DNA from: Candidatus Omnitrophota bacterium
GTDB taxonomy: Bacteria > Omnitrophota > Omnitrophia > Omnitrophales > JACROU01
DNA length: 64,000 nt
Assembly: GCA_029261035.1 (NCBI GenBank)
Contig: JAJDCD010000008.1
Span: forward strand, 364,480 to 428,479
Reading direction: 5' to 3'
The number at the start of each line of letters is the position of its first letter. Within the stretch, counting starts at the first letter, position 1. This document shows, piece after piece, positions 1 to 64,000 of the stretch. The position numbers were made by a program, and so were the translations under genes. The notes beneath the pieces were generated by a model. The model ran no database searches, was not told where the DNA came from, and was given only the letters and a program-made list of their open reading frames with translations.

Positions 1-335
1 AACAACCACCGCATCAGATTACGCAACAGCTCACCGGTCCAAACGCCTGCACTTTTGATTTCCTTAACCACATATGTAATCATAATTTAACCTTCCTTTC
101 TTTAATATTAATAATCCCAAGGCGAGAACTCCTTGAATTTCCAATCTCCACTTTCAAGCCATTTCTTCCGAGCTTTCTTTTCACGCTCAACTTCAAAAAC
201 TGCAAGGATGAAACACACAAAAATAACCATAAGAAAACAAAACAAGAACTGGCATAAGCGCTCCACCGCAATCACCCCCTTTTGAGATAAAAAAGCGAGA
301 CAGATTAAATACCCGTCCCGCTTTCAATCTCATCT

Positions 336-1010
336 CTACTTATTTGAATCCCTACGATCTAATTCAAACTCAACGCCGAATCCTAAGACCTTCTGACAAA
401 GTATCCGGCCATCTGCCCAATGCTGGGTCTCGCCATCTGAAGAAATCCAAATTTCTTTCTTCAGAATATGTTTGGTAATAATCAAAAAGGCTGTCACAGC
501 AATGTCATATGGCTTGTAAGCCGTTTTGCAAAAATTAAATTGCCATCCGTTTCCATTCTCTTGCGTTGGATGTGAGTCGAAGTAGCAACTGTGATCTTTA
601 GGTACTACTCGCGGAAACCAACAGGTCTCATGACTACAATCTCCAGAGCAAGCTCTTTTATCAATTGTTGCTCCCGCATGCCAAGATCCAGATGCAACAT
701 CCTCAAGCCAAGGTTTCGCAACACCGTTCGCATTCTTTGACGGCCAAGCAATACCAAGTTCATGGGTTGAGGGATGTCCGCAATCCTCTAGGCCATTAAA
801 AGAGATTAGAGTTTGACTTATCTCAGGCTCACCTTTACCATTTCCACCTGCAAGATTGACACCGAGCTGTTCGAAATGCGGCAGAAGCGCACGAAACTTC
901 GAGCCAATTTCTTCATAACTCTTTACTTCAACTTCCTTGTTTTTTCTATACCAATAATGCGTATATCCCATAATCCATATCTCCTTTAAAAAAAATGCGG
1001 AACGCACCAA
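336..1010 (-). CDS. hypothetical protein (Cys/His/Trp-rich, 224 aa; true start may be an internal Met)
   Basis: Long ORF in the same orientation as the neighbouring cargo genes; no recognisable motif. Confidence 0.4.
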   Translation of the reverse strand: MVRSAFFLKEIWIMGYTHYWYRKNKEVEVKSYEEIGSKFRALLPHFEQLGVNLAGGNGKGEPEISQTLISFNGLEDCGHPSTHELGIAWPSKNANGVAKPWLEDVASGSWHAGATIDKRACSGDCSHETCWFPRVVPKDHSCYFDSHPTQENGNGWQFNFCKTAYKPYDIAVTAFLIITKHILKKEIWISSDGETQHWADGRILCQKVLGFGVEFELDRRDSNK

Positions 1011-1103
1011 AGTACGTCCCGCATGAATTGTTGTATTTTGTATTGAATTTATTAAATCTACTTAACCGCTTTGAGAAATTACCACGTCGACGCGGTTCTC
1101 ATT

Positions 1104-1481
1104 TTAGTCCTCACCTTCAAGCATAATTGTAATCACTGGTTCAGCATCATCCCCAGGTCCGCACTTCGCCCACATCTGAACTGGTTTTGGCTTTTTACTA
1201 TCCGGCATCAGAAAAAGCGGAGCAAAGCGAATCACATTACCATTCGTCCTTCGTGCGTATTTTCTGAAAATCATGAGCATATCCCATGATCTGCCTTTTA
1301 AATCCTGACCTGGTGCATCAGTATTATTTAGAATGGCAAAGACACCCTGCGTTACAGCAAGTGGGAACCGAAAGCCCGCCTCTTTTGCCGTATCTGATAA
1401 ATCAATTAATACTCCATCCTCAAGGGCTTCTTGCCTTGTATATCTAAAGACAATATCTGCATCATCAAATAAGTTACTCAT
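1104..1481 (-). CDS. hypothetical protein (125 aa), ICE cargo
   Basis: ORF with AAAGGAGAATAA SD 9 nt upstream of ATG; no family assigned by eye. Confidence 0.55.
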   Translation of the reverse strand: MSNLFDDADIVFRYTRQEALEDGVLIDLSDTAKEAGFRFPLAVTQGVFAILNNTDAPGQDLKGRSWDMLMIFRKYARRTNGNVIRFAPLFLMPDSKKPKPVQMWAKCGPGDDAEPVITIMLEGED

Positions 1482-1557
1482 TCCTTTATTCTCCTTTGTT
1501 GTAAAATTTAAGAACCTTATACTTATTCATTTAATTTTGTGCGGTTGTTCATAAACC

Positions 1558-1968
1558 TCAATACCGCCCCTTTTTCTTATCTTTGTATTTGGACCAATGC
1601 CACACAACGCTTGCGTGATTGACTACAGCACCAATCTTTTCTAAATGTTTACACCGCTCGGCTAACTCAAGCGCAGCTTTCTTACCTTCCTTTGAAAAAG
1701 CATATGCGAAGTCGTAAAGCTCTATCTGTTCGTCTTTCCAAAAAATGCTAGATTTGTAATCAATCGTTAAGTGTTTAATTTCATGGAAGTACGGCTTCTT
1801 GTATTCTTCAGCAACAACCTGTTCATGCAACTTACAGAATTCGTCATTTCCTCTATCATTCAGTAAGCCATTCACAGCATTTTCAACTAACCAAAAATGT
1901 CTTAAGCACAGGTCTTTTCCATCATCTGTTTTTCTTAAAATCTCTATCGCCATTTCACAAGCATTCAT
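1558..1968 (-). CDS. hypothetical protein (136 aa)
   Basis: ORF preceded by TAAGGAGGTG SD at 7 nt. Confidence 0.55.
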   Translation of the reverse strand: MNACEMAIEILRKTDDGKDLCLRHFWLVENAVNGLLNDRGNDEFCKLHEQVVAEEYKKPYFHEIKHLTIDYKSSIFWKDEQIELYDFAYAFSKEGKKAALELAERCKHLEKIGAVVNHASVVWHWSKYKDKKKGRY

Positions 1969-2013
1969 CGTTTAACACCTCCTTAATTTATTGAATTTCA
2001 AAATTCCTTCTTT

Positions 2014-2211
2014 TCAATCTACTCCCTCTCCTGTTTCTGAATATTTAAAAACCATGTAGTAAATCTCATCATCCGTAACACCTTTCGATTTTAGAAAACG
2101 AACGGCTTTTCCTTTTGACTTGAATTCCTTAACTTCTCCATGCTTGTCTAGTAAATATTCCAATCCATTTAGGGTTATTCCATTAATGTGACGTCCAACA
2201 ATAACTGCCAT
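2014..2211 (-). CDS. small hypothetical protein (65 aa)
   Basis: ORF with GAGGAGG SD at ~9 nt. Confidence 0.4.
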   Translation of the reverse strand: MAVIVGRHINGITLNGLEYLLDKHGEVKEFKSKGKAVRFLKSKGVTDDEIYYMVFKYSETGEGVD

Positions 2212-2249
2212 GCCTTAGAACCTCCTCTTAAAAATGAAAAGGGACCACA

Positions 2250-2285
2250 CAAAAAAATGGAGAGCAATTAAGCTCTCCTTGTGCA
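2250..2285 (-). terminator. intrinsic terminator downstream of the JAB gene (end of Ubl-E2-E1-JAB operon)
   Basis: GGAGAGC-aattaa-GCTCTCC hairpin (2259..2278) followed on the minus strand by a U-tract (plus-strand A7 at 2251..2257). Confidence 0.55.
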
Positions 2286-2321
2286 GTCCCTAAGTCTTTA
2301 TTTGTAATCTAAATTGTGTTA

Positions 2322-2978
2322 TTACATCATGCCTTCCGGTGGTAAATCCCTATCTATATCAAGCAGATAACCACATCGGCATTCTTCTGGATAACATAGT
2401 CCGCAGAAATCCTCTTCTTCAGAAAAGATTGTTTCCTCTCGCAGTTTCTTTCTTTTTTTGACTTCAGAAAACAATTCTTCTTTTTCTTCTGTGATTTTTG
2501 AAAAGTCTATGTCTGAGGGGCACCCTAAAAGGTTCAGCCTCAATTTGACATAACCGAATGCCCCACAAGGAAGCTTTGTTTTCTTTGTGGCTTCATAGGT
2601 TCCTTTATTCGAGAGTACGATACTATATTCATACACATTTCTCGCGTGAGCATCGTCTTCAGGCGAATGAAAAGCGTCCATATTATGATGGGAATGCACA
2701 ATTCCGTTTCCGCCAAGTTCCTCTTCGAATTCACAATTAACTGAAGTGACTTGCTGTACCGGAATCTTAAACTCGTCTATCGTCCCGTCTTTTACCCAAA
2801 AAACTCCACCCCATTCCTTATCTCTCATTTGTTGAGAAAGAAAGAGCCACCGACTCCATATCTCCCAAGGAATATCTAGAGTTCCGCGGTTATCTTCATC
2901 AACGCACCAACCGCATTCACCATAGTTTTTCACTTCTATGTCCAGTAGATTGCTGTTCTTGTTATTTTGTAATTTCAT
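2322..2978 (-). CDS. JAB/MPN (JAMM) metallopeptidase, Ubl-processing/deconjugating enzyme
   Basis: JAMM motif H-S-H-x7-S-x2-D (IVHSHHNMDAFHSPEDD). Start re-assigned to the internal ATG at 2978 (MKLQNN...), which overlaps the E1 stop by 17 nt. Confidence 0.8.
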   Translation of the reverse strand: MKLQNNKNSNLLDIEVKNYGECGWCVDEDNRGTLDIPWEIWSRWLFLSQQMRDKEWGGVFWVKDGTIDEFKIPVQQVTSVNCEFEEELGGNGIVHSHHNMDAFHSPEDDAHARNVYEYSIVLSNKGTYEATKKTKLPCGAFGYVKLRLNLLGCPSDIDFSKITEEKEELFSEVKKRKKLREETIFSEEEDFCGLCYPEECRCGYLLDIDRDLPPEGMM

Positions 2979-3912
2979 TTTCTTCTTCCTCCATAGTTTG
3001 ATTTTCTTTCCAGGCCTCAAGCGCAGACTCAAGACTAGAACCTTTGATATCACCAGATTTAATTTGCTCAATGGCATTATTAAATCCTTCCTCTTTACCT
3101 TCCTCTACACCTTCTGCTTTCGATTCGTCCCTTGCTTCGTCCATATCACCTTCCGAATACTGCATTGAACAATCGCCACAATATCCATAGTCGTCTGGAA
3201 TATGTTCATGGATGTTGTCTAGGATGTTTTCCTCTCCGCTTTCAACACCCTCTGCCTGCCCTTTCTCTCTTGCATCATCCAAGATTTTGGGGCAAACATG
3301 AGAGCACCCCTGAGTATGCAGCTTCCCAATATCATCCATAATACAGACTTCTTTGTAGAGCTGTGAGGACACACCCGCTGCGGCCGCTAAGACCGCAGGA
3401 ATTACCCAGGATGGCGTTACCGAATACCCACCCTCCTCTGTTACTTTGTTAAACGATAGAGGGAAAGCTTTTGAAACGTTGAGGATTGTTCCGTCATATC
3501 CTATCCTTTGATAAGGGATCTCATTCTTTTTGCAATAAGCACAAATGATCTGCTGGCTTTTCAAATTATCTGTGCAGCAAAAAACAACTCCCCGGAGAAG
3601 ACTGCAATCACTCGGTTCTTCTATACGCGCTTCCTGCACCTCAATTCTTATAGGGTTCCTTATAGATCTGATGAAGTTGCTTACAACTTCTGTTTTCTTC
3701 ATTCCAACATCACCCTGCGTTAAAGGAAGTCTATTAAGGTTGGAAGTCTCAAGCGTATCCGAGTCCACAAGCACAAGCTCTTTGACCCCCGACATAGCAA
3801 GAAAGATTGCGGTCCAAAACCCCGTCCCGCCACACCCAACAATCGAAACTACTTCAGGAATTTTAATGTCTGTGATTCTATTCTGCCGTTCATAAATCGC
3901 TTCTTGTATCAT
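2962..3912 (-). CDS. ThiF/MoeB-family E1-like adenylyltransferase with acidic Cys4 C-terminal tail
   Basis: Rossmann motif VGCGGTGF and LVLVDSDTLETSNLNRL. Crossover-loop Cys in ICAYCKK. C-terminal CxxxC...CxxC. AGGAGA SD. Confidence 0.85.
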   Translation of the reverse strand: MIQEAIYERQNRITDIKIPEVVSIVGCGGTGFWTAIFLAMSGVKELVLVDSDTLETSNLNRLPLTQGDVGMKKTEVVSNFIRSIRNPIRIEVQEARIEEPSDCSLLRGVVFCCTDNLKSQQIICAYCKKNEIPYQRIGYDGTILNVSKAFPLSFNKVTEEGGYSVTPSWVIPAVLAAAAGVSSQLYKEVCIMDDIGKLHTQGCSHVCPKILDDAREKGQAEGVESGEENILDNIHEHIPDDYGYCGDCSMQYSEGDMDEARDESKAEGVEEGKEEGFNNAIEQIKSGDIKGSSLESALEAWKENQTMEEEENEITK

Positions 3913-3937
3913 TTTAGGTTTTCTCCTTTTGTTTATT

Positions 3938-4543
3938 TTAAAGAAGCTTCTCTATCATCTCTTTTTCGAGAAGCTGGTTAACTTTTATTTCTGACGGGCT
4001 ATCTTTATTTTCGAAGATTTCCTTAAGCTTTTTATTATCATCGGGTAAAAAAACTCCACCCAAAGACTCCATATTAATGATCTTGAATGCTTCTACTATT
4101 CGTGCCGTCTCTTGCTGCAACCCTTCAAAAGACTTTGGCTCACTACACTTAAGATCACCTGTGCATATAGGACGGATATGCTCCCCATCCATCCCAAGAT
4201 AATGGAATCCTATGAGAGGCTCTGCCGTAAAATATCTGAACTTTGCAGAATTATCATAAACTCCATAAACCTTAAAAGGATCATGCGTTATCGGTTGCTT
4301 CAAGATGTAAGTTTTTCCGCGTGAATAGAGCCGGTCTATCCGAAGCTCTCCAACGTATCCTTCTATCAAAACATGCTCACCCTTTAGCGAAAGACAAACA
4401 TCTCCACGAAAAGGTAGATTAAGTACATTTTTCCTAAGATCTTCAGCATATTTATCAATATATTCACGCCAAGAAGCATCCACAGCCATAACCGCTTCAG
4501 AACATTTCTCTGCCTCGCTTATCAGTTGGGTGTCAATCATCAC
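3938..4543 (-). CDS. putative E2-like (UBC-fold) conjugating enzyme
   Basis: FHYLGMDGEHIRPICTGDL resembles the HPN...G.IC.D.L active-site flap of E2s. Positioned between the Ubl and E1 genes. AGGAGG SD. Confidence 0.5.
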   Translation of the reverse strand: MMIDTQLISEAEKCSEAVMAVDASWREYIDKYAEDLRKNVLNLPFRGDVCLSLKGEHVLIEGYVGELRIDRLYSRGKTYILKQPITHDPFKVYGVYDNSAKFRYFTAEPLIGFHYLGMDGEHIRPICTGDLKCSEPKSFEGLQQETARIVEAFKIINMESLGGVFLPDDNKKLKEIFENKDSPSEIKVNQLLEKEMIEKLL

Positions 4544-4565
4544 CTCTTCACCTCCTAGAGTAAAA

Positions 4566-4599
4566 GGGAGGAAGGCAAAAACAACGATGCCTTCCTCCC
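4566..4599 (-). promoter_or_regulatory. perfect 12-bp stem hairpin between the Ubl and E2 genes (attenuator / SD-sequestering element)
   Basis: GGGAGGAAGGCA-N10-TGCCTTCCTCCC. On the mRNA the 3' arm, CCUUCCUCCC, is anti-SD-like and is followed by UUUU and then the E2 SD. Confidence 0.5.
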
Positions 4600-4619
4600 A
4601 AGTTAGTTACTTGCTTCCT

Positions 4620-4856
4620 TTAACAGCCAGGTTTAACGTAACGTTTCACTTCAACCTTGTGCTGACCGAAGGTTTCCGGTAAGCCCGCCGTATCTTGAAG
4701 CTCCGCGCCATTCACTAAGATAGTGAATGAATCAATACCTTTCTCTTCAAGGATTCTTTTCAAAGATTCCTTCACAGGATCGGTCGCGTTTACTTCTACA
4801 TTTTCACCAGCAATATTAATTGTTACTTTGTCGTTTTTAAATTCATTTAGATTCAT
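4620..4856 (-). CDS. ubiquitin-like beta-grasp protein (ThiS/MoaD-like), C-terminus ...KPGC
   Basis: 78-aa product KVTINIAGENVEV...ILVNGAEL...HKVEVKRYVKPGC. Start at ATG 4856 (AGGAGAATAA SD), not the upstream GTG. It is the first gene of the four-gene operon. Confidence 0.6.
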   Translation of the reverse strand: MNLNEFKNDKVTINIAGENVEVNATDPVKESLKRILEEKGIDSFTILVNGAELQDTAGLPETFGQHKVEVKRYVKPGC

Positions 4857-4990
4857 TTTGTTATTCTCCTTTAGTTTTTTTAAATTTAATTTGATACTGC
4901 TTATTTGTACTGCATACTTTTTTTCTGATGGCACCTCCTTTTAAACGAAAAAAGAGAAGCGCGTAATATCGCTTCCCTTTTGATGTTTTG
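4857..4990 (-). repeat. conserved ~110-nt 5' leader cassette, copy 1 (terminator hairpin 4954..4977 + AAGGAGGTG + conserved leader + AGGAGAATAA-ATGAAT)
   Basis: Near-identical in block order and sequence to 7183..7300, which lies upstream of an unrelated gene. Confidence 0.55.
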
Positions 4991-5016
4991 TTTTCTCTCA
5001 CATAAACTAGTGCGTT

Positions 5017-5109
5017 TTACTTCACGACAACATTCCAACCGCGTCTCTCAAATCGCTTAATGAGATGCGCGTATCTTTGCTGATCCTCTTTTCGAATAAT
5101 CAATCGCAT
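5017..5109 (-). CDS. small basic protein, 30 aa (MRLIIRKEDQQRYAHLIKRFERRGWNVVVK)
   Basis: Perfect SD TAAGGAGGTGA 6 nt upstream of ATG. Falls below the ORF-track length cutoff. Confidence 0.35.
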   Translation of the reverse strand: MRLIIRKEDQQRYAHLIKRFERRGWNVVVK

Positions 5110-5211
5110 CAGAATCACCTCCTTAAAAGAAATAAGAGAAGCAGCCCAAGCCACTTCCCTTTAGATTTAAAATCGGAAACAAATTAGTCTCCGTATTTCG
5201 AAACGACTTCT

Positions 5212-6189
5212 TTAGATTTTTGAAACTAAGACCGCTTCATCAAATGCTCTGGACTTAACATTTGCTCCATTTTCAAACCAAATGTTTTTAAGTCGATTCG
5301 TTGGATCTTTTTTGACATTCCTAATGGTGCTTATATGATCCACATACTCAGTCACAGCATTGTAAGCAGCCCATAAAGTCCCTCGAATACCAGGTCTATC
5401 ATTACCGGCACCTTTCTCAAAAAGCTCGACCAGATTAACTTTCTTTTTCTTAAGCCTCGTCGATTCCTCTTCTTGAATAGTTGAATCGACTCCTAAAACT
5501 CTGTCAAAATAGGACTCAACTTGTGATGCACCCAGTGGCTTCCTGACAAAACCTTGGACCAACTCATCAAAACCTGAATAGAAATCTAGCGCTAATCCTA
5601 AAACGCGCCTCGCCTCTCCGACTCTCATGCGGATATTGCCTGAGTGACGAATCGAAACACTACTTTCCGTGTTCTTTAACGAACAATTCAGAGTGTTTTG
5701 GCAAACAACACGGATAGGCGTGAAATACACTTTTAAAGGAGATCTCCCGTTGTGTGTATTGGTAAGACATAAGTATTTTTCCACCACATCATCTCTAAAA
5801 ACAATAGTGTTTTGTGGTAGCTTGGCGAGAAGCCAAATCTGTTCTCCTTTCCCAAGAGCCCCTGCGGTGTGATAAATTGCCTGCCCTTCGCCAACAAGTG
5901 CATCAAAGAAATCGAATGCTTCTTTATTCTGGATCACCGAGTACTTACGCCCGACGATTCCTAAAGGCTCTTTTGTGTCCTGTCTAACCGTTGCAAAAAA
6001 CTTAGGGACTATCCGCTTATTTTCTGCTTCATCTACGGTGTAAACAGAACGTTTTTCGATTTCATAATCGAGTCCTGCTGCAACAATCGCTTCTTGGGCT
6101 GTCGCGGGATGATCCAATTCTGTTCCAATCCCATGCCAAGGTTTCTCTCCGTAATAAAACATTTTGTTTTCATTAATATTGTGCGCCAT
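5212..6189 (-). CDS. DUF932 family protein (phage/plasmid-like, typical ICE/plasmid leading-region gene)
   Basis: N-terminal MFYYGEKPWHGIG signature of DUF932. TGGAGG SD. Confidence 0.8.
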   Translation of the reverse strand: MAHNINENKMFYYGEKPWHGIGTELDHPATAQEAIVAAGLDYEIEKRSVYTVDEAENKRIVPKFFATVRQDTKEPLGIVGRKYSVIQNKEAFDFFDALVGEGQAIYHTAGALGKGEQIWLLAKLPQNTIVFRDDVVEKYLCLTNTHNGRSPLKVYFTPIRVVCQNTLNCSLKNTESSVSIRHSGNIRMRVGEARRVLGLALDFYSGFDELVQGFVRKPLGASQVESYFDRVLGVDSTIQEEESTRLKKKKVNLVELFEKGAGNDRPGIRGTLWAAYNAVTEYVDHISTIRNVKKDPTNRLKNIWFENGANVKSRAFDEAVLVSKI

Positions 6190-6223
6190 GATTGGCCTCC
6201 ATTTTTTTTATTGTAAAAAGAAA

Positions 6224-6251
6224 GGAGAAGCGGTCTAACGACCACTTCTCC
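6224..6251 (-). terminator. terminator-like hairpin between the PC4-like gene and the DUF932 gene
   Basis: GGAGAAG-C-GGTC-taac-GACC-A-CTTCTCC with a U-tract on the minus strand. Confidence 0.45.
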
Positions 6252-6273
6252 CTATGACGAGACTTTGTTTTAT

Positions 6274-6558
6274 TCAAGCCTGTGAAACGTTTGAGCAATT
6301 CAACTTGTCATTATCCTCTTTTACTTCGATTCTTTTTACGGCCTTGCAAAGACGTTCAGCCGCCTTTCGTAATTCCTGCGCTTGGTCTACGGAGAAGGAT
6401 ACACCCTTCTTGGTAGGCAAAAGCGTATGTTCATTATGACTTTGAAACCAAAGCCTCAAATCTATAAAATACTTACCTTTGTATTTCCTGATTGATGCTT
6501 GAATCTCCTCTCCTTTACCTCTTGGAAAACTATAGATAAGACAACTATCTTCCGTCAT
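6274..6558 (-). CDS. PC4/YdbC-like ssDNA-binding protein (single domain)
   Basis: KYKGKYFIDLRLWF...KGVSFSV pattern. Start set at MTEDS (AAGGAGAA SD). Confidence 0.5.
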   Translation of the reverse strand: MTEDSCLIYSFPRGKGEEIQASIRKYKGKYFIDLRLWFQSHNEHTLLPTKKGVSFSVDQAQELRKAAERLCKAVKRIEVKEDNDKLNCSNVSQA

Positions 6559-6648
6559 TTTTTCTCCTTCTCGGTTATTTGATTGACCACAATAAATAAA
6601 AGGGAGGGGCAAATGCATCACCCCTCCCTTCAATTCGAGACAGCACCG

Positions 6649-7182
6649 TTAAGCAGCTACTGTTTCCGCTGCCATTTCAGGTAGCGGACTTAGAAGTGCT
6701 TCCACAATAGCGGGAACAGCAGAATCCAAGATTGAGATTCCACATTTCCCTTTACCTGTACGAAGCTCATCGGTTTCCTCTGCGGTGAAGAAGAATTGGA
6801 CACGTACAGCTTGATTGTCCTTTCCTCTTGTTTTTTTGATTCCGTAAAAGTTCTTACCTGGAATCTCAACCATTTGAGAAGAACCTTGCGTAAACGGCTC
6901 CTTTCCTTCCTCAGGTTTTGGAAGTTCTGGAGCTGCTTTTGCCGCCATCATAAAAGCTGCAACTTGAGGGCAAGCGTCTTCTCGCAACTTAATCATGTCA
7001 TCAGAAGCGACGAAACTCTTACCATCCTTGCTTTCAAAATAGCGTTGGACGATTCGATACTGAACTCCTTCCTTATCATCCTTCCAGAGTCGCACTCGAT
7101 AAACATTCTTCTCTGAACGAGGAACCTCTGCAATTACCTTATTTTGACTTTCGTTACTTTTGTTTTCTTTGTTTGTATTCAT
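6649..7182 (-). CDS. tandem PC4-like ssDNA-binding protein (two domains)
   Basis: VYRVRLWKDDKEGVQYRIVQRYF...GKSFV and a second VRVQFFFTAEETDELRTGKGKCGISI repeat. Confidence 0.55.
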   Translation of the reverse strand: MNTNKENKSNESQNKVIAEVPRSEKNVYRVRLWKDDKEGVQYRIVQRYFESKDGKSFVASDDMIKLREDACPQVAAFMMAAKAAPELPKPEEGKEPFTQGSSQMVEIPGKNFYGIKKTRGKDNQAVRVQFFFTAEETDELRTGKGKCGISILDSAVPAIVEALLSPLPEMAAETVAA

Positions 7183-7300
7183 TGTTTTATTCTCCTTAGT
7201 TTTTTTAATTTAATTTGAATTACTTATCTGAACTGCTAGTTTTTTCTCTTGTTATCACCTCCTTAAAATAAAAAAGAGAAGCGGGCTAATAATTCCGGCT
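7183..7300 (-). repeat. conserved ~110-nt 5' leader cassette, copy 2
   Basis: Aligns block-by-block with 4857..4990: cttctcTTTTTT-AAGGAGGTG-AGAAAAAA-GCAGT-ATAAG-CAAATTAAATT-AAAAAAACTAAGGAGAATAA-ATGAAT. Confidence 0.55.
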
Positions 7301-7408
7301 TCTCTAAACTGTTTTGAACTTTATTTAAAAGTAAAGTTCGGTGAATATTTCAGGTTGATCAAATATTTCATTTAATATCACCTCATCCATAAAATATCTC
7401 CTTTCGCA

Positions 7409-7455
7409 ATAAAAAAGGGGAAGACTCCGAGTCAAAACGACTCAAAATCTTCCCC
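7409..7455 (-). terminator. intrinsic terminator downstream of the coupling-protein gene
   Basis: GGGGAAGA-CTCC-GAGTC-aaaac-GACTC-aaaa-TCTTCCCC nested hairpin followed by U6 on the minus strand. Confidence 0.6.
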
Positions 7456-7500
7456 TTATGATTTAATTATATTCTTATGTATAAAGCTCGAACGGCTAAG

Positions 7501-9336
7501 TTACTTTGATTTCTTTCTCAAATTCTGAACCTCCTCTAATGTAGTCATTGCTTCATCATCATTGTCAAGAATTGGTGTTTTTCTAAATTGTTTTCGTGGG
7601 TTTTTTGGAACCGCTCTCTTTTGTTTTCTTTCAGACGAATCTTTTTTATTAAAAGGTTGGGTGTAACTTACATGACCAAAGAAATCTAGCTTTACATGGT
7701 CTGTATGAAACTCAGGCGTCTTCCAAATCACGGCTGCTTCACCACGTTTAAGTCCGCGAATAAGGTCCGGTTCAATTCTAAATGTTTGTCCTTCTCGCAC
7801 TGATCCCTGCCCTGTAAATCCTTTCCCAAGCATATCCTCTTTTGTTTGATATGTATTGATCATTGTCTTGCGTGTTCCTGCTATTTTCACAAAACGTTCA
7901 ATAGAGAACGGATCGTCCTGTCTTAAAATAATTTTTGTATTTGTATTTTCAAGACACTGCTGCTGAAATCCAGGGGCATTACGAAACTGAAGATCCCCAA
8001 GTGACTGTAAATACATTGCAATCGCAAATCGACTTGCCCGTCCCTTGCTCAAAAGTGTGACGAAATTGCTATCAAGAAAGTCAGTTGCATCGTCAATGTG
8101 AATTCCAAAGAAGTGACGTTTACGTGCTGGCAATTCAGCTTGAATATAACTTGATACAGACCTGATACTTTGAATGATCATTCGCCCCAAACGCCTACTT
8201 GAGTCAGTGTATTTTTGAAGATCAAGGCTGAAGTAAGCAATCGAGTTCCGCTCGTACAGAGTTTGTATATCAATATCGGGCACATCAACATCCATAAGAT
8301 CTGAAAACTCACTTCGTGACATAAGATGAAGGTCTGCAATAAGCCCGCTCAAAAACCTGCGCGACTCCTTAAAATGATCCGCCATTTTCTCAAGATCATT
8401 TTTTATAACATAGTCTTTCGTTTCAGATTGAAGTCGTTGCAGTGCATTAAGATCAGTTAAATAACCATGAATTTCTCGGAACTTTGGAGCTCTGCCCGTC
8501 GACACAATCGCATTAAAAATCGTAAGAGCTGCTTGTTCACACATCTTTTTGTAAAACTCTTCGGTCCAAATCTGTGAGTTAATCAGCATCGAAGTAAGTT
8601 CAGTTGCATTTGCGCCTTCCGCTCTAAAAAACGGATTAAAGGTATTGGACTCTTTTACGTGATTTAGTGAGAAGTAGTAAAAATCATCCACGCGGCCCGT
8701 TTCTTCGACAATCCAGCGAAGCTTATCATAGAGTTCAAGATCACCTTTACCGTCAATGATAATCATGCCCTTCCCATGAGCAATGTCGTGAGCTACGGCT
8801 GGAAGCATGACTGACTCGCTTTTCCCACTTCCCGTGCTACCGACCACAAGCGTATGCATTTCCCTTTGATCATTCGTAAGATGAAGTGGCTTTCCAGTTT
8901 TTAAACTTTGTCCCAAATATGACTTGAAGTAATTTGACTCAAGTCGTGGATACCTCATTTTGTTTAAGCTGGGCTCTCTTTTCTGCCGCTCTTTTTTAAG
9001 ATTCTCTGAGTCAGGATTAAGATGCACAACTGCAAAAAAGAAGGGTAAGCTAACAGCTAAATAAACTCCGTAATACACACTCAATTTAATCCAAATAGCT
9101 GTTTGGCCTTCAATTCTCATTGCCTCATCTAGCCAATCAAAAATCTGATGCATGCTCAAAAAAAACGCAGCCGCAACAAACACTGAAACCGCAATTAATA
9201 AATACTTAAGTGCGGGGCTCCCAGATCGATCTGCTAGATTTATTAACGCTCGCGAGAAGCTAAGTGGTATCCTCACGAATGTTCCACCCAATACTTTTAG
9301 AAAGAACGATTCCCGTGATTGTGAAGGCTTATTCAT
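7501..9336 (-). CDS. traD: type IV coupling protein (TraD/TraG/VirD4 family) for conjugative DNA transfer
   Basis: N-terminal TM segments, Walker A VVGSTGSGKS, Walker B-like IHIDDATDF, 611 aa. Confidence 0.85.
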   Translation of the reverse strand: MNKPSQSRESFFLKVLGGTFVRIPLSFSRALINLADRSGSPALKYLLIAVSVFVAAAFFLSMHQIFDWLDEAMRIEGQTAIWIKLSVYYGVYLAVSLPFFFAVVHLNPDSENLKKERQKREPSLNKMRYPRLESNYFKSYLGQSLKTGKPLHLTNDQREMHTLVVGSTGSGKSESVMLPAVAHDIAHGKGMIIIDGKGDLELYDKLRWIVEETGRVDDFYYFSLNHVKESNTFNPFFRAEGANATELTSMLINSQIWTEEFYKKMCEQAALTIFNAIVSTGRAPKFREIHGYLTDLNALQRLQSETKDYVIKNDLEKMADHFKESRRFLSGLIADLHLMSRSEFSDLMDVDVPDIDIQTLYERNSIAYFSLDLQKYTDSSRRLGRMIIQSIRSVSSYIQAELPARKRHFFGIHIDDATDFLDSNFVTLLSKGRASRFAIAMYLQSLGDLQFRNAPGFQQQCLENTNTKIILRQDDPFSIERFVKIAGTRKTMINTYQTKEDMLGKGFTGQGSVREGQTFRIEPDLIRGLKRGEAAVIWKTPEFHTDHVKLDFFGHVSYTQPFNKKDSSERKQKRAVPKNPRKQFRKTPILDNDDEAMTTLEEVQNLRKKSK

Positions 9337-10139
9337 AAAATTTTCTTGAGTTTAAAGCTTGCCGCTTTATTCTCAAAGATTGCCCCCTCTCGCTCATTCA
9401 TCAATTCCTTGTAAGTCGTCATCCAAACCTGCTTGATATCGTAATCAAGCGCGGTTACTAGCCAATCTTTAATCTCTCCTTTGATGATCACAAAAAGCAG
9501 TGGATAAAGCTGATGGGACCAATAGTAATTCATCATCCCCTGATACCGCTTTTTACTCTTTGAGAGATTATGATTTTCAAATTCAATCGCAGCTCGCTTA
9601 TCTCCTCCAAAATGAATGATCCCATCCGGTCGCGGACCACTCCGGTGATTGCCGTATCTCAAAACCCGCTCACTCTCCCAATCATCAAGTCCAAGATCCC
9701 TAAAAAGAATCCTGAGATTGGTTACGTGCAAATCATGATCAATATGCCGATCAAAAGATTCTGTTGGCTCATAAAGGTCAAGCTTTGAATCTGTTCCTCT
9801 CTCTTTGAGAATCTCATATGATTTCTGTGTCACAAAATAGACATCAAGGCAAAGTCGCCCTGAATAGCCTTTTTCTAAATATCCAGCATTCACTAGTTTT
9901 TCTACTCGTTTGTAACAGGCTTTAGCATCCAGTGAGTTTTCTTTCCAAAAAGCTTCTCTGATCTGGCTGTATGCCAAGTAACGATGTTCATGTGCATACC
10001 GAAATAACTCAATATCTCGGTTTGTTAAAACAAGAGGACTCGCGTCCTCATCAAGCGATTTCGTTTCACTAATTTTTACTATTTCATCAACCACAAATAA
10101 ACCTCCAAAAAGATTGATCGCAGACTTTTTGGGAGGCAT
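9333..10139 (-). CDS. replication-relaxation family protein (putative relaxase-like)
   Basis: Size and motif pattern resemble the Replic_Relax family. 4-nt overlap with the downstream T4CP gene. Confidence 0.5.
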   Translation of the reverse strand: MPPKKSAINLFGGLFVVDEIVKISETKSLDEDASPLVLTNRDIELFRYAHEHRYLAYSQIREAFWKENSLDAKACYKRVEKLVNAGYLEKGYSGRLCLDVYFVTQKSYEILKERGTDSKLDLYEPTESFDRHIDHDLHVTNLRILFRDLGLDDWESERVLRYGNHRSGPRPDGIIHFGGDKRAAIEFENHNLSKSKKRYQGMMNYYWSHQLYPLLFVIIKGEIKDWLVTALDYDIKQVWMTTYKELMNEREGAIFENKAASFKLKKIL

Positions 10140-10157
10140 TTCTCACAGCTAACCTTT

Positions 10158-10185
10158 GAGAGGAGAGCTTACGTGCTCTCCTCTC
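10158..10185. repeat. perfect 11-bp palindrome GAGAGGAGAGC-ttacgt-GCTCTCCTCTC
   Basis: Read directly; lies in the 63-nt gap upstream of the replication-relaxation gene. Confidence 0.6.
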
Positions 10186-10202
10186 TCTGCCAGCTTCACC
10201 AT

Positions 10203-10670
10203 CTAGCGACGGATTTGGCTTGCGAATCGGTTCGCACTGCTTAAAACAGTTTGAAGCGTTCGATTACTTTCACGGGCCATATCCACCTGATACCGTCTTT
10301 CTTCACGCATGGTATCAACCGTTTTCACAGGTCTCCCAACCACTTGAACGGGCCTAGTTTCTGTGATTTGGGTTTCTCGCCAGGGAATCGTAATTGGTCC
10401 ATCACTTGCACTTTGGCTATCTTTCAAATTCTCATAAGCTAAAGCTGCACCTTGAACAATCACTCCCGCCGTAACAATTGCAACCGTTAAGACAAGTCCC
10501 CCGTAAATCCCTCGTTTAAGCAATCCTCCGAATTTACTTAAAATGCTTCTCACCAATATTCGCAATTGCTCACTTTTGCTGTAATGCTCTATCACTTTCA
10601 CTTCCGTTACTGCTCGTAGACCTGAAAATTTGTTAATTCTCATAGGCATCTCTATTTCACTTGCTCTCAT
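10203..10670 (-). CDS. membrane protein (1 TM), hypothetical
   Basis: ORF with AAGGAGA SD; hydrophobic segment GLVLTVAIVTAGVIV. Confidence 0.5.
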   Translation of the reverse strand: MRASEIEMPMRINKFSGLRAVTEVKVIEHYSKSEQLRILVRSILSKFGGLLKRGIYGGLVLTVAIVTAGVIVQGAALAYENLKDSQSASDGPITIPWRETQITETRPVQVVGRPVKTVDTMREERRYQVDMARESNRTLQTVLSSANRFASQIRR

Positions 10671-10913
10671 CGCTTTAATCTCCTTTTCACAAAGTTGGCT
10701 TTAGCGCCAGTTTTACCTCCCGAATTTAGGATCGGGTATTTGATTTTTTGATAGTTCTCTTCATATAGGGGCACGAAACCCCATTTTTTGAATGATTTTT
10801 TAAGGGTATTTCTCTATAGGATATTTTTTTAACCCTCTGTTCTTTTTAATCAATCTTACTCATCATTTATGACCCAACCTTTTTGCAATAGCACCTGGAT
10901 ACGCCATATTTAA

Positions 10914-10968
10914 CCGTTCGACTACGGTCTCTTAAATAAAATAATGTCGAGAGAGCGTAGTCGAACGG
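10914..10968. repeat. 13-bp perfect inverted repeat CCGTTCGACTACG / CGTAGTCGAACGG with inner TCTC/GAGA extension (candidate oriT or recombinase site)
   Basis: Read directly; sits in an intergenic region next to the transfer genes with no flanking T-tract. Confidence 0.5.
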
Positions 10969-11099
10969 TGGGTAGAGGCAGATTTTCCCAGGTGCGGGCA
11001 ATCGCCAGATGAAATAATGGAATTAAGACAGAAAGTAAGATTTAGAAAGAAGGGATACGATTTGAGGAACTTAAAACTTCGTAAAATTCAAGTCCCTCA

Positions 11100-11474
11100 T
11101 CAAGCGGCTGTTTTGTTTTGTGTGAGTATTTCTGGTGGGTGGGATTTTCCCCAGATGAATGCATTCTGGTACTTCCTACATCCACGGCACTTTTCTCTTG
11201 TCCCCTGAAAATCCTTCTCATAACGATCTCCGCAATTTTTACACTCGTAGACGAAGGTAAAAAGATGGGACTCCCCTTCAGCCTGGAAAGCTTTGTGCGG
11301 AAGGAGTTTCTGCTCACACCGTTGACACATGACCCACAGACCATCTGGGTCCACCGTATCTCCTGCTGCTTCAAAAAGCACCCGGTCACAACCTTTTGGA
11401 CAGCGTACCTCTTTGTAGTTGCCCCGAAGGTCTTCACGCCTCAAGACCGGGACGCCTTTTTCATTCTTGCTCAT
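11100..11474 (-). CDS. Cys-rich zinc-ribbon protein (hypothetical)
   Basis: Multiple CxxC pairs (CPKGC, CQRCEQ, CKNCGDRY, CRGCRKY). Start set at MSKNEKG, with AAGGAGG SD 9 nt upstream. Confidence 0.5.
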   Translation of the reverse strand: MSKNEKGVPVLRREDLRGNYKEVRCPKGCDRVLFEAAGDTVDPDGLWVMCQRCEQKLLPHKAFQAEGESHLFTFVYECKNCGDRYEKDFQGTREKCRGCRKYQNAFIWGKSHPPEILTQNKTAA

Positions 11475-11815
11475 TTTTTCGATCCTCCTTTTTCTTGGCA
11501 TTTGTTTTGCAACTGCTCATAACAGACTTTATAAAGCTATATATATAAATAGATAAAAAAAAGCCCTGAAAACAAATCAATAAACGCTAAAACACCCTTG
11601 TTTAAAAGGTCGGTGCATTAGTAGCGGTAGTTAATTCATCACAGGGTTTTCTACTGGGAACGTGCATCGGCCCCAAAAAGCAAGGCCATACAGAACTAGT
11701 CCCAAAATTCTAATTTTTCCAATTTAAAGATCGCGCTTTGCTACTAAAATGTCTCCTGGCCTATGGGCCCGTTGTGCACAACTTTGGCTTTTTGCCTATA
11801 TTTTTGTGCAATTAA

Positions 11816-12892
11816 TTAAGCTGATTTACGTATTACTAATTCAGGATTAAACTTATGTCTAGCTACTCCTGAATGGCTAAATTTCCCCTCAGATATCTCA
11901 ATTAAAAATTCACCTGCCTTATGGCCCATTTCCTTCAAGGGCTGCCTGATGGTAGTCAAAGGCGGATCGGTAAATTGACTTTCCGAATATCCATCAAAAC
12001 CAATTACTGAGACTTCCTTGGGACATTTAATACCCTTTTCACTGAGGTACTCTAGGACTCCTTTGGCAAGTGTATCGTTAGAACAAATCACCGCATCTGG
12101 ATTGTCGTTACCATTAAAAAGTTCAGAAGCTTTTTTATAGCCTTCTTCCACAACATAGCAAGCACTGTCCTTAATCCAGTTTTTCCTTATCTGAAAACCG
12201 CTTAATGCCATCGCTTTTTCAAAGCCTCTAAATTTGTCCCGCGAGTCGATTGATTCAATACTCGTTTGAAACTCGTCCCTTCCAATCCTGTTATGCATTG
12301 GTCCTTTCAAAAAGGCAATTTTCCGCTTACCTTTGTCAGATAAATAACCAACTGCCTTTGCCATACCTTCACCAACATCACAATAAGCAAAATGAGTACA
12401 GACCGACTTCTCAAAGTCATTGATTAAAATTATCGGAAAAGGTTTAGATACCGATTCTACAAGCTTGATTAAATTAGGGTGACTCCGCCACGTCAAAACA
12501 ATAAGTCCGTCAATCAAATACTTTTGAAGAAACCGTCTGATATTTTGATACCCATCATCGCGAACTGGAATCAACCGAATCTCATAGTCTGAGTTCTCCA
12601 TCGCTCCCATAATTCCAGAAAGCACGCCTCTGTGATACGGTGACTCGAATAAATCCGCTGAGTACGGCACAAGAACACCAAAGACACCTGTCTGATATTT
12701 ACGCTTTTTTGCATTTCTTTTCTCAGGCGTAAATTCATGTCCCTCAACAACAGGGCGTATTTTTTCGCGAGTCTCAGTTCGTAGCCTGTCGCGCTCAACA
12801 GGATTAAAATAACGTGAAACAGAGGCCTTTGAAACACCTGCTTCTCTGGCAATGGATTCTTCGGTAATTTTCATTTCGTATAACATCCCCAT
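11816..12892 (-). CDS. LacI-family transcriptional regulator
   Basis: HTH IAREAGVSKASVSRYFN plus a periplasmic-binding-fold effector domain. Confidence 0.8.
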   Translation of the reverse strand: MGMLYEMKITEESIAREAGVSKASVSRYFNPVERDRLRTETREKIRPVVEGHEFTPEKRNAKKRKYQTGVFGVLVPYSADLFESPYHRGVLSGIMGAMENSDYEIRLIPVRDDGYQNIRRFLQKYLIDGLIVLTWRSHPNLIKLVESVSKPFPIILINDFEKSVCTHFAYCDVGEGMAKAVGYLSDKGKRKIAFLKGPMHNRIGRDEFQTSIESIDSRDKFRGFEKAMALSGFQIRKNWIKDSACYVVEEGYKKASELFNGNDNPDAVICSNDTLAKGVLEYLSEKGIKCPKEVSVIGFDGYSESQFTDPPLTTIRQPLKEMGHKAGEFLIEISEGKFSHSGVARHKFNPELVIRKSA

Positions 12893-13179
12893 TTTCCAAA
12901 TTTGGAGTTTCTGAAACTCTGTGGAATTTCTGAAACTCTAAGTTTAACGTAACATATCCACACAAGAAATCAAGGGACGTCCGATAACTTTTTCGGGAAT
13001 TTTCTATCAAGAAATAGTCTTATTAAAATCGGAGTTTATCACCTAAATTTGAACTACCTATTAAGAAGAAAGATAAACAAACGCAAAAGAAAGGCTATTT
13101 GGGAAGGGTGTTTTTTTTGTAAAAAAGTGGCTATTTTGGGTGAGAATTACGACATTTTTATGCTATGTTTATGAACTTT

Positions 13180-13923
13180 TTACTCGCTCTCCTCTTTAAC
13201 TGGATCAAAAGAAACGGGTTCTTTGAAGCTTTCAAGCTCTTTATCTTCTTTCTTTTTTTCGATCTCAAACTCTTCAGGAAGAAGGTGTTTCCGGTTAGCG
13301 AATCCTCCGTGCCCTTTATAGTAATCGATCATTCCGTAATTGTCGGGGTCTCTATCGAGAAACCGAGAAGCAACTTGCCCCTTACAGAAATCATTAAGCA
13401 CACGGTTCTGTAGATTTGTGTGAGTCATCCATATTTGGTTTGATCCTTCCATTCCGAAAAAACCAAGATTCTTCTTTCTAAGCTCTCTTAATGCTTCATA
13501 ATGATCTTTACTCACTGGTTTCTCCCTCACAATTTGAACATCCCCACCGACCTCACTTCTAATCCGCATAATTTGGGGTGTGATTTGTTGAATAATATTA
13601 AAAAGAACATCGCAATCATAGGGCTTCTCAAGAAAGGCATCCGCGCCCACCTTAAGCCCCTCTCTCTCATTCGCTGTTGCCGACAAAGAAAGTATTGGTA
13701 AATACGCGGGTAGCTTCATCCGTCGTATTTGGGATATCGCTTCATGGCCTGTCATAACTGGCATACGCGTATCCATTAGAACAAGGTCATACTCCACTTC
13801 TTGGACCCGATCAACGGCTTCTTTTCCGTTTGAGACAACGTCCAAATCGTGTCCCCATATATCCATGAGCATATCCATGCTTTCAATGGTTGGACGCTCA
13901 TCTTCTGCCAAAAGAACCTTCAT
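13180..13923 (-). CDS. response regulator (REC domain) with uncharacterised C-terminal output domain
   Basis: MKVLLAEDE...DLVLMDTRMPVMTGHEAISQIRR. Start set at the MKVLL Met. Confidence 0.7.
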   Translation of the reverse strand: MKVLLAEDERPTIESMDMLMDIWGHDLDVVSNGKEAVDRVQEVEYDLVLMDTRMPVMTGHEAISQIRRMKLPAYLPILSLSATANEREGLKVGADAFLEKPYDCDVLFNIIQQITPQIMRIRSEVGGDVQIVREKPVSKDHYEALRELRKKNLGFFGMEGSNQIWMTHTNLQNRVLNDFCKGQVASRFLDRDPDNYGMIDYYKGHGGFANRKHLLPEEFEIEKKKEDKELESFKEPVSFDPVKEESE

Positions 13924-14000
13924 TCGTCCCTCCAATTTATAAGCATACACCCCTACCTGTAGGGGTGTCAACCTTGAGGAGTTTAAATGATAATTTTCGA

Positions 14001-14222
14001 ATGGCGAGCACATCGATGAAGAAATTAGCTAGAAGAATAAAAGAACTTCGTATAAAACGCGGCATGACTCAAGAAGAGGTTGCGGAAAAAGCGGGGATGA
14101 AATACAAGCATTATCAAGAGCTTGAAGAGCAAAAACCACCTCGCGATACGAAGTATTCAACCATCGAAAAAGTCGCCAGAAAAGGGCTGAACATATCGCT
14201 TAAGCAACTCTTCAATTTTTAG
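14001..14222 (+). CDS. XRE-family (Cro/C1) HTH transcriptional regulator
   Basis: LARRIKELRIKRGMTQEEVAEKAGM. Divergent from the REC gene. Start uncertain (14001 or 14016). Confidence 0.6.
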   Translation: MASTSMKKLARRIKELRIKRGMTQEEVAEKAGMKYKHYQELEEQKPPRDTKYSTIEKVARKGLNISLKQLFNF

Positions 14223-14309
14223 CACTTTTGGCGTCCTCTTCTTACTTTACGGTTCCACACACCTAATCCATTGCGCGTTTTGCTTACCGGTAAACCCATT
14301 GATTGAAAA

Positions 14310-16529
14310 TTAGATCTTTATTCTCTTTAACCTAAGTGAATTTAAAATAACAGAAACAGAACTAAAGCTCATCGCGGCTCCGGCAATCATTGGATTGAGT
14401 AAGAGGCCGATAAAAGGGTACAAAATTCCCGCAGCAATTGGTACCCCAAGTGCGTTATAAATGAATGCAAAAAATAGGTTTTGGCGAATGTTCGACATCA
14501 CCGCCCGGCTTAATTTTAGAGCCTTGACGATTCCATTTAAATCACCTTTTACCAAAGTAATCCCGGCACTCTCGATGGCAACATCCGTCCCTGTTCCCAT
14601 GGCTACCCCGACTTCCGCCTGAGCTAAAGCAGGCGCATCATTAATTCCGTCACCGGCCATCAACACCAGCGCTCCTTCTTTTTTCAGCTCTTTCACAATT
14701 TGCTGTTTATCTTTCGGCTCCAGTCCTGCACGCACATCATCAATGTTAAGTTCCTTAGCAATCGCACGCGCCGTGTTTTCGTTATCACCGGTCAACATAA
14801 TTACTTTCAACCCGAGATCATGGAGTTCCTGAATGGCGGTCGGTGTACTTTTCTTGATGGGATCTGAAATCCCCAGAATGCCCACCACTTTATTTTCTCT
14901 CGCAACCCAGACCACGGTCCGCGCTTCTTTCTGCATCGTCTCTGCTTTCTTTTTTAAATCCTCGGACAGATCTGTAAATCCCGCAATGAATTTTTGCTTC
15001 CCCAAAGAAATCTTTTTACCATCGAGTTCTCCCTTAACCCCTCCGCCGGTCACCGACTCAAATTGATCAACCTCCTTTAAATCAACTTTTTTTTCTTCGG
15101 CATAGTTCAACACGGCACGAGCCAAAGGATGTTCGCTTGATTTTTCAAGAGAACCCGCACTGACCAGTAATTCTTTTTCATCAACGCCCTCGGCCGTTTC
15201 AACGGATGTCACACTCGGTTTACCCTCAGTGAGAGTTCCCGTTTTATCCGTTAGTACGTGCGTAATCTTTTCGCACTTCTCAAGCGCCTCGGCGTTTTTA
15301 ATCAATATCCCTGACCTAGCGCCGCGTCCCACACCGACCATAATAGACATTGGAGTTGCCAATCCTAAAGCGCAAGGACAGGCGATAATTAACACCGCAA
15401 TAGCGTTCACGAAGGCATATGCAAGAGCAGGCTGTGGGCCCCAAAGAGCCCATATCCCAAAAGTTAATGCCGCGATCAAAATCACAACCGGCACAAAGAT
15501 TCCTGCGACTTTATCGGCCAGGCCTTGAATCGGTGCCCGGCTTCGCTGCGCTTCTGAGACCATGTGTACAATCTGCGAGAGTAATGTTTCCGAACCCACC
15601 TTCTCCGTCTTCATCACAAAAGAACCCGTTTGATTGACGGTTGCCCCAATAACCTTGTCGCCTTCACCTTTCTCAACAGGCACAGGCTCTCCGGAAATCA
15701 TAGATTCATCAATCGTGCTTTTTCCCTCGGTAATGGTCCCGTCCAGGGGAATCTTCTCTCCCGGGCGAACACGCAACAGGTCCCCCTTTTGCACCTCATC
15801 CACAGCAACTTCCTCTTCCTCGCCATCACGCAAACGATGAGCATTTTTGGCCGCAAGGCCGAGCAATACTTTGATCGCTTCCCCTGTCCGTGCGCGAGCT
15901 TTCGCTTCCAGATACTGCCCAAGAATCACCAGCACGGTGATCACAACTGCCGCTTCAAAGTAGAGCCCCAACATGCCATTCATTTTTAGTGAGTTAGGAA
16001 ATATTTGAGGAAAAATAACAGCCGCAGCGCTATAAAAATATGCGGCTCCAACACCCATGGCAATCAAGGTGAACATATTCAAACTGCGATTCACGACCGA
16101 CTGCCATGCGCGTTTAAAGAAAAATCCGCCCGCCCAGAAAATAACCGGTGCGCTTAAAAAGAGCTGTATCCATCCTGAAGCGTGATGAGAAATGAATTCA
16201 AATTTTAATGCAGGAATCATCTCTTCAGCAGCTAAAAAGACAACAGGAAGACCAAAAATCACACCTCCCCAAAACTTGCGTTTTAATTTCTTAGTTTCAT
16301 TTTGTTCATGCTTGTCTTCTGCCTGGGCATTTTTAGCTTCCAAAGCCATGCCGCATTTCGGACAACTACCGGGATGGTCCTGCTCTACTTCCGAATGCAT
16401 CGGGCAGGTGTAAACCGTTTTCTCCTTAGATGCCTCGGATTGCATGGGTTCTAATGCCATACCGCATTTAGGGCAATCGCCGGGCTTTTCTTCAGCAATT
16501 TCTGGATGCATCGGACATGTGTATTTCAT
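14310..16529 (-). CDS. copA: Cu(I)/Ag(I)-translocating P1B-type ATPase with two N-terminal CPxHPE...CPKCGM metal-binding domains
   Basis: CPC in the TM segment ([10 protein letters not shown]), [15 protein letters not shown]. Two CPMH(P/S)E...CPKCGMALE repeats. Confidence 0.9.
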
Positions 16530-16532
16530 TAC

Positions 16533-17123
16533 CTATACTTCCTGATTATTTTTTTTGTGTATGCAAACAGAGAAGTAGTGGCCAAGCACCACACCTAAAA
16601 ACCCAACGCCGATTAAACCCTCTACAGCCACAAGACCTTTGCCACTTATTGTCAACGGTGCTATATCCCCAAATCCAACTGTTGTGATGGTCATAACACT
16701 TAAGTAGAGACTATCCAAGAATATCGAATGAAGATGTTCAATATGTTGAGCCACGCCATAGCTTTGGCCCCACATTAACTTCATTCCAGTAAAAGATGGG
16801 GTGCTACTTTGCACTTGAAGGAGAGAAAACCAACTCGCAAAGATAGCAATCAAGGAAGCATACGCTTCTAAAATTCCTTTAAGCTGAAAATGTTGCTTGT
16901 GAAATAAAAGGTTACGCAGAATAACAAATACACCGACACCAGGGACGGCGCCGCCCAAGATTGCAAGACACAGCAACGTAAAGGGTTCAGGCCCTGAGTG
17001 CATTTGCCCTTCCACTTCATGCAGACCTACCGTCAGGTAAACCAACATCCCTATATAGGGCACTGCACATAGCAGTAAAGAGCTTCTTAATATTCCACTC
17101 ATTTTTGGTAACGTTGATTTCAT
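16533..17123 (-). CDS. two-TM potassium-channel family protein
   Basis: Selectivity-filter-like TITTVGFGD. Confidence 0.6.
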   Translation of the reverse strand: MKSTLPKMSGILRSSLLLCAVPYIGMLVYLTVGLHEVEGQMHSGPEPFTLLCLAILGGAVPGVGVFVILRNLLFHKQHFQLKGILEAYASLIAIFASWFSLLQVQSSTPSFTGMKLMWGQSYGVAQHIEHLHSIFLDSLYLSVMTITTVGFGDIAPLTISGKGLVAVEGLIGVGFLGVVLGHYFSVCIHKKNNQEV

Positions 17124-17160
17124 TAAATCCTTTCAAACAAGCATTATTTTCGGAACTCAA

Positions 17161-17583
17161 TTACTCAATGCCAACGCCGTACTCATAAACCATTTGACCA
17201 CCCAAATGACCCGTATAAGCAACTAAACCGACTGTAGCCAAAAGAACAATGAGAAACACAGCTCTAAAGTACTTAGCAAATTCGTTTTTGAGAAACCATA
17301 GAACTGGTAATGACATCAACGAAACCCACATTGTTCTTTGAGCCATCAAACTGTGCTTTGTCAATAAGGGATGATTCAAGTGAAGCCGCTCTGCCTCCCA
17401 AATACCGGTACGAACAACTAGCGGAGTTAACAATGCCGCAAACACATAAAGATAAATTGCCGATTGATGCAACGCCTTCTTTCGAAAGACAAGACTAAGC
17501 ACATCAAATACTAAAGCCGTAAAAAAAAGCGCTATGGGAAAATGAACCATCTTTGGATGAATCGGTATCAAAAAATCAAACAT
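17161..17583 (-). CDS. DUF2231 family membrane protein
   Basis: IHPKMVHFPIAL motif, 4 TM segments. Confidence 0.5.
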   Translation of the reverse strand: MFDFLIPIHPKMVHFPIALFFTALVFDVLSLVFRKKALHQSAIYLYVFAALLTPLVVRTGIWEAERLHLNHPLLTKHSLMAQRTMWVSLMSLPVLWFLKNEFAKYFRAVFLIVLLATVGLVAYTGHLGGQMVYEYGVGIE

Positions 17584-17601
17584 CAGGCGACCTCCTTTCT
17601 T

Positions 17602-17790
17602 TTAATGATCTGAGTCGCCATGATCGTGATCACCATGGCCATCAACATCCGCGCTCACAGCGGCGACTTCCCCATGATCTGTTTTGCCTTTATGGGCTGA
17701 GTGATCATGACCAGCTGTAGATAGAAAATAACCATAGAGAAATAGACCCACAGCCATCACGAACGCAATACCTAACGATTTAAAATTCAT
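17602..17790 (-). CDS. small His-rich membrane-anchored metal-binding protein
   Basis: TM helix then HDHSAHKGKTDHGE...HGDHDHGDSDH. Confidence 0.4.
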   Translation of the reverse strand: MNFKSLGIAFVMAVGLFLYGYFLSTAGHDHSAHKGKTDHGEVAAVSADVDGHGDHDHGDSDH

Positions 17791-17804
17791 TTGTGGCCTC
17801 CGAA

Positions 17805-18173
17805 TTAATGATGATCGTGGTCCCCATGATCCCCACTCTTCTCAGCGCTTTCTTTTTTCTCAGACATATGGCCCATATCGTGACCTTCGTGAGCCGATTT
17901 AGCTGAAGCTTCCGCTTCTACGATCTTGATGTACTTCTCTGGGTTCTTCTCAAAGTCCTTCACACACATTTTGCAACATAAGTTGTATTCTTTTCCGTCA
18001 TGTTGCACTTTGAAAGCGTCACCCATAGATCCAATTGATTCTCCACTTACAGGACAAACTTTATTGCCCACATTAACAACGCCTGCATCTGGATTTGCAA
18101 AAGCATGCTGAGACAGTCCTACACAAACAAAGCTCATCATAAGAATCGTCGATAGTATTATTCTTTTTTTCAT
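17805..18173 (-). CDS. periplasmic YHS/TRASH-domain copper-binding protein with His-rich tail
   Basis: Signal peptide; CPVSGE...YNLCCKMC...FEKNPEKY; C-terminal HEGHDMGHM...DHGDHDHH. Confidence 0.6.
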   Translation of the reverse strand: MKKRIILSTILMMSFVCVGLSQHAFANPDAGVVNVGNKVCPVSGESIGSMGDAFKVQHDGKEYNLCCKMCVKDFEKNPEKYIKIVEAEASAKSAHEGHDMGHMSEKKESAEKSGDHGDHDHH

Positions 18174-18211
18174 TTTAATTCTCCTTAAAGTTTATTTTGT
18201 TACACCATTAA

Positions 18212-18532
18212 CTAATGACATTTACAAGGCTCCCCACTGCACTTGCAGTTCTCAGGGCATTCTTGCTCAAGAGCCACTTTAGCTTGCTCCGCAGCTTCAA
18301 TACTCGCCTTTAGAGTGCCTGCTAGAGCACTCAGCCCAACAACCTCACCGCCTAACTCACCGGCTGACGACTGAATTCTCTCAATCAATGCTACTTTGGC
18401 GCACTGATCGCACTTTGGTAGATCATTTAGCGTCGCTTCGAAACTTTCTGAAAGTCTCTCTACTTTCTTCAACGATCCACGAAGTTGTTCAAGCCCTAAT
18501 CGCTTCCAAAGGTTTTCTCCGTCTTCATTCAT
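18212..18532 (-). CDS. hypothetical coiled-coil protein with C-terminal Cys cluster (CPENCKCSGEPCKCH)
   Basis: ORF lying between the YHS gene and cusA. Confidence 0.4.
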   Translation of the reverse strand: MNEDGENLWKRLGLEQLRGSLKKVERLSESFEATLNDLPKCDQCAKVALIERIQSSAGELGGEVVGLSALAGTLKASIEAAEQAKVALEQECPENCKCSGEPCKCH

Positions 18533-18543
18533 AATTACCTCCT

Positions 18544-21500
18544 TTACGCCAAGCTACTTTGATCATCATGCGCTGCAAAACGCTCGTCTTTAATACCATG
18601 TTTGATCTTCCACTCCATCACCGCACAATAAAGAACGGGCACCACAAAAACAGTGACAAGCACAACAGACATTCCTCCAAAAGAAGGGATGGCCATAGGA
18701 ACCATCACATCAGAACCTCTACCAGTAGAAGTCAGAACAGGAATGAGTGCAAGAATGGTCGTCGCCGTTGTCATTAAACATGGGCGAATTCTTCTTTCTG
18801 CTGCAACAAGCGTTGCTTCCCGAGCTTCTTGAATCGATGTAATTTCACGCTTGCTAAAAGTTTGATCAAGATACGTTCCTAAAATCACACCGTTGTCTGT
18901 AGCAATGCCAAAGAGTGCAAGAAAACCGACCCACACGGCAACACTAAGGTTGATAGGATGAATTTGAAAAAGATCACGCATGTAGGTACCAAACAGATAG
19001 AAATCAAAGAACCAAGGTTGCCCGTAAAGCCAAAGCATAAGGAAACCCCCAGCCCATGCGACGAGCACACCAGAGAAGACAAGAAGAGTTGTCATCACTG
19101 ATTTAAATTGAAAGTAGAGAACCAGAAATATCGCAAACAAGGCTAGAGGCAGCACAATTACCATTCTCTTAGAACTTCTTACCTGGTTCTCGTAACTTCC
19201 GGCAAATGTGTAGCTCACCCCGGCAGGCAAATCAAATTCGCCACTCTCAATTTTTGATTTAAGGTAGGCTTGAGACTCTTCTACAACGTCTACTTCTGCT
19301 TTTCCCGGCTTCATGTCAAAAAGAACATAACTCGTTAAAAAGGTATCCTCACTTTTGATCACTTGAGGACCACGCAAATAATCAATCGTTGCAAGCTGTT
19401 TGATGGGAATCTGCGCCCCACTCGGAGATGCTACAAGAATATCTTCAAGGGACTCAATCGTATCTCTGAGTTCCCGCATGTACCGGACCCTGACAGGATA
19501 ACGTTCTCGTCCTTCAACCGTTGTCGTAATTCTTTTGCCGCCAATCGCAATTTCAATCACATCTTGAACATCGCGAATGCGAATGCCATACCGTGCAATC
19601 GCTTCTCTATCAATATCAATCTCAAGATACGGTTTTCCGACAACGCGGTCCGCAAATACGGCGGCGGGTTCTACCGACGGAACTTCTTTTAAAAATTTTT
19701 CAATTTGAAGTCCAACCTTTTCGATCACCTCAAGCGTCGGGCCTTTAACCTTAACACCCATTGGTGCACGCATGCCACTTTGAAGCATGACAATACGAGC
19801 GGCAATTGGCTGTAGTTTTGGTGCCGATGTTGTTCCCAGAATCTCTGTCGCTTTCACAATCTCTTGCCAGATATCATCCGCACTCCGGATGTGATCTCGC
19901 CATTGCCGGTAGGGTCGGCCTCGTTTGGCTTCAATCAGATCGCCCATTTCAGTCCGTACAAATTCTTTTTTACGGCGGTCATATTTAAACCGTTTACGGT
20001 GTCCTTTTTCGTCAAGAATATACTCAGGTTTGTAATTAATCGTTGTTTCAATCATCGATATTGGTGCAGGATCGAGCGGACTCTCCACGCGACCTAGCTT
20101 CCCTACGACAGAATCAATTTCAGGAATTCCTCGAATCGACATATCCTGTTTCTGAAGCACATCAAGTGATTCCCCAATCGAAGCATGCGGCATGGTCGTA
20201 GGCATGAATAAAAATGACCCTTCATCAAGCGCAGGCATAAACTCTTTACCAAGACCGGGAAAGGTTTTTCCAACCCAGGAGACGGGAGGATTACTCCTTA
20301 TAAAATTCGGAATGAGTCCAAAAACCTTGTCAAAGCCCAACCATATCGTGACACCCAAAACAATAACAACGAGCGGTGTGATTAAAAACTTTCTTTTGTT
20401 CCGAAGGCACCATCTGAGCATTGGCGTGTAATAGCTCTGAAAGAGATGAAAGAACCAAAGAAGACCACCGATCAGTAAAGCGACAAATGAAAAGTTCAGA
20501 ATCATTCCTTTGTCTGGACCTAAAGGCAACCACTGTCGAGTCAGCGCCAAAGACACCGCAAGAACCGCTAACCAATTGAGCACCGTAGGAACTTTAGGCT
20601 TCCACTTTTCAGGTAAACGGTGTTCAAATGCACGAAGTGATCCAAAAACTATGATGACAAAGCCAACCCAAGCAGAAAACTTGAGCAGTAAAAAGAGACC
20701 TAAAGCAATGACGACAAAACCCATAAGCTGCTTCATTTTCACATTCGTTTTTCGCTTCTTAAACAACCAGTGAGCAGCAGGTGGAATAATCGTAAGCGCA
20801 ACGATCACCGAGGCAATCAATGCAAAGCTCTTCGTGAAAGCTAGGGGTCTAAACAGCTTTCCTTCTGCGGCTTGCATCGTAAAGACAGGAAGAAAACTAA
20901 TCACAGTAGTAGCGACTGCCGTAATCACAGCGCTCCCGACTTCGGTGGACGCACGAAAGATAACCTCCATCCGGTCTTCCTCAGGCTTCGCTTTTTCTAG
21001 ATGCTTGAGAATGTTTTCTGTGATTACAATACCCATATCAACCATCGTGCCAATCGCAATTGCAATTCCCGATAGCGCAACAATGTTGGCATCTATACCG
21101 AAAAGCTTCATACCAATAAAGCACATCAAAACAGCGAGGGGCAGAAGCCCTGAAATTAAAAGCGAACTCGCAAGATGCATCACTGAAACAATCACCACAA
21201 TAATCGTCACAAGGATTTCTTGTTCTAAAGCATCATTAAGCGTTCCTAAGGTTTCATGGATAAGACCGCTCCTGTCATAAAAAGGAACGACTGTAACTTG
21301 ACTGAGAGTCCCATCTTCAAGCGTTTTCTTGGGAAGGCCGTCTTTAATTTCTTCGATTTTGGCTTTTACGTTCTTAATGGTTTCCAGTGGATTCTCACCA
21401 TATCTGACGACAGCAACACCCCCGACCACTTCGCTTCCTTCTTTGTCGAGCGCTCCTCGACGAAGCGCCGGCCCCAAACTGACATTTGCCACGTCTTTGA

Positions 21501-22374
21501 TAAAAATAGGCGTGTTGTTGTAGGTTTTAATCACGCTCATTTCGAGATCTTCTAATTTCTCAATAAATCCAAGACCGCGGATCATATACTCAACACGATT
21601 GACTTCTATCGTTCGTGCGCCAACATCAATGTTAGCCATCTTCACCGCATGAAAGACTTCTTGAAGTGAAACCCCATAAGCACGCATGGAATCCGGGTCA
21701 ACATCGACTTGATACTCTTGAACAAATCCACCAATCGAAGCAACTTCACTCACACCTTTTGCTGAAAGAAGGGCATAACGGACATACCAATCCTGAATGG
21801 TTCTGAGTTCATGAGGGTCCCAACCCCCTGTCGGATTACCCTTTTTGTCCCGGCCTTCAAGCGTATACCAGAATATCTGTCCAAGAGCGGTCGCATCAGG
21901 GCCTAAGGCTGGTGAGACTCCTTCAGGGAGAGTTCCGGACGGAAGACTACTTAATTTTTCTAAAACGCGAGACCTTGACCAATAAAAATCAACCCCCTCT
22001 TCAAAAATAATATAGATGGATGAAAACCCAAAAAAACTATAACTACGAACCGTTCTTACACCGGGAACACCCAAAAGCGAAACTGTTAACGGATAAGAAA
22101 TTTGATCTTCAACATCCTGGGGCGACCGCCCCATCCACTCGGTAAAGACAATCTGCTGGTTCTCACCAATGTCAGGAATAGCATCAGTCGGTACGGGATC
22201 ACGCGGAAGCCCTCCCATGTTCCAATCAAAAGGCGCAACCAAAGCACCCCAAGTAATCATAAAAACAACAAAAAGAGCTACAACCAATTTGTTTTGTAAA
22301 CAAAACCGAATGGTTGCAGCAATAGGACCTCGGGATTCTTTATCTGACTTAGTGGACATGTTCAGCGCCTCCAC
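18544..22374 (-). CDS. cusA: heavy-metal efflux RND pump, CusA/CzcA family, unusually long (1276 aa) with a central insertion
   Basis: N-terminal IRFCLQNKLVV. Conserved RND TM blocks. ~230 extra residues, including extra TM helices, between the two halves. Confidence 0.85.
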   Translation of the reverse strand: MEALNMSTKSDKESRGPIAATIRFCLQNKLVVALFVVFMITWGALVAPFDWNMGGLPRDPVPTDAIPDIGENQQIVFTEWMGRSPQDVEDQISYPLTVSLLGVPGVRTVRSYSFFGFSSIYIIFEEGVDFYWSRSRVLEKLSSLPSGTLPEGVSPALGPDATALGQIFWYTLEGRDKKGNPTGGWDPHELRTIQDWYVRYALLSAKGVSEVASIGGFVQEYQVDVDPDSMRAYGVSLQEVFHAVKMANIDVGARTIEVNRVEYMIRGLGFIEKLEDLEMSVIKTYNNTPIFIKDVANVSLGPALRRGALDKEGSEVVGGVAVVRYGENPLETIKNVKAKIEEIKDGLPKKTLEDGTLSQVTVVPFYDRSGLIHETLGTLNDALEQEILVTIIVVIVSVMHLASSLLISGLLPLAVLMCFIGMKLFGIDANIVALSGIAIAIGTMVDMGIVITENILKHLEKAKPEEDRMEVIFRASTEVGSAVITAVATTVISFLPVFTMQAAEGKLFRPLAFTKSFALIASVIVALTIIPPAAHWLFKKRKTNVKMKQLMGFVVIALGLFLLLKFSAWVGFVIIVFGSLRAFEHRLPEKWKPKVPTVLNWLAVLAVSLALTRQWLPLGPDKGMILNFSFVALLIGGLLWFFHLFQSYYTPMLRWCLRNKRKFLITPLVVIVLGVTIWLGFDKVFGLIPNFIRSNPPVSWVGKTFPGLGKEFMPALDEGSFLFMPTTMPHASIGESLDVLQKQDMSIRGIPEIDSVVGKLGRVESPLDPAPISMIETTINYKPEYILDEKGHRKRFKYDRRKKEFVRTEMGDLIEAKRGRPYRQWRDHIRSADDIWQEIVKATEILGTTSAPKLQPIAARIVMLQSGMRAPMGVKVKGPTLEVIEKVGLQIEKFLKEVPSVEPAAVFADRVVGKPYLEIDIDREAIARYGIRIRDVQDVIEIAIGGKRITTTVEGRERYPVRVRYMRELRDTIESLEDILVASPSGAQIPIKQLATIDYLRGPQVIKSEDTFLTSYVLFDMKPGKAEVDVVEESQAYLKSKIESGEFDLPAGVSYTFAGSYENQVRSSKRMVIVLPLALFAIFLVLYFQFKSVMTTLLVFSGVLVAWAGGFLMLWLYGQPWFFDFYLFGTYMRDLFQIHPINLSVAVWVGFLALFGIATDNGVILGTYLDQTFSKREITSIQEAREATLVAAERRIRPCLMTTATTILALIPVLTSTGRGSDVMVPMAIPSFGGMSVVLVTVFVVPVLYCAVMEWKIKHGIKDERFAAHDDQSSLA

Positions 22375-24508
22375 TTATTTCTTCTTTCATACTGGCATCA
22401 CTCGTCATGCCATCTTGTGACAAAAATTTATCCTGGATGGTTCCACAATCCTGCATACGTTTTCCAAAGAAAGGATTCATAATACCTTCCACAGATTGAA
22501 GCCATACTGCCCCTTTACCATCCAATGCCATTGGGCAGAATGCTTTGTAATATTCTCCTGCACCCGCATGCCCATATGTCTTTTCTAAAAGAATAAATTC
22601 ATTGCTTAAATCCTCTAAAACACCTTTTCTGAAATCCTCAATCGTTTTCGAGTCAAGGCCCAGAACAGTGCTGTTCTCAATTCTCCCGGCAAGATCCATC
22701 CAAGTCCCGTGCAGCTTATCTTTAAGCAAATCCATGTTCACACTGCCCAACGCTTGCTTAATCAGCAGAATGGATGCTTTAGCTTTCTCAAAATCATCTG
22801 TTGCAAGCGCATCTTGAAGTGCGAAGTGAGCGTCATAAAGAGGACTCAATTGCGCAAGAAATTCCTTCGGTGTCATCACATGTGTCATGGGAACTTCTTT
22901 TTCCTTACTTTTCTTTGAGTCGCCCCCACCCATTTTTGACATATCATGTCCACCGCCACCGACTCCACCGTCGGGGTTCATCATGCTCGGCTTCGCTTGT
23001 ATTTGAAGAGCACTGTCAATTTTGAAATTACCATTCACGACAACTCGCTCGCCCACTGCCAAACCTGATTTCACAAGATAATGATCTCCAGCTCGTGGCC
23101 CCAAGACAATTTCTCGCCCTTCAAAAGTCGGTTTGGACGCATTCGGTTTGTGAACGTATACGACAGCCCGCTTTCCAGTTTTAAGAACTGCTGATGTTGG
23201 TACAACAAGAGGGGCTTCACTTTCATCTATGGTGACATATCCCATTTTTTCCGCGGTCACAAGTGGCATGCCACAAATTGGACAAGGGCCTGGCTCGTCA
23301 CGAACAATTTCAGGATGCATCGGTCCAATCCATTTTCCTGCCAAATCTGGAGCCATCACACGTCCCATTCCAGCAACTTGAGCTCGAACAATTCCACGGA
23401 CAAACATACCGGGTTTAAGCCGACCGTCTTTATTCTTAACATTAACACGCACTTTTACAGTACGCGTTGTTTGATCAAGAATAGGATCAATGAATGAAAT
23501 TCTTCCGTGAAACTTTTCTCCGGCGTAAGCCTCTGCTTCAAACTCCACGTCTTGCCCGTACCTGAGCCATTCCAAATCTTTTTCGTATGCATCTAGTTTG
23601 ATCCAAACTTCACTTAAATCGACAATAGAGTAAATTTTGGTTCCTGTTTGAACATAAGTACCTTCTTGAACTTCGCGACTAACGACAATTCCAGTCGCCG
23701 AGGCATAAATCGTCATGTGATCCTTGGCAACCTTTGTCTCTTCAAGTTCTTTAATCTGTTCATCCGTAACTCCGAGAAGTTTTAACTTCTCCCTTGCATT
23801 AATGATCGTATCCTCAGAAGTTGATTTAATAATATCAAGGTGGCTTTCCTTGACATTTTTGGCCCCTTGAATGGACTGCAAGTATTCTTCTTGTGCCGCT
23901 AAAAGTTCAGGGCTGTAGAGATACGCTAAATGGTCGCCCTTATTCACAGGCACACCTGTTTGATCAATATAGAGCCTGTCTATTCGTCCACCTGTCCACG
24001 CCGTGATATAAGCAATTTTTGTCTCGTCATATTCAACTTTTCCTACCATTCGGATATCCGTTGAAACCAACTTCCTCTCAACTTCAGCTGTTTCAATCTC
24101 TGCTAACTTCGCAGCTTCAGGCGAAATCACTAAACGCCTTGCGGACGGCATACCTTCACCGGCATCAGTCTTTAGCGGAATCAAATCCATGCCACAAATA
24201 GGACACTGACCTGGCGTTGGTAATTGAATTTGTGGATGCATTGCACAAGACCATACGGATGACTCCTCACCTGCTCCATGAAGATGCTCGGATGATCCAT
24301 TCGAGGCAACTCTTGGTCCACGGATCATACTTGAAATCGTCCATCCCACCGCAAGAGCCACCACGATCAGAATAATAACCGCACGCCGATGGTTCTTAGA
24401 GCCAACCAATTCCTTGACCTGACCCTTGGTCTGCTTAAATCCTTTCGATAAAGTTTCCATTTTGTTTTCTCGTTTATTATCCATCGTTTTCTCCTCGCAG
24501 TGATTCAC
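22349..24508 (-). CDS. cusB: RND periplasmic adaptor (CusB-like) with two CPxCGM metal-binding domains and a C-terminal helical domain
   Basis: CAMHPQI...CPICGMDL and GPMHPEI...CPICGMPL; HlyD-like beta-barrel region; 719 aa. Confidence 0.8.
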   Translation of the reverse strand: MNHCEEKTMDNKRENKMETLSKGFKQTKGQVKELVGSKNHRRAVIILIVVALAVGWTISSMIRGPRVASNGSSEHLHGAGEESSVWSCAMHPQIQLPTPGQCPICGMDLIPLKTDAGEGMPSARRLVISPEAAKLAEIETAEVERKLVSTDIRMVGKVEYDETKIAYITAWTGGRIDRLYIDQTGVPVNKGDHLAYLYSPELLAAQEEYLQSIQGAKNVKESHLDIIKSTSEDTIINAREKLKLLGVTDEQIKELEETKVAKDHMTIYASATGIVVSREVQEGTYVQTGTKIYSIVDLSEVWIKLDAYEKDLEWLRYGQDVEFEAEAYAGEKFHGRISFIDPILDQTTRTVKVRVNVKNKDGRLKPGMFVRGIVRAQVAGMGRVMAPDLAGKWIGPMHPEIVRDEPGPCPICGMPLVTAEKMGYVTIDESEAPLVVPTSAVLKTGKRAVVYVHKPNASKPTFEGREIVLGPRAGDHYLVKSGLAVGERVVVNGNFKIDSALQIQAKPSMMNPDGGVGGGGHDMSKMGGGDSKKSKEKEVPMTHVMTPKEFLAQLSPLYDAHFALQDALATDDFEKAKASILLIKQALGSVNMDLLKDKLHGTWMDLAGRIENSTVLGLDSKTIEDFRKGVLEDLSNEFILLEKTYGHAGAGEYYKAFCPMALDGKGAVWLQSVEGIMNPFFGKRMQDCGTIQDKFLSQDGMTSDASMKEEISGGAEHVH

Positions 24509-25853
24509 CGACCATCATTTCAAGCTCTGCTAAGCGTTGTTCGTAGTCACGAATAGCCTTGTAATAGGACAGTTGAAAATTAAGCAGCGTCCTTTCACTA
24601 TCAATTAGATTTAAGAAATCAACTTTTCCACCTGAGTAAGCTTTTTCAGAAGCTTTCAAGGATTGTTCGGCTTTTGGAACAAGGGCATCGCGGTAAAGTT
24701 TAATCTGCCTCTCTGCATCTTGAATCTTGAAATAAATCATTTTTATCTTGGCAGATAAATCGTTCTCAAGTTGGTCATGCTGAGCCACGGCTGATTCTCT
24801 TAAAGCCTTGGCCTCATCAACTTGACTCTTTTGCTTGCCATACCAAAGCGGAACATTCACTTTAAACATTAAGGCGCTGGCATCTTGCCCATTATCGCTA
24901 ACATTAAGCGGCCCTTTATCCACATTGATATAATCAAAGGCAACGGTGGTGTCTGGAAGATAGTCAAGACGAGCTAGCCACACTTTCTTTTTGGTTTCTT
25001 CAATACGTTGAGTCGCCTTTTCTAGATCTGGATTATTTTCGTAAAACTTTTCAAAAACAGATTCTTCTACCAGAGCTTTCACTTCATGATCAATTTCCTC
25101 AGGCCAGCCAATCGACATGTTGACATCACGATTTAAAACAGCGTTCAAACGAGCCATGATGGGTCTTCGATAATCATTGAGCGTTAAAAGATCATTCTCA
25201 AGTTTTCCAAGTTCAACCTGCGCCTTTAAAAGGTCTTGGTTACTCGCCATGCTCGATTTAAACTTTGATTGGGCAACGCCTTCAAAATGCTCCAATAGCT
25301 CCATATTCTTTTCTGTCACAAGGATGTTTTTATATAAAAACCAAAATTCAAAATAGGCGTCTTTTAACTCATAAAAATACTGAAGCTTCGCTTTTTGATA
25401 GCTCGCATACTTTTGTCTAGAAACAGCGGTGGAAGCCTTGCCTTGTGTATACAATTTCCCCGGGAAAGGAACTTTCTGACTAATCGAGAACATTTCTTTC
25501 TGAGGCCCAACGCGAGTTTCAACCTCATCAATAAAGAATTTAAATGAAAACTGTGGATCATCCCAGCTTGTGGACTGCTTAATATCGTGAACAGACGCTT
25601 TCCAATGATAAAAAGCACCTCTTAACGCTGCGTTCTGAAGGGCTCCATAGCGAAGAGCCTCGTTTAAGCTGATAGCCTCGCTAAGCTCATCAGTAATCGT
25701 TTCTTTGTAGGCCCTGTGCGTCGCCTTGAGCTCTTTTTTTTCTTCTCTAGAAACACCGGCTGTTACTGGTGAACTTGAAAAGAGTATCATCGCCATGCTA
25801 AGCAACCCTAAAATTGTTCCTGCTTGATATTTGTTTGTCACATTCTCCTCCAA
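24477..25853 (-). CDS. cusC: TolC-family outer-membrane efflux protein
   Basis: Signal peptide; duplicated TolC repeats; overlaps cusB. Confidence 0.8.
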   Translation of the reverse strand: MEENVTNKYQAGTILGLLSMAMILFSSSPVTAGVSREEKKELKATHRAYKETITDELSEAISLNEALRYGALQNAALRGAFYHWKASVHDIKQSTSWDDPQFSFKFFIDEVETRVGPQKEMFSISQKVPFPGKLYTQGKASTAVSRQKYASYQKAKLQYFYELKDAYFEFWFLYKNILVTEKNMELLEHFEGVAQSKFKSSMASNQDLLKAQVELGKLENDLLTLNDYRRPIMARLNAVLNRDVNMSIGWPEEIDHEVKALVEESVFEKFYENNPDLEKATQRIEETKKKVWLARLDYLPDTTVAFDYINVDKGPLNVSDNGQDASALMFKVNVPLWYGKQKSQVDEAKALRESAVAQHDQLENDLSAKIKMIYFKIQDAERQIKLYRDALVPKAEQSLKASEKAYSGGKVDFLNLIDSERTLLNFQLSYYKAIRDYEQRLAELEMMVGESLRGENDG

Positions 25854-25921
25854 TAAAATTAATGCAAATCCAAATAGACCCGTTTTGTGTGGGACTATTC
25901 ATTTCATTTAAGTTTAATTTT

Positions 25922-26347
25922 CTAGATTAAAAAGGACTGAACGGCGAGATAAATCGGTGTACCGTAAATGGACACACTCTGGGCGTGAACGTCTTGAAAA
26001 CTCGAACTTACTACTGAAGATTTGGTAATTGAAACAACTCCGGTAGCGCCTGATGTAAAAACATCAAGACCTAAATCTGAGAGTTTATTTTGGGAAGGAC
26101 CCGTCAGCATAACACTGGGTGGGATAGGTGCTTTACTTTCTAATTCGCACCCGGTACAACAAACATCATCTGCTTTTTTACTTTGGGATTCTTCCGAGCC
26201 ATGGCAATCCATACCTTCAGAAGTATTGGTAGCTTTATGAACTGTGGTTTCTATCTGGCTTGCAAACGCACACCCACAGTCAAGGGCACCTACCGCTACC
26301 CAAGCGAACATAAAGATTAGAATTGAGCTAAGAATTTTATTTTTCAT
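25922..26347 (-). CDS. small secreted Cys-rich protein (CzcI-like candidate)
   Basis: Signal peptide; DCGC...DCHGS...DDVCCTGC; lies immediately upstream of cusC. Confidence 0.4.
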   Translation of the reverse strand: MKNKILSSILIFMFAWVAVGALDCGCAFASQIETTVHKATNTSEGMDCHGSEESQSKKADDVCCTGCELESKAPIPPSVMLTGPSQNKLSDLGLDVFTSGATGVVSITKSSVVSSSFQDVHAQSVSIYGTPIYLAVQSFLI

Positions 26348-26625
26348 CGTCGGAATTTGTCCAATAAATCAAAAAGCTCGTTTAACTTCTCTTCCTTTTG
26401 CTTCTTAGATTTTCCCTCAAACGCTGTCTGTGCGCAAGTATTTAAATGATCTTTAAGAATATTCGCTTCAACTCTCTTAAGGGCGCCTATAATTGCACTT
26501 GTAGCATTTAGAATATCGACACAATAGCGTTCAGCCTCAATCATCTTCTGAACGCCTCGGACTTGGCCCTCGATACGCCTAAGAGACGTTAACTTATTCT
26601 TATGACATGTCCCTTTTTTCTTCAT
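26344..26625 (-). CDS. csoR: CsoR/RcnR-family metal-sensing transcriptional repressor
   Basis: LRRIEGQVRGVQKMIE..RYCVDIL...H..C pattern. Start set at MKKKG. Confidence 0.65.
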   Translation of the reverse strand: MKKKGTCHKNKLTSLRRIEGQVRGVQKMIEAERYCVDILNATSAIIGALKRVEANILKDHLNTCAQTAFEGKSKKQKEEKLNELFDLLDKFRR

Positions 26626-26698
26626 GCTAGAAGCATACCATACCCCCAATGGGTATGTCAAATCCATTCAAAAACAGAGGGATTGAAGCCAATCCTGC

Positions 26699-27118
26699 CT
26701 AATCTATTCCTTTTTTGCCTGCCGCCTTGAATTTGGTGTGAATCATATCACGGACTTTGCGAAACTCATTGATAACGTTCTCTGTAATTTCTTGGTCATG
26801 AGGTGGGTCAGGGAAACTCCAGTGGAGCTTTTTAGCTACCTTTAAGTAAACAGGGCATGATTCCTTAGCATTGTCACAAACGGTGATGACATAATCAAAA
26901 GCAATATCCTTAAACTCATCCAGATGTTGTGACTCATGACCAGAAATATCAATCCCAATTTCAGCCATAACTTTTATGGCGGTATCATTTACTTTTGAGG
27001 GCTTAGTCCCAGCACTGTAAACTTCGTATTTATCCGCCCCATAATGACGCAAGACTCCCTCAGCCATCTGAGAGCGGCAAGAGTTACCCGTGCATAAAAT
27101 TAAGACTTTTTCTTTCAC
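26699..27118 (-). CDS. arsC: arsenate reductase (LMW-PTP family, thioredoxin-coupled)
   Basis: VLILCTGNSCRSQMAEG P-loop. Confidence 0.85.
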   Translation of the reverse strand: MKEKVLILCTGNSCRSQMAEGVLRHYGADKYEVYSAGTKPSKVNDTAIKVMAEIGIDISGHESQHLDEFKDIAFDYVITVCDNAKESCPVYLKVAKKLHWSFPDPPHDQEITENVINEFRKVRDMIHTKFKAAGKKGID

Positions 27119-27130
27119 AACACACCTTCC

Positions 27131-27340
27131 TCACATTAACTTATTGACTAAAAGCAGGACTGCTCCCCAAATCGCCAGGTTTACTAAAAATATAATAATC
27201 CTTGCTCTTCTAATTGACTCTTTATCTGATGAAATTCCATTTTTAATAAAATAGGCATCTTTATTAAAACACGCTATTAGGGTGCCAAGCCCAAGAAAAG
27301 CAAAGCACATTGTTTGAATAATTACCTTAAAAGATTCCAT
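27131..27340 (-). CDS. small 2-TM membrane protein
   Basis: ORF between acr3 and arsC. Confidence 0.3.
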   Translation of the reverse strand: MESFKVIIQTMCFAFLGLGTLIACFNKDAYFIKNGISSDKESIRRARIIIFLVNLAIWGAVLLLVNKLM

Positions 27341-27346
27341 ACCTTA

Positions 27347-28519
27347 TCAATCAAACCAATTTCTTGTTTTTTGACAAATTCTAACCAGCATAAGCATGAC
27401 TGGAACTTCAATTAGCACTCCCACCACCGTAGCTAATGCTGCCCCAGACGACAACCCAAAAAGCATTGTTGCTGTCGCAATGGCTACCTCAAAATGGTTA
27501 CTTGCTCCTATCATCGCTGAGGGTGCTGCATCTTCGTATTTAAGCCGCATTTTCTTTGCCACCCAGTAGGTAATCGCAAAGATAAGACAAGTTTGCACAA
27601 AAAGGGGTATGGCAATCCATAAAATCATGAGGGGCTGAGAGAGAATCACTTCCCCTTTAAAAGAAAAGAGAAGCACTAAGGTTAAAAGCAATGCCGTGAT
27701 GGAAACTGGCGTAAGCACATGGAGAAATTTCTCATTAAACCAATCAAGCCCCTTATGACCCAGAATCCACATTCTTGAAAAGTATCCTGCCACAAGAGGC
27801 AATGCGACATAAATAGCAATCGACAATAAAAGGGCTTCCCATGGGACAGGCATCTGCCCTACACCAAGCAAGAAGCCACCTAAGACACCATATAAAAGCA
27901 ACATAGTTAAGGAATTAATAGCAACCATGACCAAAGTATGGCCATCATTCCCCTTCGCAAGAAAACCCCACACAAGCACCATTGCTGTGCAGGGTGCAAT
28001 ACCCAACAAAATACAGCCCGCAAAAAAGCTCCTCCATAGCGGCACCTGCAACATCTTGACACCTTCGTTCATAACAACTGTACCTGCACCATGTATTGAG
28101 CCAATAGCCCAGTCTGCCCCAGGCGGTAGTTTGACAAAATCCACGGCTTCACTGCCGATAAACCCTTTGAATAAAACCCCTAAACATAGAAAAGCTATGC
28201 CATACATCGTAAACGGCTTGATTGCCCAATTCACAAATAGCGTTAACCCAACTGGCTTTGGAGATTTACCGGCTTTAACAACAGAAGCAAAATCGATTTT
28301 TACCATAATGGGATACATCATAAAGAATAAGCAAATTGCAATAGGGATGGAAACCACGGGAGCATCATTGACGTAAATGGAAAACCCATCCAGCGTCTTG
28401 GCTAAACCAGGTGCGAGCTTACCTATAAAAATACCTGCTGCGATGCAAACCAATACCCATAGAGTTAAATACTTCTCAAAAACCGACATGCTTCTATCTA
28501 TCGTTTCACTCATTGACAT
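27347..28519 (-). CDS. acr3: ACR3-family arsenite efflux permease
   Basis: [21 protein letters not shown]-terminal block, 10 TM segments. Confidence 0.8.
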
Positions 28520-28529
28520 ATCCTTTTAA

Positions 28530-28901
28530 TTACTGTTTTGTTGACCACTCTGAAACCAAGCATTTAAGACGCCTTCTCATGTGCTGCATCTCTTTAATCT
28601 TAGATTCGAATTCCGTTATCTTTTTAGTGAATACCTCCATAATGAGGTCGCAGCAAGGGTTCAATCCCTGCTTGCTACAGCCCATGATTGTCTTAATCTC
28701 TTCAAGAGTAAGGCCAAATGACTGGGCTTTTTTAATGAAAGTAATTTTTTCGACATCTTGCGGAGGATATAGCCTAAAGCCGCCTGTACTTCGACTGGGC
28801 TTTTGAATTAAACCGAGCTTTTCGTAGTAGCGAAGAGTATGAGAAGAGACGCCCGTTTTGTCTGCAATTTCACCAATTTGAAGAGATTTATTTTTTATCA
28901 T
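28530..28901 (-). CDS. MerR-family metal-responsive regulator
   Basis: LQIGEIADKTGVSSHTLRYYEKLGL plus C-terminal metal-binding Cys (CC, C). Confidence 0.75.
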   Translation of the reverse strand: MIKNKSLQIGEIADKTGVSSHTLRYYEKLGLIQKPSRSTGGFRLYPPQDVEKITFIKKAQSFGLTLEEIKTIMGCSKQGLNPCCDLIMEVFTKKITEFESKIKEMQHMRRRLKCLVSEWSTKQ

Positions 28902-29010
28902 GGCCTCATTTTACACCTTAGAGCTAACTCTAAGGTCAAATTAAAAAAGAAACCGCTCTATAAAGGAGCGGTTTCTTGCTTCGCTTAAATACAATCTATT
29001 TCTTAACTGC

Positions 29011-29094
29011 TTATGGGCAGCAAGCAAATACTTGAACCGCAGAAACAGTAACAAGCACTGCAACCATCATTAACCCAACGAAATATCTTTTCAT
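29011..29094 (-). CDS. 27-aa hydrophobic peptide ending in CCP (MKRYFVGLMMVAVLVTVSAVQVFACCP)
   Basis: AAGGAGG SD 7 nt upstream of ATG. Below the ORF-track cutoff. Confidence 0.35.
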   Translation of the reverse strand: MKRYFVGLMMVAVLVTVSAVQVFACCP

Positions 29095-29108
29095 AAGCCC
29101 CTCCTTTT

Positions 29109-29540
29109 TTAACAACACTTTGTTTTTTTATTCATCAGTTTGCTATTTTGAATGCCAAGCAAGCACTTACCATTCTCTCGAATAAGCAAACGCTTGTTAA
29201 AGCGCTTCATATCTTCCTTAAAAATCTTATCTTTTGACTTCGCAACAATCTTGCATAGGTCTTTACAAATTTGGTTTAAGCTATGCCAAGCGGAGTAGTA
29301 AACCCAACGACCTTCTTTTCTAGATTGCACTAACTTAGCCTCTTTAAGTATTTCGATATGCTTTGTTATGCTGTATTGTGGCATTTCCAAAGAATCAACA
29401 AACTCACAGCCACAGATTTCCTGCTTCGACACCACCAAGAGCCTAAGTATCCTGAATCGAACTGGCTCACTAATAATTCTGATATAGTCTAAATCGCTTT
29501 TCATACTTGCCTCTAAATGCAAGTATAGGCCATGATGCAA
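29109..29540 (-). CDS. arsR: ArsR/SmtB-family metalloregulator
   Basis: ISEPVRFRILRLL...CGCE...ITKHIEILKEAKLV. Confidence 0.7.
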   Translation of the reverse strand: MHHGLYLHLEASMKSDLDYIRIISEPVRFRILRLLVVSKQEICGCEFVDSLEMPQYSITKHIEILKEAKLVQSRKEGRWVYYSAWHSLNQICKDLCKIVAKSKDKIFKEDMKRFNKRLLIRENGKCLLGIQNSKLMNKKTKCC

Positions 29541-29694
29541 CCCATGTCAAGCTGTGCACTACCTCAACGAAATTTATTACGTTAAGGTGATAACTATTAT
29601 ATTCCAGCATTGGCACAGATTAACAGCGTTGTCTTAATTGGAGTATGCGGAAGTAAAACCAGATAAAATAGATCTTATTTTACTCCAACTGCTC

Positions 29695-29967
29695 TTAATA
29701 TCCCATCGCGCAACAATGAGTGTTATTCACAGGCCTCATATGTGGGCAATAACCATCGTGGTTCCACTTATCACGGTAATACTTGCTATCATCTTGGATT
29801 GCCGTGACTAGACTTGGATCATCAGAGGTCATCGTAACCTGCACACCGCTTTCGATCTTCTTGACCTCGGTTTTGACATCGCCTTTATCATAGTGCGCAT
29901 AGACATTGTTCCAGGAGAAAACAGCCGCCAAGAACAACAGCGTTAACACAAAAATTGACTTTTTCAT
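29695..29967 (-). CDS. small secreted protein with C-terminal Cys cluster (YCPHM...THCCAM)
   Basis: Signal peptide, 90 aa. Confidence 0.4.
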   Translation of the reverse strand: MKKSIFVLTLLFLAAVFSWNNVYAHYDKGDVKTEVKKIESGVQVTMTSDDPSLVTAIQDDSKYYRDKWNHDGYCPHMRPVNNTHCCAMGY

Positions 29968-30221
29968 TACACACCCCTTTTTCTAGAGATTCTTGTTTTA
30001 TTGCTTGTTAAGCTCTTGATGATGGCAACTATCGCCCAAACAACCAATACCCATATCGCTACTTGAAACAACATTCCCAATATGCCACCACAGTAGTAAG
30101 AATGCCCCAAAACCCATTCCAATTTCCACAAAACATCGCATTCACTTCACACCTCCATGTTTTTACCTTTCACTTATAAGGACGCAGGAAGCGCGAGAAA
30201 GTTACGCTAAAATTTGAGGGA

Positions 30222-31028
30222 TTATTTCCAGCCGCAACAAGATGATTCATCCCAGGGCCAATACTTCTCCTGCTTCATCATCTTCTGCATCCATGCACCG
30301 CGAGATGAGCAGACTTCTATGGCTCTGTCAATATACGTCTTTTGCGCACCTGAAACCTGCGGCTGGATGGATTGGAGAGTGTCTTTCTGGAAGTCATTAA
30401 AGTGGACTACCTTAGAATAAAAGAGCGGTTGCTTTTCTTTGGGTAAATCCGAAATCCCATCCAAGGCCAACTTTGCTTCATCAAGCATATCCTTAATTAG
30501 GTTTTTATCAATCACTCCATTTTCCCTATAATTCGCCAAGAGTTCCTGCATTCTTCTTTCGGAAAAGGTCAGTCGAAGCTCTGTTTTTCCTTCAGAGTTA
30601 GCAGTCAGAATTAACGTAACCTTTTCTGTCATCAGTTTAAAGGGATATAAAATATCACCTGGCAATGCACTCGCAGAGGCAGTGCCGGTCGTCCAGGTTA
30701 CCAACCCCACAATTAAAATCACCGCCATAACTCTCGCAAAAGCAAATCTTGGAATGATAAACCAGTCCAGATTAAATCTAGGTTTGAATACCTTTTGTTC
30801 AGATAAATGCTTCCCTATCTTAACCAAAGCATTGTAAGCAGCATTCGTGCTTGGCTCAGCCTTTGGCGCAGATTCAAGCTTAGAGACAATGGTCAAGAGG
30901 GACTTTAGTTCTTCGGCGTGTGCAGGGTATTTTGCAAGAACTTCATCAAAAGACACACCCCTCTTTAGGTCCTCAACACAAATATCGAGTATGGTTTCTA
31001 AATTTTCATCATTCATAAAATTACTCAC
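30222..31028 (-). CDS. putative anti-sigma factor (single TM, C-terminal SSCCGWK)
   Basis: Immediately downstream of and overlapping the ECF sigma gene; central TM segment. Confidence 0.5.
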   Translation of the reverse strand: MSNFMNDENLETILDICVEDLKRGVSFDEVLAKYPAHAEELKSLLTIVSKLESAPKAEPSTNAAYNALVKIGKHLSEQKVFKPRFNLDWFIIPRFAFARVMAVILIVGLVTWTTGTASASALPGDILYPFKLMTEKVTLILTANSEGKTELRLTFSERRMQELLANYRENGVIDKNLIKDMLDEAKLALDGISDLPKEKQPLFYSKVVHFNDFQKDTLQSIQPQVSGAQKTYIDRAIEVCSSRGAWMQKMMKQEKYWPWDESSCCGWK

Positions 31029-31632
31029 TTTTTACAATTCCTCTTAAGGCAACGAGCGCCCTAAACTGCAAGGCCTTCACCGCCCCAATGCTTTTGCCCA
31101 TAATCGAAGCGATTTTTTCATTGTCATAGCCTTCAATGAACTTAAATAGGATTACCTGCTGTTGTTCCTCACCCAATTCTCCAATGAAAGATTTTAACTC
31201 CTCTTGCGTGAAGGAATCGCCAGGCGCTTCCTTCTCCTGCGGTAGAGCTTCTAATATTTGCGTATCTACCGCATCCTCTTTTCTCACCGCCTTTCTCCTG
31301 TAATAATCGGTCAAGGCGTTCTTTGCTATCCTATAAAGCCACGCTTCAAAGTTGCCATGCTGACGTTTTATGGACTTTACCACCTTTTCAAACACCTCGC
31401 TTGACAGGTCTTCTGCATCTGCATTGGTCCGTGCGCGATAACAAAAAAAGCGATACATTTTCGGATAATAATATTCGAAGACTTCTGTTATCGCCTTCTG
31501 ATCTAACTTCTTCGCCTTATCAACGATATCTTGCGAGAGCCCTTGCGATTTCAAATCATTCTCCACTTTACAAGACGCACCGGAAGAAGAATCGTTACGG
31601 TGATATTTTCTTCCAGAAACTGTATTAGACAT
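31021..31632 (-). CDS. ECF-subfamily RNA polymerase sigma-70 factor
   Basis: Region 2 (FEAWLYRIAKNALTDYYRRK) and region 4 (IASIMGKSIGAVKALQFRA). Confidence 0.75.
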   Translation of the reverse strand: MSNTVSGRKYHRNDSSSGASCKVENDLKSQGLSQDIVDKAKKLDQKAITEVFEYYYPKMYRFFCYRARTNADAEDLSSEVFEKVVKSIKRQHGNFEAWLYRIAKNALTDYYRRKAVRKEDAVDTQILEALPQEKEAPGDSFTQEELKSFIGELGEEQQQVILFKFIEGYDNEKIASIMGKSIGAVKALQFRALVALRGIVKSE

Positions 31633-32380
31633 GCTCTGTTTTTAAACGCCCTAGGAACAATCCACATACGCCAACAGTAATGACTGCAATACTCATAAAC
31701 TGGGCCATGGTTAGACCTAAAGCAACGACGGGGTTAATCCGCCAGAATTCAATTATAAGTCTTTCGGTGCCTGCCAGAACGAGATATGTCCAGAAAACCG
31801 TTCCTGCGGGTAAATTTCTTCTTCCAACCTTAATCAAAATAAGACAAACTACAGACATAATGAACGTTTCATAAATTGGTGTTGGATGAACGGGTACTAG
31901 CGTAGGAACAGTTCCATTTGGAAATGCCATGGCCCAAGGCAAATCTGATGGTTTTCCATAATCACCATCACCTGAAAGAAGACAGCCGATACGCCCAATC
32001 GCGTAGCCTAAAGCCAGTGCGGGAGCTACAGCATCCGCTAATTGAAGCCACCGTAGCTTCTTTTTATTTACTATATAGGTGAATACAAAAATAGCCCCAA
32101 TGAACCCTCCGTACCAGACTAACCCTCCGCCAGAAAATATTGAACTCCAGGGATCGTCTAAAAAATATTTGAAATTTAGGAGAATGTAGTAAACTTTAGC
32201 GCCCAATAAACCACCTAGCAGTATTCCGGTCGTTAAAGCGTCAGCCCTGATTTTCTTCTCTAGTCCTAACCTCTTCAATTCCAGCGCAATGAGCCAATTC
32301 CCACAGAAAAACGCTACAACAACCATCACTCCAAAACTATAAATGGTTAAAGGTCCAATACTAAAGAGTTCAGGATACAT
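31625..32380 (-). CDS. lgt: prolipoprotein diacylglyceryl transferase
   Basis: LVWYGGFIG, IGRIGCLLSGDGDYG. Confidence 0.75.
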   Translation of the reverse strand: MYPELFSIGPLTIYSFGVMVVVAFFCGNWLIALELKRLGLEKKIRADALTTGILLGGLLGAKVYYILLNFKYFLDDPWSSIFSGGGLVWYGGFIGAIFVFTYIVNKKKLRWLQLADAVAPALALGYAIGRIGCLLSGDGDYGKPSDLPWAMAFPNGTVPTLVPVHPTPIYETFIMSVVCLILIKVGRRNLPAGTVFWTYLVLAGTERLIIEFWRINPVVALGLTMAQFMSIAVITVGVCGLFLGRLKTEHV

Positions 32381-32384
32381 AAAT

Positions 32385-34286
32385 TTACTTTCGTGTTAAT
32401 CGCAGGCCATTGGCAACGGCTAGAAGTTCTGATGCTTCATGAATTAAAACAGCGATGGCAACCGTCATCAATCCTAAAAGGGCTGAGGGAATAAGAATCG
32501 CGAGAAGCGTTAATGAAAATACGATGTTTTGATGACTGACTCTTCTAGCTTTTTTGCCAAGTTCAATCGCATAAAGAACTTTTGTTAGATCATCCGCCAT
32601 AAGAGCTGCGTCGGCCGCTTCAATCGCTGCATCCGTTCCTCCGGTCCCCATAGCAATTCCCACAGTCGCACTCGCTAAAGCAGGCGCATCATTGATTCCA
32701 TCTCCCACCATTGCCACATACTTAAATTCTTTCTTCAATTCTTCAATCGCTTTGATCTTATCTTCTGGCTTCAGACCTGCTTTTATCTTTTCAATTCCAA
32801 GATTCTCTCCGATCACTTTGGCGGTAGCTTCATTGTCACCCGTGAGCATTACGATTTTAATTCCGTCTTTTTTAAGCTCTTTAATGACATTCTGAGATTC
32901 TTTCCTTACTTCATCTCGAATGGCGATAAGCCCTGCAATCGATTTTTTAGTTCCAACCATAATAACTGTATTGCCTTGCATTCTTAATTCATCAATCTGA
33001 GTAATCGATTCAATTTCGTGCCCTAATTCTCTGAAATACTCAGCTTTAGCAACATAAGTAGTCTCTCCATTAATATCTGCTTGGGCACCCGCACCAACCA
33101 GGGCATTAAAATTCGATGGCTCAGAAAGGTGGATCTCCATCTTTTCTGCTTTTCGCACAATTGCCTCAGCCAGCGGATGCTCTGAGTATTTCTCAACAGC
33201 ATACGCAAGCTCTAGAACACGTTCCTTCTTTTCATTAATAGGAACAACAGACGTTACCTCAGGCTTTCCTTTTGTGAGCGTTCCCGTCTTATCAAAAGCA
33301 ATCGCTTTAATTTTTCCAAGATTCTCAAGATGCATACCGCCTTTAATCAGGACACCCGCCTTTCCCGCACGTCCAATTCCTGCGGCAACAGCCACAGGCG
33401 TTGACATAATCAGAGCGCATGGAGCTGCGGCAACCAAAAGCACTACGGCTTTCGCCGCCCAGACAGAAATTGAAAGACCAAATAAAAGTGGAACGATAAA
33501 AAGTAAGAGTGCGCTAATTAGTACAATTGGCGAGTAGATCTTGCCGAATCGTTCGATAAATAGCTGTGTTTTGCCTTTCTGATCCTGAGCCTCTTCAACG
33601 AGATGAACAATCTTAGAAAGCGTGTTATCTTCAAATGTCGCCGTCACCCGAACCTCTAGCACACCTGTTTGGTTCATGGTGGCTGCAAAGACTTTCATCC
33701 CCTCTTTCTTTTCAACAGGAACTGACTCACCCGTCACGGGTGCTTCATTAACACTCGAACCCCCTTTTAAGATCTCTCCATCAGTGGGAATCGATTCACC
33801 CGGTCTCACAATAAATACGTCACCCACCTTCAACTCTCGAGAGGGTATCTTCACCTCTTCGTCATTTCTCAAAACAGTGGCTGTTTCCGGAGCAAGATCA
33901 AGCAACTTACGAATGGAGGCTCGAGTTTTAGCAAATGTATACTCTTCCAGTCCTTCAGCAGCTCCATAGAGGAATACCAAAAAAGCGGCCTCGTCCCACA
34001 TTCCAAGAATGGCAGAACCAATGGCTGCCGCACTCATCAGCATTTCAATCCCAATCTCTCTTCTTTGAAATAAATCCTCGATACCTTCAAGAAACCAATG
34101 TTTACCTCCAATAATGATTGCAACAACATAGAACCCAATTTCAATCGATTCGGCAATCAATCCCGTATGTCTCAGAAGATAAGCCCCTATCGCAATACCA
34201 CCCGCAATTAGGGCATTACGCATCACCGGATGTTGATACCAAGATCCTTCAAATTCCTTTTTACAGCATGAATCACTCATAAACAT
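32385..34286 (-). CDS. heavy-metal P1B-type ATPase without an N-terminal HMA domain (APC TM motif; Zn/Co/Cd-type candidate)
   Basis: [26 protein letters not shown], 633 aa. Confidence 0.85.
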   Translation of the reverse strand: MFMSDSCCKKEFEGSWYQHPVMRNALIAGGIAIGAYLLRHTGLIAESIEIGFYVVAIIIGGKHWFLEGIEDLFQRREIGIEMLMSAAAIGSAILGMWDEAAFLVFLYGAAEGLEEYTFAKTRASIRKLLDLAPETATVLRNDEEVKIPSRELKVGDVFIVRPGESIPTDGEILKGGSSVNEAPVTGESVPVEKKEGMKVFAATMNQTGVLEVRVTATFEDNTLSKIVHLVEEAQDQKGKTQLFIERFGKIYSPIVLISALLLFIVPLLFGLSISVWAAKAVVLLVAAAPCALIMSTPVAVAAGIGRAGKAGVLIKGGMHLENLGKIKAIAFDKTGTLTKGKPEVTSVVPINEKKERVLELAYAVEKYSEHPLAEAIVRKAEKMEIHLSEPSNFNALVGAGAQADINGETTYVAKAEYFRELGHEIESITQIDELRMQGNTVIMVGTKKSIAGLIAIRDEVRKESQNVIKELKKDGIKIVMLTGDNEATAKVIGENLGIEKIKAGLKPEDKIKAIEELKKEFKYVAMVGDGINDAPALASATVGIAMGTGGTDAAIEAADAALMADDLTKVLYAIELGKKARRVSHQNIVFSLTLLAILIPSALLGLMTVAIAVLIHEASELLAVANGLRLTRK

Positions 34287-34292
34287 CCTCTT

Positions 34293-35471
34293 TTAAACGT
34301 TTTCATAATTCTTCGATATTCTCTCTTCCCACTTAAGCAATCTTTCATTCCCAGGCATGTGCCTAAGAGCACCCTTAAGGACTTTAAGAGCTTCCACACT
34401 TGAACCTTTTTCAACAAAAGTAACTGCAAGCCCAATATAGCCATCTACATAATCGGGCTTTGCGACAATAATCATCCTATATAATTGAATAGCTTTATTA
34501 AAGTGCTTAAGGTTGCGATGAGCTTCCGCCAAGAGAAAGTCTAAATTATTTTTTTCAGGAAAAAGGAATTTTAATACATCGAGTATTTTAAGTGCTTTAT
34601 CATAATCTTCATTATCCATATAGGCTATGGATAGCTGAGACATAAAGTCAAGATCCCTCACACCCTTAAGAAACATATCTTCAAGAATCTTAATTGCAGC
34701 TTTTTTTTCATTATTTCTCAACTTCATGATGGCAAGGTTAAACCGCGCCACCCTATTTTCCATATCTTCTGAAGAAAGCGCCTCAAAGATTTCATAGGCT
34801 TCATCAGCATCTCCTTTTTTTGCATATAATTGCCCCAGCAACATCCGCGCTTCTTGATTCTCAGGCATGAGCTTAAGCGCAACCTCAAAATCGTTAATAG
34901 CCGATTCAAACTTCCCTATTCTTGCATAAGCCCTCCCACGGGCAAGCCAGGCGTGGACATCCACAGGGTCTACTTCAAGAGATGTATTAAGTTCGTTAAT
35001 AGCTTCATTGTATTCTCCCACCTGATACAACATAAGCGCTGAAAAACAATGCAAGTGGGGCTCGTTTGATTCTATGGCAACGGCTCTCTGATAAAAATAA
35101 TTCGCTTCCGAAGGCTGTTTAAGTATCCGGTATAAATGTCCTAAGGTAACTAGAGAATCCACATCCTCTGGGTTCTCCACAATCTTTTGGTTTAAACTAA
35201 TAATCATCTTGTTCAAGCCACCTTCCTCATCATATCGAGGGATCATGAAAGCAATTTCGAATAGATCATCTAGCGTCTGGTGATATTGTTCAAAGCTAGC
35301 ATAACTCGCGCCCGGATTATTCAATGCCACTTGTGCGCTTTTAGGCTCTGTGATTTGTTCATATCCAAACGCTAAACTGGCATTGCCACTAACTAAAACA
35401 AATAGGGTGAGGAACCCAGCAAAGCAGTGACTACTATTAGAAGATCTTGTTCTTTTCATTGTTAGAACCAA
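34293..35471 (-). CDS. TPR-repeat protein with signal peptide
   Basis: Multiple TPR-like repeats. Confidence 0.6.
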   Translation of the reverse strand: MVLTMKRTRSSNSSHCFAGFLTLFVLVSGNASLAFGYEQITEPKSAQVALNNPGASYASFEQYHQTLDDLFEIAFMIPRYDEEGGLNKMIISLNQKIVENPEDVDSLVTLGHLYRILKQPSEANYFYQRAVAIESNEPHLHCFSALMLYQVGEYNEAINELNTSLEVDPVDVHAWLARGRAYARIGKFESAINDFEVALKLMPENQEARMLLGQLYAKKGDADEAYEIFEALSSEDMENRVARFNLAIMKLRNNEKKAAIKILEDMFLKGVRDLDFMSQLSIAYMDNEDYDKALKILDVLKFLFPEKNNLDFLLAEAHRNLKHFNKAIQLYRMIIVAKPDYVDGYIGLAVTFVEKGSSVEALKVLKGALRHMPGNERLLKWEERISKNYENV

Positions 35472-35510
35472 AGTCCTTTCATAACATAGTTATTTTTTCT
35501 AAATCCCGAT

Positions 35511-36176
35511 TTAAAAAGATAACCCTAGAGAAGTTCCTACAACCTGCGCGTCATCCCAATCCGCCCCTCTTCGGTTACTTTTAATCATGTAATAGAGGCT
35601 AAAAGATACGTGTTTGTTTAATTTCGCTGCGACGCCCAACTGAACACGGTTTTGATTAAACGAGCCCTCATTCCACTGCCAAAATATTTCTTCTGAAACA
35701 AACGGGGACAACGTAATGCTTTTAACAGGAATCGGATAAGCTAATTTAATGCGATTACGATAACGCCATTCATCTGTACTACTACGGTCACGGTAGGCAA
35801 TACGGTTACGGTCTGATATTTTTAAAGGACCAAGGCTGCCTTTTAGTGTTCCTTCCAATAACCACCGTCTTTCGTTCACATGATCCCCATTCCCGGCTTT
35901 TGATCGCTCGTATTTGAAAAAGGGGCCGATTTCAAAGTGCTCCGATGGATGCCATAAAAAACCTGGGCTTACATTCGCAACAGTTGATTTGGAAAAGTCA
36001 TCCGTAATACGTTGCTCACCTGTCACTTTGAAACTAAAGTCTTCTGCGAGTTTTGCCTTTAACGAGTAGCTATGCCAGAACTGTCCGTCATCTGCGCCAT
36101 AAGCTTCAGTATATAAACAGGTAGTAAACAGTAGCGCGCCTAATAGCATCAAACAAAACTTATTCATCATAATCAC
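35511..36176 (-). CDS. DUF2490-like outer-membrane beta-barrel protein
   Basis: Signal peptide; alternating amphipathic strands. Confidence 0.45.
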   Translation of the reverse strand: MIMMNKFCLMLLGALLFTTCLYTEAYGADDGQFWHSYSLKAKLAEDFSFKVTGEQRITDDFSKSTVANVSPGFLWHPSEHFEIGPFFKYERSKAGNGDHVNERRWLLEGTLKGSLGPLKISDRNRIAYRDRSSTDEWRYRNRIKLAYPIPVKSITLSPFVSEEIFWQWNEGSFNQNRVQLGVAAKLNKHVSFSLYYMIKSNRRGADWDDAQVVGTSLGLSF

Positions 36177-36203
36177 GTCACTCCGTAGTTATAGTTTTTA
36201 GCG

Positions 36204-37151
36204 TTAATCGTCATCATCGGCAAAAGATTCTTTTTCAAGCTCAGACTTAAGATAAAAGCTCCCTTGCGTTACGACGCTTTCGCTTTCATTAAGACCCATT
36301 ATCACTTCAACTTCATCATGATGAGAATGTCCTAGACGGACTTCCCTCACTTCAATTCCATCCTCATTTATGGGAACAAAAACAATATTTTTTCCACTCA
36401 CCATCTGGACAGCTGCTTTGGGGACGATAAGACCTTCACGCTCCGTCTGATGAATAAGTTCACCTGAAATGGACATGCCGAGTTTTAACAGGTAATCTGA
36501 GTTATCCACATCCACCCGAACTTTAATAGATTTGGATTCCTCGTCAATCTCAGGAGAGATAAAAACAACTTCTCCATGGAAAACATTGTTCGGATAAGCT
36601 ATAGACGTCATCTCAATTGCCTGCCCGACACTAACGAAACTTAAATCTTTTTCATAAATATCAAACGTGGACCGAAGGGTGCTTACGTCGATCAGACTCA
36701 CAAGAGCTTTAAGCCGATCCACTTTATCGCTTTCATCAACATGGATAGAGACAACCGTTCCTTGTGCAGGAGCAACAACCTCTCTCAGAACTCCATCTGA
36801 TTGTTTTATCCCTAGCAAAGGAGTTCCTTCATCCACAATATCACCCAACTTAACATGGACCTTTGCAACAACGCCCTCATCCTCAACTGTCACGTGCAAA
36901 TATCTATCTGTATCTTTTGCAATTTTTCCATATACTTTTAATCGTTCATCAAGTATTTTCTTTTGAGCTAGGACTACCTCTAACGCAATCATCCCGCGTG
37001 CTTCTGCATCGACTTCCAGCACTCCCCCAATCGCAGGCTCATTTTCTTCAGATGATTCTCTCTCTTCGGCAAAGCTCTGCATTGGCACACATAACATTCC
37101 AAAAATTATTAAAAACAAAACTATCGGGCTCTTTTTCATTATCCATCCCAT
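36204..37151 (-). CDS. RND periplasmic adaptor subunit (orphan MFP)
   Basis: Closely parallels the czcB product (41383..42372) in sequence. Confidence 0.7.
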   Translation of the reverse strand: MGWIMKKSPIVLFLIIFGMLCVPMQSFAEERESSEENEPAIGGVLEVDAEARGMIALEVVLAQKKILDERLKVYGKIAKDTDRYLHVTVEDEGVVAKVHVKLGDIVDEGTPLLGIKQSDGVLREVVAPAQGTVVSIHVDESDKVDRLKALVSLIDVSTLRSTFDIYEKDLSFVSVGQAIEMTSIAYPNNVFHGEVVFISPEIDEESKSIKVRVDVDNSDYLLKLGMSISGELIHQTEREGLIVPKAAVQMVSGKNIVFVPINEDGIEVREVRLGHSHHDEVEVIMGLNESESVVTQGSFYLKSELEKESFADDDD

Positions 37152-37269
37152 GAATTTCTTTGAATGATTGATATTTATATTTATTTAGCATTAGAGTTTG
37201 ATGTAAAAAGGCACAGATCGCCAACAAATACCCGTCTTTTAAATCAAGACATACGGGTAGTGTTGAAAA

Positions 37270-37554
37270 TTAGACTAATGTAGGTGGATGGAAAATAGAG
37301 CGGACAAGGATAACAGCGTAAAACTCTTCTCTTACCGAAATAAATGACTCAGACTGCAAATGCATACTCGGTTGAATGGAACCGACCTCTGGTATCCAAT
37401 TGCAACAGTTGACGTTACAAACTGAGTGACATGAGATCGGTTGAGAATCAAGTGCAATGTCATTACGCTCAACCGCATAGGCAAGAGTTGAACACGTCAC
37501 TATTGCAATAAACGCCAAAAATGTGAGTATGTAATGAATCGTATTTTTTTTCAT
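37270..37554 (-). CDS. small secreted Cys-rich protein (CzcI-like candidate)
   Basis: Signal peptide; SCHSVCNVNCCNW; upstream of the orphan MFP. Confidence 0.35.
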   Translation of the reverse strand: MKKNTIHYILTFLAFIAIVTCSTLAYAVERNDIALDSQPISCHSVCNVNCCNWIPEVGSIQPSMHLQSESFISVREEFYAVILVRSIFHPPTLV

Positions 37555-37648
37555 AAGTTCAGTCAAGAATAACATCTTTTAATTTTTTGTTCAATCGCAG
37601 AAGTTGCTATTACTCTGCATGATCTTGAAACAAACACAAATATAATCG

Positions 37649-37891
37649 TCAGGAGCTCCGTCGCCGAATTTTCATCCAATAATCGCCTTCTGCGTGCTTG
37701 ATAGTAATATGCGCCTCACGGGCAAGCCAGCCTGCAGCCATAAGAATCAGATCCCTTGAACAATGGGTAACATCTATTAGTTCTGCAATCGGAAGCTCAT
37801 CTTTATCATCCAATGCGCGCCAAATTTCCCCAGCAACAATGCCTATCTCGGTTATCATGGATATTTGATCTTCCGTTTTATATGGCTTCAT
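37649..37891 (-). CDS. small winged-helix-like hypothetical protein
   Basis: 80-aa ORF overlapping the P-II gene start. Confidence 0.35.
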   Translation of the reverse strand: MKPYKTEDQISMITEIGIVAGEIWRALDDKDELPIAELIDVTHCSRDLILMAAGWLAREAHITIKHAEGDYWMKIRRRSS

Positions 37892-38216
37892 TTCCTTGGC
37901 TCCCGGTCCTAATACTCATGGCAGTCTCAATTTTCGTAACAAATATTTTTCCGTCACCTCTTCTACCTGTATGCGCATGCTCTTTGATCGTTTTTACGAT
38001 CTCATCGACCTCGTCATCTTCACATGCAATTTCTAACTTCACCTTCGGTGTAAATTCCACACAGTCCGCTTTTGCATCATGCGCGTACCCCTCATCTTTT
38101 TCTTTTCCAAATCCTTTGATTTCATTCACACTCATCCCTCGAATATGAATAGCGTGAAGTGCGTCTGTTACTTTTTGAAGCATAAAGGGCTGTATATAAG
38201 CTTTAATTTCTTTCAT
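37878..38216 (-). CDS. P-II (GlnB-like) family signal-transduction protein
   Basis: MKEIKAYIQPF...GFGKEKD...TGRRGDGKIFV matches the P-II consensus across its length. Confidence 0.8.
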   Translation of the reverse strand: MKEIKAYIQPFMLQKVTDALHAIHIRGMSVNEIKGFGKEKDEGYAHDAKADCVEFTPKVKLEIACEDDEVDEIVKTIKEHAHTGRRGDGKIFVTKIETAMSIRTGSQGNEAI

Positions 38217-38240
38217 TTCAAATCTCCTTTTTAAAAATTG

Positions 38241-41200
38241 TTAAAATTCAATTCTTTCCTCTTTCACAAACCATCCGTAAAACGCGGGTATCGCAAAAAG
38301 CGTTAAAAATGTTGACGAGACAAGTCCACCAATCACAACTATAGCTAAAGGTCTTTGAACCTCAGAGCCCGTCCCCGTTGAAAAGACAAGCGGAAGAAGC
38401 CCCAAACCTGTCGTAATGGCGGTCATTAAAACAGGCCGTAACCTATCTTGTGCGGCTTGCGTGCAAGCCTTAATCATTTCCATACCTTCTAGCCGCAATT
38501 GTGTAATGCGTGAGACTAAGACGAGTCCATTCCCCACAGCAATTCCAAACAACGCAATAAAGCCAACCGAGGAAGGCACAGACAGGTTGAGTCCCGTGAT
38601 AAACAATCCGATAAGGCCACCCACTAAGGCGAGGGGAATATTCAGCACAATTAAAAATGCTTTCGGGAGAGAATTAAATGTTGAGTATAAAAGCAATATA
38701 ACGAGACCAATCGTTATCGGGACAACAACCGAGAGTCTTTTGTTTGCTTTCTGCTGCAACTCAAAATCTCCGCCCCACTCCATGAGATATCCCGTAGGGA
38801 AAGTGACATTTTTCTTGATGACTTTTTGGCCTTCTTCAACAAAACCACCAATGTCACGACCTCTCACGTTGACTTGAACCACGATAAATCGTTGGTTGTT
38901 CTCTCGCGTAATCTGACGAGGGCCAACAACCTCTGTGATATTAGCAACCTGGCCTAGAGGTACATGCGCACCGCTAGGTGTTGCTAACAAAAGGCCTTCT
39001 ATGGCCTCCCTTGAAGATCTTGCTTCTTCTCGGTATCTCACGTAAATATCAAAGCGCTTAACGCCTTCAAACACCTGCCCGGCTTCTTCACCACCAACTG
39101 CTGCGCGAATGGTTTCTTGGACTTCCTGCATCGTTAATCCGTACTGTGCAATTCTGTTTGGATCAGGTGTAATCACAAGTTGAGGTGTTCCTGTAACTTG
39201 ATCTGCCTGCACGTCTTGCGCCCCACGAATTTCTTTAACAGCTGTCACAACTTCATCTGCAAGTCGCTTCAACTCAGAGATATTATCCCCATAAATTTTT
39301 ATTGCTAAATCAGCTCGAATTCCTTCAAGCATTTCATCAATCGTCATAGCAATAGGTTGCGTGAAACTCAAATTTACGCCAGGAAACTTCGACAACTTTT
39401 CACTCATGACCTGAAAAAGATCTTCTTGGTTCTTAGCGGTCTTCCACTCTTTTTTAGGTTTTAAGTTCACATACATTTCGGCACTATTAATAGGATCAGC
39501 ATGAGCGCCAACTTCGCCTCTTCCAACACGGCTCACGACTCGCGTGACTTCAGGGAACTTAAGGAGTTGCTTCTCAAGTAAGAAAGCTGTTTCTTTTGAT
39601 TCATTAAGAGAGATGGAAGGTGCCATCGTAGCTCTCACAACAAGTGTCCCTTCTTGCAATTCAGGTGTGAACTCTTTACCCAAAAAGGGAAAGACCACGA
39701 CTCCTAAAGCTGCAATGATCAGCGTGATGCAAAGCGTCATTTTCCGGTGTCCGACAAAATGCTTTAGAGGGGCTGCATAAACACCCTGCAATTTGTCAAT
39801 CATCTTCTCGCCGAATGATTTTTTTTGATGACCCTTCTGAGGTTGTTTCAAAATCATAGCGCTCAATGCCGGAACAAATGCAAGTGCATAGAGTAATGAA
39901 CCAAACATCGCCATCATGATGGTGATCGCGAGTGGCCGAAACGTCTTCCCTTCAACTCCTTGCAATGAAAGAAGCGGAAGAAACACAATTACGACGATTA
40001 ACACTGCAAACATAACCGGACGCCCCATCTCACGACAAGCGTCTGCGACTATTTTTATCTTTGAGTGTTTCTCAGCGCCCTCAGCGCTAAAATGACGATC
40101 ACAATTTTCAATCATAACAATGGACGCATCAACCATCATGCCAATTGCAATGGCAAGTCCACCAAGTGACATTAAGTTGGCCGATATGTTGTAATATTTC
40201 ATTAATATAAAAGTGAGAAGGACACTAAAAGCAATCGAACCCGCAACAATAAGCGAGCCTCTAACACCTCCGAGAAATAAGAACAAGACAAGAGCAACAA
40301 GAAATACGCCTTGAATAAGTGCGTTTGTTACCGTTTTGACACAGGCTTCAACCAAAGTTTTTTGGTCATAATAAGGAATGATTTTGACTCCCTCTGGCAA
40401 AGCCTCATTGATCTTCGCAAGTTTCTCTTCTACGCTCTTGATCACTGTAGAGGTATTGGTCCCAAATAATTTAATCACCATTCCAGCAACAACTTCCTCA
40501 GTTCCATTCAAAGTTTGAAGCCCACGCCGAATGGCTCCACCGATTTTGACATCAGCTACTTGCTTAAGGTAAATGCGGTTGTTGTCATTTAAGGCTTTGA
40601 CGACTATGTTTTCGAGATACTCCGCGTTTTTAATGAGCCCGATGGAACGAATAACATATTCTTCTTCTCCCTTTTCAATAAACTGAGCACCTACATTCAG
40701 GTTGTTCGCTTTAATCGCCTCAATGATTTCATGAAGCGTTAAGTCGTAGGCTAGTAGCTTCTCAGGATGAATAATCACTTGATACTGCCGCTCGTCCCCA
40801 CCAATCCCCAACACTTCGGTGACACCCGTGACGGTCTGCAAATTAAATTTAATCAGCCAGTCCTGGATCGTCCTCATTTCCTCGGGTGTTCGTGTTCCCG
40901 TTTCATCCTGGAGGTAATAAAACAAAATCAATCCTAAGCCTGTGGAGATAGGGCCAAGCTCAGGTTCTCCCATACCCTCGGGGATACTGTCGCGCGCCTC
41001 ACCAATTCTTTCTGATACAAGCTGCCTTGCCCAATAGATATCCGTACCGTCTTTAAAGTAAATATTGACTACCGAAAGACCAAAATTTGAGACAGAGCGA
41101 ATCTTCTCAACCGCTGGTAATCCGTTCATGGCGGTTTCAATCGGATAGGTCACCAACTGTTCAACTTCTTCCGGAGCAAGTCCTTCAGTTGTTGTGAACA

Positions 41201-41345
41201 CTTGAACAAGCGAAGGTGTCACGTCTGGAAAAGCATCAATGGGAAGTTTGTCGTAGGAATATTTTCCAAAAACACATATCACAATAAATGCAATAACGAT
41301 AAGAAGCCTATTTTTTAAAGAAAAATCTATAATTCGATCCGTCAT
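38241..41345 (-). CDS. czcA: heavy-metal efflux RND pump, CzcA/CusA family (1034 aa)
   Basis: Canonical HME-RND length and TM blocks. Confidence 0.9.
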   Translation of the reverse strand: MTDRIIDFSLKNRLLIVIAFIVICVFGKYSYDKLPIDAFPDVTPSLVQVFTTTEGLAPEEVEQLVTYPIETAMNGLPAVEKIRSVSNFGLSVVNIYFKDGTDIYWARQLVSERIGEARDSIPEGMGEPELGPISTGLGLILFYYLQDETGTRTPEEMRTIQDWLIKFNLQTVTGVTEVLGIGGDERQYQVIIHPEKLLAYDLTLHEIIEAIKANNLNVGAQFIEKGEEEYVIRSIGLIKNAEYLENIVVKALNDNNRIYLKQVADVKIGGAIRRGLQTLNGTEEVVAGMVIKLFGTNTSTVIKSVEEKLAKINEALPEGVKIIPYYDQKTLVEACVKTVTNALIQGVFLVALVLFLFLGGVRGSLIVAGSIAFSVLLTFILMKYYNISANLMSLGGLAIAIGMMVDASIVMIENCDRHFSAEGAEKHSKIKIVADACREMGRPVMFAVLIVVIVFLPLLSLQGVEGKTFRPLAITIMMAMFGSLLYALAFVPALSAMILKQPQKGHQKKSFGEKMIDKLQGVYAAPLKHFVGHRKMTLCITLIIAALGVVVFPFLGKEFTPELQEGTLVVRATMAPSISLNESKETAFLLEKQLLKFPEVTRVVSRVGRGEVGAHADPINSAEMYVNLKPKKEWKTAKNQEDLFQVMSEKLSKFPGVNLSFTQPIAMTIDEMLEGIRADLAIKIYGDNISELKRLADEVVTAVKEIRGAQDVQADQVTGTPQLVITPDPNRIAQYGLTMQEVQETIRAAVGGEEAGQVFEGVKRFDIYVRYREEARSSREAIEGLLLATPSGAHVPLGQVANITEVVGPRQITRENNQRFIVVQVNVRGRDIGGFVEEGQKVIKKNVTFPTGYLMEWGGDFELQQKANKRLSVVVPITIGLVILLLYSTFNSLPKAFLIVLNIPLALVGGLIGLFITGLNLSVPSSVGFIALFGIAVGNGLVLVSRITQLRLEGMEMIKACTQAAQDRLRPVLMTAITTGLGLLPLVFSTGTGSEVQRPLAIVVIGGLVSSTFLTLFAIPAFYGWFVKEERIEF

Positions 41346-41382
41346 ACGTTATCTCCTTTTTCTCAAGTCTTTATGAATAAAT

Positions 41383-42372
41383 TTAATGACCGTGGCCATC
41401 GCCAAACGATGCCTTCTCTCGCTCTGACTTGAGATTAAAACTCCCATGCACAACAACGTGTTCTCCTTCACTCAGGCCCGATTTGACTTCAACTGCGTCA
41501 CCAACGGCATGCCCGAGCACAACCTCTCTGATTTCGATTTCATCCTTTTCTTGAGGAACAAAAACAACATTTTCGTTATTAACTAATTGGATCGCTGATT
41601 TCGGCACAATAAGACTTTCCCGATCTGTGTGATAAATCAGTGCCCCAGAAATCGACATCCCGAGTTTTAAGAGATGCTCCGAGTTATCCACATCCACGCG
41701 AACCTTAATGGATTTTGATTCGTCATCAATTTCAGGTGAAATGAAAACAACTTTTCCATGAAATAGAGTCTCGGGATAAGCAATAGACATCACTTCGACT
41801 TGCTGACCAATTTTTACAAATCTCAAGTCTCTCTCATAGATATCAATAGTGGCTCGCAAAGTATCCAGATTTACAATGCTCACCAGGGATTTTAAGCGGT
41901 CAACTTTATCGCCTTTCTTAACATAGATTGAAATGATTGTGCCATGCTCAGCTGACTTAATACTTTCAGTAACTCCATCTGGTTGCCTAATGGTTAAAAG
42001 ATCAGACCCCTCGTCAACGATATCTCCCAGGGCAATATGAACGGTTTCAACAACTCCTCCATTTGCATAAGTAATATGTGAATACTGCTCCGTGTCCTTC
42101 GCAACTTTTCCATAGACTTTCAAACGGTCCCCGAAGGTTTTCTTTTGCACTTTGATTGTCTGAAGGCCAATCATCTCGCGTGCTTCTGCATCAAGCTCCA
42201 TACTATTTTCTTCATGATGTTCACCTTCTTCTCCGTGATCATCATGCTTTTGCTCACTGACCTCCTCACGCTTCGAGTGATCGTGATCATGTTCCTCTTC
42301 TGCGAATCCAAGACCAGAAGCTGACAACATCACTAAAACTGAAAACAATAAAACCAAATAACGCTTATCCAT
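41383..42372 (-). CDS. czcB: RND periplasmic adaptor with His-rich N-terminus
   Basis: Start set at MDKRY (GAAGGAGA SD). EEHDHDHSK...HDDHGEEGEHH stretch. Confidence 0.75.
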   Translation of the reverse strand: MDKRYLVLLFSVLVMLSASGLGFAEEEHDHDHSKREEVSEQKHDDHGEEGEHHEENSMELDAEAREMIGLQTIKVQKKTFGDRLKVYGKVAKDTEQYSHITYANGGVVETVHIALGDIVDEGSDLLTIRQPDGVTESIKSAEHGTIISIYVKKGDKVDRLKSLVSIVNLDTLRATIDIYERDLRFVKIGQQVEVMSIAYPETLFHGKVVFISPEIDDESKSIKVRVDVDNSEHLLKLGMSISGALIYHTDRESLIVPKSAIQLVNNENVVFVPQEKDEIEIREVVLGHAVGDAVEVKSGLSEGEHVVVHGSFNLKSEREKASFGDGHGH

Positions 42373-43648
42373 TTTTTTCTCCTTCGCCTTGTCCCTCGTG
42401 AGGAATAGGGGTAGATTGAATAGCTCTTTCAAGCGCAGCCACTCTTGTCATGTAATTTCTTAAAGCCTCGAGGTAAGCAACTCTTGTTTGCTTAATCGTT
42501 TTCATACTGTCTAAGTAGGAGATGAATGTCATCTGACCCTCTTGATACTGCGTTGTAATTTGTCTTAATAGCTCGTTGGATTCCTCAAGCGTTTTTTGTT
42601 GAATCTGGACTTGCTTATCACCGAGCTCTGCTTCGAGAAACGCTGTATAGACATCAAGACCGACTTCATTTTTAAAAGCTTCCAACTTTATCTCTTGAAT
42701 TTTCTTTTCAGCTTTCGCCTCTTTCACTTCACCGAGATTAAAACCCCAAAGCGGATAAGACGCCTCGATCAGGAGAGCTGTATCATTTTCGTATTCCACT
42801 GTTGTTCGCTCAACGCCAACCGCCATCTCAGGCAAAAACACTTTTAAAAGTGCTCGCCACAATCCTTTCTTCTTGGTACGAAGTTTAATCTCTTCCTGCT
42901 TCAAATCTGCACGTTGTAGGAGAGCATCTGCTTTAATCAATGCGTATTTATAATTCAACGCTTCATAACTTAACTCATCAGAAAGAACAAACGCCTCTTC
43001 AGCAACACGACCCAATGCTAGGTTGAATTCTCCTTGTGATACTTTCAGGTCTTTCTCTGCGATCAATAAGTTATTTTCAGCACTCGAGAGCTCGATACGC
43101 GCTCTTATAACATCGCTTTTAAGCCCCTTACCCGATTGATATCTTGTTTCAACTTTGGTAAAGAAATTCCTCGTCACATTCAAATTATCTTCAGCGACCT
43201 CCAAGGCCTGTTCTTGCGCAAGAATCGTAGAATAGAGCTCAATAATGTTTTCACGCACTTCAGCCCATGCAAGTTCAATATCTTTTTTAGCAATTCGAAC
43301 TCCATCTTTCGCCATGCTTGCGCCTAAGAATCTGGTTCCCAAAGCATCAAGCGGCTGTTTAATTGAGAAAGAATCGACGGAGCCCTTCCTTGAGCCTTCT
43401 GATTTTTTAAGCCCACCAACCTCAAACCCAACTTCAGGATTTGGTAGAGCTTCGCTTTGAATCCATCTTCCTTTGGAAGCCTTCACTTCTTCACGGGCCA
43501 CAATCATTCGGGGGTTATTCTGGTAAGCTAACCTTAAGGCTCCCTCCAATGAGACAGAGGACGCCCCAGCACTTTCAGCTCTTGCAATGAAAGCATTTGA
43601 ACAAATACAGATAAATAGAAACAAATATATATTTAATTTTCTTGCCAT
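42365..43648 (-). CDS. czcC: TolC-family outer-membrane efflux protein
   Basis: Signal peptide and TolC repeats. Confidence 0.8.
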   Translation of the reverse strand: MARKLNIYLFLFICICSNAFIARAESAGASSVSLEGALRLAYQNNPRMIVAREEVKASKGRWIQSEALPNPEVGFEVGGLKKSEGSRKGSVDSFSIKQPLDALGTRFLGASMAKDGVRIAKKDIELAWAEVRENIIELYSTILAQEQALEVAEDNLNVTRNFFTKVETRYQSGKGLKSDVIRARIELSSAENNLLIAEKDLKVSQGEFNLALGRVAEEAFVLSDELSYEALNYKYALIKADALLQRADLKQEEIKLRTKKKGLWRALLKVFLPEMAVGVERTTVEYENDTALLIEASYPLWGFNLGEVKEAKAEKKIQEIKLEAFKNEVGLDVYTAFLEAELGDKQVQIQQKTLEESNELLRQITTQYQEGQMTFISYLDSMKTIKQTRVAYLEALRNYMTRVAALERAIQSTPIPHEGQGEGEKNG

Positions 43649-43704
43649 GATAAATATCCAATAGTTTAAGAGGTTAAGGTTTTGGACAGACTACGAGCGT
43701 GAGC

Positions 43705-44016
43705 TCAGGCAAGAAGGAGAGGTGGGCGGAAAATCGATCCAAGAGGTGGATCGGGACTCTCTGAGAGAGAGTGGATAACAGATCCTAAAGATGGAAGCGA
43801 TTGACCTACGTCCATTGACGTGGAACCGACATTCCAAAGATGATGAGAAGAACAGCAAATGAAATCACAGTGGGCACCACCCTCTTTAGCTACATCAGAA
43901 GAGTTGCAGCCATCCATCTGAGCTAAAGCAGGTTCAATAGCAACGCAATTGACAATCCCAAAAAGGGCGACCAAAGCAATAAGAGTGATGGGTAGTCGTT
44001 TCATTTTAATCATCAT
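43705..44016 (-). CDS. small secreted Cys-rich protein (CzcI-like candidate)
   Basis: Signal peptide; DGCNSS...HCDFICCSSHH; immediately upstream of czcC. Confidence 0.4.
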   Translation of the reverse strand: MMIKMKRLPITLIALVALFGIVNCVAIEPALAQMDGCNSSDVAKEGGAHCDFICCSSHHLWNVGSTSMDVGQSLPSLGSVIHSLSESPDPPLGSIFRPPLLLA

Positions 44017-44229
44017 TCAGAAGTTTATCATTCAGATACAAGAGTGTCAATTAATTACCCTTGTCAATTACCCTGTTTCAAAGGGCATTTAACTGTGCCA
44101 TAAGAGCAAAAGACACAACACTCACCTGGCGCCGTTTTTAAACATCACCCTATATTGCGTACAAGTATAAAAATACCGATTCATTGAGAGGCGCCAGCAC
44201 CCTTTTATGCAACTTTGTTCACCATTCAA

Positions 44230-44685
44230 TTAAGATTCAAAGGGTGAAAGGTCTCCGGGCTTTCTGAGCATTTTATTGACTTCATCTTGATGAAGCTCTT
44301 CAGCATAAATCATTTCGCGCGCATATTCTTCAAGCGTAATGGACTTTCCTTGAACCAATTCAAGAAGCTTATAGTAACTCTCTACGGATAACTTCTCATG
44401 CTCAAGGCTTTCCCTCAAAATATCTCCGATATCATGTTTTTCCGTTTCGAGGAGCTTCCCGATTTTAAGCGAGGGGTGTCCTCCCATCATCGTCGCTAAT
44501 TCGCCCGCCTTATGCGCGTGCGCCAGTCCTTCACTTGCAACCCCTTTGAGCCAACTCACGATAGGAATGCGGTTGTATCCGTACACCATCAAAGAATAAT
44601 GCGTGTATCGAACCACGCCCGCTAATTCAAGTTCCATGATTTCATTCAGGATTTCAATCGCTTTTTTCTTCTCTTCATTGTTCAT
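44230..44685 (-). CDS. bacterioferritin/ferritin-like protein
   Basis: ELAGVVRY...SEGLAHAHKAGE...EHEKLSVESY four-helix ferritin-like pattern. Confidence 0.6.
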   Translation of the reverse strand: MNNEEKKKAIEILNEIMELELAGVVRYTHYSLMVYGYNRIPIVSWLKGVASEGLAHAHKAGELATMMGGHPSLKIGKLLETEKHDIGDILRESLEHEKLSVESYYKLLELVQGKSITLEEYAREMIYAEELHQDEVNKMLRKPGDLSPFES

Positions 44686-44735
44686 ATATTATCTGTCTCC
44701 CCTAGCTTATCGATAACAATCTTTTCAATATGGCA

Positions 44736-45575
44736 TCAGGCAGCTTGAACCTTTAACTCGACAGCGTTACTTCTCTTTCGGAGAAAAAACGGCATAGCTG
44801 CAAGATACCCAAAATAAAAAAGCACCTCCGTTAACGAAGGGTTCCCATTATAACCGAAAAGAGCTTTAAGAAAAGAACCTAGGCCCTCCTTCTCATTAAG
44901 AATGTGGTTGATATTCCAGACAGGGTAAACAACCTGCGGGATAATCCCCACTTCCTCAAGTTCGTGAATCCCGTAAGCTAGCAACCCTGCTGAAACCAAA
45001 AGAAGGAAAAATCCTGTTGAGCTGAACAGTGCCCGCAAAGGAATTTTTTTTCCAAGAGAAAACAAAGCTACGGTCACGACTGCGGCCGCTGTGAATCCCG
45101 AAGCACCTCCCCAAAAAGAGACGGCGCCCGAACCTTGATTTGCAATCGCACTCAAAAACAAAACCGTTTCGGCTCCTTCCCGAAAAATAGCAAGAAATGG
45201 CAGTGCCATTAACGTCAATAATTCACCTTGCGTAACCGCCGCTTCTACTTTCATTTCAATTTCAGGGCGAATTCGCTTCGCCTGACGATCCATCCAAAAA
45301 ATCATATAGGTTAAGACTCCGCAAGCCGCAAGAGAAATCACGCCTTCAATGATTTTTTCCACGGCGCCCTGAGCGGAACTGAGAATATTAAGAATAAGGA
45401 GGCCCGCAGCAATACTTGTAAGAACTCCTGCCAAACTACTCATGAGTATATGCGGGATATAACGCTTCTGTCCCAATCTAAAGAGGACTGTCAAAATAAT
45501 TCCGAGAATCAAACCAGCTTCCAGAGATTCACGAAAAACAACTAAAAACGTAGCTAATATCGATCCTTCATTCAT
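44736..45575 (-). CDS. FTR1-family iron permease
   Basis: Two RExxE motifs (FRESLEAG, FREGAETV). Confidence 0.7.
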   Translation of the reverse strand: MNEGSILATFLVVFRESLEAGLILGIILTVLFRLGQKRYIPHILMSSLAGVLTSIAAGLLILNILSSAQGAVEKIIEGVISLAACGVLTYMIFWMDRQAKRIRPEIEMKVEAAVTQGELLTLMALPFLAIFREGAETVLFLSAIANQGSGAVSFWGGASGFTAAAVVTVALFSLGKKIPLRALFSSTGFFLLLVSAGLLAYGIHELEEVGIIPQVVYPVWNINHILNEKEGLGSFLKALFGYNGNPSLTEVLFYFGYLAAMPFFLRKRSNAVELKVQAA

Positions 45576-45601
45576 AATAATAATTATCCTTTTTCTATGG
45601 T

Positions 45602-46246
45602 TTATTGACGGCTTTCATTTTCGAGAACAAATCGAACCGGAATCTCAATCGTGCTCTTGACCGGCATTCCAGCAACATGAGCCGGCTTAAAATGCCAGTT
45701 TCTCACGGCACGCACCGCCGCTTGATCTAATATTTTTTGTCCGGAACTTATGCTAATTTTGACACTTTCAGCGCGACCTTCTGGAGACACGCGAACATTT
45801 AAGTGAACGGTGCCCTCCCATCCGCGAAGTCTGGCAAGATGCGGATATTGCGGAGCTTTATTTTTCTGGCCGTCAGGCACGGCTTTTGTCAAAGCCCCTT
45901 GAATAGGAGAACTTAACACCTGGGGCATAGGCTCTTCTTTTAGAGGTTTAGCTTCTTCAGTTTTCGGCTTCGGCTGGTCCTCGACAGATTCAATAACCTC
46001 CGGAGTCAAAACCGGGTTCTCCTTTTTAATATTCAAAACAGCTTCCTCTTTGACTTTTTCAGTCTTCGGAGGTGCCAGTTTTTCCTGAACCATAACGATC
46101 TCAACACTGTTAGGGGCACTCTTGACATTGTATTGCGGCGAAAGACTCCCCCAACCGTTTAAACCAAAAGTCAAGCCATGAAGGAGTAATGAACCCCCTA
46201 AAACTGGAATCAAAAAATTCTTTTCGTATGAAAATCGTACTTTCAC
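45602..46246 (-). CDS. tonB: TonB energy transducer
   Basis: Pro/Lys/Glu-rich spacer; C-terminal TonB domain. Confidence 0.7.
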   Translation of the reverse strand: MKVRFSYEKNFLIPVLGGSLLLHGLTFGLNGWGSLSPQYNVKSAPNSVEIVMVQEKLAPPKTEKVKEEAVLNIKKENPVLTPEVIESVEDQPKPKTEEAKPLKEEPMPQVLSSPIQGALTKAVPDGQKNKAPQYPHLARLRGWEGTVHLNVRVSPEGRAESVKISISSGQKILDQAAVRAVRNWHFKPAHVAGMPVKSTIEIPVRFVLENESRQ

Positions 46247-46261
46247 TCCCAGACTCCTGAG

Positions 46262-46669
46262 TTATTCATCAGCCGCCTCATGCACGATATGAATCCGTGA
46301 TGCCCCTGCAAGGCGAAGTTGATTCATCACACTGACAAAAACACTATAGGGCATGTCTTTATCCCCCTTCACATGAACAGCAGGTTCATCCGGCGTTTTC
46401 TGCATAAGATTTTTTAAACTTGATTGCAAATTATCAAGATTAACCTGATTTCCATTTAAGGACAATTCGCCATCTTTTGCAGCGCTAACCACGATAGCTT
46501 CAGGAATCGTTTTATCGATGGTTGCCATAGCTTGCGGTAATTTAAGCTCCATACTCGGTTTTAAAAACGACGAACTTAACATAAAGAAAATAAGCAAAAG
46601 AAAAATGACATCAATCAAGGGTGCCATATCAAGTCCGATGGCTGATTTCCTGGGGCGCATAAATTCCAT
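46262..46669 (-). CDS. exbD: ExbD/TolR biopolymer transport protein
   Basis: APLIDVIFLLLIFFM. Confidence 0.8.
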   Translation of the reverse strand: MEFMRPRKSAIGLDMAPLIDVIFLLLIFFMLSSSFLKPSMELKLPQAMATIDKTIPEAIVVSAAKDGELSLNGNQVNLDNLQSSLKNLMQKTPDEPAVHVKGDKDMPYSVFVSVMNQLRLAGASRIHIVHEAADE

Positions 46670-47355
46670 CAGTGAACACCCTCTAGAACTTCTTCTTCAG
46701 GTTTGGCTGTTGGAGCGAGTTCTTCACCGCTTGTCCTTTTCTTGAAGAACTCATCAAGATCTGTGATAAACGTTTTCATCCGAAGACAAATATCATCAGC
46801 GAAGCTCTCAAAGACATGATGAAAGGCCATGCAGGGAATAGCTATCATCAAGCCGAAGACGGTCGTTAAAAGTGCTTCCCAAATACCACCGGCTAAATCC
46901 GATGGCTGGACACTTCCGCCTAAAAGCTCAATTTGATGAAAAGCACTGACCAGCCCCGTGACGGTACCGAGCAAACCGAGCAAAGGAGCAATATGGGTAA
47001 TCGCAGAGAGTATTCTGAAATTCTTTTCAACTTTTTTAAGGGCCAGGGAACCGTCTCTTTTAATGAGATCCGCCCTCAATTCATCGCATGAGATATTTTT
47101 GAGATAACTGGCAACTAAACGCGGCACAGGATGGGCAATTTTACGGCAATGCTTTTGCGCTTCGGTTACCTCTCCCCGTCTCAGCATTCCAAAGAGCTTT
47201 TCCCTAAACCGTTTTTCTGAAAACCGGATCCTGAAAAAATAAAGCGATCTTTCAAAAATAACGGCCGCCCCGACCACCGAACAAAACAACAAAGGCCACA
47301 TCACAAAACTACCGCGATTAAATATTTCGGTTAATGTTTGATCCCAAAGCATCAT
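46669..47355 (-). CDS. exbB: ExbB/TolQ/MotA proton-channel protein
   Basis: 3 TM segments; adjacent to exbD. Confidence 0.75.
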   Translation of the reverse strand: MMLWDQTLTEIFNRGSFVMWPLLFCSVVGAAVIFERSLYFFRIRFSEKRFREKLFGMLRRGEVTEAQKHCRKIAHPVPRLVASYLKNISCDELRADLIKRDGSLALKKVEKNFRILSAITHIAPLLGLLGTVTGLVSAFHQIELLGGSVQPSDLAGGIWEALLTTVFGLMIAIPCMAFHHVFESFADDICLRMKTFITDLDEFFKKRTSGEELAPTAKPEEEVLEGVH

Positions 47356-47446
47356 GATTGAACCACCTCACAGGCCAAGAAACGGAAACCTTGCGATTTT
47401 TCGATCCTTGGCATTATTATTTTAATAAATACATAACCAGCGTTCA

Positions 47447-49741
47447 TTATCCCCAATTAACCTTCACACCCCACGTTGCCGTGAGAGGTCGTCCGGGACG
47501 AGGACCATGCGGATGCCGCGAGACAATGTATTCTTGGTCGGTAATATTATAAACATTCATTGTCAGTGTTGCCCAATCCGTGAGAGCGTACTCCGCCGCA
47601 AAATCAAAAACCAAATAGCTGTCTGTTTGTCCAAAACGTGCATCCCGCACTCCTGTGGTAGGATTGATTTGATCCGTCGTATTGCTGGCTGAAGTAAACG
47701 TTTGAGGGACAAAATTCCCATTTACGTAGACTCCGAATTTGCCGTATTCAAACCCTGTTCCGAAAGAAAGCAGATACTCTGGCACATAAGGGACTTCATT
47801 GCCTTCTCTTGCCCCTGAGAAAATGGATTCCTGATCTGCCGATGCGGATGAAGAATCAAACTTCGCATTCGTATAAGTAAACGAAAGATAACTCGGAAGA
47901 TTAAAAGGTTTATCCATATGCTTTGCCGGATCATATTCGAGTAAAAACTCAATACCTTGAGAATTCACCTCACCGGCATTGACACTCATTCCGCTCCCGG
48001 CGCCGCCTATGCTGTCATCAACCAGCAAATCATCAAAATCCGTGTAAAACCAGACGATTTCAGAATGGAGTGCGCGTTCAGCATCATTCAGCCTTAATCC
48101 GACTTCGTAGGCATCGCTTGTCTCTTCCCGCAAGTTAGAAGCTCCTGTCGCAGCACTCGGACTCGGTACAGAAAAACCCCTATGCCAGCCAGCAAAACCA
48201 GAAACTTTATCTGTCAGACGGTAGTTGGCTGAAACTCCCGGAGCTAAGATGTCATAATTAACTTTTCCGGTGGCTCCCGTGGCTTTATTTTTGAACTCGG
48301 GCTGAATCCATTCCCAACGCAGGCCTCCAGCAAGGGTCAGCCGATCCCACGTCATTTGATCATTAATATAGAAAGCATGAGCTTCGGTGTGTTGCCGGTT
48401 AAAGCCACCGGACCCGGGTGCTCCAAGGGCTTCATCTATGATTCGGCCCTCTCCATCCTGCGTGTAAGTAATATCCCGCTGGTAACGCTCTACGCGGTCT
48501 TGATGATAGCGGTATCCAAAATCCATGCTGTGTTCTGTATCCATAATATCAAACTTAAAATTCAGAACATTATCAAGACCGGCACCGTAGTAGTAGCGCC
48601 GATTCTCACGAAAACGAAAACTCCCGGCTGCATCTCCTTTTAAAACCGCTAGGTGTGTTGGCGACTCTAACGCTTCGGAAATACTTAGTCGGTCTCCGGT
48701 CCCAGGAATTGAAGCGGCATCAATGCGGTCATTGACCTTCCTCCAATTACGATAAAAATAGTTGAAGTAACCGGTTGAAGTAATGTTCAATCTATCGGGA
48801 ATCAACTCCGCATAGTAGCGCAGGTAGGAACGAACCTGATTGGATTCAATGCCATCAAAACGGGAAGCGGCATAGCGGCGGTAAGGATTGTTCCGGAAAT
48901 CCTCCGTATTAAGCCCAATATATGTTTCATTAGCATCTCTGTAAGAGTTTCCTACTTTTAATTCAAGGCGCTGGTACATGTCCGTATCAGGCTCAAAAAA
49001 GAATTTCAACATAGTATCGTAAAGTTCATATCCTGTTGCATCCGGGTCTTTGATACCGGGTTTTTCATCGATGAACTTGAATCCATCCTGAAAACGCTGG
49101 TAGGATTCAGCAAGCCAGCCAAATTTTCCGATACCTGTTTCAACAGTATCTCCCACATAAATATGGGACCGCACTTCCGCGTCTTCACGAAAATCTGTAC
49201 CGCTCGTAAGATTGACATACGCTTTCAAATCATCAGGGATGGGTGTCGAGAGATAATTAATGACCCCTCCCGTTGTATGCGGGCCATATTTGATCTGGCT
49301 CGACCCTTTCAGCACCTCGATACCACTCATACGTCCCGTGGTAGGAGAATAATAAGCCGAAGGATCAGAATAAGGTGCCGGAGCCGTCAGTACCCCATCT
49401 TCCATAATTGTGACCTTACCGCTACGTCCGGGATCAACACCTCTCAAACTGATGTTAGGAAATAAACCGTATCCATCCTCTTCCCGCACATAAACTCCGG
49501 GAACTTTGCGCACAACCCGATTGATATCATCGTAATTAAATTGATGGATATCTTCGGAATCCAGGTAAGCACCCGATCCACCCAAATTCACCACATTTTC
49601 CTTGGCACCAATCACCGTGACTCCTTGGTAACTTTTTTTTGATGTGTCTTTTTCATCTACTGCTGTTTCCTCGGCCCGAAGACCGGGCACGCAAAGAATC
49701 ATCAACGACATCATCCCTACCCATACGCGAATCATTTTCAT
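47447..49741 (-). CDS. TonB-dependent outer-membrane receptor
   Basis: Signal peptide starting MKMIRV (AAGGAG SD at 7 nt); plug and barrel motifs. Confidence 0.8.
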   Translation of the reverse strand: MKMIRVWVGMMSLMILCVPGLRAEETAVDEKDTSKKSYQGVTVIGAKENVVNLGGSGAYLDSEDIHQFNYDDINRVVRKVPGVYVREEDGYGLFPNISLRGVDPGRSGKVTIMEDGVLTAPAPYSDPSAYYSPTTGRMSGIEVLKGSSQIKYGPHTTGGVINYLSTPIPDDLKAYVNLTSGTDFREDAEVRSHIYVGDTVETGIGKFGWLAESYQRFQDGFKFIDEKPGIKDPDATGYELYDTMLKFFFEPDTDMYQRLELKVGNSYRDANETYIGLNTEDFRNNPYRRYAASRFDGIESNQVRSYLRYYAELIPDRLNITSTGYFNYFYRNWRKVNDRIDAASIPGTGDRLSISEALESPTHLAVLKGDAAGSFRFRENRRYYYGAGLDNVLNFKFDIMDTEHSMDFGYRYHQDRVERYQRDITYTQDGEGRIIDEALGAPGSGGFNRQHTEAHAFYINDQMTWDRLTLAGGLRWEWIQPEFKNKATGATGKVNYDILAPGVSANYRLTDKVSGFAGWHRGFSVPSPSAATGASNLREETSDAYEVGLRLNDAERALHSEIVWFYTDFDDLLVDDSIGGAGSGMSVNAGEVNSQGIEFLLEYDPAKHMDKPFNLPSYLSFTYTNAKFDSSSASADQESIFSGAREGNEVPYVPEYLLSFGTGFEYGKFGVYVNGNFVPQTFTSASNTTDQINPTTGVRDARFGQTDSYLVFDFAAEYALTDWATLTMNVYNITDQEYIVSRHPHGPRPGRPLTATWGVKVNWG

Positions 49742-50236
49742 TTTTCTGCTCCTTCGTGTCATCATTTGAAGAATCCGGCCGCCCAAGGGAGGAAGGACGA
49801 CCGGATTCATTCATAATATTCGCTGGGTACGAGATGAAGGATTTCATCTTTGCCTGGCTACAGTCTTATTTATTTAAAATCAATTTGCCTGCTTTTGTAA
49901 TTTGCAAACGATAGTGTCGATCACTATGCCGGATATAAATTTCTCTTTCATCACCAAATAGATCATTTGAACAAAACACCCGGCAATTCTTGCTACCAGC
50001 ATTTTGTTCAGAACGACATTCAATCATGTTTTCAACTGAGAGGAGACCTTTGTCTTTTTTCATATCAAATCCATGTGAGGACGAGCTTCCGGTCACTACG
50101 TGAACTCTTCCTTTAATTAAACTGTTTTTCTGCCGACATCAACCGGCGCATCGTCATAACCTGAAGACGTTGATGAAACCATCAAAAGGCAATCACCCTC
50201 CCAAATGAATTTTCTTCGGCGTCCGTCCATCACTCT

Positions 50237-50695
50237 TTAGGCTCCTTTTTGCCCACACTTGGGGCATTGCCCATAAAGGCGAAGCTCATGAAAACTGGAT
50301 TTAAAACGATACTGCTCGTAAATTTTGTCTTGCAGGACTTCTATTTCTTGGTTTTTGAATTCAATTATTTTTCCGCAGTCGAGACAGATCAGATGATCGT
50401 GATGCCCTTTAGCACTCAGTTTTTCAAAGTATTCCCTCTTCCCCGGTCCCACGGACTTCTGCACAACTCCGGCCTCAAGCAAAAGCGGGAGTGTTCGGTA
50501 TACCGTATCACGGGAAATACGTTCACCCCGCTTTTTGAATTTTTCATGGAGCTGGTCTGCATCAAAGTGACTTTCCGTACGCTGAACTTCCTCGTAAATC
50601 TTCCGGCGTTCATAGGTATATTTGAACCCTTTCTGGTCCAAATGCTTTTGAAACTCAATCATCGTGTTTGTGCTCACTTGGTACCACCTCATCAA
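50237..50695 (-). CDS. fur: Fur-family metalloregulator (Fur/Zur)
   Basis: HHDHLICLDCG...CPKCG. Confidence 0.8.
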   Translation of the reverse strand: MMRWYQVSTNTMIEFQKHLDQKGFKYTYERRKIYEEVQRTESHFDADQLHEKFKKRGERISRDTVYRTLPLLLEAGVVQKSVGPGKREYFEKLSAKGHHDHLICLDCGKIIEFKNQEIEVLQDKIYEQYRFKSSFHELRLYGQCPKCGQKGA

Positions 50696-50710
50696 ATTCA
50701 GCTAGGCTTT

Positions 50711-50724
50711 GATTATCGGATAAC
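50711..50724. promoter_or_regulatory. Fur/Zur-box-like inverted repeat GATTATC-G-GATAAC immediately upstream of fur
   Basis: TTATC/GATAA dyad read directly. Confidence 0.3.
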
Positions 50725-50849
50725 GTCTTACTCAGATCTATAATGACTTAGATTGTATCCAATTAAGACATAATCTTAATACATTTAACTCTCCTGTCAA
50801 GCACTTTTTTACGCTGAATATACTAATAGAGTGAAAGAGGAAGGACTAT

Positions 50850-51050
50850 CTACAAGTCTGAGGTTTGTTTTGACGGACATTTAACCGTTCCATAAGAGCA
50901 AAACGCACAGCAATCACCCTTCTTGGGCTTTAATTGAACTTGGCAATTGAAGCAGGTGTAAAAATACTGGCAGGCATTCGTTGGCATCGTTTCTTCTTTT
51001 TCAAAACAACACTCCGGACATTTGATTATCGACTTTAATATTATGGGCAT
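50850..51050 (-). CDS. small Cys-rich protein (CPECC...CFNC...GDCCAFCSYG...C)
   Basis: 66-aa ORF overlapping the MerC-like gene start. Confidence 0.4.
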   Translation of the reverse strand: MPIILKSIIKCPECCFEKEETMPTNACQYFYTCFNCQVQLKPKKGDCCAFCSYGTVKCPSKQTSDL

Positions 51051-51409
51051 CGTTTACAATTCGCTTTAAGCCTCAAATTAATGACAGATGTTCCGATTAA
51101 TACAACTGCCCCGCTCATCATGAGAATTTGGTTCAACCAGATGTATCGTCCGACGTATATCGAAGCAGCACCTAAAATACCGGCTATCAAAATCCACCAC
51201 TTCTTGTGCTTCGTCGCAGACCAACCTAGACTGATAACGGCCAAGAGCAAAAGTAAAACAAGTACCGACTGAAGAAATTTAACGTTCAAGGCAAATCCGA
51301 GACCTACTGAAGCAAGAAACGCCCCTAGTGCAGGAATGCATAAGGGACAAATAATCGCAAGTACCGAAGAAAATACTGAGGCGAACGGAGCCGTCCATTT
51401 AGTTTTCAT
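51041..51409 (-). CDS. MerC-like membrane protein with CPLC motif
   Basis: Start re-set to MKTKW (GAGGAG SD); 4 TM segments; IICPLCIPALG. Confidence 0.45.
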   Translation of the reverse strand: MKTKWTAPFASVFSSVLAIICPLCIPALGAFLASVGLGFALNVKFLQSVLVLLLLLAVISLGWSATKHKKWWILIAGILGAASIYVGRYIWLNQILMMSGAVVLIGTSVINLRLKANCKRCP

Positions 51410-51429
51410 AATTTCTCCTCTAATCGGCA

Positions 51430-51705
51430 CTAAGCCGCTTCTCCTATACCAGCTTTCACCAAGGATTCTCGGTCCAATTTTCCTCGTTTGCAGCATTCAG
51501 CGATCTTCCCATCTACCACGACCACCGGGACAGAAGTAATCCCATATGCTTTTGTCTTTTCGATGCACTCTTTCGACTCGCAAGGCTCGGAGATATCGTA
51601 AACCGTAACCTCACAGTTCGAACACGCAAGCTCCTTAACCAAGCTCACCGTTTCTTTGCAGAGATAACATCCACTTGTAAACACCTCAACTTTTCTTTTT
51701 CCCAT
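51430..51705 (-). CDS. small thioredoxin-fold protein
   Basis: 91 aa; CxxC (GCYLC) plus additional Cys pairs. Confidence 0.55.
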   Translation of the reverse strand: MGKRKVEVFTSGCYLCKETVSLVKELACSNCEVTVYDISEPCESKECIEKTKAYGITSVPVVVVDGKIAECCKRGKLDRESLVKAGIGEAA

Positions 51706-52201
51706 GACGCTTTTCTCCTTTTTTTAACTTTGCATTTCTTTCAATTTGAGGACACACCGTAAAACGTTGCTTTTTAGCAACCTCCATCGGAATCCAGGAT
51801 TTCATGAGTGCCCGCAGACTTTTCTTCATAGCTTGAAGCTCTTTAATTTTTCCTTCCAGCTCATCAAGCTTTTTCGTTAGCACCTTGTTTACGTGCCCGC
51901 AACACTTCTCAAGTCCTCTTTCACTTTCTTGCATGATCCGCTTGATCTCGGCAAGAGACAGGCCAAAAGACTGAGCTTTCCGGATAAAGAGAATACAATC
52001 AATGGATTCCTGCGGATATTTACGAAATCCACCCTCTGAACGCAAAGGCCGCTTTAACAGACCCTCCTTTTCGTAATATCGAATTGTATCAATTGAAGCG
52101 CCTGCTTTTCTGGACACTTCCCCGATCTGTTTAAGCTCCATACTTTGAATCATTTTTACCTCCAATGACATAATACACTCTAGAGTATACTCCAGAGTCA
52201 A
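51686..52201 (-). CDS. MerR-family metal-responsive regulator (start probably at the internal MIQSMELK or MELK Met)
   Basis: LKQIGEVSRKAGASIDTIRYYEKEGLL; C-terminal CC...C. Confidence 0.7.
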   Translation of the reverse strand: MTLEYTLECIMSLEVKMIQSMELKQIGEVSRKAGASIDTIRYYEKEGLLKRPLRSEGGFRKYPQESIDCILFIRKAQSFGLSLAEIKRIMQESERGLEKCCGHVNKVLTKKLDELEGKIKELQAMKKSLRALMKSWIPMEVAKKQRFTVCPQIERNAKLKKGEKRHGKKKS

Positions 52202-52561
52202 GCCCGATTTCTCCTTCTAAGTGCTGAAATAGATAAGATCTTTCTATCTTTTTTATCGAGGGAGTCTCATTATCATCATTTTGTTATTGGGCGTAAGAGC
52301 AGCCTCCAGGTAAGAGCAATAGGCTTGAAGAGCTGAGGAATCTACGGACAAATATACAAAAAATTATTTTAGAGGTTCTCTATAGTGATATTTATTATTC
52401 GGCGTGAAGGTTGGCAGATGGTAAGAGCTTTAGTGAAAATCATTCGCCTTAATAAGGCAACGGTGCATAGTAGCCATTCATTGAAAATTATTATTAACAA
52501 TCCTTTTGACGTTTTAATTGGCAACTTTGAGATCAGTAAACGCCACCCGTTCTTCAACACC

Positions 52562-53353
52562 CTAATTTGAAGCGATCTTGTTCAAGTCTATACCTGCGAA
52601 CAGCAACACACACTGTGAGTTATTCGTAAGACGCGTCATGGTTTGAGTCGCAGATTCGCCATATAACTCAGCTAGTTCTGTTATTGTATGAACAACATCT
52701 CTCGGTTCTGAATTTCGAGAGCCTATTTTAGCAAATGGAGCATCTGTTTCTGTCAGTATTCGGTCTTTTGGAATACTCTGAACCAGAGCACGCCCGCGAT
52801 CATGTTTGAGCATCGCGGAGTTTACTGAAAAAAAGCAACCTGCATCAGCTGCGCGTCTTGCTTCTGAGAGCGATCCCGAAAACCAGTGCAGTATGCATAA
52901 CACTTTAGCGGGATCGCTACGCTCCTCTATCATAGCAATCACGTCACGTGCTGCGCGTCGACTATGAATAGTCAAAACTCGTCCGCCGTTCCTTTGCGAA
53001 GCTTCAAGTACACGGGAAAACGCTTTTTTCTGCATTTCATAACTAGCGCTGTGCTGAGGACTACCGTCTAACCCGACTTCGCCAACAAGACGGCAATCGC
53101 CAATTAACTGCTCAAGCATCACTATCTCCGCATGCCTTTTACCGACAAGCTCCGGGTGTAAACCAACCGCTGCATGTACATATGGACTAGCTTTCATCCA
53201 TGAATGATTCTGAGCCCAAGCTTTTGGCGTAGTCGTCACAGCAACAACAGCTATACGATCTCTTTCACATTGCTCTATAACAGCAACGGGATCGGCGTGC
53301 AAATCAACGTGACAATGAAAGTCAAAACCTACTATCCCCTTATTTGTGCTCAC
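52562..53353 (-). CDS. qatD: TatD-family metal-dependent nuclease, QatD
   Basis: DFHCHVDLH...EVGLDG...TDAPF TatD motifs; 4-nt overlap with qatC. Confidence 0.75.
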   Translation of the reverse strand: MSTNKGIVGFDFHCHVDLHADPVAVIEQCERDRIAVVAVTTTPKAWAQNHSWMKASPYVHAAVGLHPELVGKRHAEIVMLEQLIGDCRLVGEVGLDGSPQHSASYEMQKKAFSRVLEASQRNGGRVLTIHSRRAARDVIAMIEERSDPAKVLCILHWFSGSLSEARRAADAGCFFSVNSAMLKHDRGRALVQSIPKDRILTETDAPFAKIGSRNSEPRDVVHTITELAELYGESATQTMTRLTNNSQCVLLFAGIDLNKIASN

Positions 53354-54714
53354 GGTATTTGTATCACCACGTCATCAACAATTTTTGCAACCTCAGCAAT
53401 ACCTCTTCTAAAAACGGCAGAGTATTCCAATATCTCCTCCGGCGAATAATCATCAAATGAGCCAGTTTTATGAATCAAAATGTCTGACAGTGCAGGCTTC
53501 CGCGAAAGTCGATGGCTCATCATTTGAAATGCTCTCACGTCTGTTGCTTCTTTCTGTTTCGCATTAAGCGCTCGAACAGTCAAATCAGGTATGGAATAAT
53601 TTGTAGAATCCACCCCAAACGCTGCATGAATTGAAGCTCGACGAATCAAGCATGGCGTGCAGTAGCCGCAGTGCCCTGGCGGACGCCCTTTCCACCGACC
53701 TTTGGAAAAGGAGGAACAAGATATAGTGATGTCTGCATACTTTTTTAGAAAGGCCACATTTGTACACGCAGAAAGCATTTCACCTTTGGTTTTGAAGCGA
53801 TAGGGATTCAAAAGTTTCGCTCCTAGCCCCAAGTTATCCAAAAGTTTTTGCCAGAGAGCCATATAAAAAGGATGCGTTGTACGCGTGCTCCATGCACCAA
53901 GTCTCAGTGGATCAAGTGGTACGTTTAAAGAGATTAGACCATTCTCTGGGACATAAAGTGGTGTGATGCCGCCGTCCATCGAACTCGCAGCTAAAACCGC
54001 CAGCGCAAAGAATATGAAAGATCGTCCTCTCGTTGTTGTCTCCGTACCTAGGCCAGTCATGTCATTTTTATCAAAGCTCACATTGGCTCGGACATGGTGA
54101 GAGTAAAAATCCCCATATTCTTCCTCTAATTTGTCGGCACAAATAACCTGACTCTTAGTACTTACATCACGGTAATGGCTAACGAAAACGGTTTTCTTAC
54201 TAGCTGCAAGCAGGTCAATTGCTCCGACAAAGCTGTCGAGTCCCCCCGAAAAAAGACAGACGCTATCAAATGTAGTTTTCACAAGTTCTGGGGTTCTCTT
54301 GATCAGCGATTCCAGACCCTTCTGCCTGGGTCTAAAAAAAATCCGCCAGTGATCACCGGTCAGGAATTTCAACGTCCTCTCTATTAGTTTAACATTTGAG
54401 TCCCAGTCATCGGGTTTTGCAACTGGAATATACAGATCAATCTCGCGTGTCCAACTATCCTGAGAATCAGATACTCGTGAGATTTTGGTATCAGCAGCTG
54501 CGACTGTTGCTGCGAGAATAGCCAAATCAATCGCACTCTCCGGCGGGTACATCCCGCGCTGTGTGAGTTGGTCGAGCATCTGGCCAATGCCATGATTCAA
54601 GCGACGGTCATCATCGACAAAGTGAAGCACTGTAGTCAGTGAAGTTCTATCCTTCACTTTCACTTTTGTTTTGTCGGATGCATTAAGCCGCACCACGATG
54701 CTATGACGTTTCAT
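53350..54714 (-). CDS. qatC: QueC-like PP-loop ATPase, QatC
   Basis: LFSGGLDSF PP-loop; C-terminal CGYCTPCLIR zinc motif; ATGA start/stop overlap with qatB. Confidence 0.8.
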   Translation of the reverse strand: MKRHSIVVRLNASDKTKVKVKDRTSLTTVLHFVDDDRRLNHGIGQMLDQLTQRGMYPPESAIDLAILAATVAAADTKISRVSDSQDSWTREIDLYIPVAKPDDWDSNVKLIERTLKFLTGDHWRIFFRPRQKGLESLIKRTPELVKTTFDSVCLFSGGLDSFVGAIDLLAASKKTVFVSHYRDVSTKSQVICADKLEEEYGDFYSHHVRANVSFDKNDMTGLGTETTTRGRSFIFFALAVLAASSMDGGITPLYVPENGLISLNVPLDPLRLGAWSTRTTHPFYMALWQKLLDNLGLGAKLLNPYRFKTKGEMLSACTNVAFLKKYADITISCSSFSKGRWKGRPPGHCGYCTPCLIRRASIHAAFGVDSTNYSIPDLTVRALNAKQKEATDVRAFQMMSHRLSRKPALSDILIHKTGSFDDYSPEEILEYSAVFRRGIAEVAKIVDDVVIQIP

Positions 54715-55601
54715 CCTTCTCGATCTCCCAATTGCTGCAAAAGATCCCACGCTTCAAGGTAGGTCTTGTCAACGATCTCCCTGATGTCCTCATCGGACAT
54801 ATTGGATAGTTTTTCAAAATCACTCGTAAAAGAGTCACGCACAGTTCTTTGGATATAATCCCTAAACTGCCTATCGAATCCATCGATATCATCTAGTCCT
54901 TCGGAAAACCGGAATCCGTTTATACCGATTTCTTGATATAATCGTGACTCAATCGTATGCCCAAGAAAGCTAAGGAAAATCTCCTGGGTTGCTTCATGTG
55001 ATAATGCATCAAAATCATCAATGCCAAACTGATCCAACTCGGCAATCGTTTCCAGCCATGCGTCTCGTGCGATAGCTTCGTCGACTGATCCACCATCACG
55101 ACAAATAACCTCGGTAAAACCAATGAATACGTCTTGGATTTTTCGACCTGATAACTTTTGAAGGTTAAGACGTTGTAATGTCGCCTGTATGCCATCGCGT
55201 TGAATGCCTCGGAACACACCAAGTGCGTTACTCGCCGCTGAACGTGATGCACCCATGCGTCGTACTGCATTCCGGCTGCCGCCTGTCCCAGAACGAACAT
55301 AATCACGTACAGCTCTTCTAAGTGATCGCACATTACTGCCGCCAGAACCAACGAACCGTGAAAAATTAGTCCGCGCACCTCTAAAACGTTCTGCCTGGGG
55401 AGGAGGTATTGCGGGAAACTCTTTTCCATTATCTTCAGAGTCTGGTTGCGCGGCGGGGTTACCATTGCCTCCAATGTCATCTTGCTGCTGCATCACAAGG
55501 GCGTCACTACACGGCAACAAACCAAGAGGTTCATTCTCTAGCCATGTTGGTACGAGAGGCGTCCCTGAACTAGAACCTGATGAAGTTCCTGATGTACCCA
55601 T
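54711..55601 (-). CDS. qatB: QatB-like protein (Gly/Ser/Arg-rich N-terminus)
   Basis: Position and size within the qatABCD order. Confidence 0.55.
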   Translation of the reverse strand: MGTSGTSSGSSSGTPLVPTWLENEPLGLLPCSDALVMQQQDDIGGNGNPAAQPDSEDNGKEFPAIPPPQAERFRGARTNFSRFVGSGGSNVRSLRRAVRDYVRSGTGGSRNAVRRMGASRSAASNALGVFRGIQRDGIQATLQRLNLQKLSGRKIQDVFIGFTEVICRDGGSVDEAIARDAWLETIAELDQFGIDDFDALSHEATQEIFLSFLGHTIESRLYQEIGINGFRFSEGLDDIDGFDRQFRDYIQRTVRDSFTSDFEKLSNMSDEDIREIVDKTYLEAWDLLQQLGDREG

Positions 55602-55604
55602 ATA

Positions 55605-57542
55605 TTAATAAGCCCCTTGATCCAGTGCTTTAAGCGCTGCTGGTGCACCTTGTTTTAACAAGGAGTTATCCTCTTGAGTTTCCCATCCTCGTATCACCGA
55701 CTTCAATTCATCACGAGCCTTCGACTCCGTAATAGCCTCGTTCCAACCTTTCAATATCCAAAGCCCTACTTTTTTAGGATCAAGGCTGCCCAATAATTTC
55801 ACAACTTCGCTTTGAAATTGATGGTGATGTTTAGCCACTATGGTGAGACCGTTTATACCGGGCGGTGGGTTGTTAAGACTACTCACACTAAGAACTCGCT
55901 CTCGCAATACACTAAAAATGGTATTCGCATCACCTTCAATCAATGCTTTAACCTCCGATTCCGCCGTTCTAACTTCTAACTGCGACCCACAAAGTCTTTT
56001 AATTAATGCCTCCAAAGCTCCCGACCCGCTCTCTCCACTAAGCATACGCTTGTCGCGCACTACGAATACATATGGTCGCAAATCTTCATTTCCGAGCTCG
56101 GGCTTAATTTGGAGCCAACGTTTTAGCCAATCACGTTCAAGCCATTTATCAGCACCCGCTTGTTGAATTTCTTTCTCTGATGTCATCACTTTCTTATCTC
56201 TACTTTTCTTCTTTTCATCCGATTGAGCCCCCTTACCATAACCTTCTAAGTAGACGACATCTCTAGCCTTCCCGCTATCAGAAGTCATAGCTTGTGCGGC
56301 AACGCGCTCATAAAAATCAGGTTGGAAACGTTCAGCGAGCATAAGCTTAGCTAACACAGGCTGATTAATTAGCCCCTCAAACCCTCTCGCTTTCGCAATC
56401 ATTTGACGTACAATCAATGCGTTAAGAAAACGCTTTACCTGCCGCGGGTTTCCTTTCGTGCCCTCCGCAAGCATTGGGGCAATTTGTTGCGCCAAAACAA
56501 ATGCTAAATCCAAGCCTTCCTTCTTCGCATTATCCACCTCTTGAACATCAGTTTGCGATAGGCTGGCTCCAAGCCAGGGTTTCTTCAAGCCCTCTTTCGC
56601 TTTCATCAGAAGCCTATTAAAACCATCATGATCTTCCCCAACTAGACTCTGTACCAACAAAAGAGTCACATAAGTGCGAGTTTCCTGAGCACCAAGCATC
56701 GGTATCGTGAACGGAATCTGGACAAGCTTTTCCAAATAATTTCGTGCATATGGTAAAGGCCCAGACGCAACTGGCAAATCTGGAAAATGCTGTCGTACTG
56801 CATATTCGATCATTGCCTCATCAGCAGCAATAATAAATGCTGTTTTGGGCACAAATAAAAATAACCGAATAGCTTCCAGTGTCTCAATTGCTGTTGTGGG
56901 AAGGCATCGATCGAGATCATCAATCAACACAACAAGTTGATCAACCTTTGCCTCCTGAAGCAACTCTTGAAAGTCTTTTCGAAACTCATGGATGGTATCC
57001 GGCAAATTCTCACCATCCTCAGACGGCTTTAGAAAGCCCGCTACTTCTTCGACACGCGCTGGGATCTCACTAGGATTGATACTTGCAGCATTTTGAGCCA
57101 GATCCTTCAGCGTACTGAGAGCAGTTCCAATTTGATCTGGAGAGGGTAAACCCGTGATAATATTAAAAGCCACGCCACTACCACGTTTGGCGACTTTCAG
57201 CCAATTCACGCGCTTAATCAGTTTATTGGCAAACTCTTTAACCTTACCTACCGTTGAACGCTGTCGACACAGCTCAGTAATCGTCGCTTCAATCAAAACA
57301 GTCTTCGCATCATCAAACCCTTCAAATGTCCAACCATTAAACCACAGCACGGCAACGTTTTTATCCGAGGACAAATCCTTCTCAATCATTTTGAGAATAC
57401 TAGATTTGCCAGCTCCCCAATCACCATGGATACCAATCGTCAATGGACGACTACGATTATGTTTTAATGTTTCGATAATCGTTTGCGAAATAGCCTCACA
57501 ATTAAGAAAATCAACTTCTGTCTCGTTGTCTGGAATTAGCAT
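55605..57542 (-). CDS. qatA: KAP-family P-loop NTPase, QatA
   Basis: GIHGDWGAGKSSIL Walker A; 645 aa. Confidence 0.8.
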   Translation of the reverse strand: MLIPDNETEVDFLNCEAISQTIIETLKHNRSRPLTIGIHGDWGAGKSSILKMIEKDLSSDKNVAVLWFNGWTFEGFDDAKTVLIEATITELCRQRSTVGKVKEFANKLIKRVNWLKVAKRGSGVAFNIITGLPSPDQIGTALSTLKDLAQNAASINPSEIPARVEEVAGFLKPSEDGENLPDTIHEFRKDFQELLQEAKVDQLVVLIDDLDRCLPTTAIETLEAIRLFLFVPKTAFIIAADEAMIEYAVRQHFPDLPVASGPLPYARNYLEKLVQIPFTIPMLGAQETRTYVTLLLVQSLVGEDHDGFNRLLMKAKEGLKKPWLGASLSQTDVQEVDNAKKEGLDLAFVLAQQIAPMLAEGTKGNPRQVKRFLNALIVRQMIAKARGFEGLINQPVLAKLMLAERFQPDFYERVAAQAMTSDSGKARDVVYLEGYGKGAQSDEKKKSRDKKVMTSEKEIQQAGADKWLERDWLKRWLQIKPELGNEDLRPYVFVVRDKRMLSGESGSGALEALIKRLCGSQLEVRTAESEVKALIEGDANTIFSVLRERVLSVSSLNNPPPGINGLTIVAKHHHQFQSEVVKLLGSLDPKKVGLWILKGWNEAITESKARDELKSVIRGWETQEDNSLLKQGAPAALKALDQGAY

Positions 57543-57679
57543 AGTGATCTCACTGCAAAAATAGTTCGTGTCATTAATTATTAGCCCAATTTATTTTCCT
57601 CATTATATACCACCCTCTAGTGTTCGGAAAATGATCATTTAAACAGGTTAGATTTATCGAGGTAAGAATCGTCCATCTT

Positions 57680-58228
57680 TTAGGGGCTATTTGGCATTTC
57701 AAGCTTGTCCAATATTTCACGAAATCTAGCTAGCTGTAACCTCTCATCACCCAGTTTTACAATTTCAAGTAATCGACGGAGATGAAAATGTTTGACAATT
57801 TGAGGAAAGGGATTTTTTGTGAGAACTTCACGTATCCCCTGAGGAAGATTTAGGATTCGCAGAAGCTTAGCGATATAGGACCAATCCTCCCCTGTCATCT
57901 CAGCTAATTGGCGGATACTTGAAGCACCTGTTGACTCCATCAATCGCTTGAAATATTCAGCTTTTTTTATGGGATTATTCTCAAGGCGCTTTTGAAAAAT
58001 TCTGTGTTTTTGAAGATCTTTTTGGGTGGGAATCAAGCCGGTTTTAAGGCTATTTGGTCGGTCCTCAAGAACAAAAACTCTTTTACCTGACTTGTAAATG
58101 CTATAGAATGATTCAAAATAATCAAACGAACGGGAAATCGCTACTTGGGAAATTAGTTCGTCGAGCGTCCGAGTGGGGACCCCATATAAAAAAAGCCATC
58201 CAAAACGGATGGCTTTTTTTATGCCCAT
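57680..58228 (-). CDS. HTH protein with ParB/KorB-like C-terminal region (N-terminus uncertain, possibly truncated)
   Basis: SIRQLAEMTGEDWSYIAKLLRILNLPQGIREVL. The listed ATG start translates the terminator hairpin, so the true 5' end is unclear. Confidence 0.35.
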   Translation of the reverse strand: MGIKKAIRFGWLFLYGVPTRTLDELISQVAISRSFDYFESFYSIYKSGKRVFVLEDRPNSLKTGLIPTQKDLQKHRIFQKRLENNPIKKAEYFKRLMESTGASSIRQLAEMTGEDWSYIAKLLRILNLPQGIREVLTKNPFPQIVKHFHLRRLLEIVKLGDERLQLARFREILDKLEMPNSP

Positions 58229-59060
58229 GGTGAGCGACGGGACTTGAAAAGAGGCCCGACCAGTTTATATAAGATGAAATAAAAATAGAGCTGACTCAAT
58301 GTCAGGTCTCTTTTCATTGAATTCCTTAGGAGGGCCGAATGGCCGACCTGGAGTAAGTACTTACGACCAGTAAGTAACGAACGTAAGGCGCCAAGTCCCT
58401 CGACTGAGAAACCTTAGCAATTCCAAACCAATTCAACATTCAACAACTGACCCCCAAAATGCAAACTCAAATGTTGGATTGTGTTCATATCGTGTTGATG
58501 AACACTTAAGGAATTATGCTGCTCGTGCTATGGCTAAATCCGCTTCATGGGATTGAACTAGGGCTAATAAAGCTTCCCCTACCGCAGAGAAGAATCCATC
58601 TACTTTCCTTAATCCGTATTTCGTCAGGAAGGCTAATGGGTTCTCTGATTGAGTGTAGAGTAAAGCTACTCCTAAAAGCCCATTCTCTTCGTTTGGATAT
58701 CTAAACTTATTGTCTCCGACTAATGTGAAGTCTTCTGCTGGATCAATGGTTCGAGATAAATGAAGATTATGTTGGGCTTTACGTATTCCCTTTGCAGCCT
58801 CTCTCGCATTTTGTGGAGTGAAGTGTATGTTTGGTAGATTAAGCAATGGTTGTTTATCATACGAACCTGCATTAGTAACCACCACTTGTAACTGCTTTGG
58901 ATTCCTCGCTGCTAGTTTGAAGATTTCATCCAGTTGAGCACGAGAGAAGTTGTCTATGTCACGTCCGATGAAAACATTTATGGATTCTTTTAGGTTGTCT
59001 AGGACAGAAACATTTACAGAACCCAAACTCTTCGCATCGGCTTCATCTTCTGTTCCCAAT
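58179..59060 (-). repeat. ~0.9-kb duplicated block, copy A (C-terminal domain coding region + 3' UTR + terminator)
   Basis: Aligns with 62130..62960 at roughly 85-95% nt identity. Confidence 0.7.
58187..58220. terminator. bidirectional intrinsic terminator (A7-GCCATCC-aaaac-GGATGGC-T7)
   Basis: Read directly; 3' of the WD40 gene. Confidence 0.65.
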
Positions 59061-61861
59061 GATGCCCCACTCACTCTCTCTGGAAACACTTCATTAGGGA
59101 ATAAACCTTGTTCGTATTCTGTGAAAGCAGGATCAATGTTGGCGTACAAGACGCGAACGGTTCCGTCGTTGCCTACAGTCACAAACTTTTTTTGATCAGG
59201 AGTTATAACAACATCTTGAATTCCTCCACTATGTCCTTCTAGTCGTTGGCGCTCTTCTCCTGTCTGGATATCCCACATCCGTAGAGTTCCATCTCGATAC
59301 CCTGTTACAATCTGTTGCCCATCAGGAGTGATGGTTAGAACATCATCAACAAATCCACCATCCTCTTCAATATCACGATGCCCTCTAAACATCAGAAGCC
59401 GTTCCCCTGTATTTATATCCCAAACTCGAACAATTCCATCTTCACTGCTGGTTACAACCTTCTTGCTATCCGGGGTAATCGTAATGACCGTTACACTATC
59501 TGCTTCTTGCATAGGATTTAGATCAAAACCAGGAATTCGTTGTTGGGTTTCTGTATCCCACACTTCTAAACGTCGGCCTTCATCCATAAAATTAAGGCTC
59601 GTCAAAGCCATTCGTTTGTTATCAGGGCTTAAAGCAACAAAGGCTGCAGACGGGATTGCTTCTGATTCAATCATATAAAGACTCTCTTGGGTTTTCCAAT
59701 CCAAAACTTGCACTCTTGTTACCCATTCTCCTACGAGATCATTAGGAGCTGGTTCACTAATGACAAGATAACGTATAAACAAGCTCCCATCCCGACTAAA
59801 AGGTGTACTTCGATAAAATATCTCATGCGGTGTAGATGGTGATACTGTTAATGATTCAAAAGGTGTCCAAAACAAAGTGTTAATTCCTTGATTCTGGGAT
59901 ATTAAAACTTTATTTCCATCAGGAGTAAAATAAGCAGCATCAGCATCAGAAGCGGATGCTGTTCTTTTTCCCGTTAACATGTCCCAAATAGTAACCCTTT
60001 GATCTAACCCTATAGTCACAATTTGACTTCCATCTGGATGAATTGAAACTCTGTCTAGTGGACTTCCATAATTTGCTACTACCCGACTCCTTAACCTTTC
60101 TCCATCCCAACTGTAAAGACTATCTATCACCCTATTTAAGCTCGGCAAATCCTCTCTTTCGAGAACTGCTTTCACACCACCCGCTCTTCCCACTGCTGCT
60201 AATAATGCCTTTAAATCTTCCTCATCTTCATGCGCTCCATATTGCTTCAGTGCTGCTTTAACTTTGTCTCTATCTGTCCCCAAACTCTTTGCATCGACTT
60301 CATCTTCTTCTGTCACAACTCCACCTTGAGCTGTTGTCTCCCATCCTTCTTTCAACCGATCCAGCTGTGTCAAAACTCGTTCTAGGCCAATAGCATCAAT
60401 GCTCTCTAAAACCTCTAAAACCTCTGGGGTGTGTTTGTGGGGAACGTAATATTCTTCTGTTGTACCATTAGTTAATTTAAATACTTTATCAAGTTTTCGA
60501 TAAAACTCCTCTTTTGCATCCTCACTTAGCTCTTCATATTTTCTAAAAACATCATCAATCCTATCTAGCTGCTCTTTTACTCCTTGCTTAGAATCAATCC
60601 CTAAAGAAAGTATTATCGGAACAAAAAGAGATGCTTCTGCTTCTTCAAAAAATCTCATGCTCCAATTTCTTACAAACCTCTGATAGTCTTCATCATTATT
60701 TTCGGCTACCATCTCCAATGTAAGATCTAATTTCTCCCAAAAAGCTATAAAATGCCCTCCCCAATCCTCACCACCACCCCCCTCTAGAACAAGGTTTTCA
60801 ATAAAGGCTATAAAAAAATTAAGATTAAAAGTAGAAGGAGCTAACACTCCAAATCTCACAGCCCTAGTTAAAGAAATAAGAGGATCGTAATGACTACCGC
60901 CAACCTGATTTACTCGACTAGCGTAATAAAAAAACATTGTTTCCATCATCTCTCCATCTATCACTCCTGCTTGAACAGCTTTCCCTAAACTTAGAAGAGG
61001 ATCGAAATAAATATAAAATTCATGGTTAGCATCAGCATTTACAATACTACGGTCTAATAACTTACCTAACACTGAAGGGTCTGCTTCTCTATCTCTAACT
61101 GCTTCTATTAACCTTCTCAGAGATTCAAAATCTTCATCGCTCCCCCCCGTCGTGAAACCATGCGTAATTTTTAAAAAGCGCTCGACATCAAGTAAACTTT
61201 TGTCAGCACCACCCTCTTTAACTGCCTGGGCAACAATCACTAAAAAACCAGAGATCTTCTCTAAATATCTACCCTCCTCCCTCCACTTTACATAACTAGT
61301 ATTCGTTTCTGATACAGCTTTTAACAACGCAACAACGTCTTCTGTGGTCTGACCCGTCACATCCTTCAATTCCATTAATAATTCAAATGCTTCAAAAGCA
61401 TTTGCTGTTTCACTTAAAATCTGAAGTACTTCTTTCTGGCTAATATTATACGACTCGCTAATAAATTTCCTCATTTCACCTGCCACTGCATCCTTAAAGA
61501 AATCACCCAATTCTTCATTACGAAGTAATAGAGTTAATGATTGTATTATTTGCGCATTAGTACGGCCTGCCCTTATAAGTTTTTGTATATATTCAAAAAT
61601 CAACGCAGTGTCTTTCCCAGACTTCATTTGTTTTTCCAAATCTACCAAATCCCTGTCTGTCCCCAAACTCTTAGCATCTGCGTAATCTGGCTGCTCAGCA
61701 TCCCTACCTTCTAATAATGCTTCTTCGTAAATAGATTGTGGTCTTGCTGCATACAAAGGAGTGGCATATTCAAAGATATTAAAAAGTGTGAAGAAAATGG
61801 ACAGTAAAATAGTAGTGTTTTTGTGGAATATAGGTAATCCTGGTTTAGACTGACACTTCAT
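58514..61861 (-). CDS. large secreted multi-domain protein: signal peptide, helical domain, WD40 beta-propeller, conserved ~175-aa C-terminal domain of unknown function
   Basis: WD40 repeats (e.g. GHSGGIQDVV..., DGTLRMWD, DGIVRVWD). N-terminal hydrophobic segment. C-terminal domain shared with the 62415.. gene. Confidence 0.8.
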   Translation of the reverse strand: MKCQSKPGLPIFHKNTTILLSIFFTLFNIFEYATPLYAARPQSIYEEALLEGRDAEQPDYADAKSLGTDRDLVDLEKQMKSGKDTALIFEYIQKLIRAGRTNAQIIQSLTLLLRNEELGDFFKDAVAGEMRKFISESYNISQKEVLQILSETANAFEAFELLMELKDVTGQTTEDVVALLKAVSETNTSYVKWREEGRYLEKISGFLVIVAQAVKEGGADKSLLDVERFLKITHGFTTGGSDEDFESLRRLIEAVRDREADPSVLGKLLDRSIVNADANHEFYIYFDPLLSLGKAVQAGVIDGEMMETMFFYYASRVNQVGGSHYDPLISLTRAVRFGVLAPSTFNLNFFIAFIENLVLEGGGGEDWGGHFIAFWEKLDLTLEMVAENNDEDYQRFVRNWSMRFFEEAEASLFVPIILSLGIDSKQGVKEQLDRIDDVFRKYEELSEDAKEEFYRKLDKVFKLTNGTTEEYYVPHKHTPEVLEVLESIDAIGLERVLTQLDRLKEGWETTAQGGVVTEEDEVDAKSLGTDRDKVKAALKQYGAHEDEEDLKALLAAVGRAGGVKAVLEREDLPSLNRVIDSLYSWDGERLRSRVVANYGSPLDRVSIHPDGSQIVTIGLDQRVTIWDMLTGKRTASASDADAAYFTPDGNKVLISQNQGINTLFWTPFESLTVSPSTPHEIFYRSTPFSRDGSLFIRYLVISEPAPNDLVGEWVTRVQVLDWKTQESLYMIESEAIPSAAFVALSPDNKRMALTSLNFMDEGRRLEVWDTETQQRIPGFDLNPMQEADSVTVITITPDSKKVVTSSEDGIVRVWDINTGERLLMFRGHRDIEEDGGFVDDVLTITPDGQQIVTGYRDGTLRMWDIQTGEERQRLEGHSGGIQDVVITPDQKKFVTVGNDGTVRVLYANIDPAFTEYEQGLFPNEVFPERVSGASLGTEDEADAKSLGSVNVSVLDNLKESINVFIGRDIDNFSRAQLDEIFKLAARNPKQLQVVVTNAGSYDKQPLLNLPNIHFTPQNAREAAKGIRKAQHNLHLSRTIDPAEDFTLVGDNKFRYPNEENGLLGVALLYTQSENPLAFLTKYGLRKVDGFFSAVGEALLALVQSHEADLAIARAA

Positions 61862-62129
61862 TTAGACAAAGTCCCCTTTGGGTAAAGGATACCATATTAA
61901 ATTATATTGTAGAAATACCCAAAAATTACCCGCCGCGTGAGAGTCTGCCTAGTATACCCACTACCCCCGGGGTACCCCCGAAAGCAAGTTTGATAAGAAT
62001 TGTAAGGTCTGAAATAAAAGGGCTTATTAGGTCTATTAGGAGGCTAAAACGGGTATGTTCATAGGGATACTTAAGGAAAATTGTTTTAAGCTACGTTGAG
62101 GAAATAGGTTCTAAGTTCATCTAGACAGT

Positions 62130-62960
62130 GACCCCATATAAAAAAAGCCATCCAAAACGGATGGCTATTTTTATGCCCATGGTAAGCGACGGGACTTGAA
62201 AAGAACGACGCCAAGTTTATCACGCTGAAATAAATAAGGAGCTGACTCAATGTCAGGTCTTTATTTATTGAAGTCATTACAAGGAGTGAATGGCCGACCT
62301 GGAGTAAGTACTTGCGACCAGCAAGTAACGAACGTAAGGCGCCAAGTCCTCGACTAGAGAAGCTTTAGCACTCTTAAATTACACCCAGCAAACTATTAAA
62401 CTTCTAATTAAAAACTACGCCGCTCGTGCTATAGCTAAATCTGCTTCGTGGGATTGAACTAAGGCTAACAAAGCCTCCCCTACTGCTGAGAAGAATCCAT
62501 CTACTTTTCTTAATCCATACTTCGTTAGGAAGGCAATCTGATTATCTGATTGAGTGTAGAGCAAAGCTACTCCTAAGAGGCCATTCTCTTCGTCTGGATA
62601 TCTAAACTTGTTGTCTCCAACTAATGTGAAGTCATCTGAGGGATTTATTGTCTTGGACAGATGAAGGTTATGCTGAGCTTTCCGTATTCCTTTTGCTGCT
62701 TCTTTCGCACTCCGTGGGGTGAAGTGTATATTTGGCAGATTCAGTAATGGATGTTTATCATAGGATGGCGCATTAGTAACCACCACTTGTAACTGCTTTG
62801 GATTCCTTGCTGCTAGTTTGAAGATTTCATCTAGTTGAGCTTGTGAGAAATTATTGATGTCACCACCATGAACAAATATATTTGTGGATTGTTTTAATCT
62901 ATCTAAGACAGAAACATCTACAGCTCCCAAACTCTGTGCATCTACTTCTTCTATTGGAAC
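62130..62960 (-). repeat. ~0.9-kb duplicated block, copy B
   Basis: See copy A; includes terminator hairpin 62146..62164. Confidence 0.7.
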
Positions 62961-63986
62961 CTCTGATGCCCCTAAACTTGCCGCCACAATTACTTGGCCA
63001 TCTGTCACACTTCCTTGCCAACGAGCAGTTCCATCATCAAAAACAACCTCTAAGTCTTTCCTTACCCCATCCCGAAGTTTTCCTGCATTATTTGGATCTT
63101 GAAATAACTCTTTTATTTCTTCTTCAGTTACAGACGTTCTTCTTAGAATTAAGCTTCTTAATTCCTTCAACTCTGACAATTCCACTAATTCACGAATATC
63201 CTCATTTCCTGTTAAATCAAGTACTTTTAATCCCTTTATCTGAACTAGTTGTGGAATAGCTAAATAACTTTCTAATTCTGCATCTTTAGCGATTAGCTCT
63301 TCTAATTTTGGAAGACGGGATAATCTACCATACTCTGTCATGTATTTATTTCCACTCAAATTAAGTTTCCTCAAACTTTTAATTTCTATAAGTTCATCCA
63401 GATTATCATTAGTGGCATCAAATGTAAGTGATATATTTAACTCTTCTAATTTTGAAAGTTTCGATAAACCTATAAAGGAGGGGCTATAAAAACCGAGATC
63501 TTCATCCATGTCCATGTCCACATCATCAATATAAAGATTCTCTGTCTGCATATAAAGCACTTCTTCTAAAGAGAGTTTTTTCAAACTTTTAATGTTCCCA
63601 ATATCATCGATAGACGGCTTTCCAAGTGTAGAATTGTTTAAGTCTAAAGTTTCTAAACCTGGAATAGTAGATAGAGCTCCTAATTCAGTAAAGCTACTCA
63701 ATTCTAAAGTGAGTTTTTTCAAGCCCTTATTTTCTGCTATTTGAGCAACAACTGTAGGATCACTTATATTTTCTCCTATCAACTCCTCCAATTGAATTGG
63801 TGCTAAAGAACCAATGTCAAATGTTGGGTTTCCCACATATAAAGTACCCTTTACACCAAATGTCTTTCCCTCTATTTCTATCTTATACATTGCTCCGGAA
63901 GTAAGTTCATCTACTTGATTCACCACCCTTTTTTCATGTTCTTCAAAAAAAGAAGTCGCAAAAGGAGAAATATCTTCGTTGCTCAC
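62415..63986 (-). CDS. leucine-rich-repeat protein with the same conserved C-terminal domain (5' end probably beyond the window)
   Basis: LRR units (LKKLTLELSSF, LETLDLNNS, LKKLSLEE, LEELNISL, LRKLNLSGN, LKVLDLTGN). C-terminal 180 aa ~85% identical to the WD40 protein. No in-frame stop upstream before the window end. Confidence 0.75.
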   Translation of the reverse strand: MSNEDISPFATSFFEEHEKRVVNQVDELTSGAMYKIEIEGKTFGVKGTLYVGNPTFDIGSLAPIQLEELIGENISDPTVVAQIAENKGLKKLTLELSSFTELGALSTIPGLETLDLNNSTLGKPSIDDIGNIKSLKKLSLEEVLYMQTENLYIDDVDMDMDEDLGFYSPSFIGLSKLSKLEELNISLTFDATNDNLDELIEIKSLRKLNLSGNKYMTEYGRLSRLPKLEELIAKDAELESYLAIPQLVQIKGLKVLDLTGNEDIRELVELSELKELRSLILRRTSVTEEEIKELFQDPNNAGKLRDGVRKDLEVVFDDGTARWQGSVTDGQVIVAASLGASEVPIEEVDAQSLGAVDVSVLDRLKQSTNIFVHGGDINNFSQAQLDEIFKLAARNPKQLQVVVTNAPSYDKHPLLNLPNIHFTPRSAKEAAKGIRKAQHNLHLSKTINPSDDFTLVGDNKFRYPDEENGLLGVALLYTQSDNQIAFLTKYGLRKVDGFFSAVGEALLALVQSHEADLAIARAA

Positions 63987-64000
63987 AAATCTAATGAAAG

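What the first reader, a model, noticed from the sequence alone, without database searches (positions are those of the whole stretch)
2322..4856. Complete Ubl - E2 - E1 - JAB ubiquitin-like conjugation operon embedded in a conjugative element
Four co-directional, tightly spaced genes encode the components of a protein-tagging system. First, a 78-aa beta-grasp protein (ThiS/MoaD-like). Second, a protein whose FHYLGMDGEHIRPICTGDL segment matches the E2 active-site flap. Third, a ThiF/MoeB E1 with the Rossmann motif, a crossover-loop Cys and Cys4 zinc site. Fourth, a JAMM peptidase with an intact HxH-x7-S-x2-D motif. The E1 and JAB genes overlap by 17 nt, and the operon has its own terminator (2250..2285). 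This composition corresponds to the recently described bacterial Ubl-conjugation antiphage operons (Bil/Bub-type). The gene order here is Ubl-E2-E1-JAB. The operon sits inside the leading-region-like part of an ICE, so it could act as defence cargo. It could equally be an element-encoded counter-defence that tags host or phage proteins.
Basis: partly seen in the sequence, partly recalled or inferred. Interest (0 to 1): 0.75.

Follow-up and report, generated by a model that had tools for sequence, protein, structure and literature searches.

The report
Unannotated ubiquitin-like tagging operon on ICE
Four tightly packed genes inside a conjugative element encode a small ubiquitin-like protein, a cysteine-bearing E2-like protein, a minimal E1 activating enzyme and a JAMM peptidase; this rare operon family, carried by mobile elements and one large phage, resembles known bacterial ubiquitin-like systems but belongs to none of them.

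Summary
They are Ubl (4856..4620), an E2-like protein (4540..3938), E1 (3912..2962) and JAB (2978..2322, overlapping E1 by 17 nt). Terminators bound the operon. The same gene order recurs in every related locus whose contig is long enough.

Confirmed:
- The E1 has a ThiF adenylation domain (Pfam 9e-26).
- The JAB has an intact, invariant E...HxH-x7-S-x2-D motif.

Wrong: ICAYCKK is not the crossover loop. No family member has a Cys between residues 128 and 189, the segment where that loop falls. This copy has no complete Cys4 site.

It is not Bil (its E1 lacks the IAD-AAD-CYS architecture), Bub, PRTRC or CBASS. Relatives sit in conjugative elements and in a 139-kb phage that carries di-Ubl precursor genes near the Apyc1 anti-defence gene. 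I call it a new variant of a known kind. Whether it serves defence or counter-defence is unresolved.

The parts
4620..4856 (-). Ubl gene, 78 aa pro-form: a beta-grasp protein ending ...RYVKPG-C, with predicted mature C-terminus Gly77
4567..4598 (-). Intercistronic 11-bp GC-rich hairpin (GGAGGAAGGCA...UGCCUUCCUCC) followed by CUUUUAC, lying between the Ubl and E2-like genes
   Evidence: The 81-nt intergenic stretch containing it folds at -29.3 kcal/mol, z -3.15. A comparable 11-18 bp hairpin is present at the same place in all 17 close loci examined, although the sequence differs. Six of 10 consensus pairs show compensatory changes. It is probably an attenuator or an mRNA-stabilising element that raises Ubl relative to the enzymes; this role is inferred.
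3938..4540 (-). E2-like protein (200 aa from the ATG, 201 from the GTG at 4543). It has invariant Cys126 (ICTGD) and near-invariant His113 (GFHYLG) in the loop between the beta-meander and the following helix
2962..3912 (-). Minimal single-domain E1 (ThiF-type adenylation domain, about residues 1-200) plus a C-terminal CxxC element and an acidic helical tail
   Evidence: Pfam ThiF 9e-26. The closest solved relatives are MccB, PaaA, TcdA, UBA5, ThiF and MoeB. Invariant residues are G26-x-G28-G29-x-G31, D50, N58-L-N-R61, K73 and D115. There is no Cys at residues 128-189. G162-Y163 and T166-P-S-W169 are invariant in the predicted crossover loop.
2322..2978 (-). JAMM/JAB metallopeptidase (218 aa) with a short C-terminal Cys cluster (CGLCYPEECRC)
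   Evidence: Pfam Prok-JAB 5e-6, above the gathering score. E55, H95-S-H97, S105 and D108 are invariant. Homologues carry long C-terminal arrays of CxxC motifs that are truncated in this copy.
2259..2278 (-). Intrinsic terminator closing the operon (7-bp GC stem followed by ATTTTTTT)
   Evidence: the 86-nt stretch containing it folds at -33.1 kcal/mol, z -6.6.
4950..4981 (-). Terminator-like hairpin upstream of the Ubl gene. It marks the 5' boundary of the operon and closes the small upstream ORF

Best explanation
This is a self-contained ubiquitin-like protein-conjugation module carried by mobile elements: conjugative elements and at least one large phage.

Proposed mechanism:
1. The 78-aa pro-Ubl is trimmed by the JAMM peptidase after the invariant Gly77. 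This step is inferred.
2. The minimal, probably homodimeric, ThiF-type E1 adenylates Gly77 with ATP. The adenylation residues are present; the activity is inferred.
3. This E1 has no cysteine in its crossover loop. The activated Ubl therefore passes to the invariant Cys126 of the 200-aa E2-like protein, either directly or through an oxyester on the invariant crossover-loop Tyr163, as in Bub E1s. This step is inferred.
4. The E2-like protein is the fastest-diverging component and no E3 gene is present. It probably selects the targets and transfers the Ubl to their lysines. This step is inferred.
5. The JAMM peptidase can also reverse the mark.
6. A conserved hairpin after the Ubl gene probably keeps Ubl in excess over the enzymes.

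Because the cassette travels with ICE backbones and phage early or anti-defence neighbourhoods, it most likely acts for the element. It would do so by tagging host or competitor proteins during establishment or infection, not as a housekeeping pathway of the host.
For: - Beta-grasp Ubl.
- Ubl C-terminus: invariant RYVKxG plus 0-3 variable residues. Tandem di-Ubl genes with VKAG at each junction occur in a phage relative. Both are hallmarks of a processed, C-terminally activated modifier.
- ThiF domain with all adenylation motifs invariant.
- Intact, invariant JAMM motif.
- The four genes co-occur in the same order in close loci. The four proteins also co-occur in distant loci, with the same order in L025 and L026.
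- Mean identity to the window, my own average of the per-locus identities over 11 complete loci: Ubl about 64%, E1 about 60%, JAB about 58%, E2-like about 46%.
- E1 has no Cys at residues 128-189 and has an invariant Tyr163. Bub E1 uses a crossover-loop Tyr (PMC11601596).
- Mobile-element context: the window is syntenic with L020, running T4CP, cassette, DUF6573, TrbC, VirB4. TraU, TraH and TraF, integrases, restriction-modification genes, RadC, SpoVG and LPD28 lie near other copies. One copy is in IMG/VR phage contig UViG_3300025010_000002, with Apyc1 and NAD-salvage genes nearby.
- Conserved intercistronic hairpin.
Against: - No biochemical data exist for any member.
- The crossover-loop assignment rests on an hhalign alignment to ThiF and MoeB sequences I recalled from memory. 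That alignment has low confidence in this segment.
- The targets and the direction of benefit (element or host) are not shown.
- The window copy has shortened Cys-rich tails on both E1 and JAB compared with most homologues. This could mean reduced function.
- No promoter was identified.
Confidence: 0.6

Rival explanations
1. The biochemistry is the same, but the operon is defence cargo, as in Bil. The ICE or prophage host tags proteins of incoming phages or rival plasmids, such as virion or transfer proteins, to block them.
For: - Bil operons with the same four activities protect against phage by Ubl-tagging a tail protein (PMC11601596; PMC11601603).
- Some copies sit beside restriction-modification genes, AbiEii, SIR2, nSTAND or SMC-like ATPases.
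- Mobile elements often carry defence genes.
Against: - No defence-library model matches the Ubl, E2-like or JAB proteins.
- The E1 architecture differs from Bil.
- No CapW/BrxR or CapH/CapP-like regulators were seen next to the cassette.
- In the ICE backbone the operon occupies a fixed slot between the coupling-protein gene and the T4SS genes, among DUF932, PC4, RadC and DUF6573-type genes, and not in the cargo region.
- A lytic-looking 139-kb phage carries it next to the anti-defence gene Apyc1.
Confidence: 0.3
2. The 200-aa protein is not an E2. As in archaeal SAMP/UbaA/JAMM1 or Thermus TtuB/TtuC, the E1 alone would activate and transfer the Ubl. The 200-aa protein would then be an adaptor, a dedicated substrate or an unrelated cysteine enzyme.
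For: - There is no sequence-profile or Foldseek link to UBC proteins.
- The single-domain E1 weakly resembles UbaA (NF047750, 2.4e-14).
- E2-independent Ubl conjugation is established for SAMPs (my own knowledge).
Against: - The gene is always present, always between the Ubl and E1 genes, and co-evolves with them.
- It has an invariant Cys and a near-invariant His 13 residues upstream, in an E2-like position.
- The E1 lacks a crossover-loop Cys that could carry the Ubl itself.
Confidence: 0.15
3. The system is a sulfur-carrier or peptide C-terminal modification pathway (ThiS/MoaD-, MccB- or PaaA-like) that makes a small molecule, not a protein tag.
For: The best sequence matches of the E1 among solved structures are MccB, PaaA, TcdA, ThiF and MoeB. 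The Ubl fold also matches MoaD and ThiS.
Against: - No partner synthase, sulfurtransferase, rhodanese or export gene is in any of the loci.
- The Ubl ends in a single Gly with a variable tail, not Gly-Gly.
- Poly-Ubl precursors occur.
- A JAMM peptidase and a Cys-bearing E2-like protein are always present.
- Copies sit in mobile elements and a phage.
Confidence: 0.07

Closest known systems
Bil (bacterial ISG15-like) operons, Type I/II: BilA Ubl, BilB E2, BilC JAB, BilD E1
   Same: It has the same four activities as separate genes and no E3. The Ubl has a C-terminal Gly, and the JAB can act as processing and deconjugating enzyme. The distribution is sparse and mobile.
   Different: [quoted passage not shown] Here the E1 is 316 aa with one adenylation domain and no crossover Cys. 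The Ubl, E2-like and JAB proteins match no defence-library model. The gene order is Ubl-E2-E1-JAB. The E1 and JAB carry Cys-rich C-terminal tails.
Bub (6E/DUF6527) operons: BubA/B/C/D/E
   Different: There is no DUF6527 (BubE) gene and there are no Ubl-E2, JAB-E1 or E2-E1 fusions. The E2-like protein keeps an invariant Cys, where Bub E2 uses a Ser/His dyad. Chemistry running entirely through oxyesters is therefore unlikely here.
PRTRC cassette (ParB-related, ThiF-related; TIGR03734-03742) of plasmids and ICEs
   Same: It is a small ThiF-type E1 with a JAB-like protein in a multi-gene cassette on conjugative elements. These are the only named mobile-element cassette models that gave any hit: PRTRC_ThiF at 2e-4 and PRTRC_A at 7e-3.
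   Different: The scores are far below the curated cut-offs (20.6 against 144.75, and 15.9 against 101.8). There is no ParB. None of the four cassette proteins or six neighbours scanned hit any other PRTRC model.
Operon class 6d of Iyer, Burroughs and Aravind 2006 (Ub-like, JAB, E1-like, E2-like, on mobile elements)
   Same: The gene content is the same and so is the predicted logic. That paper predicted this kind of system, including carriage on conjugative elements and possible addiction or defence roles (PMC1779556).
   Different: In 6d the E2 lacks the upstream His and has a conserved His C-terminal to the Cys. 6d also has a fifth alpha-helical protein, and its JAB has an N-terminal Arg/Trp domain. 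Here the His lies 13 residues upstream of the Cys, there is no fifth gene, and none of the Pfam Prok-E2 or Prok_Ub models derived from that work matches.
Archaeal SAMP / UbaA / HvJAMM1 and Thermus TtuB / TtuC
   Same: These also combine a single-domain MoeB/ThiF-type E1, a small beta-grasp modifier and a JAMM peptidase.
   Different: Those systems have no E2 and double as sulfur carriers with Gly-Gly termini. Here a Cys-bearing E2-like gene is obligatory and the context is a mobile element.

Membership tests
Beta-grasp / ubiquitin-like fold (78-aa protein) | bb-a-bb-(3-10)-b fold that matches known Ubls | tested here: met
Conjugatable Ubl | Conserved C-terminal Gly, either exposed or followed by a removable tail | tested here: met
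   Invariant RYVKxG followed by 0-3 variable residues in 26 homologues. Di-Ubl precursors with VKAG at both repeat ends occur in a phage relative.
ThiS/MoaD sulfur carriers | Match to ThiS/MoaD models, a Gly-Gly terminus and partner synthase genes | tested here: not met
   No ThiS, MoaD or Prok_Ub hit. The terminus is a single Gly. No biosynthetic partner gene is in any locus.
E1 / ThiF adenylating enzymes | ThiF domain with the nucleotide-binding GxGxxG, the Arg finger and the Mg-binding Asp | tested here: met
   PF00899 at 90.9 bits against a gathering score of 28.1. GCGGTG, NLNR61 and CTD115N are invariant.
Canonical E1 (thioester-forming) | Catalytic Cys in the crossover loop or in an inserted Cys domain | tested here: not met
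   No Cys at residues 128-189 in any of 15 homologues. ICAYCKK aligns with the helix after the DN motif. The loop position rests, which is low confidence in that segment.
UBC/E2 superfamily (200-aa protein) | Sequence match to UQ_con or Prok-E2 models | tested here: not met
   No Pfam hit at E up to 10 for 19 close members and up to 1 for 56 distant members. hhalign against a UbcH5 profile gives probability 0.2.
UBC/E2 superfamily (200-aa protein) | UBC fold: N-terminal helix, 4-strand meander, active-site loop and C-terminal helices | tested here: inconclusive
UBC/E2 superfamily (200-aa protein) | Catalytic Cys in the loop before helix 2, with a conserved His about 10 residues upstream | tested here: met
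   Cys126 is invariant and His113 is at least 90% conserved in 68 sequences. Both lie in the coil at residues 114-137 of the model.
JAMM/JAB metallopeptidase | E...HxH-x7-S-x2-D | tested here: met
   PF14464 scores above the gathering score. E55, H95, H97, S105 and D108 are invariant.
Bil operon | E1 (BilD) with tandem IAD-AAD domains and a mobile CYS domain | tested here: not met
   One ThiF domain in 316 aa and no Cys domain. The definition comes from PMC11601596.
Bub operon | DUF6527 (BubE) gene and fused Ubl-E2 / JAB-E1 or E2-E1 genes | tested here: not met
   There are four separate genes. No DUF6527 was found among the operon or neighbour proteins.
Bub operon | E2 catalytic Ser (oxyester) in place of Cys | tested here: not met
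   Cys126 is invariant.
PRTRC cassette | NCBIfam equivalog scores for PRTRC_ThiF and PRTRC_A-F, plus a ParB | tested here: not met
   20.6 against a cut-off of 144.75, and 15.9 against 101.8. None of the ten proteins scanned hit any other PRTRC model.
Type II CBASS (Cap2/Cap3) | E2-E1 fusion next to a CD-NTase and an effector | tested here: not met
   PADLOC E1-E2 models match only the Rossmann part of the E1, residues 21-136. There is no CD-NTase. A true example is shown for contrast.
Leading region of a conjugative element | Position next to oriT on the side that enters the recipient first | not testable with these tools
   No relaxase or oriT was identified in the window. Only the neighbours DUF932, PC4-like and DUF6573 are suggestive.

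The most novel reading that the evidence does not exclude
Mobile elements (ICEs and large phages) deploy their own ubiquitin-like conjugation machinery offensively. They would tag host immunity or housekeeping proteins during establishment or infection, as a counter-defence or takeover weapon. The chemistry would be a hybrid: an E1 without a catalytic cysteine, possibly using a Tyr oxyester as Bub does, hands the Ubl to a highly diverged Cys-E2 that evolves fast to track its targets.
Probability: 0.3. Interest if true: 0.85.

Novelty: new variant of a known kind. Interest (0 to 1): 0.6.

Why it matters
Bacterial ubiquitin-like conjugation has so far been characterised in three operon families: type II CBASS, Bil and Bub. 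All three are read as host immunity. This cassette is a fourth, compact arrangement, and its Ubl and E2-like proteins match no model in Pfam, NCBIfam, PADLOC or PHROGs. It is rare: 101 representatives at 50% identity among 1.84 billion. It is concentrated in uncultivated lineages, mostly Omnitrophota MAGs.

It travels in a fixed slot of ICE backbones and in a phage, beside a known anti-defence gene. If the tag is used by the element against the host, it would be a bacterial case of what eukaryotic viruses do to host ubiquitination. The Cys-less E1 paired with a Cys-bearing E2-like protein would also help show how thioester and oxyester relays evolved. The system is small, four genes in 2.5 kb, and can be tested directly by co-expression.

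Tried and rejected
- Pfam, NCBIfam, PADLOC and PHROG scans of the Ubl and E2-like proteins gave nothing usable. This includes 19 close and 56 distant E2-like relatives and 26 Ubl relatives.
- A profile search of the E2-like family against PDB sequences gave only chance hits, E 0.3 or worse.
- Foldseek of the E2-like model against the PDB found no E2. The afdb50 library was unavailable.
- hhalign of the E2-like profile against a UbcH5 alignment gave probability 0.2. That alignment was narrow, because the database search returned only near-identical UBE2D proteins. It is therefore a weak negative.
- blastn of the region against plasmids found nothing.
- tblastn of the E1 against plasmids found only MoeB, ThiF and CBASS Cap2, so I could not obtain a PRTRC locus for a direct profile comparison.
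- tblastn of the E2-like proteins against GenBank phages found nothing.
- The close E2-like family (A1) and the distant member P0141 found nothing in IMG/VR. Only the distant member P0175 did.
- No Rfam family in window 1-10000 and no tRNA anywhere in the window. No convincing sigma-70 promoter upstream of the Ubl gene.
- The leading-region literature does not mention ThiF, JAB, ubiquitin or DUF932.
- I rejected ICAYCKK as the catalytic or crossover Cys.
- I rejected QGCSHVCP as a zinc motif, because its first Cys is not conserved.
- The source organism was not identified.
Full report
**The sequence.** All genes of the region are on the minus strand. Reading that strand gives the following layout.
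- A terminator-like hairpin at 4981..4950 closes a small upstream ORF.
- The Ubl gene lies at 4856..4620 (78 aa), with RBS AAAGGAGA 8 nt before the ATG.
- An 11-bp GC-rich hairpin lies at 4598..4567.
- The E2-like gene lies at 4540..3938 (200 aa; a GTG at 4543 would add one residue).
- The E1 gene lies at 3912..2962 (316 aa).
- The JAB gene lies at 2978..2322 (218 aa) and overlaps E1 by 17 nt.
- A strong terminator at 2278..2259 closes the operon.

The same four products, at 78, 200, 316 and 218 aa, exist as exact entries in a public protein collection. They come from an NCBI contig of 465,966 bp, and no source gives them a name.

**The Ubl.** No Pfam, NCBIfam, PADLOC or PHROG model matches it. 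Relaxed Pfam scans of 26 homologues give only sub-threshold hits. A few of those are to beta-grasp families, and none is to ThiS, MoaD or Prok_Ub.
- An AF2 model built on 26 homologues has pLDDT 79 and the secondary-structure order bb-a-bb-b.
- The family has 66 clusters at E up to 1e-3. Every member ends in an invariant R-Y-V-K-x-G, followed by nothing, or by C, VAR, NQS, IHS or VR.
- A distant relative in a phage contig has two genes that each encode two Ubl repeats head to tail. Each repeat ends ...VKAG, and the next residues are AQLS, AEMS, RQ or ICLG.

An invariant Gly followed by a disposable tail, together with poly-Ubl precursors, is what is expected of a modifier that is processed and then activated at its C-terminus.

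**The E1.** Pfam ThiF matches at 9e-26 over residues 22-134. Among solved structures the nearest are single-domain, homodimer-type enzymes: MccB, PaaA, TcdA, UBA5, ThiF and MoeB. Bub E1 scores lower. Across 15 homologues the nucleotide loop G26-x-G-G-x-G31, D50, N58-L-N-R61, K73 and C-T-D115-N are invariant.

It is therefore not the crossover loop.

I ran hhalign of the family against ThiF and MoeB, using sequences I recalled from memory. It gave probability 97.6 overall but low confidence after residue 145.
- It places the crossover loop at about residues 150-170.
- No homologue has any Cys between residues 128 and 189.
- G162-Y163 and T166-P-S-W169 are invariant there.

Bub E1s likewise lack a crossover Cys and use an invariant crossover-loop Tyr as the nucleophile (PMC11601596).

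After the adenylation domain, most homologues have two CxxC motifs, and two have three. The window copy and its closest relative L020 keep only one, YGYCGDC. QGCSHVCP is not conserved. The 'Cys4 zinc site' is therefore not intact in this copy.

**The JAB.** Pfam Prok-JAB scores 26.8 bits against a gathering score of 25. In 15 homologues E55 (KEWGG), H95-S-H97, S105 and D108 are invariant. The JAMM motif is thus complete. Most homologues have a long C-terminal array of CxxC motifs. The window copy has only CGLCYPEECRC.

**The 200-aa protein.** This is the weak point of the interpretation.
- The family is small: 19 clusters by word-seeded search and 101 representatives by exhaustive profile search of 1.84 billion proteins.
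- No Pfam or NCBIfam family matches any of 19 close or 56 distant members. PADLOC and PHROGs, scanned with the window copy only, gave nothing either.
- A profile search of PDB sequences gives only chance hits.
- hhalign against a narrow UbcH5 alignment gives probability 0.2.
- Foldseek of the AF2 model (pLDDT 78) against the PDB finds nothing.

Several observations point the other way.
- The model's order of elements is that of a UBC core: an N-terminal helix, a 4-5 strand meander, a long loop, a helix and further C-terminal helices.
- Across 68 sequences that are 17-65% identical to the window copy, the only invariant residue is Cys126 (ICTGD). His113 (GFHYLG), Pro83 and Ser159 are at least 90% conserved.
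- Both Cys126 and His113 lie in the loop between the meander and the next helix. This mirrors the HPN...Cys arrangement of E2s.

I treat it as E2-like, with the fold unproven.

**Conservation of the cassette.** tblastn and blastp on fetched loci show Ubl, E2-like, E1 and JAB in that order in every locus that is long enough: L002, L005, L007-L009, L011, L012, L014-L017, L020 and L021. In L003 a transposase separates E1 from JAB fragments that lie about 1.5 kb downstream.

Loci reached through distant E2-like relatives (L025-L029) also encode clear homologues of the other three proteins. Against HMMs of the close family, E1 scores 1e-76 to 1e-92, JAB 1e-32 to 1e-69 and Ubl 1e-17 to 1e-36. The E2-like gene sits directly upstream of E1, with JAB after it. 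In L027 and L028 the Ubl genes lie nearby but not adjacent.

I averaged the per-locus identities to the window over 11 complete loci. They come to about 64% for Ubl, 60% for E1, 58% for JAB and 46% for the E2-like protein. The E2-like protein is thus consistently the fastest-diverging part. That fits a role in target choice, and no E3 gene is present.

**A conserved RNA feature.** In all 17 close loci examined, the 60-93 nt between the Ubl and E2-like genes contains an 11-18 bp GC-rich hairpin. Its 5' arm is purine-rich and its 3' arm pyrimidine-rich. A short U/A stretch and the RBS of the next gene follow it. The sequences differ, and 6 of 10 consensus pairs show compensatory changes. In the window the 81-nt intergenic stretch containing the hairpin folds at -29.3 kcal/mol, z -3.15. 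I infer a partial terminator or 3'-stabilising element that raises Ubl relative to the enzymes.

**Context.** In the window the operon lies downstream of a 611-aa protein that is 75% identical to a PF02534 coupling protein of L020. Between them are a PC4-like protein, a DUF932/TIGR03299 protein and a small ORF. DUF6573 lies downstream.

L020 is syntenic. Its LacI, a 155-aa and a 268-aa protein and the T4CP are 55-78% identical to the window's, and its DUF6573 is 66% identical. It continues into TrbC, VirB4 and a TraJ-like gene. The cassette therefore occupies a fixed slot of an ICE backbone between the coupling-protein gene and the T4SS genes.

The rest of the window is metal-resistance cargo (P-type ATPases and RND efflux systems), followed by WD40, LRR, KAP and TPR proteins.

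Other copies lie near the following genes.
- Integrases, RadC, SpoVG and a type III restriction-modification system with a resolvase.
- LPD28.
- TraU, TraH, TraF, DUF6876, AbiEii and a methylase with Vsr.

Most genome hits are Omnitrophota MAGs.

Distant copies sit in rows of tiny co-directional ORFs. One is in a 139-kb IMG/VR viral contig, next to NAD-salvage genes, an HNH gene and the anti-Pycsar gene Apyc1.

Whether the operon lies in the leading region cannot be said, because no relaxase or oriT was found.

**Comparison with known systems.**
- Bil operons have the same four activities, but their E1 has IAD-AAD-CYS architecture (PMC11601596). That feature is not met here.
- Bub operons need DUF6527 and fused genes and use a Ser in the E2. 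These features are not met, although the Cys-less E1 with an invariant Tyr is shared.
- PRTRC models give only sub-threshold hits.
- Type II CBASS has an E2-E1 fusion with a CD-NTase. That is not met.
- Class 6d of Iyer et al. 2006 predicted mobile Ubl/JAB/E1/E2 operons in general. It describes a different E2 motif, with the His after the Cys, and a fifth protein.
- SAMP/UbaA/JAMM systems lack an E2.

The operon is therefore a new variant of a known kind.

**Function.** The most likely biochemistry is Ubl conjugation through E1 adenylation and an E2-like Cys126 thioester. JAB would act as the maturase and the eraser.

The biological role is open. The fixed backbone position in ICEs, the establishment-type neighbours and the phage copy beside anti-defence genes lean towards a function for the element, such as counter-defence, takeover or competition. 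A Bil-like defence role remains a serious rival.

I found no paper describing this family or any mobile-element-encoded Ubl conjugation used as counter-defence.

Noticed in passing
L028:2310-2813 and L028:11266-11787 (also present on L029, IMG/VR UViG_3300025010_000002): A 139-kb phage contig encodes two di-Ubl ('polyubiquitin-like') precursor genes of this Ubl family, and each repeat ends VKAG. It also has a third, divergent single Ubl. Its E2-like/E1/JAB genes lie beside a MIB_HERC2-domain protein, the anti-Pycsar gene Apyc1, and NAPRTase with NAD synthase.
   Followed up: partly
window 4567-4598 and the equivalent intergenic regions of L002-L021: A GC-rich hairpin between the Ubl and E2-like genes is conserved as a structure, not as a sequence, in all 17 close loci. 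It may be an attenuator or an mRNA-stability element.
   Followed up: partly
window 5017-5109 (minus strand): A 30-aa ORF (MRLIIRKEDQQRYAHLIKRFERRGWNVVVK) has a strong RBS (AAGGAGGTG). It sits between two terminator-like hairpins (5161..5134 and 4981..4950), just upstream of the operon. Its function is unknown.
   Followed up: no
window 14310-43648: This stretch is heavy-metal resistance cargo. It holds two P-type ATPases (one with HMBD repeats), two RND efflux systems with HlyD_D23/HMBD adaptors and OEP outer-membrane factors, and an SBF (ACR3-like) transporter. A LacI-family regulator at 11816-12892 is shared with L020.
   Followed up: partly
window 34293-35471 and 55605-63986: Several genes encode repeat or NTPase proteins: a 1115-aa WD40 protein, an LRR protein, a KAP-family P-loop NTPase and a TPR protein. 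This content is typical of symbionts or of conflict systems. The source organism was not identified.
   Followed up: no
JAB homologues, e.g. L014:11531-12343, L016:11529-12335, L021:9832-10656; E1 homologues L007 and L011: Both enzymes carry variable C-terminal arrays of CxxC motifs. The JAB has up to about seven and the E1 has one to three. Both arrays are shortened in the window copy. They may be zinc modules for partner or target binding, possibly E3-like.
   Followed up: partly
window 1-64000: Every large ORF is on the minus strand, and GC skew is negative in all 32 windows of 2 kb. This suggests one long co-oriented block on a single replichore.
   Followed up: no
window 1104-1481, 5212-6189, 6274-6633; L020:8400-8912, 8997-9440, 12629-13006: The operon's flanks hold small genes of the kind often found on mobile elements: DUF6573, DUF932/TIGR03299 and a PC4-like ssDNA-binding domain. 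In the syntenic element L020 a RadC gene takes the place of DUF932.
   Followed up: partly

Follow-up and report, generated by a model that had tools for sequence, protein, structure and literature searches.

The two large genes at the right-hand end of the window, that is, of the whole 64,000-nt stretch of DNA analysed, are read as old tandem paralogues in a family of Sec-exported, cysteine-free, modular "beads-on-a-string" proteins, and this reading is held with moderate confidence jointly with its proposed mechanism, in which the exported chains would be cargo arrays, their constant ends sorting or anchoring handles, and the junctions between modules exposed linkers or cleavage sites. The family is undescribed, and it is probably lineage-restricted and of the Omnitrophota. 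Its full-length members show from one to 13 passenger modules between a family-specific N-terminal leader and a constant C-terminal domain (C-domain). From one paralogue to another the modules are shuffled into different orders, and their limits are marked by a conserved junction with [AG]-x-S-L-G at its end.

Gene 1 shows, in this order, the leader, a junction, an unassigned and putatively helical module, a junction, a WD40 module, a double junction and the C-domain (Table 1). Its first junction is the boundary between the leader and the first module. The unassigned module, about residues 68-520 of the product P0002, shows no Pfam match and no PDB sequence match, and is weakly related to residues 582-727 of P0001, the product of gene 2 (33-38% identity, BLASTP). 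The Pfam WD40 matches are at residues 595-910, and the module containing them is homologous to residues 59-505 of P0001 (34% identity, BLASTP); when the segments cut at the junction motif are clustered, it belongs to a module family (C) of eight members. The homology between both genes at their 3' ends starts at double junction 3. Gene 2 is only partly contained in the window. Its full-length product of 1317 aa, encoded on the same 465,966-bp contig, shows the leader, a WD40 module (about residues 59-505), a helical module, an LRR module and the C-domain. The Pfam LRR matches map to about 63111-63725, and this LRR weakly resembles those of Xanthomonas XopAC and XopAE. P0001 and P0002 share the leader, WD40, helical and C-terminal modules in permuted order, the LRR being an additional module, and P0002 differs from P0001 by one module inserted between two copies of DAKSLGTDRD. 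A first-pass annotation, made from the sequence of the window, had described in the 1115-aa product a hydrophobic N-terminal leader, a WD40 propeller and a C-terminal domain, all of which are found in the ORF at 58514..61861. It had also described a neighbour in which the same domain follows an LRR region: the LRR matches bear this out, but the complete neighbour has WD40 and helical modules as well, and the supposed swap of WD40 for LRR is an artefact of the window edge, which truncates that gene.

Table 1. Features of the two family genes and of their flanking regions; positions are those of the window.
Feature	Position	Strand	Basis or remarks
Family gene 1 (P0002)	58514..61861	minus	ORF, 1115 aa; identical to database protein P0002
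Gene 1, family-specific N-terminal leader, residues 1-38	61748..61861	minus	leader alignment and HMM
Gene 1, junction 1 (…DYADAKSLGTDRD…)	61650..61688	minus	39-nt repeat family D2, motif search, segment clustering
Gene 1, ~450-aa module without family assignment	60302..61649	minus	residues ~68-520 of P0002
Gene 1, junction 2 (…EDEVDAKSLGTDRDKV…)	60267..60305	minus	repeat and motif searches
Gene 1, WD40 beta-propeller module with N-terminal helical lead-in	59075..60266	minus	Pfam, BLASTP
Gene 1, double junction 3 (…SGASLGTEDEADAKSLG…)	59021..59074	minus	repeat, pairwise and motif comparison
Gene 1, constant C-terminal domain, ~168 aa, ends …ARAA-stop	58514..59020	minus	
Family gene 2, 3' part only	62415..64000	minus	no in-frame stop upstream of 63986; runs off the window
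Gene 2, double junction before the C-domain (…VAASLGASEVPIEEVDAQSLG…)	62925..62984	minus	repeat, pairwise and motif comparison
Gene 2, constant C-terminal domain	62415..62924	minus	pairwise comparison with gene 1
Conserved upstream block of gene 1	61862..61983	minus	TATAAT, SD-like AAAGGGGA
23-nt element GGGGTCAGTTGTTGAATGTTGAA	58432..58454	minus	common to L003
Structured 3' block after gene 1, two hairpins and intrinsic terminator (58194-58214)	58178..58419	minus	
Second copy of structured 3' block, terminator at 62146-62166	62130..62370	minus	

The C-domains of both genes are identical in 155 of 191 positions (81%, E = 4e-100; stated range 81-82%). The shared domain noticed in the first-pass annotation is real, its similarity far exceeding chance, and it recurs elsewhere. 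Its identity between the two genes is lower than the ~85% then proposed, and its last 60 residues, described as fully identical, agree in 57 positions. The last 39 residues are the same in both copies despite 14 synonymous differences. About 35% of the codons for the same amino acid differ synonymously between the two C-domains, and the copies are therefore old and maintained by selection. An exhaustive profile search found the C-domain in 33 cluster representatives ranging from 103 to 6479 aa, including members present in the collection that word-index searches with the C-domain and with a 14-sequence leader alignment had missed. It is located at the extreme C-terminus in 33/33 representatives, which end in -[AS]-[AV]-COOH, with AA in 28 of them. 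The search for further paralogues that the first-pass annotation had proposed thus leads well beyond the two genes: at least three are on the contig of the window and at least nine in a related genome of metagenomic origin (L003). The TypA of L003 has its closest relatives in Omnitrophota MAGs (84-73% identity), and the window itself is assigned to this phylum only indirectly. Between the window proteins and those of the family loci compared with them, the matches are only distant, of about 25-33% identity. No relative was found in the species-representative genomes scanned with C-domain patterns, and the plasmid collection shows no match to the C-domain, its sole DNA match being qatA.

The AlphaFold model of the C-domain shows an alpha/beta three-layer fold with a long terminal helix, in which short, parallel strands alternate with helices. 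This model required an alignment of 29 sequences, since an input of two sequences gave a pLDDT of 36. The junction stretch ahead of the domain is disordered in it (residues 1-11, pLDDT below 50). As the first-pass annotation had stated, the domain cannot be assigned to any family: it shows no Pfam, NCBIfam or PDB sequence match, only a generic Rossmann/HAD-like likeness in fold, and it would be a new domain family. In the family alignment E44, S101, F118 and G126 are invariant, and a conserved Asn/Asp is located at strand ends. Placed on the model, the conserved residues form a pocket-like set at the C-terminal edge of the sheet, the edge at which Rossmann-like domains bind their ligands. The C-domain contains no conserved Cys or His, and no Cys at all.

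The leader of gene 1 shows a basic n-region, a hydrophobic core ILLSIFFTLFNIF and a predicted signal-peptidase site LYA/AR (the slash marks the cut). Inspection of 15 aligned leaders gives K, R or H in the n-region, a core AIFxSIFFTLFNIF and a site P-x-Y-A/A-R, and the signature of the family is ...LFNIFEYATPxYA/AR, with [YF]A at the putative cleavage site. Signal peptides of the Sec (type I) pathway have a positive n-region, a hydrophobic h-region 10-15 residues long and small amino acids at -1 and -3 of the cleavage site, and the leader, judged by inspection of the alignment, is a predicted member of this class. In the 167 kb made up by the window and the loci, the leader HMM matches only proteins containing the C-domain; both ends thus appear coupled within the 167 kb examined. 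The family is also depleted of cysteine 12-fold, with 44 in 54,678 residues (0.08%) versus 0.95% for the remaining ORFs of the window. One Cys each is present in P0001 and P0002, in the leader (residue 3 in P0002), and the mature proteins are Cys-free; P0028 contains none in 6479 aa. Most members, including both window proteins, show at most one strongly hydrophobic segment, which is N-terminal, and the three longest (P0020, P0028 and P0030) show from three to five.

Passenger modules are of the WD40, LRR, HEAT, HTH, methyltransferase, IMPase (inositol-monophosphatase-like), kinase, hydrolase, acyltransferase and Nudix types. Segments cut at the junction motif cluster into module families whose order varies from one protein to another, always bracketed by the leader and the C-domain, so that the joining of variable repeats to a constant end, seen by the first-pass annotation in two proteins, extends by this clustering to enzyme modules. 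The [AG]xSLG motif shows a density of 2.64 per 1000 aa in family genes versus 0.045 in neighbouring genes, an enrichment of about 59-fold, and within the family SLG is ~10-fold above expectation. It could be a mere conserved linker, inherited with each duplicated module. The serine and leucine codons of the junctions are biased to AGT and TTR. A -1 frameshift slippery site AGT-TTG-GGG was considered and rejected, because half of the junctions use TTA. AGY and TCN serine codons cannot be interconverted by synonymous changes, and for this reason the bias was not taken as a DNA-level signal; it is probably a trace of common descent.

In the proposed mechanism the leader would take the chain, still unfolded, through Sec, and the basic n-region and acidic flank of this leader would orient the protein so that most of it lies beyond the cytoplasm. 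For lack of cysteine, the chain would form no disulfides in the periplasm. The C-domain with its free -AA tail would be the common handle for a shared machinery of a second step, either passage of the outer membrane or docking at the cell surface, in a role analogous to that of a C-terminal sorting domain and not enzymatic. The disordered junctions would be exposed linkers, and probably processing sites at which modules are released, and new combinations would come from recombination, both at these junctions and at the conserved ends of the genes. Because many modules are of cytoplasm-type kinds (helix-turn-helix, methyltransferase, inositol-monophosphatase-like, kinase, acyltransferase and Nudix) or eukaryote-like scaffolds (WD40, LRR and HEAT), the arrays would most likely be effectors aimed at another cell, host or prey. 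The Omnitrophota are abundant, uncultivated and very small bacteria, thought to be predators or parasites of other microbes, and an effector role of this kind would agree with the dependence on hosts that has been proposed for them. In the neighbourhoods inspected, no secretion, protease or anchoring partner adjoins any family gene, and for want of such a partner the role of the C-domain as a handle is argued from architecture. More tentatively, the leader, the SLG junction and the C-domain with its -AA tail may be parts of an unrecognised Omnitrophota-type sorting and multi-effector delivery system, in which Cys-free polyproteins would be exported by Sec, captured through the C-domain by dedicated machinery and cut at SLG by a junction-specific protease, the effectors (DNA-binding proteins and enzymes) would act in the host or prey, and new arrays would be formed by recombination at junctions and gene ends.

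A possible but doubtful alternative is that the proteins are exported and never released, remaining as permanent multi-domain adhesins or scaffolds at the surface or in the periplasm, the C-domain holding them by non-covalent contacts to a polymer or protein of the envelope, as CWB2 or SLH domains hold families of surface proteins, and the SLG junctions being mere flexible linkers. The WD40, LRR and HEAT binding modules, common in the family, would equally suit an adhesin of this kind, and the combination of a signal peptide, a variable part and a constant alpha/beta C-domain mirrors families of anchored surface proteins. The conserved residues of the C-domain at the ligand-binding edge of the sheet and the absence of any protease associated with the family genes agree with it too. 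However, many modules are DNA-binding or cytoplasm-type enzymes without an obvious role at the surface, the junction motif is stricter than a plain flexible linker requires, and in the family and fold comparisons the C-domain is similar to no known anchoring domain.

The C-domain may instead be active itself: it would then belong to a new Rossmann/HAD-like family, as an enzyme or as an effector that binds small molecules, and the variable modules would target or regulate it. This is unlikely, although the pocket-like residues and the fold keep an enzymatic or ligand-binding role, itself given a low probability, among the alternatives: Ser and Glu are invariant, an Asn/Asp is conserved at strand ends, and the domain is under strong purifying selection. 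HAD superfamily hydrolases show a Rossmannoid fold with DxD after strand 1, S/T after strand 2 and then K and DD; the DxD and the other catalytic motifs are not conserved in the C-domain alignment, which places the domain outside these hydrolases. Moreover, where one constant end is joined to enzymatic passengers of great diversity, that end is usually a trafficking module and not the payload, and the -AA terminus, free in every case, suggests that the tail is recognised.

It is very improbable that both proteins are cytoplasmic immune sensors of the STAND/NLR kind, with the repeats as phage sensors and the constant domain as effector, as the first-pass annotation had proposed by analogy. Sensors of this class are cytoplasmic and contain a central P-loop NTPase (NACHT, NB-ARC or another STAND ATPase). 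The WD40 and LRR repeats would fit, and the genes adjoin a QatABCD defence system in the window. Nevertheless, neither protein contains a P-loop NTPase or a known defence effector domain (Pfam finds only WD40 and LRR), PADLOC yields nothing beyond a weak match to HEAT-ARM repeats, and a predicted N-terminal export signal and the near absence of cysteine would not suit a cytoplasmic sensor. In other genomes the family genes are scattered among housekeeping genes and not defence genes, and their neighbours are not conserved. Since Qat is part of an ICE-like island of different GC content, its adjacency appears incidental. A PRTRC system was considered and rejected, the ThiF match to the PRTRC model being far below the cut-off. 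The other analogy of the first-pass annotation, with secreted effectors, fits the predicted signal peptide and the cysteine depletion, and would agree with the exported arrays preferred here.

MARTX toxins contain glycine-rich RTX repeats at both ends, a C-terminal type I secretion signal and an InsP6-activated cysteine protease (C80) with a His/Cys dyad. Their ends are constant, the effectors form an array, and the linkers, which are unstructured, are processed after Leu (PMC2900308). The family is similar to them in its large, predictedly secreted proteins, which are constant at both termini and have in the centre an array of unrelated effector modules that varies from one strain or paralogue to the next, and in the unstructured linkers with a conserved Leu between modules, SLG cleavage being only putative in the family. 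It differs in having a Sec leader and no RTX repeats (Pfam), type I secretion signal or cysteine protease domain, and there is no sequence or fold similarity between the two. The cargo proteins of T9SS (CTD), PEP-CTERM, LPXTG-type and autotransporter systems likewise have many paralogues, diverse passengers, a Sec leader and a constant C-terminal end. In contrast, the end of the family proteins is a ~170-aa alpha/beta Rossmann-like domain and not a beta-sandwich, a beta-barrel or a tail of a transmembrane segment plus motif, and the signal peptide is itself family-specific. The CTD of T9SS cargo is a C-terminal Ig-like beta-sandwich of about 80-100 aa, and the C-domain shows an alpha/beta model and no Pfam or NCBIfam CTD match; neither the model nor Pfam gives the C-terminal outer-membrane beta-barrel of type V autotransporters. 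The Cwp proteins of Clostridioides difficile are also exported paralogues with a constant alpha/beta domain (CWB2) and varied functional domains, but the family shows no CWB2 Pfam match, a single C-terminal copy of its domain, multi-module arrays with junction motifs and cysteine depletion. Eukaryote-like effectors of the Legionella/Chlamydia type combine WD40, LRR and HEAT with enzymatic modules as the family does, but their signals are as a rule those of T3SS or T4SS and not Sec signal peptides; we know of none with a folded constant C-terminal domain like that of the family.

For the Omnitrophota themselves, a preprint describes a predatory way of life and giant proteins that are secreted or located at the surface (10.1101/2023.11.21.568195). 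These giant proteins (Archaeovorins and Dockerin-type; West-Roberts et al., 2023 preprint, and a 2026 complete-genome preprint) are, like the family, very long, multi-domain and mostly exported or membrane-associated, with HEAT and enzyme domains and a proposed action on prey, and both probably come from the same phylum. They are proteins of 10-150 kaa from genes of 25 kb or more, with many TM helices, SecA (DEAD)-like domains and T2SS-like neighbours, whereas the family ranges from 0.6 to 6.5 kaa, shows mostly one N-terminal hydrophobic segment and has no conserved neighbours; the family proteins scanned show no Pfam match to SecA. The leader, the SLG junction and the C-domain do not appear in the passages of these preprints found by term searches. 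The family seems to be a novel means by which protein cargo is displayed or delivered. If the preferred reading is true, its cysteine-free exported arrays, each with a fixed address label per end and standardised junctions, are concrete candidates for molecules of the interaction between Omnitrophota and their hosts. The C-domain, if a sorting signal, would be a new class among the few known C-terminal sorting domains, and the standardised junctions would be a natural example of modular protein assembly. Three signatures can be searched for in metagenomes: the leader, the [AG]xSLG junction and the C-domain.

Conservation extends to the non-coding ends of the genes. Both copies of the structured 3' block (243 nt including the terminator) show 87% identity, above the synonymous-site identity of the C-domains, and compensatory pair changes between copies; the copy after gene 1 has a folding z-score of -6.0. 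Against Rfam the block gives only terminator-type matches below threshold, and nothing in the window matches at gathering thresholds. The block was duplicated along with the C-domain, the duplicated DNA continuing past the stop codon. A trivial recent tandem duplication of the 3' end of one gene, for which this shared 3'UTR and terminator and the adjacency of the genes would speak, is hardly credible in view of the synonymous divergence of these old, selected copies and of the occurrence of the domain in 33 cluster representatives and in at least nine paralogues of another genome; as the C-domain is found beyond the two genes, the case that the first-pass annotation had set against its own reading, a similarity confined to such a duplication, does not apply. 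The block upstream of gene 1, which shows no Rfam match, is probably, as its motifs suggest, a promoter and 5'UTR. Two family genes of L003, with C-domains only ~58% identical (protein), show ~83% identity to it in their upstream regions. L003 shares with the window both this 5' non-coding block and the 23-nt element, which matches there in 22/23 bases (0 matches in 100 shuffles) and forms hairpins directly downstream of a family gene.

The C-terminal regions of the two neighbouring products are identical at 155 of 191 residues (81%, BLASTP E = 4e-100), so the core observation of the first-pass annotation, a C-terminal domain common to both, is real, but it is incomplete. Its identity of about 85% becomes 81-82%, and instead of full identity over the last 60 residues, 57 of 60 are identical and the unbroken identical run at the end is 39 residues. 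Because its frame stays open up to the window edge, gene 2 is incomplete in the window. Its full-length product (P0001, 1317 aa) is on the same 465,966-bp NCBI contig, and the last 527 residues are those of the cut ORF; the representative P0002 is identical to the 1115-aa product of gene 1. P0001 shows, in order, a leader, a WD40 module (about 59-505), a helical module, an LRR module and the C-terminal domain. Its WD40 module is 34% identical to that of P0002, and its helical module is related to part of the N-terminal region of P0002. The proposed contrast between a WD40 and an LRR protein is therefore lost: the same four kinds of module occur in both, arranged differently, with the LRR as an addition in P0001.

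An exhaustive profile search with both C-terminal regions as query, against 1.84 billion representatives, matched 33 proteins (24 with E <= 1e-10), in all cases at the extreme C-terminus. A third paralogue (P0008) is on the window contig, so the domain is not confined to two tandem genes, as had been considered possible. Two representatives, P0003 and P0005, are on one 630,564-bp NCBI contig and P0004 is on one of 387,951 bp. The JGI metagenome Ga0315338 contains at least nine paralogues on contigs of 2.17 Mb and 0.46 Mb, three of them in tandem. Among species-representative genomes, the best matches to the TypA encoded on the 2.17-Mb contig come predominantly from Candidatus Omnitrophota MAGs, at identities of 84-73%. 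Beyond the proteins, the window and the Ga0315338 genome are linked by the leader, a 122-nt upstream block and a 23-nt element; indirectly, this suggests an Omnitrophota-type bacterium as the source of the window. Around the family genes of other genomes, neither conserved neighbours nor adjoining secretion genes were found, and the setting is one of housekeeping genes.

Pfam and NCBIfam models and PDB sequences gave no match to the C-terminal domain, which agrees with its initial description as a domain without a family and extends it. An AlphaFold model built on a 29-sequence alignment is confident (pLDDT 88.9, pTM 0.84) and shows strands alternating with helices in an alpha/beta three-layer fold, with a long helix at its C-terminal end; residues of the junction that precedes the domain are disordered. 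Positions E44, S101, F118 and G126 are invariant, and S38, Q41, L132, L133 and the last residue nearly so. The proteins do not belong to the HAD enzymes, from which they differ in defining features. The stop directly follows -[AS]-[AV] in 33 of 33 proteins (AA in 28), and therefore the free C-terminus itself is conserved. The -AA tail could conceivably be recognised by a PDZ-type module, belonging either to a secretion component or to a tail-specific protease.

At the other end, full-length members open with a conserved leader of about 40 residues, M-K-x-x-S-K...H-K-x-x-A-I-F-x-S-I-F-F-x-L-F-N-I-F-x-Y-A-x-P-x-Y-A|A-R, in which a basic n-region precedes a hydrophobic core and small residues stand ahead of the predicted cleavage point. 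In 167 kb of the window and related loci, its HMM matches only proteins with the C-terminal domain. Across the 54.7 kaa of the family, 142 copies of the tripeptide SLG were counted, about 10 times the compositional expectation, and [AG]-x-S-L-G shows 2.64 occurrences per 1000 aa in family genes versus 0.045 in neighbouring ORFs (44.5 kaa). The residues ahead of this junction motif usually comprise an acidic stretch and a hydrophobic pair; …EEWLRxxVDAKSLG and …PEDEIFRVEGKSLG are examples. Cutting 24 proteins at the motif and clustering the segments at >=50% coverage gave module families A (the C-terminal domain), B (the leader), C (WD40, 8 copies), D (helical, 5 copies) and E to N (further clusters), which recur in varied orders and numbers, with B and A always at the two ends; the swapping of modules onto a constant domain, noticed in the first two genes, is thus borne out across the family. 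P0002 resembles the leader-WD40 arrangement of P0001 with a 450-aa module between two DAKSLGTDRD copies, an insertion that, from its sequence, looks like the footprint expected of recombination at the junction. At junctions of the window genes and of loci L001-L005, the Ser codon is AGT in 73% of cases versus 28% elsewhere in the same genes, and the Leu codon TTR in 94% versus 55%; this bias probably goes back to a shared origin of all junctions, although it may have a DNA-level role, for example in recombination. The most divergent members (P0026, P0028, P0030 and P0032, two of them above 6300 aa) show no SLG enrichment, and the leader is followed first by the motif I-P-x-E-L-G-[TS]-[VI]-[ED]-E in place of A-x-S-L-G; this sub-family may use another junction or processing signal.

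The passengers include repeats (WD40, LRR, HEAT), DNA-binding types (several helix-turn-helix and sigma-70 region 4 domains) and enzyme types (methyltransferase, inositol-monophosphatase-like modules, acyltransferase, alpha/beta-hydrolase and kinase domains); P0020 also contains a caspase-like HG…DSC motif, an HATPase and a Nudix-like region. Cysteine represents 44 of 54,678 residues (0.08%) versus 0.95% in the other ORFs of the window: P0001 and P0002 have one each, at residue 3 within the leader, and P0028 has none in 6479 residues.

Architecture, coupling of leader and C-terminal domain, module shuffling at junctions, cysteine depletion, multiplicity of paralogues, and a terminal helix and tail under purifying selection are directly established at sequence level. 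The architecture strongly suggests export and modular cargo delivery as the putative family function. With a basic n-region before the hydrophobic core of the leader and an acidic flank behind it, most of the protein would come to lie outside the cytoplasm, and the lack of cysteine would be the pattern of proteins crossing the periplasm or an outer-membrane channel without disulfides. An always-terminal constant element, with highly diverse passengers and many paralogues, would be a sorting or anchoring signature and not a payload. The junctions, disordered and highly conserved, are good candidate processing sites, and cytoplasm-type passengers (DNA-binding domains, methyltransferase, kinase, phosphatases) would be most sensible if the destination is another cell. 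The main alternative is an adhesin or scaffold that is exported in the same way but stays anchored for good and is never released. The C-terminal domain may instead be enzymatic or ligand-binding. The NLR-like sensor logic first proposed is not supported, since the proteins differ from STAND/NLR proteins in defining features. Nor is a trivial duplication: of the last 39 codons, all of which specify identical residues in the two window copies, 14 differ synonymously, as do 54 of 155 conserved codons overall, and judged from these codons the two copies are old and kept by purifying selection, not a recent duplication or gene conversion.

Modular delivery resembles the logic of MARTX toxins, which have constant ends, a variable effector array and processing after Leu in unstructured linkers (PMC2900308); the family shares the constant ends and variable array but differs from MARTX in defining features, as it does from T9SS cargo, autotransporters and the Archaeovorin and Dockerin giants of Omnitrophota. 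Passages on Omnitrophota describe a predatory or parasitic lifestyle and exported giant proteins (10.1101/2023.11.21.568195; 10.64898/2026.06.07.730766), which the family architecture, by analogy, fits; the passages of both sources returned by term searches do not mention its leader, junction or C-terminal domain. The family is undescribed and lineage-restricted, has three new sequence signatures, and in kind would be one of modular secreted proteins with constant sorting ends.

Positions of the features in the window and in loci L003 and L004 of the related Ga0315338 genome
Feature	Position	Strand	Remarks
ThiF and JAB pair	2322-3912	minus
TIGR03299/DUF932 phage/plasmid-like protein	5212-6189	minus
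TraD-type coupling protein	7501-9336	minus
MobC	9333-10139	minus
Two P-type ATPases	14310-16529 and 32385-34286	minus
Two RND metal-efflux systems	18544-25853 and 38241-43648	minus	HMBD-containing membrane-fusion and outer-membrane proteins
TonB-dependent receptor	47447-49810	minus
MerR/ZntR-type regulator	51686-52201	minus
QatABCD anti-phage system, complete	52562-57542	minus	directly downstream of family genes
QatD, TatD-like	52562-53353	minus	PADLOC
QatC, QueC-like	53350-54750	minus	PADLOC
QatB	54711-55601	minus	PADLOC
QatA, KAP NTPase	55605-57542	minus	PADLOC
182-aa ORF	57680-58228	minus	ParB-type HTH domain
3' block copies	58178-58419 and 62130-62370	minus	87% identical, downstream of both family genes
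23-nt element GGGGTCAGTYGTTGAATGTTGAA	window 58432-58454; L004 4127-4149, 4185-4207, 10548-10570, 10591-10613
Gene 1 ORF	58514..61861	minus	1115 aa
5' block	window 61862-61983 (minus); L003 5403-5524 and 10820-10941		122 nt, about 83% identical
Gene 2 ORF	listed start 63986	minus	upstream of gene 1

The DNA repeat of genes 1 and 2 continues past the stop codon with a short variable stretch and then a 243-nt block with an intrinsic terminator at its end. The identity of this 3' block is above that of synonymous sites of the adjoining coding sequence, it folds much better than shuffled controls (z = -6.0), and its copies show several compensatory base-pair changes; in the ACUUAC…GUAAGU hairpin, for instance, G-C replaces A-U. 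The block matches no Rfam family and may have a function within the 3'UTR or be a small RNA. The 5' block, also without an Rfam match, is upstream of gene 1 (the WD40 gene) and of two family genes in the related genome, and contains TATAAT, a GGGGGTACCCC palindrome and an SD-like AAAGGGGA; its sequence suggests that family genes share a promoter or operator and are co-regulated. The 23-nt element, matching at 22 of 23 bases between the window and the Ga0315338 genome, is directly downstream of a family gene in both. The window has one copy; in the related genome paired copies form hairpins, one of them immediately following a family-gene stop codon, and the element may be a REP-like intergenic repeat. 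For the 182-aa ORF, the listed ATG falls within the terminator hairpin that is present in both copies, and in the copy that follows the LRR gene the corresponding frame meets a stop after 19 codons, so the true start of this ORF is probably further downstream.

The region at about 300-58200, with all genes on the minus strand, looks like an integrative (ICE-like) or mobilisable island with metal-resistance cargo. The Qat components show E-values of 1e-253 to 2e-91 (PADLOC), and qatA shares 69% DNA identity with a copy on a Roseibium plasmid. The position of the family genes beside Qat is probably incidental, because the island has a GC of 0.425, higher than in either family gene (0.40 and 0.37), whereas the values of these genes are near that of the related genome (0.37-0.40).
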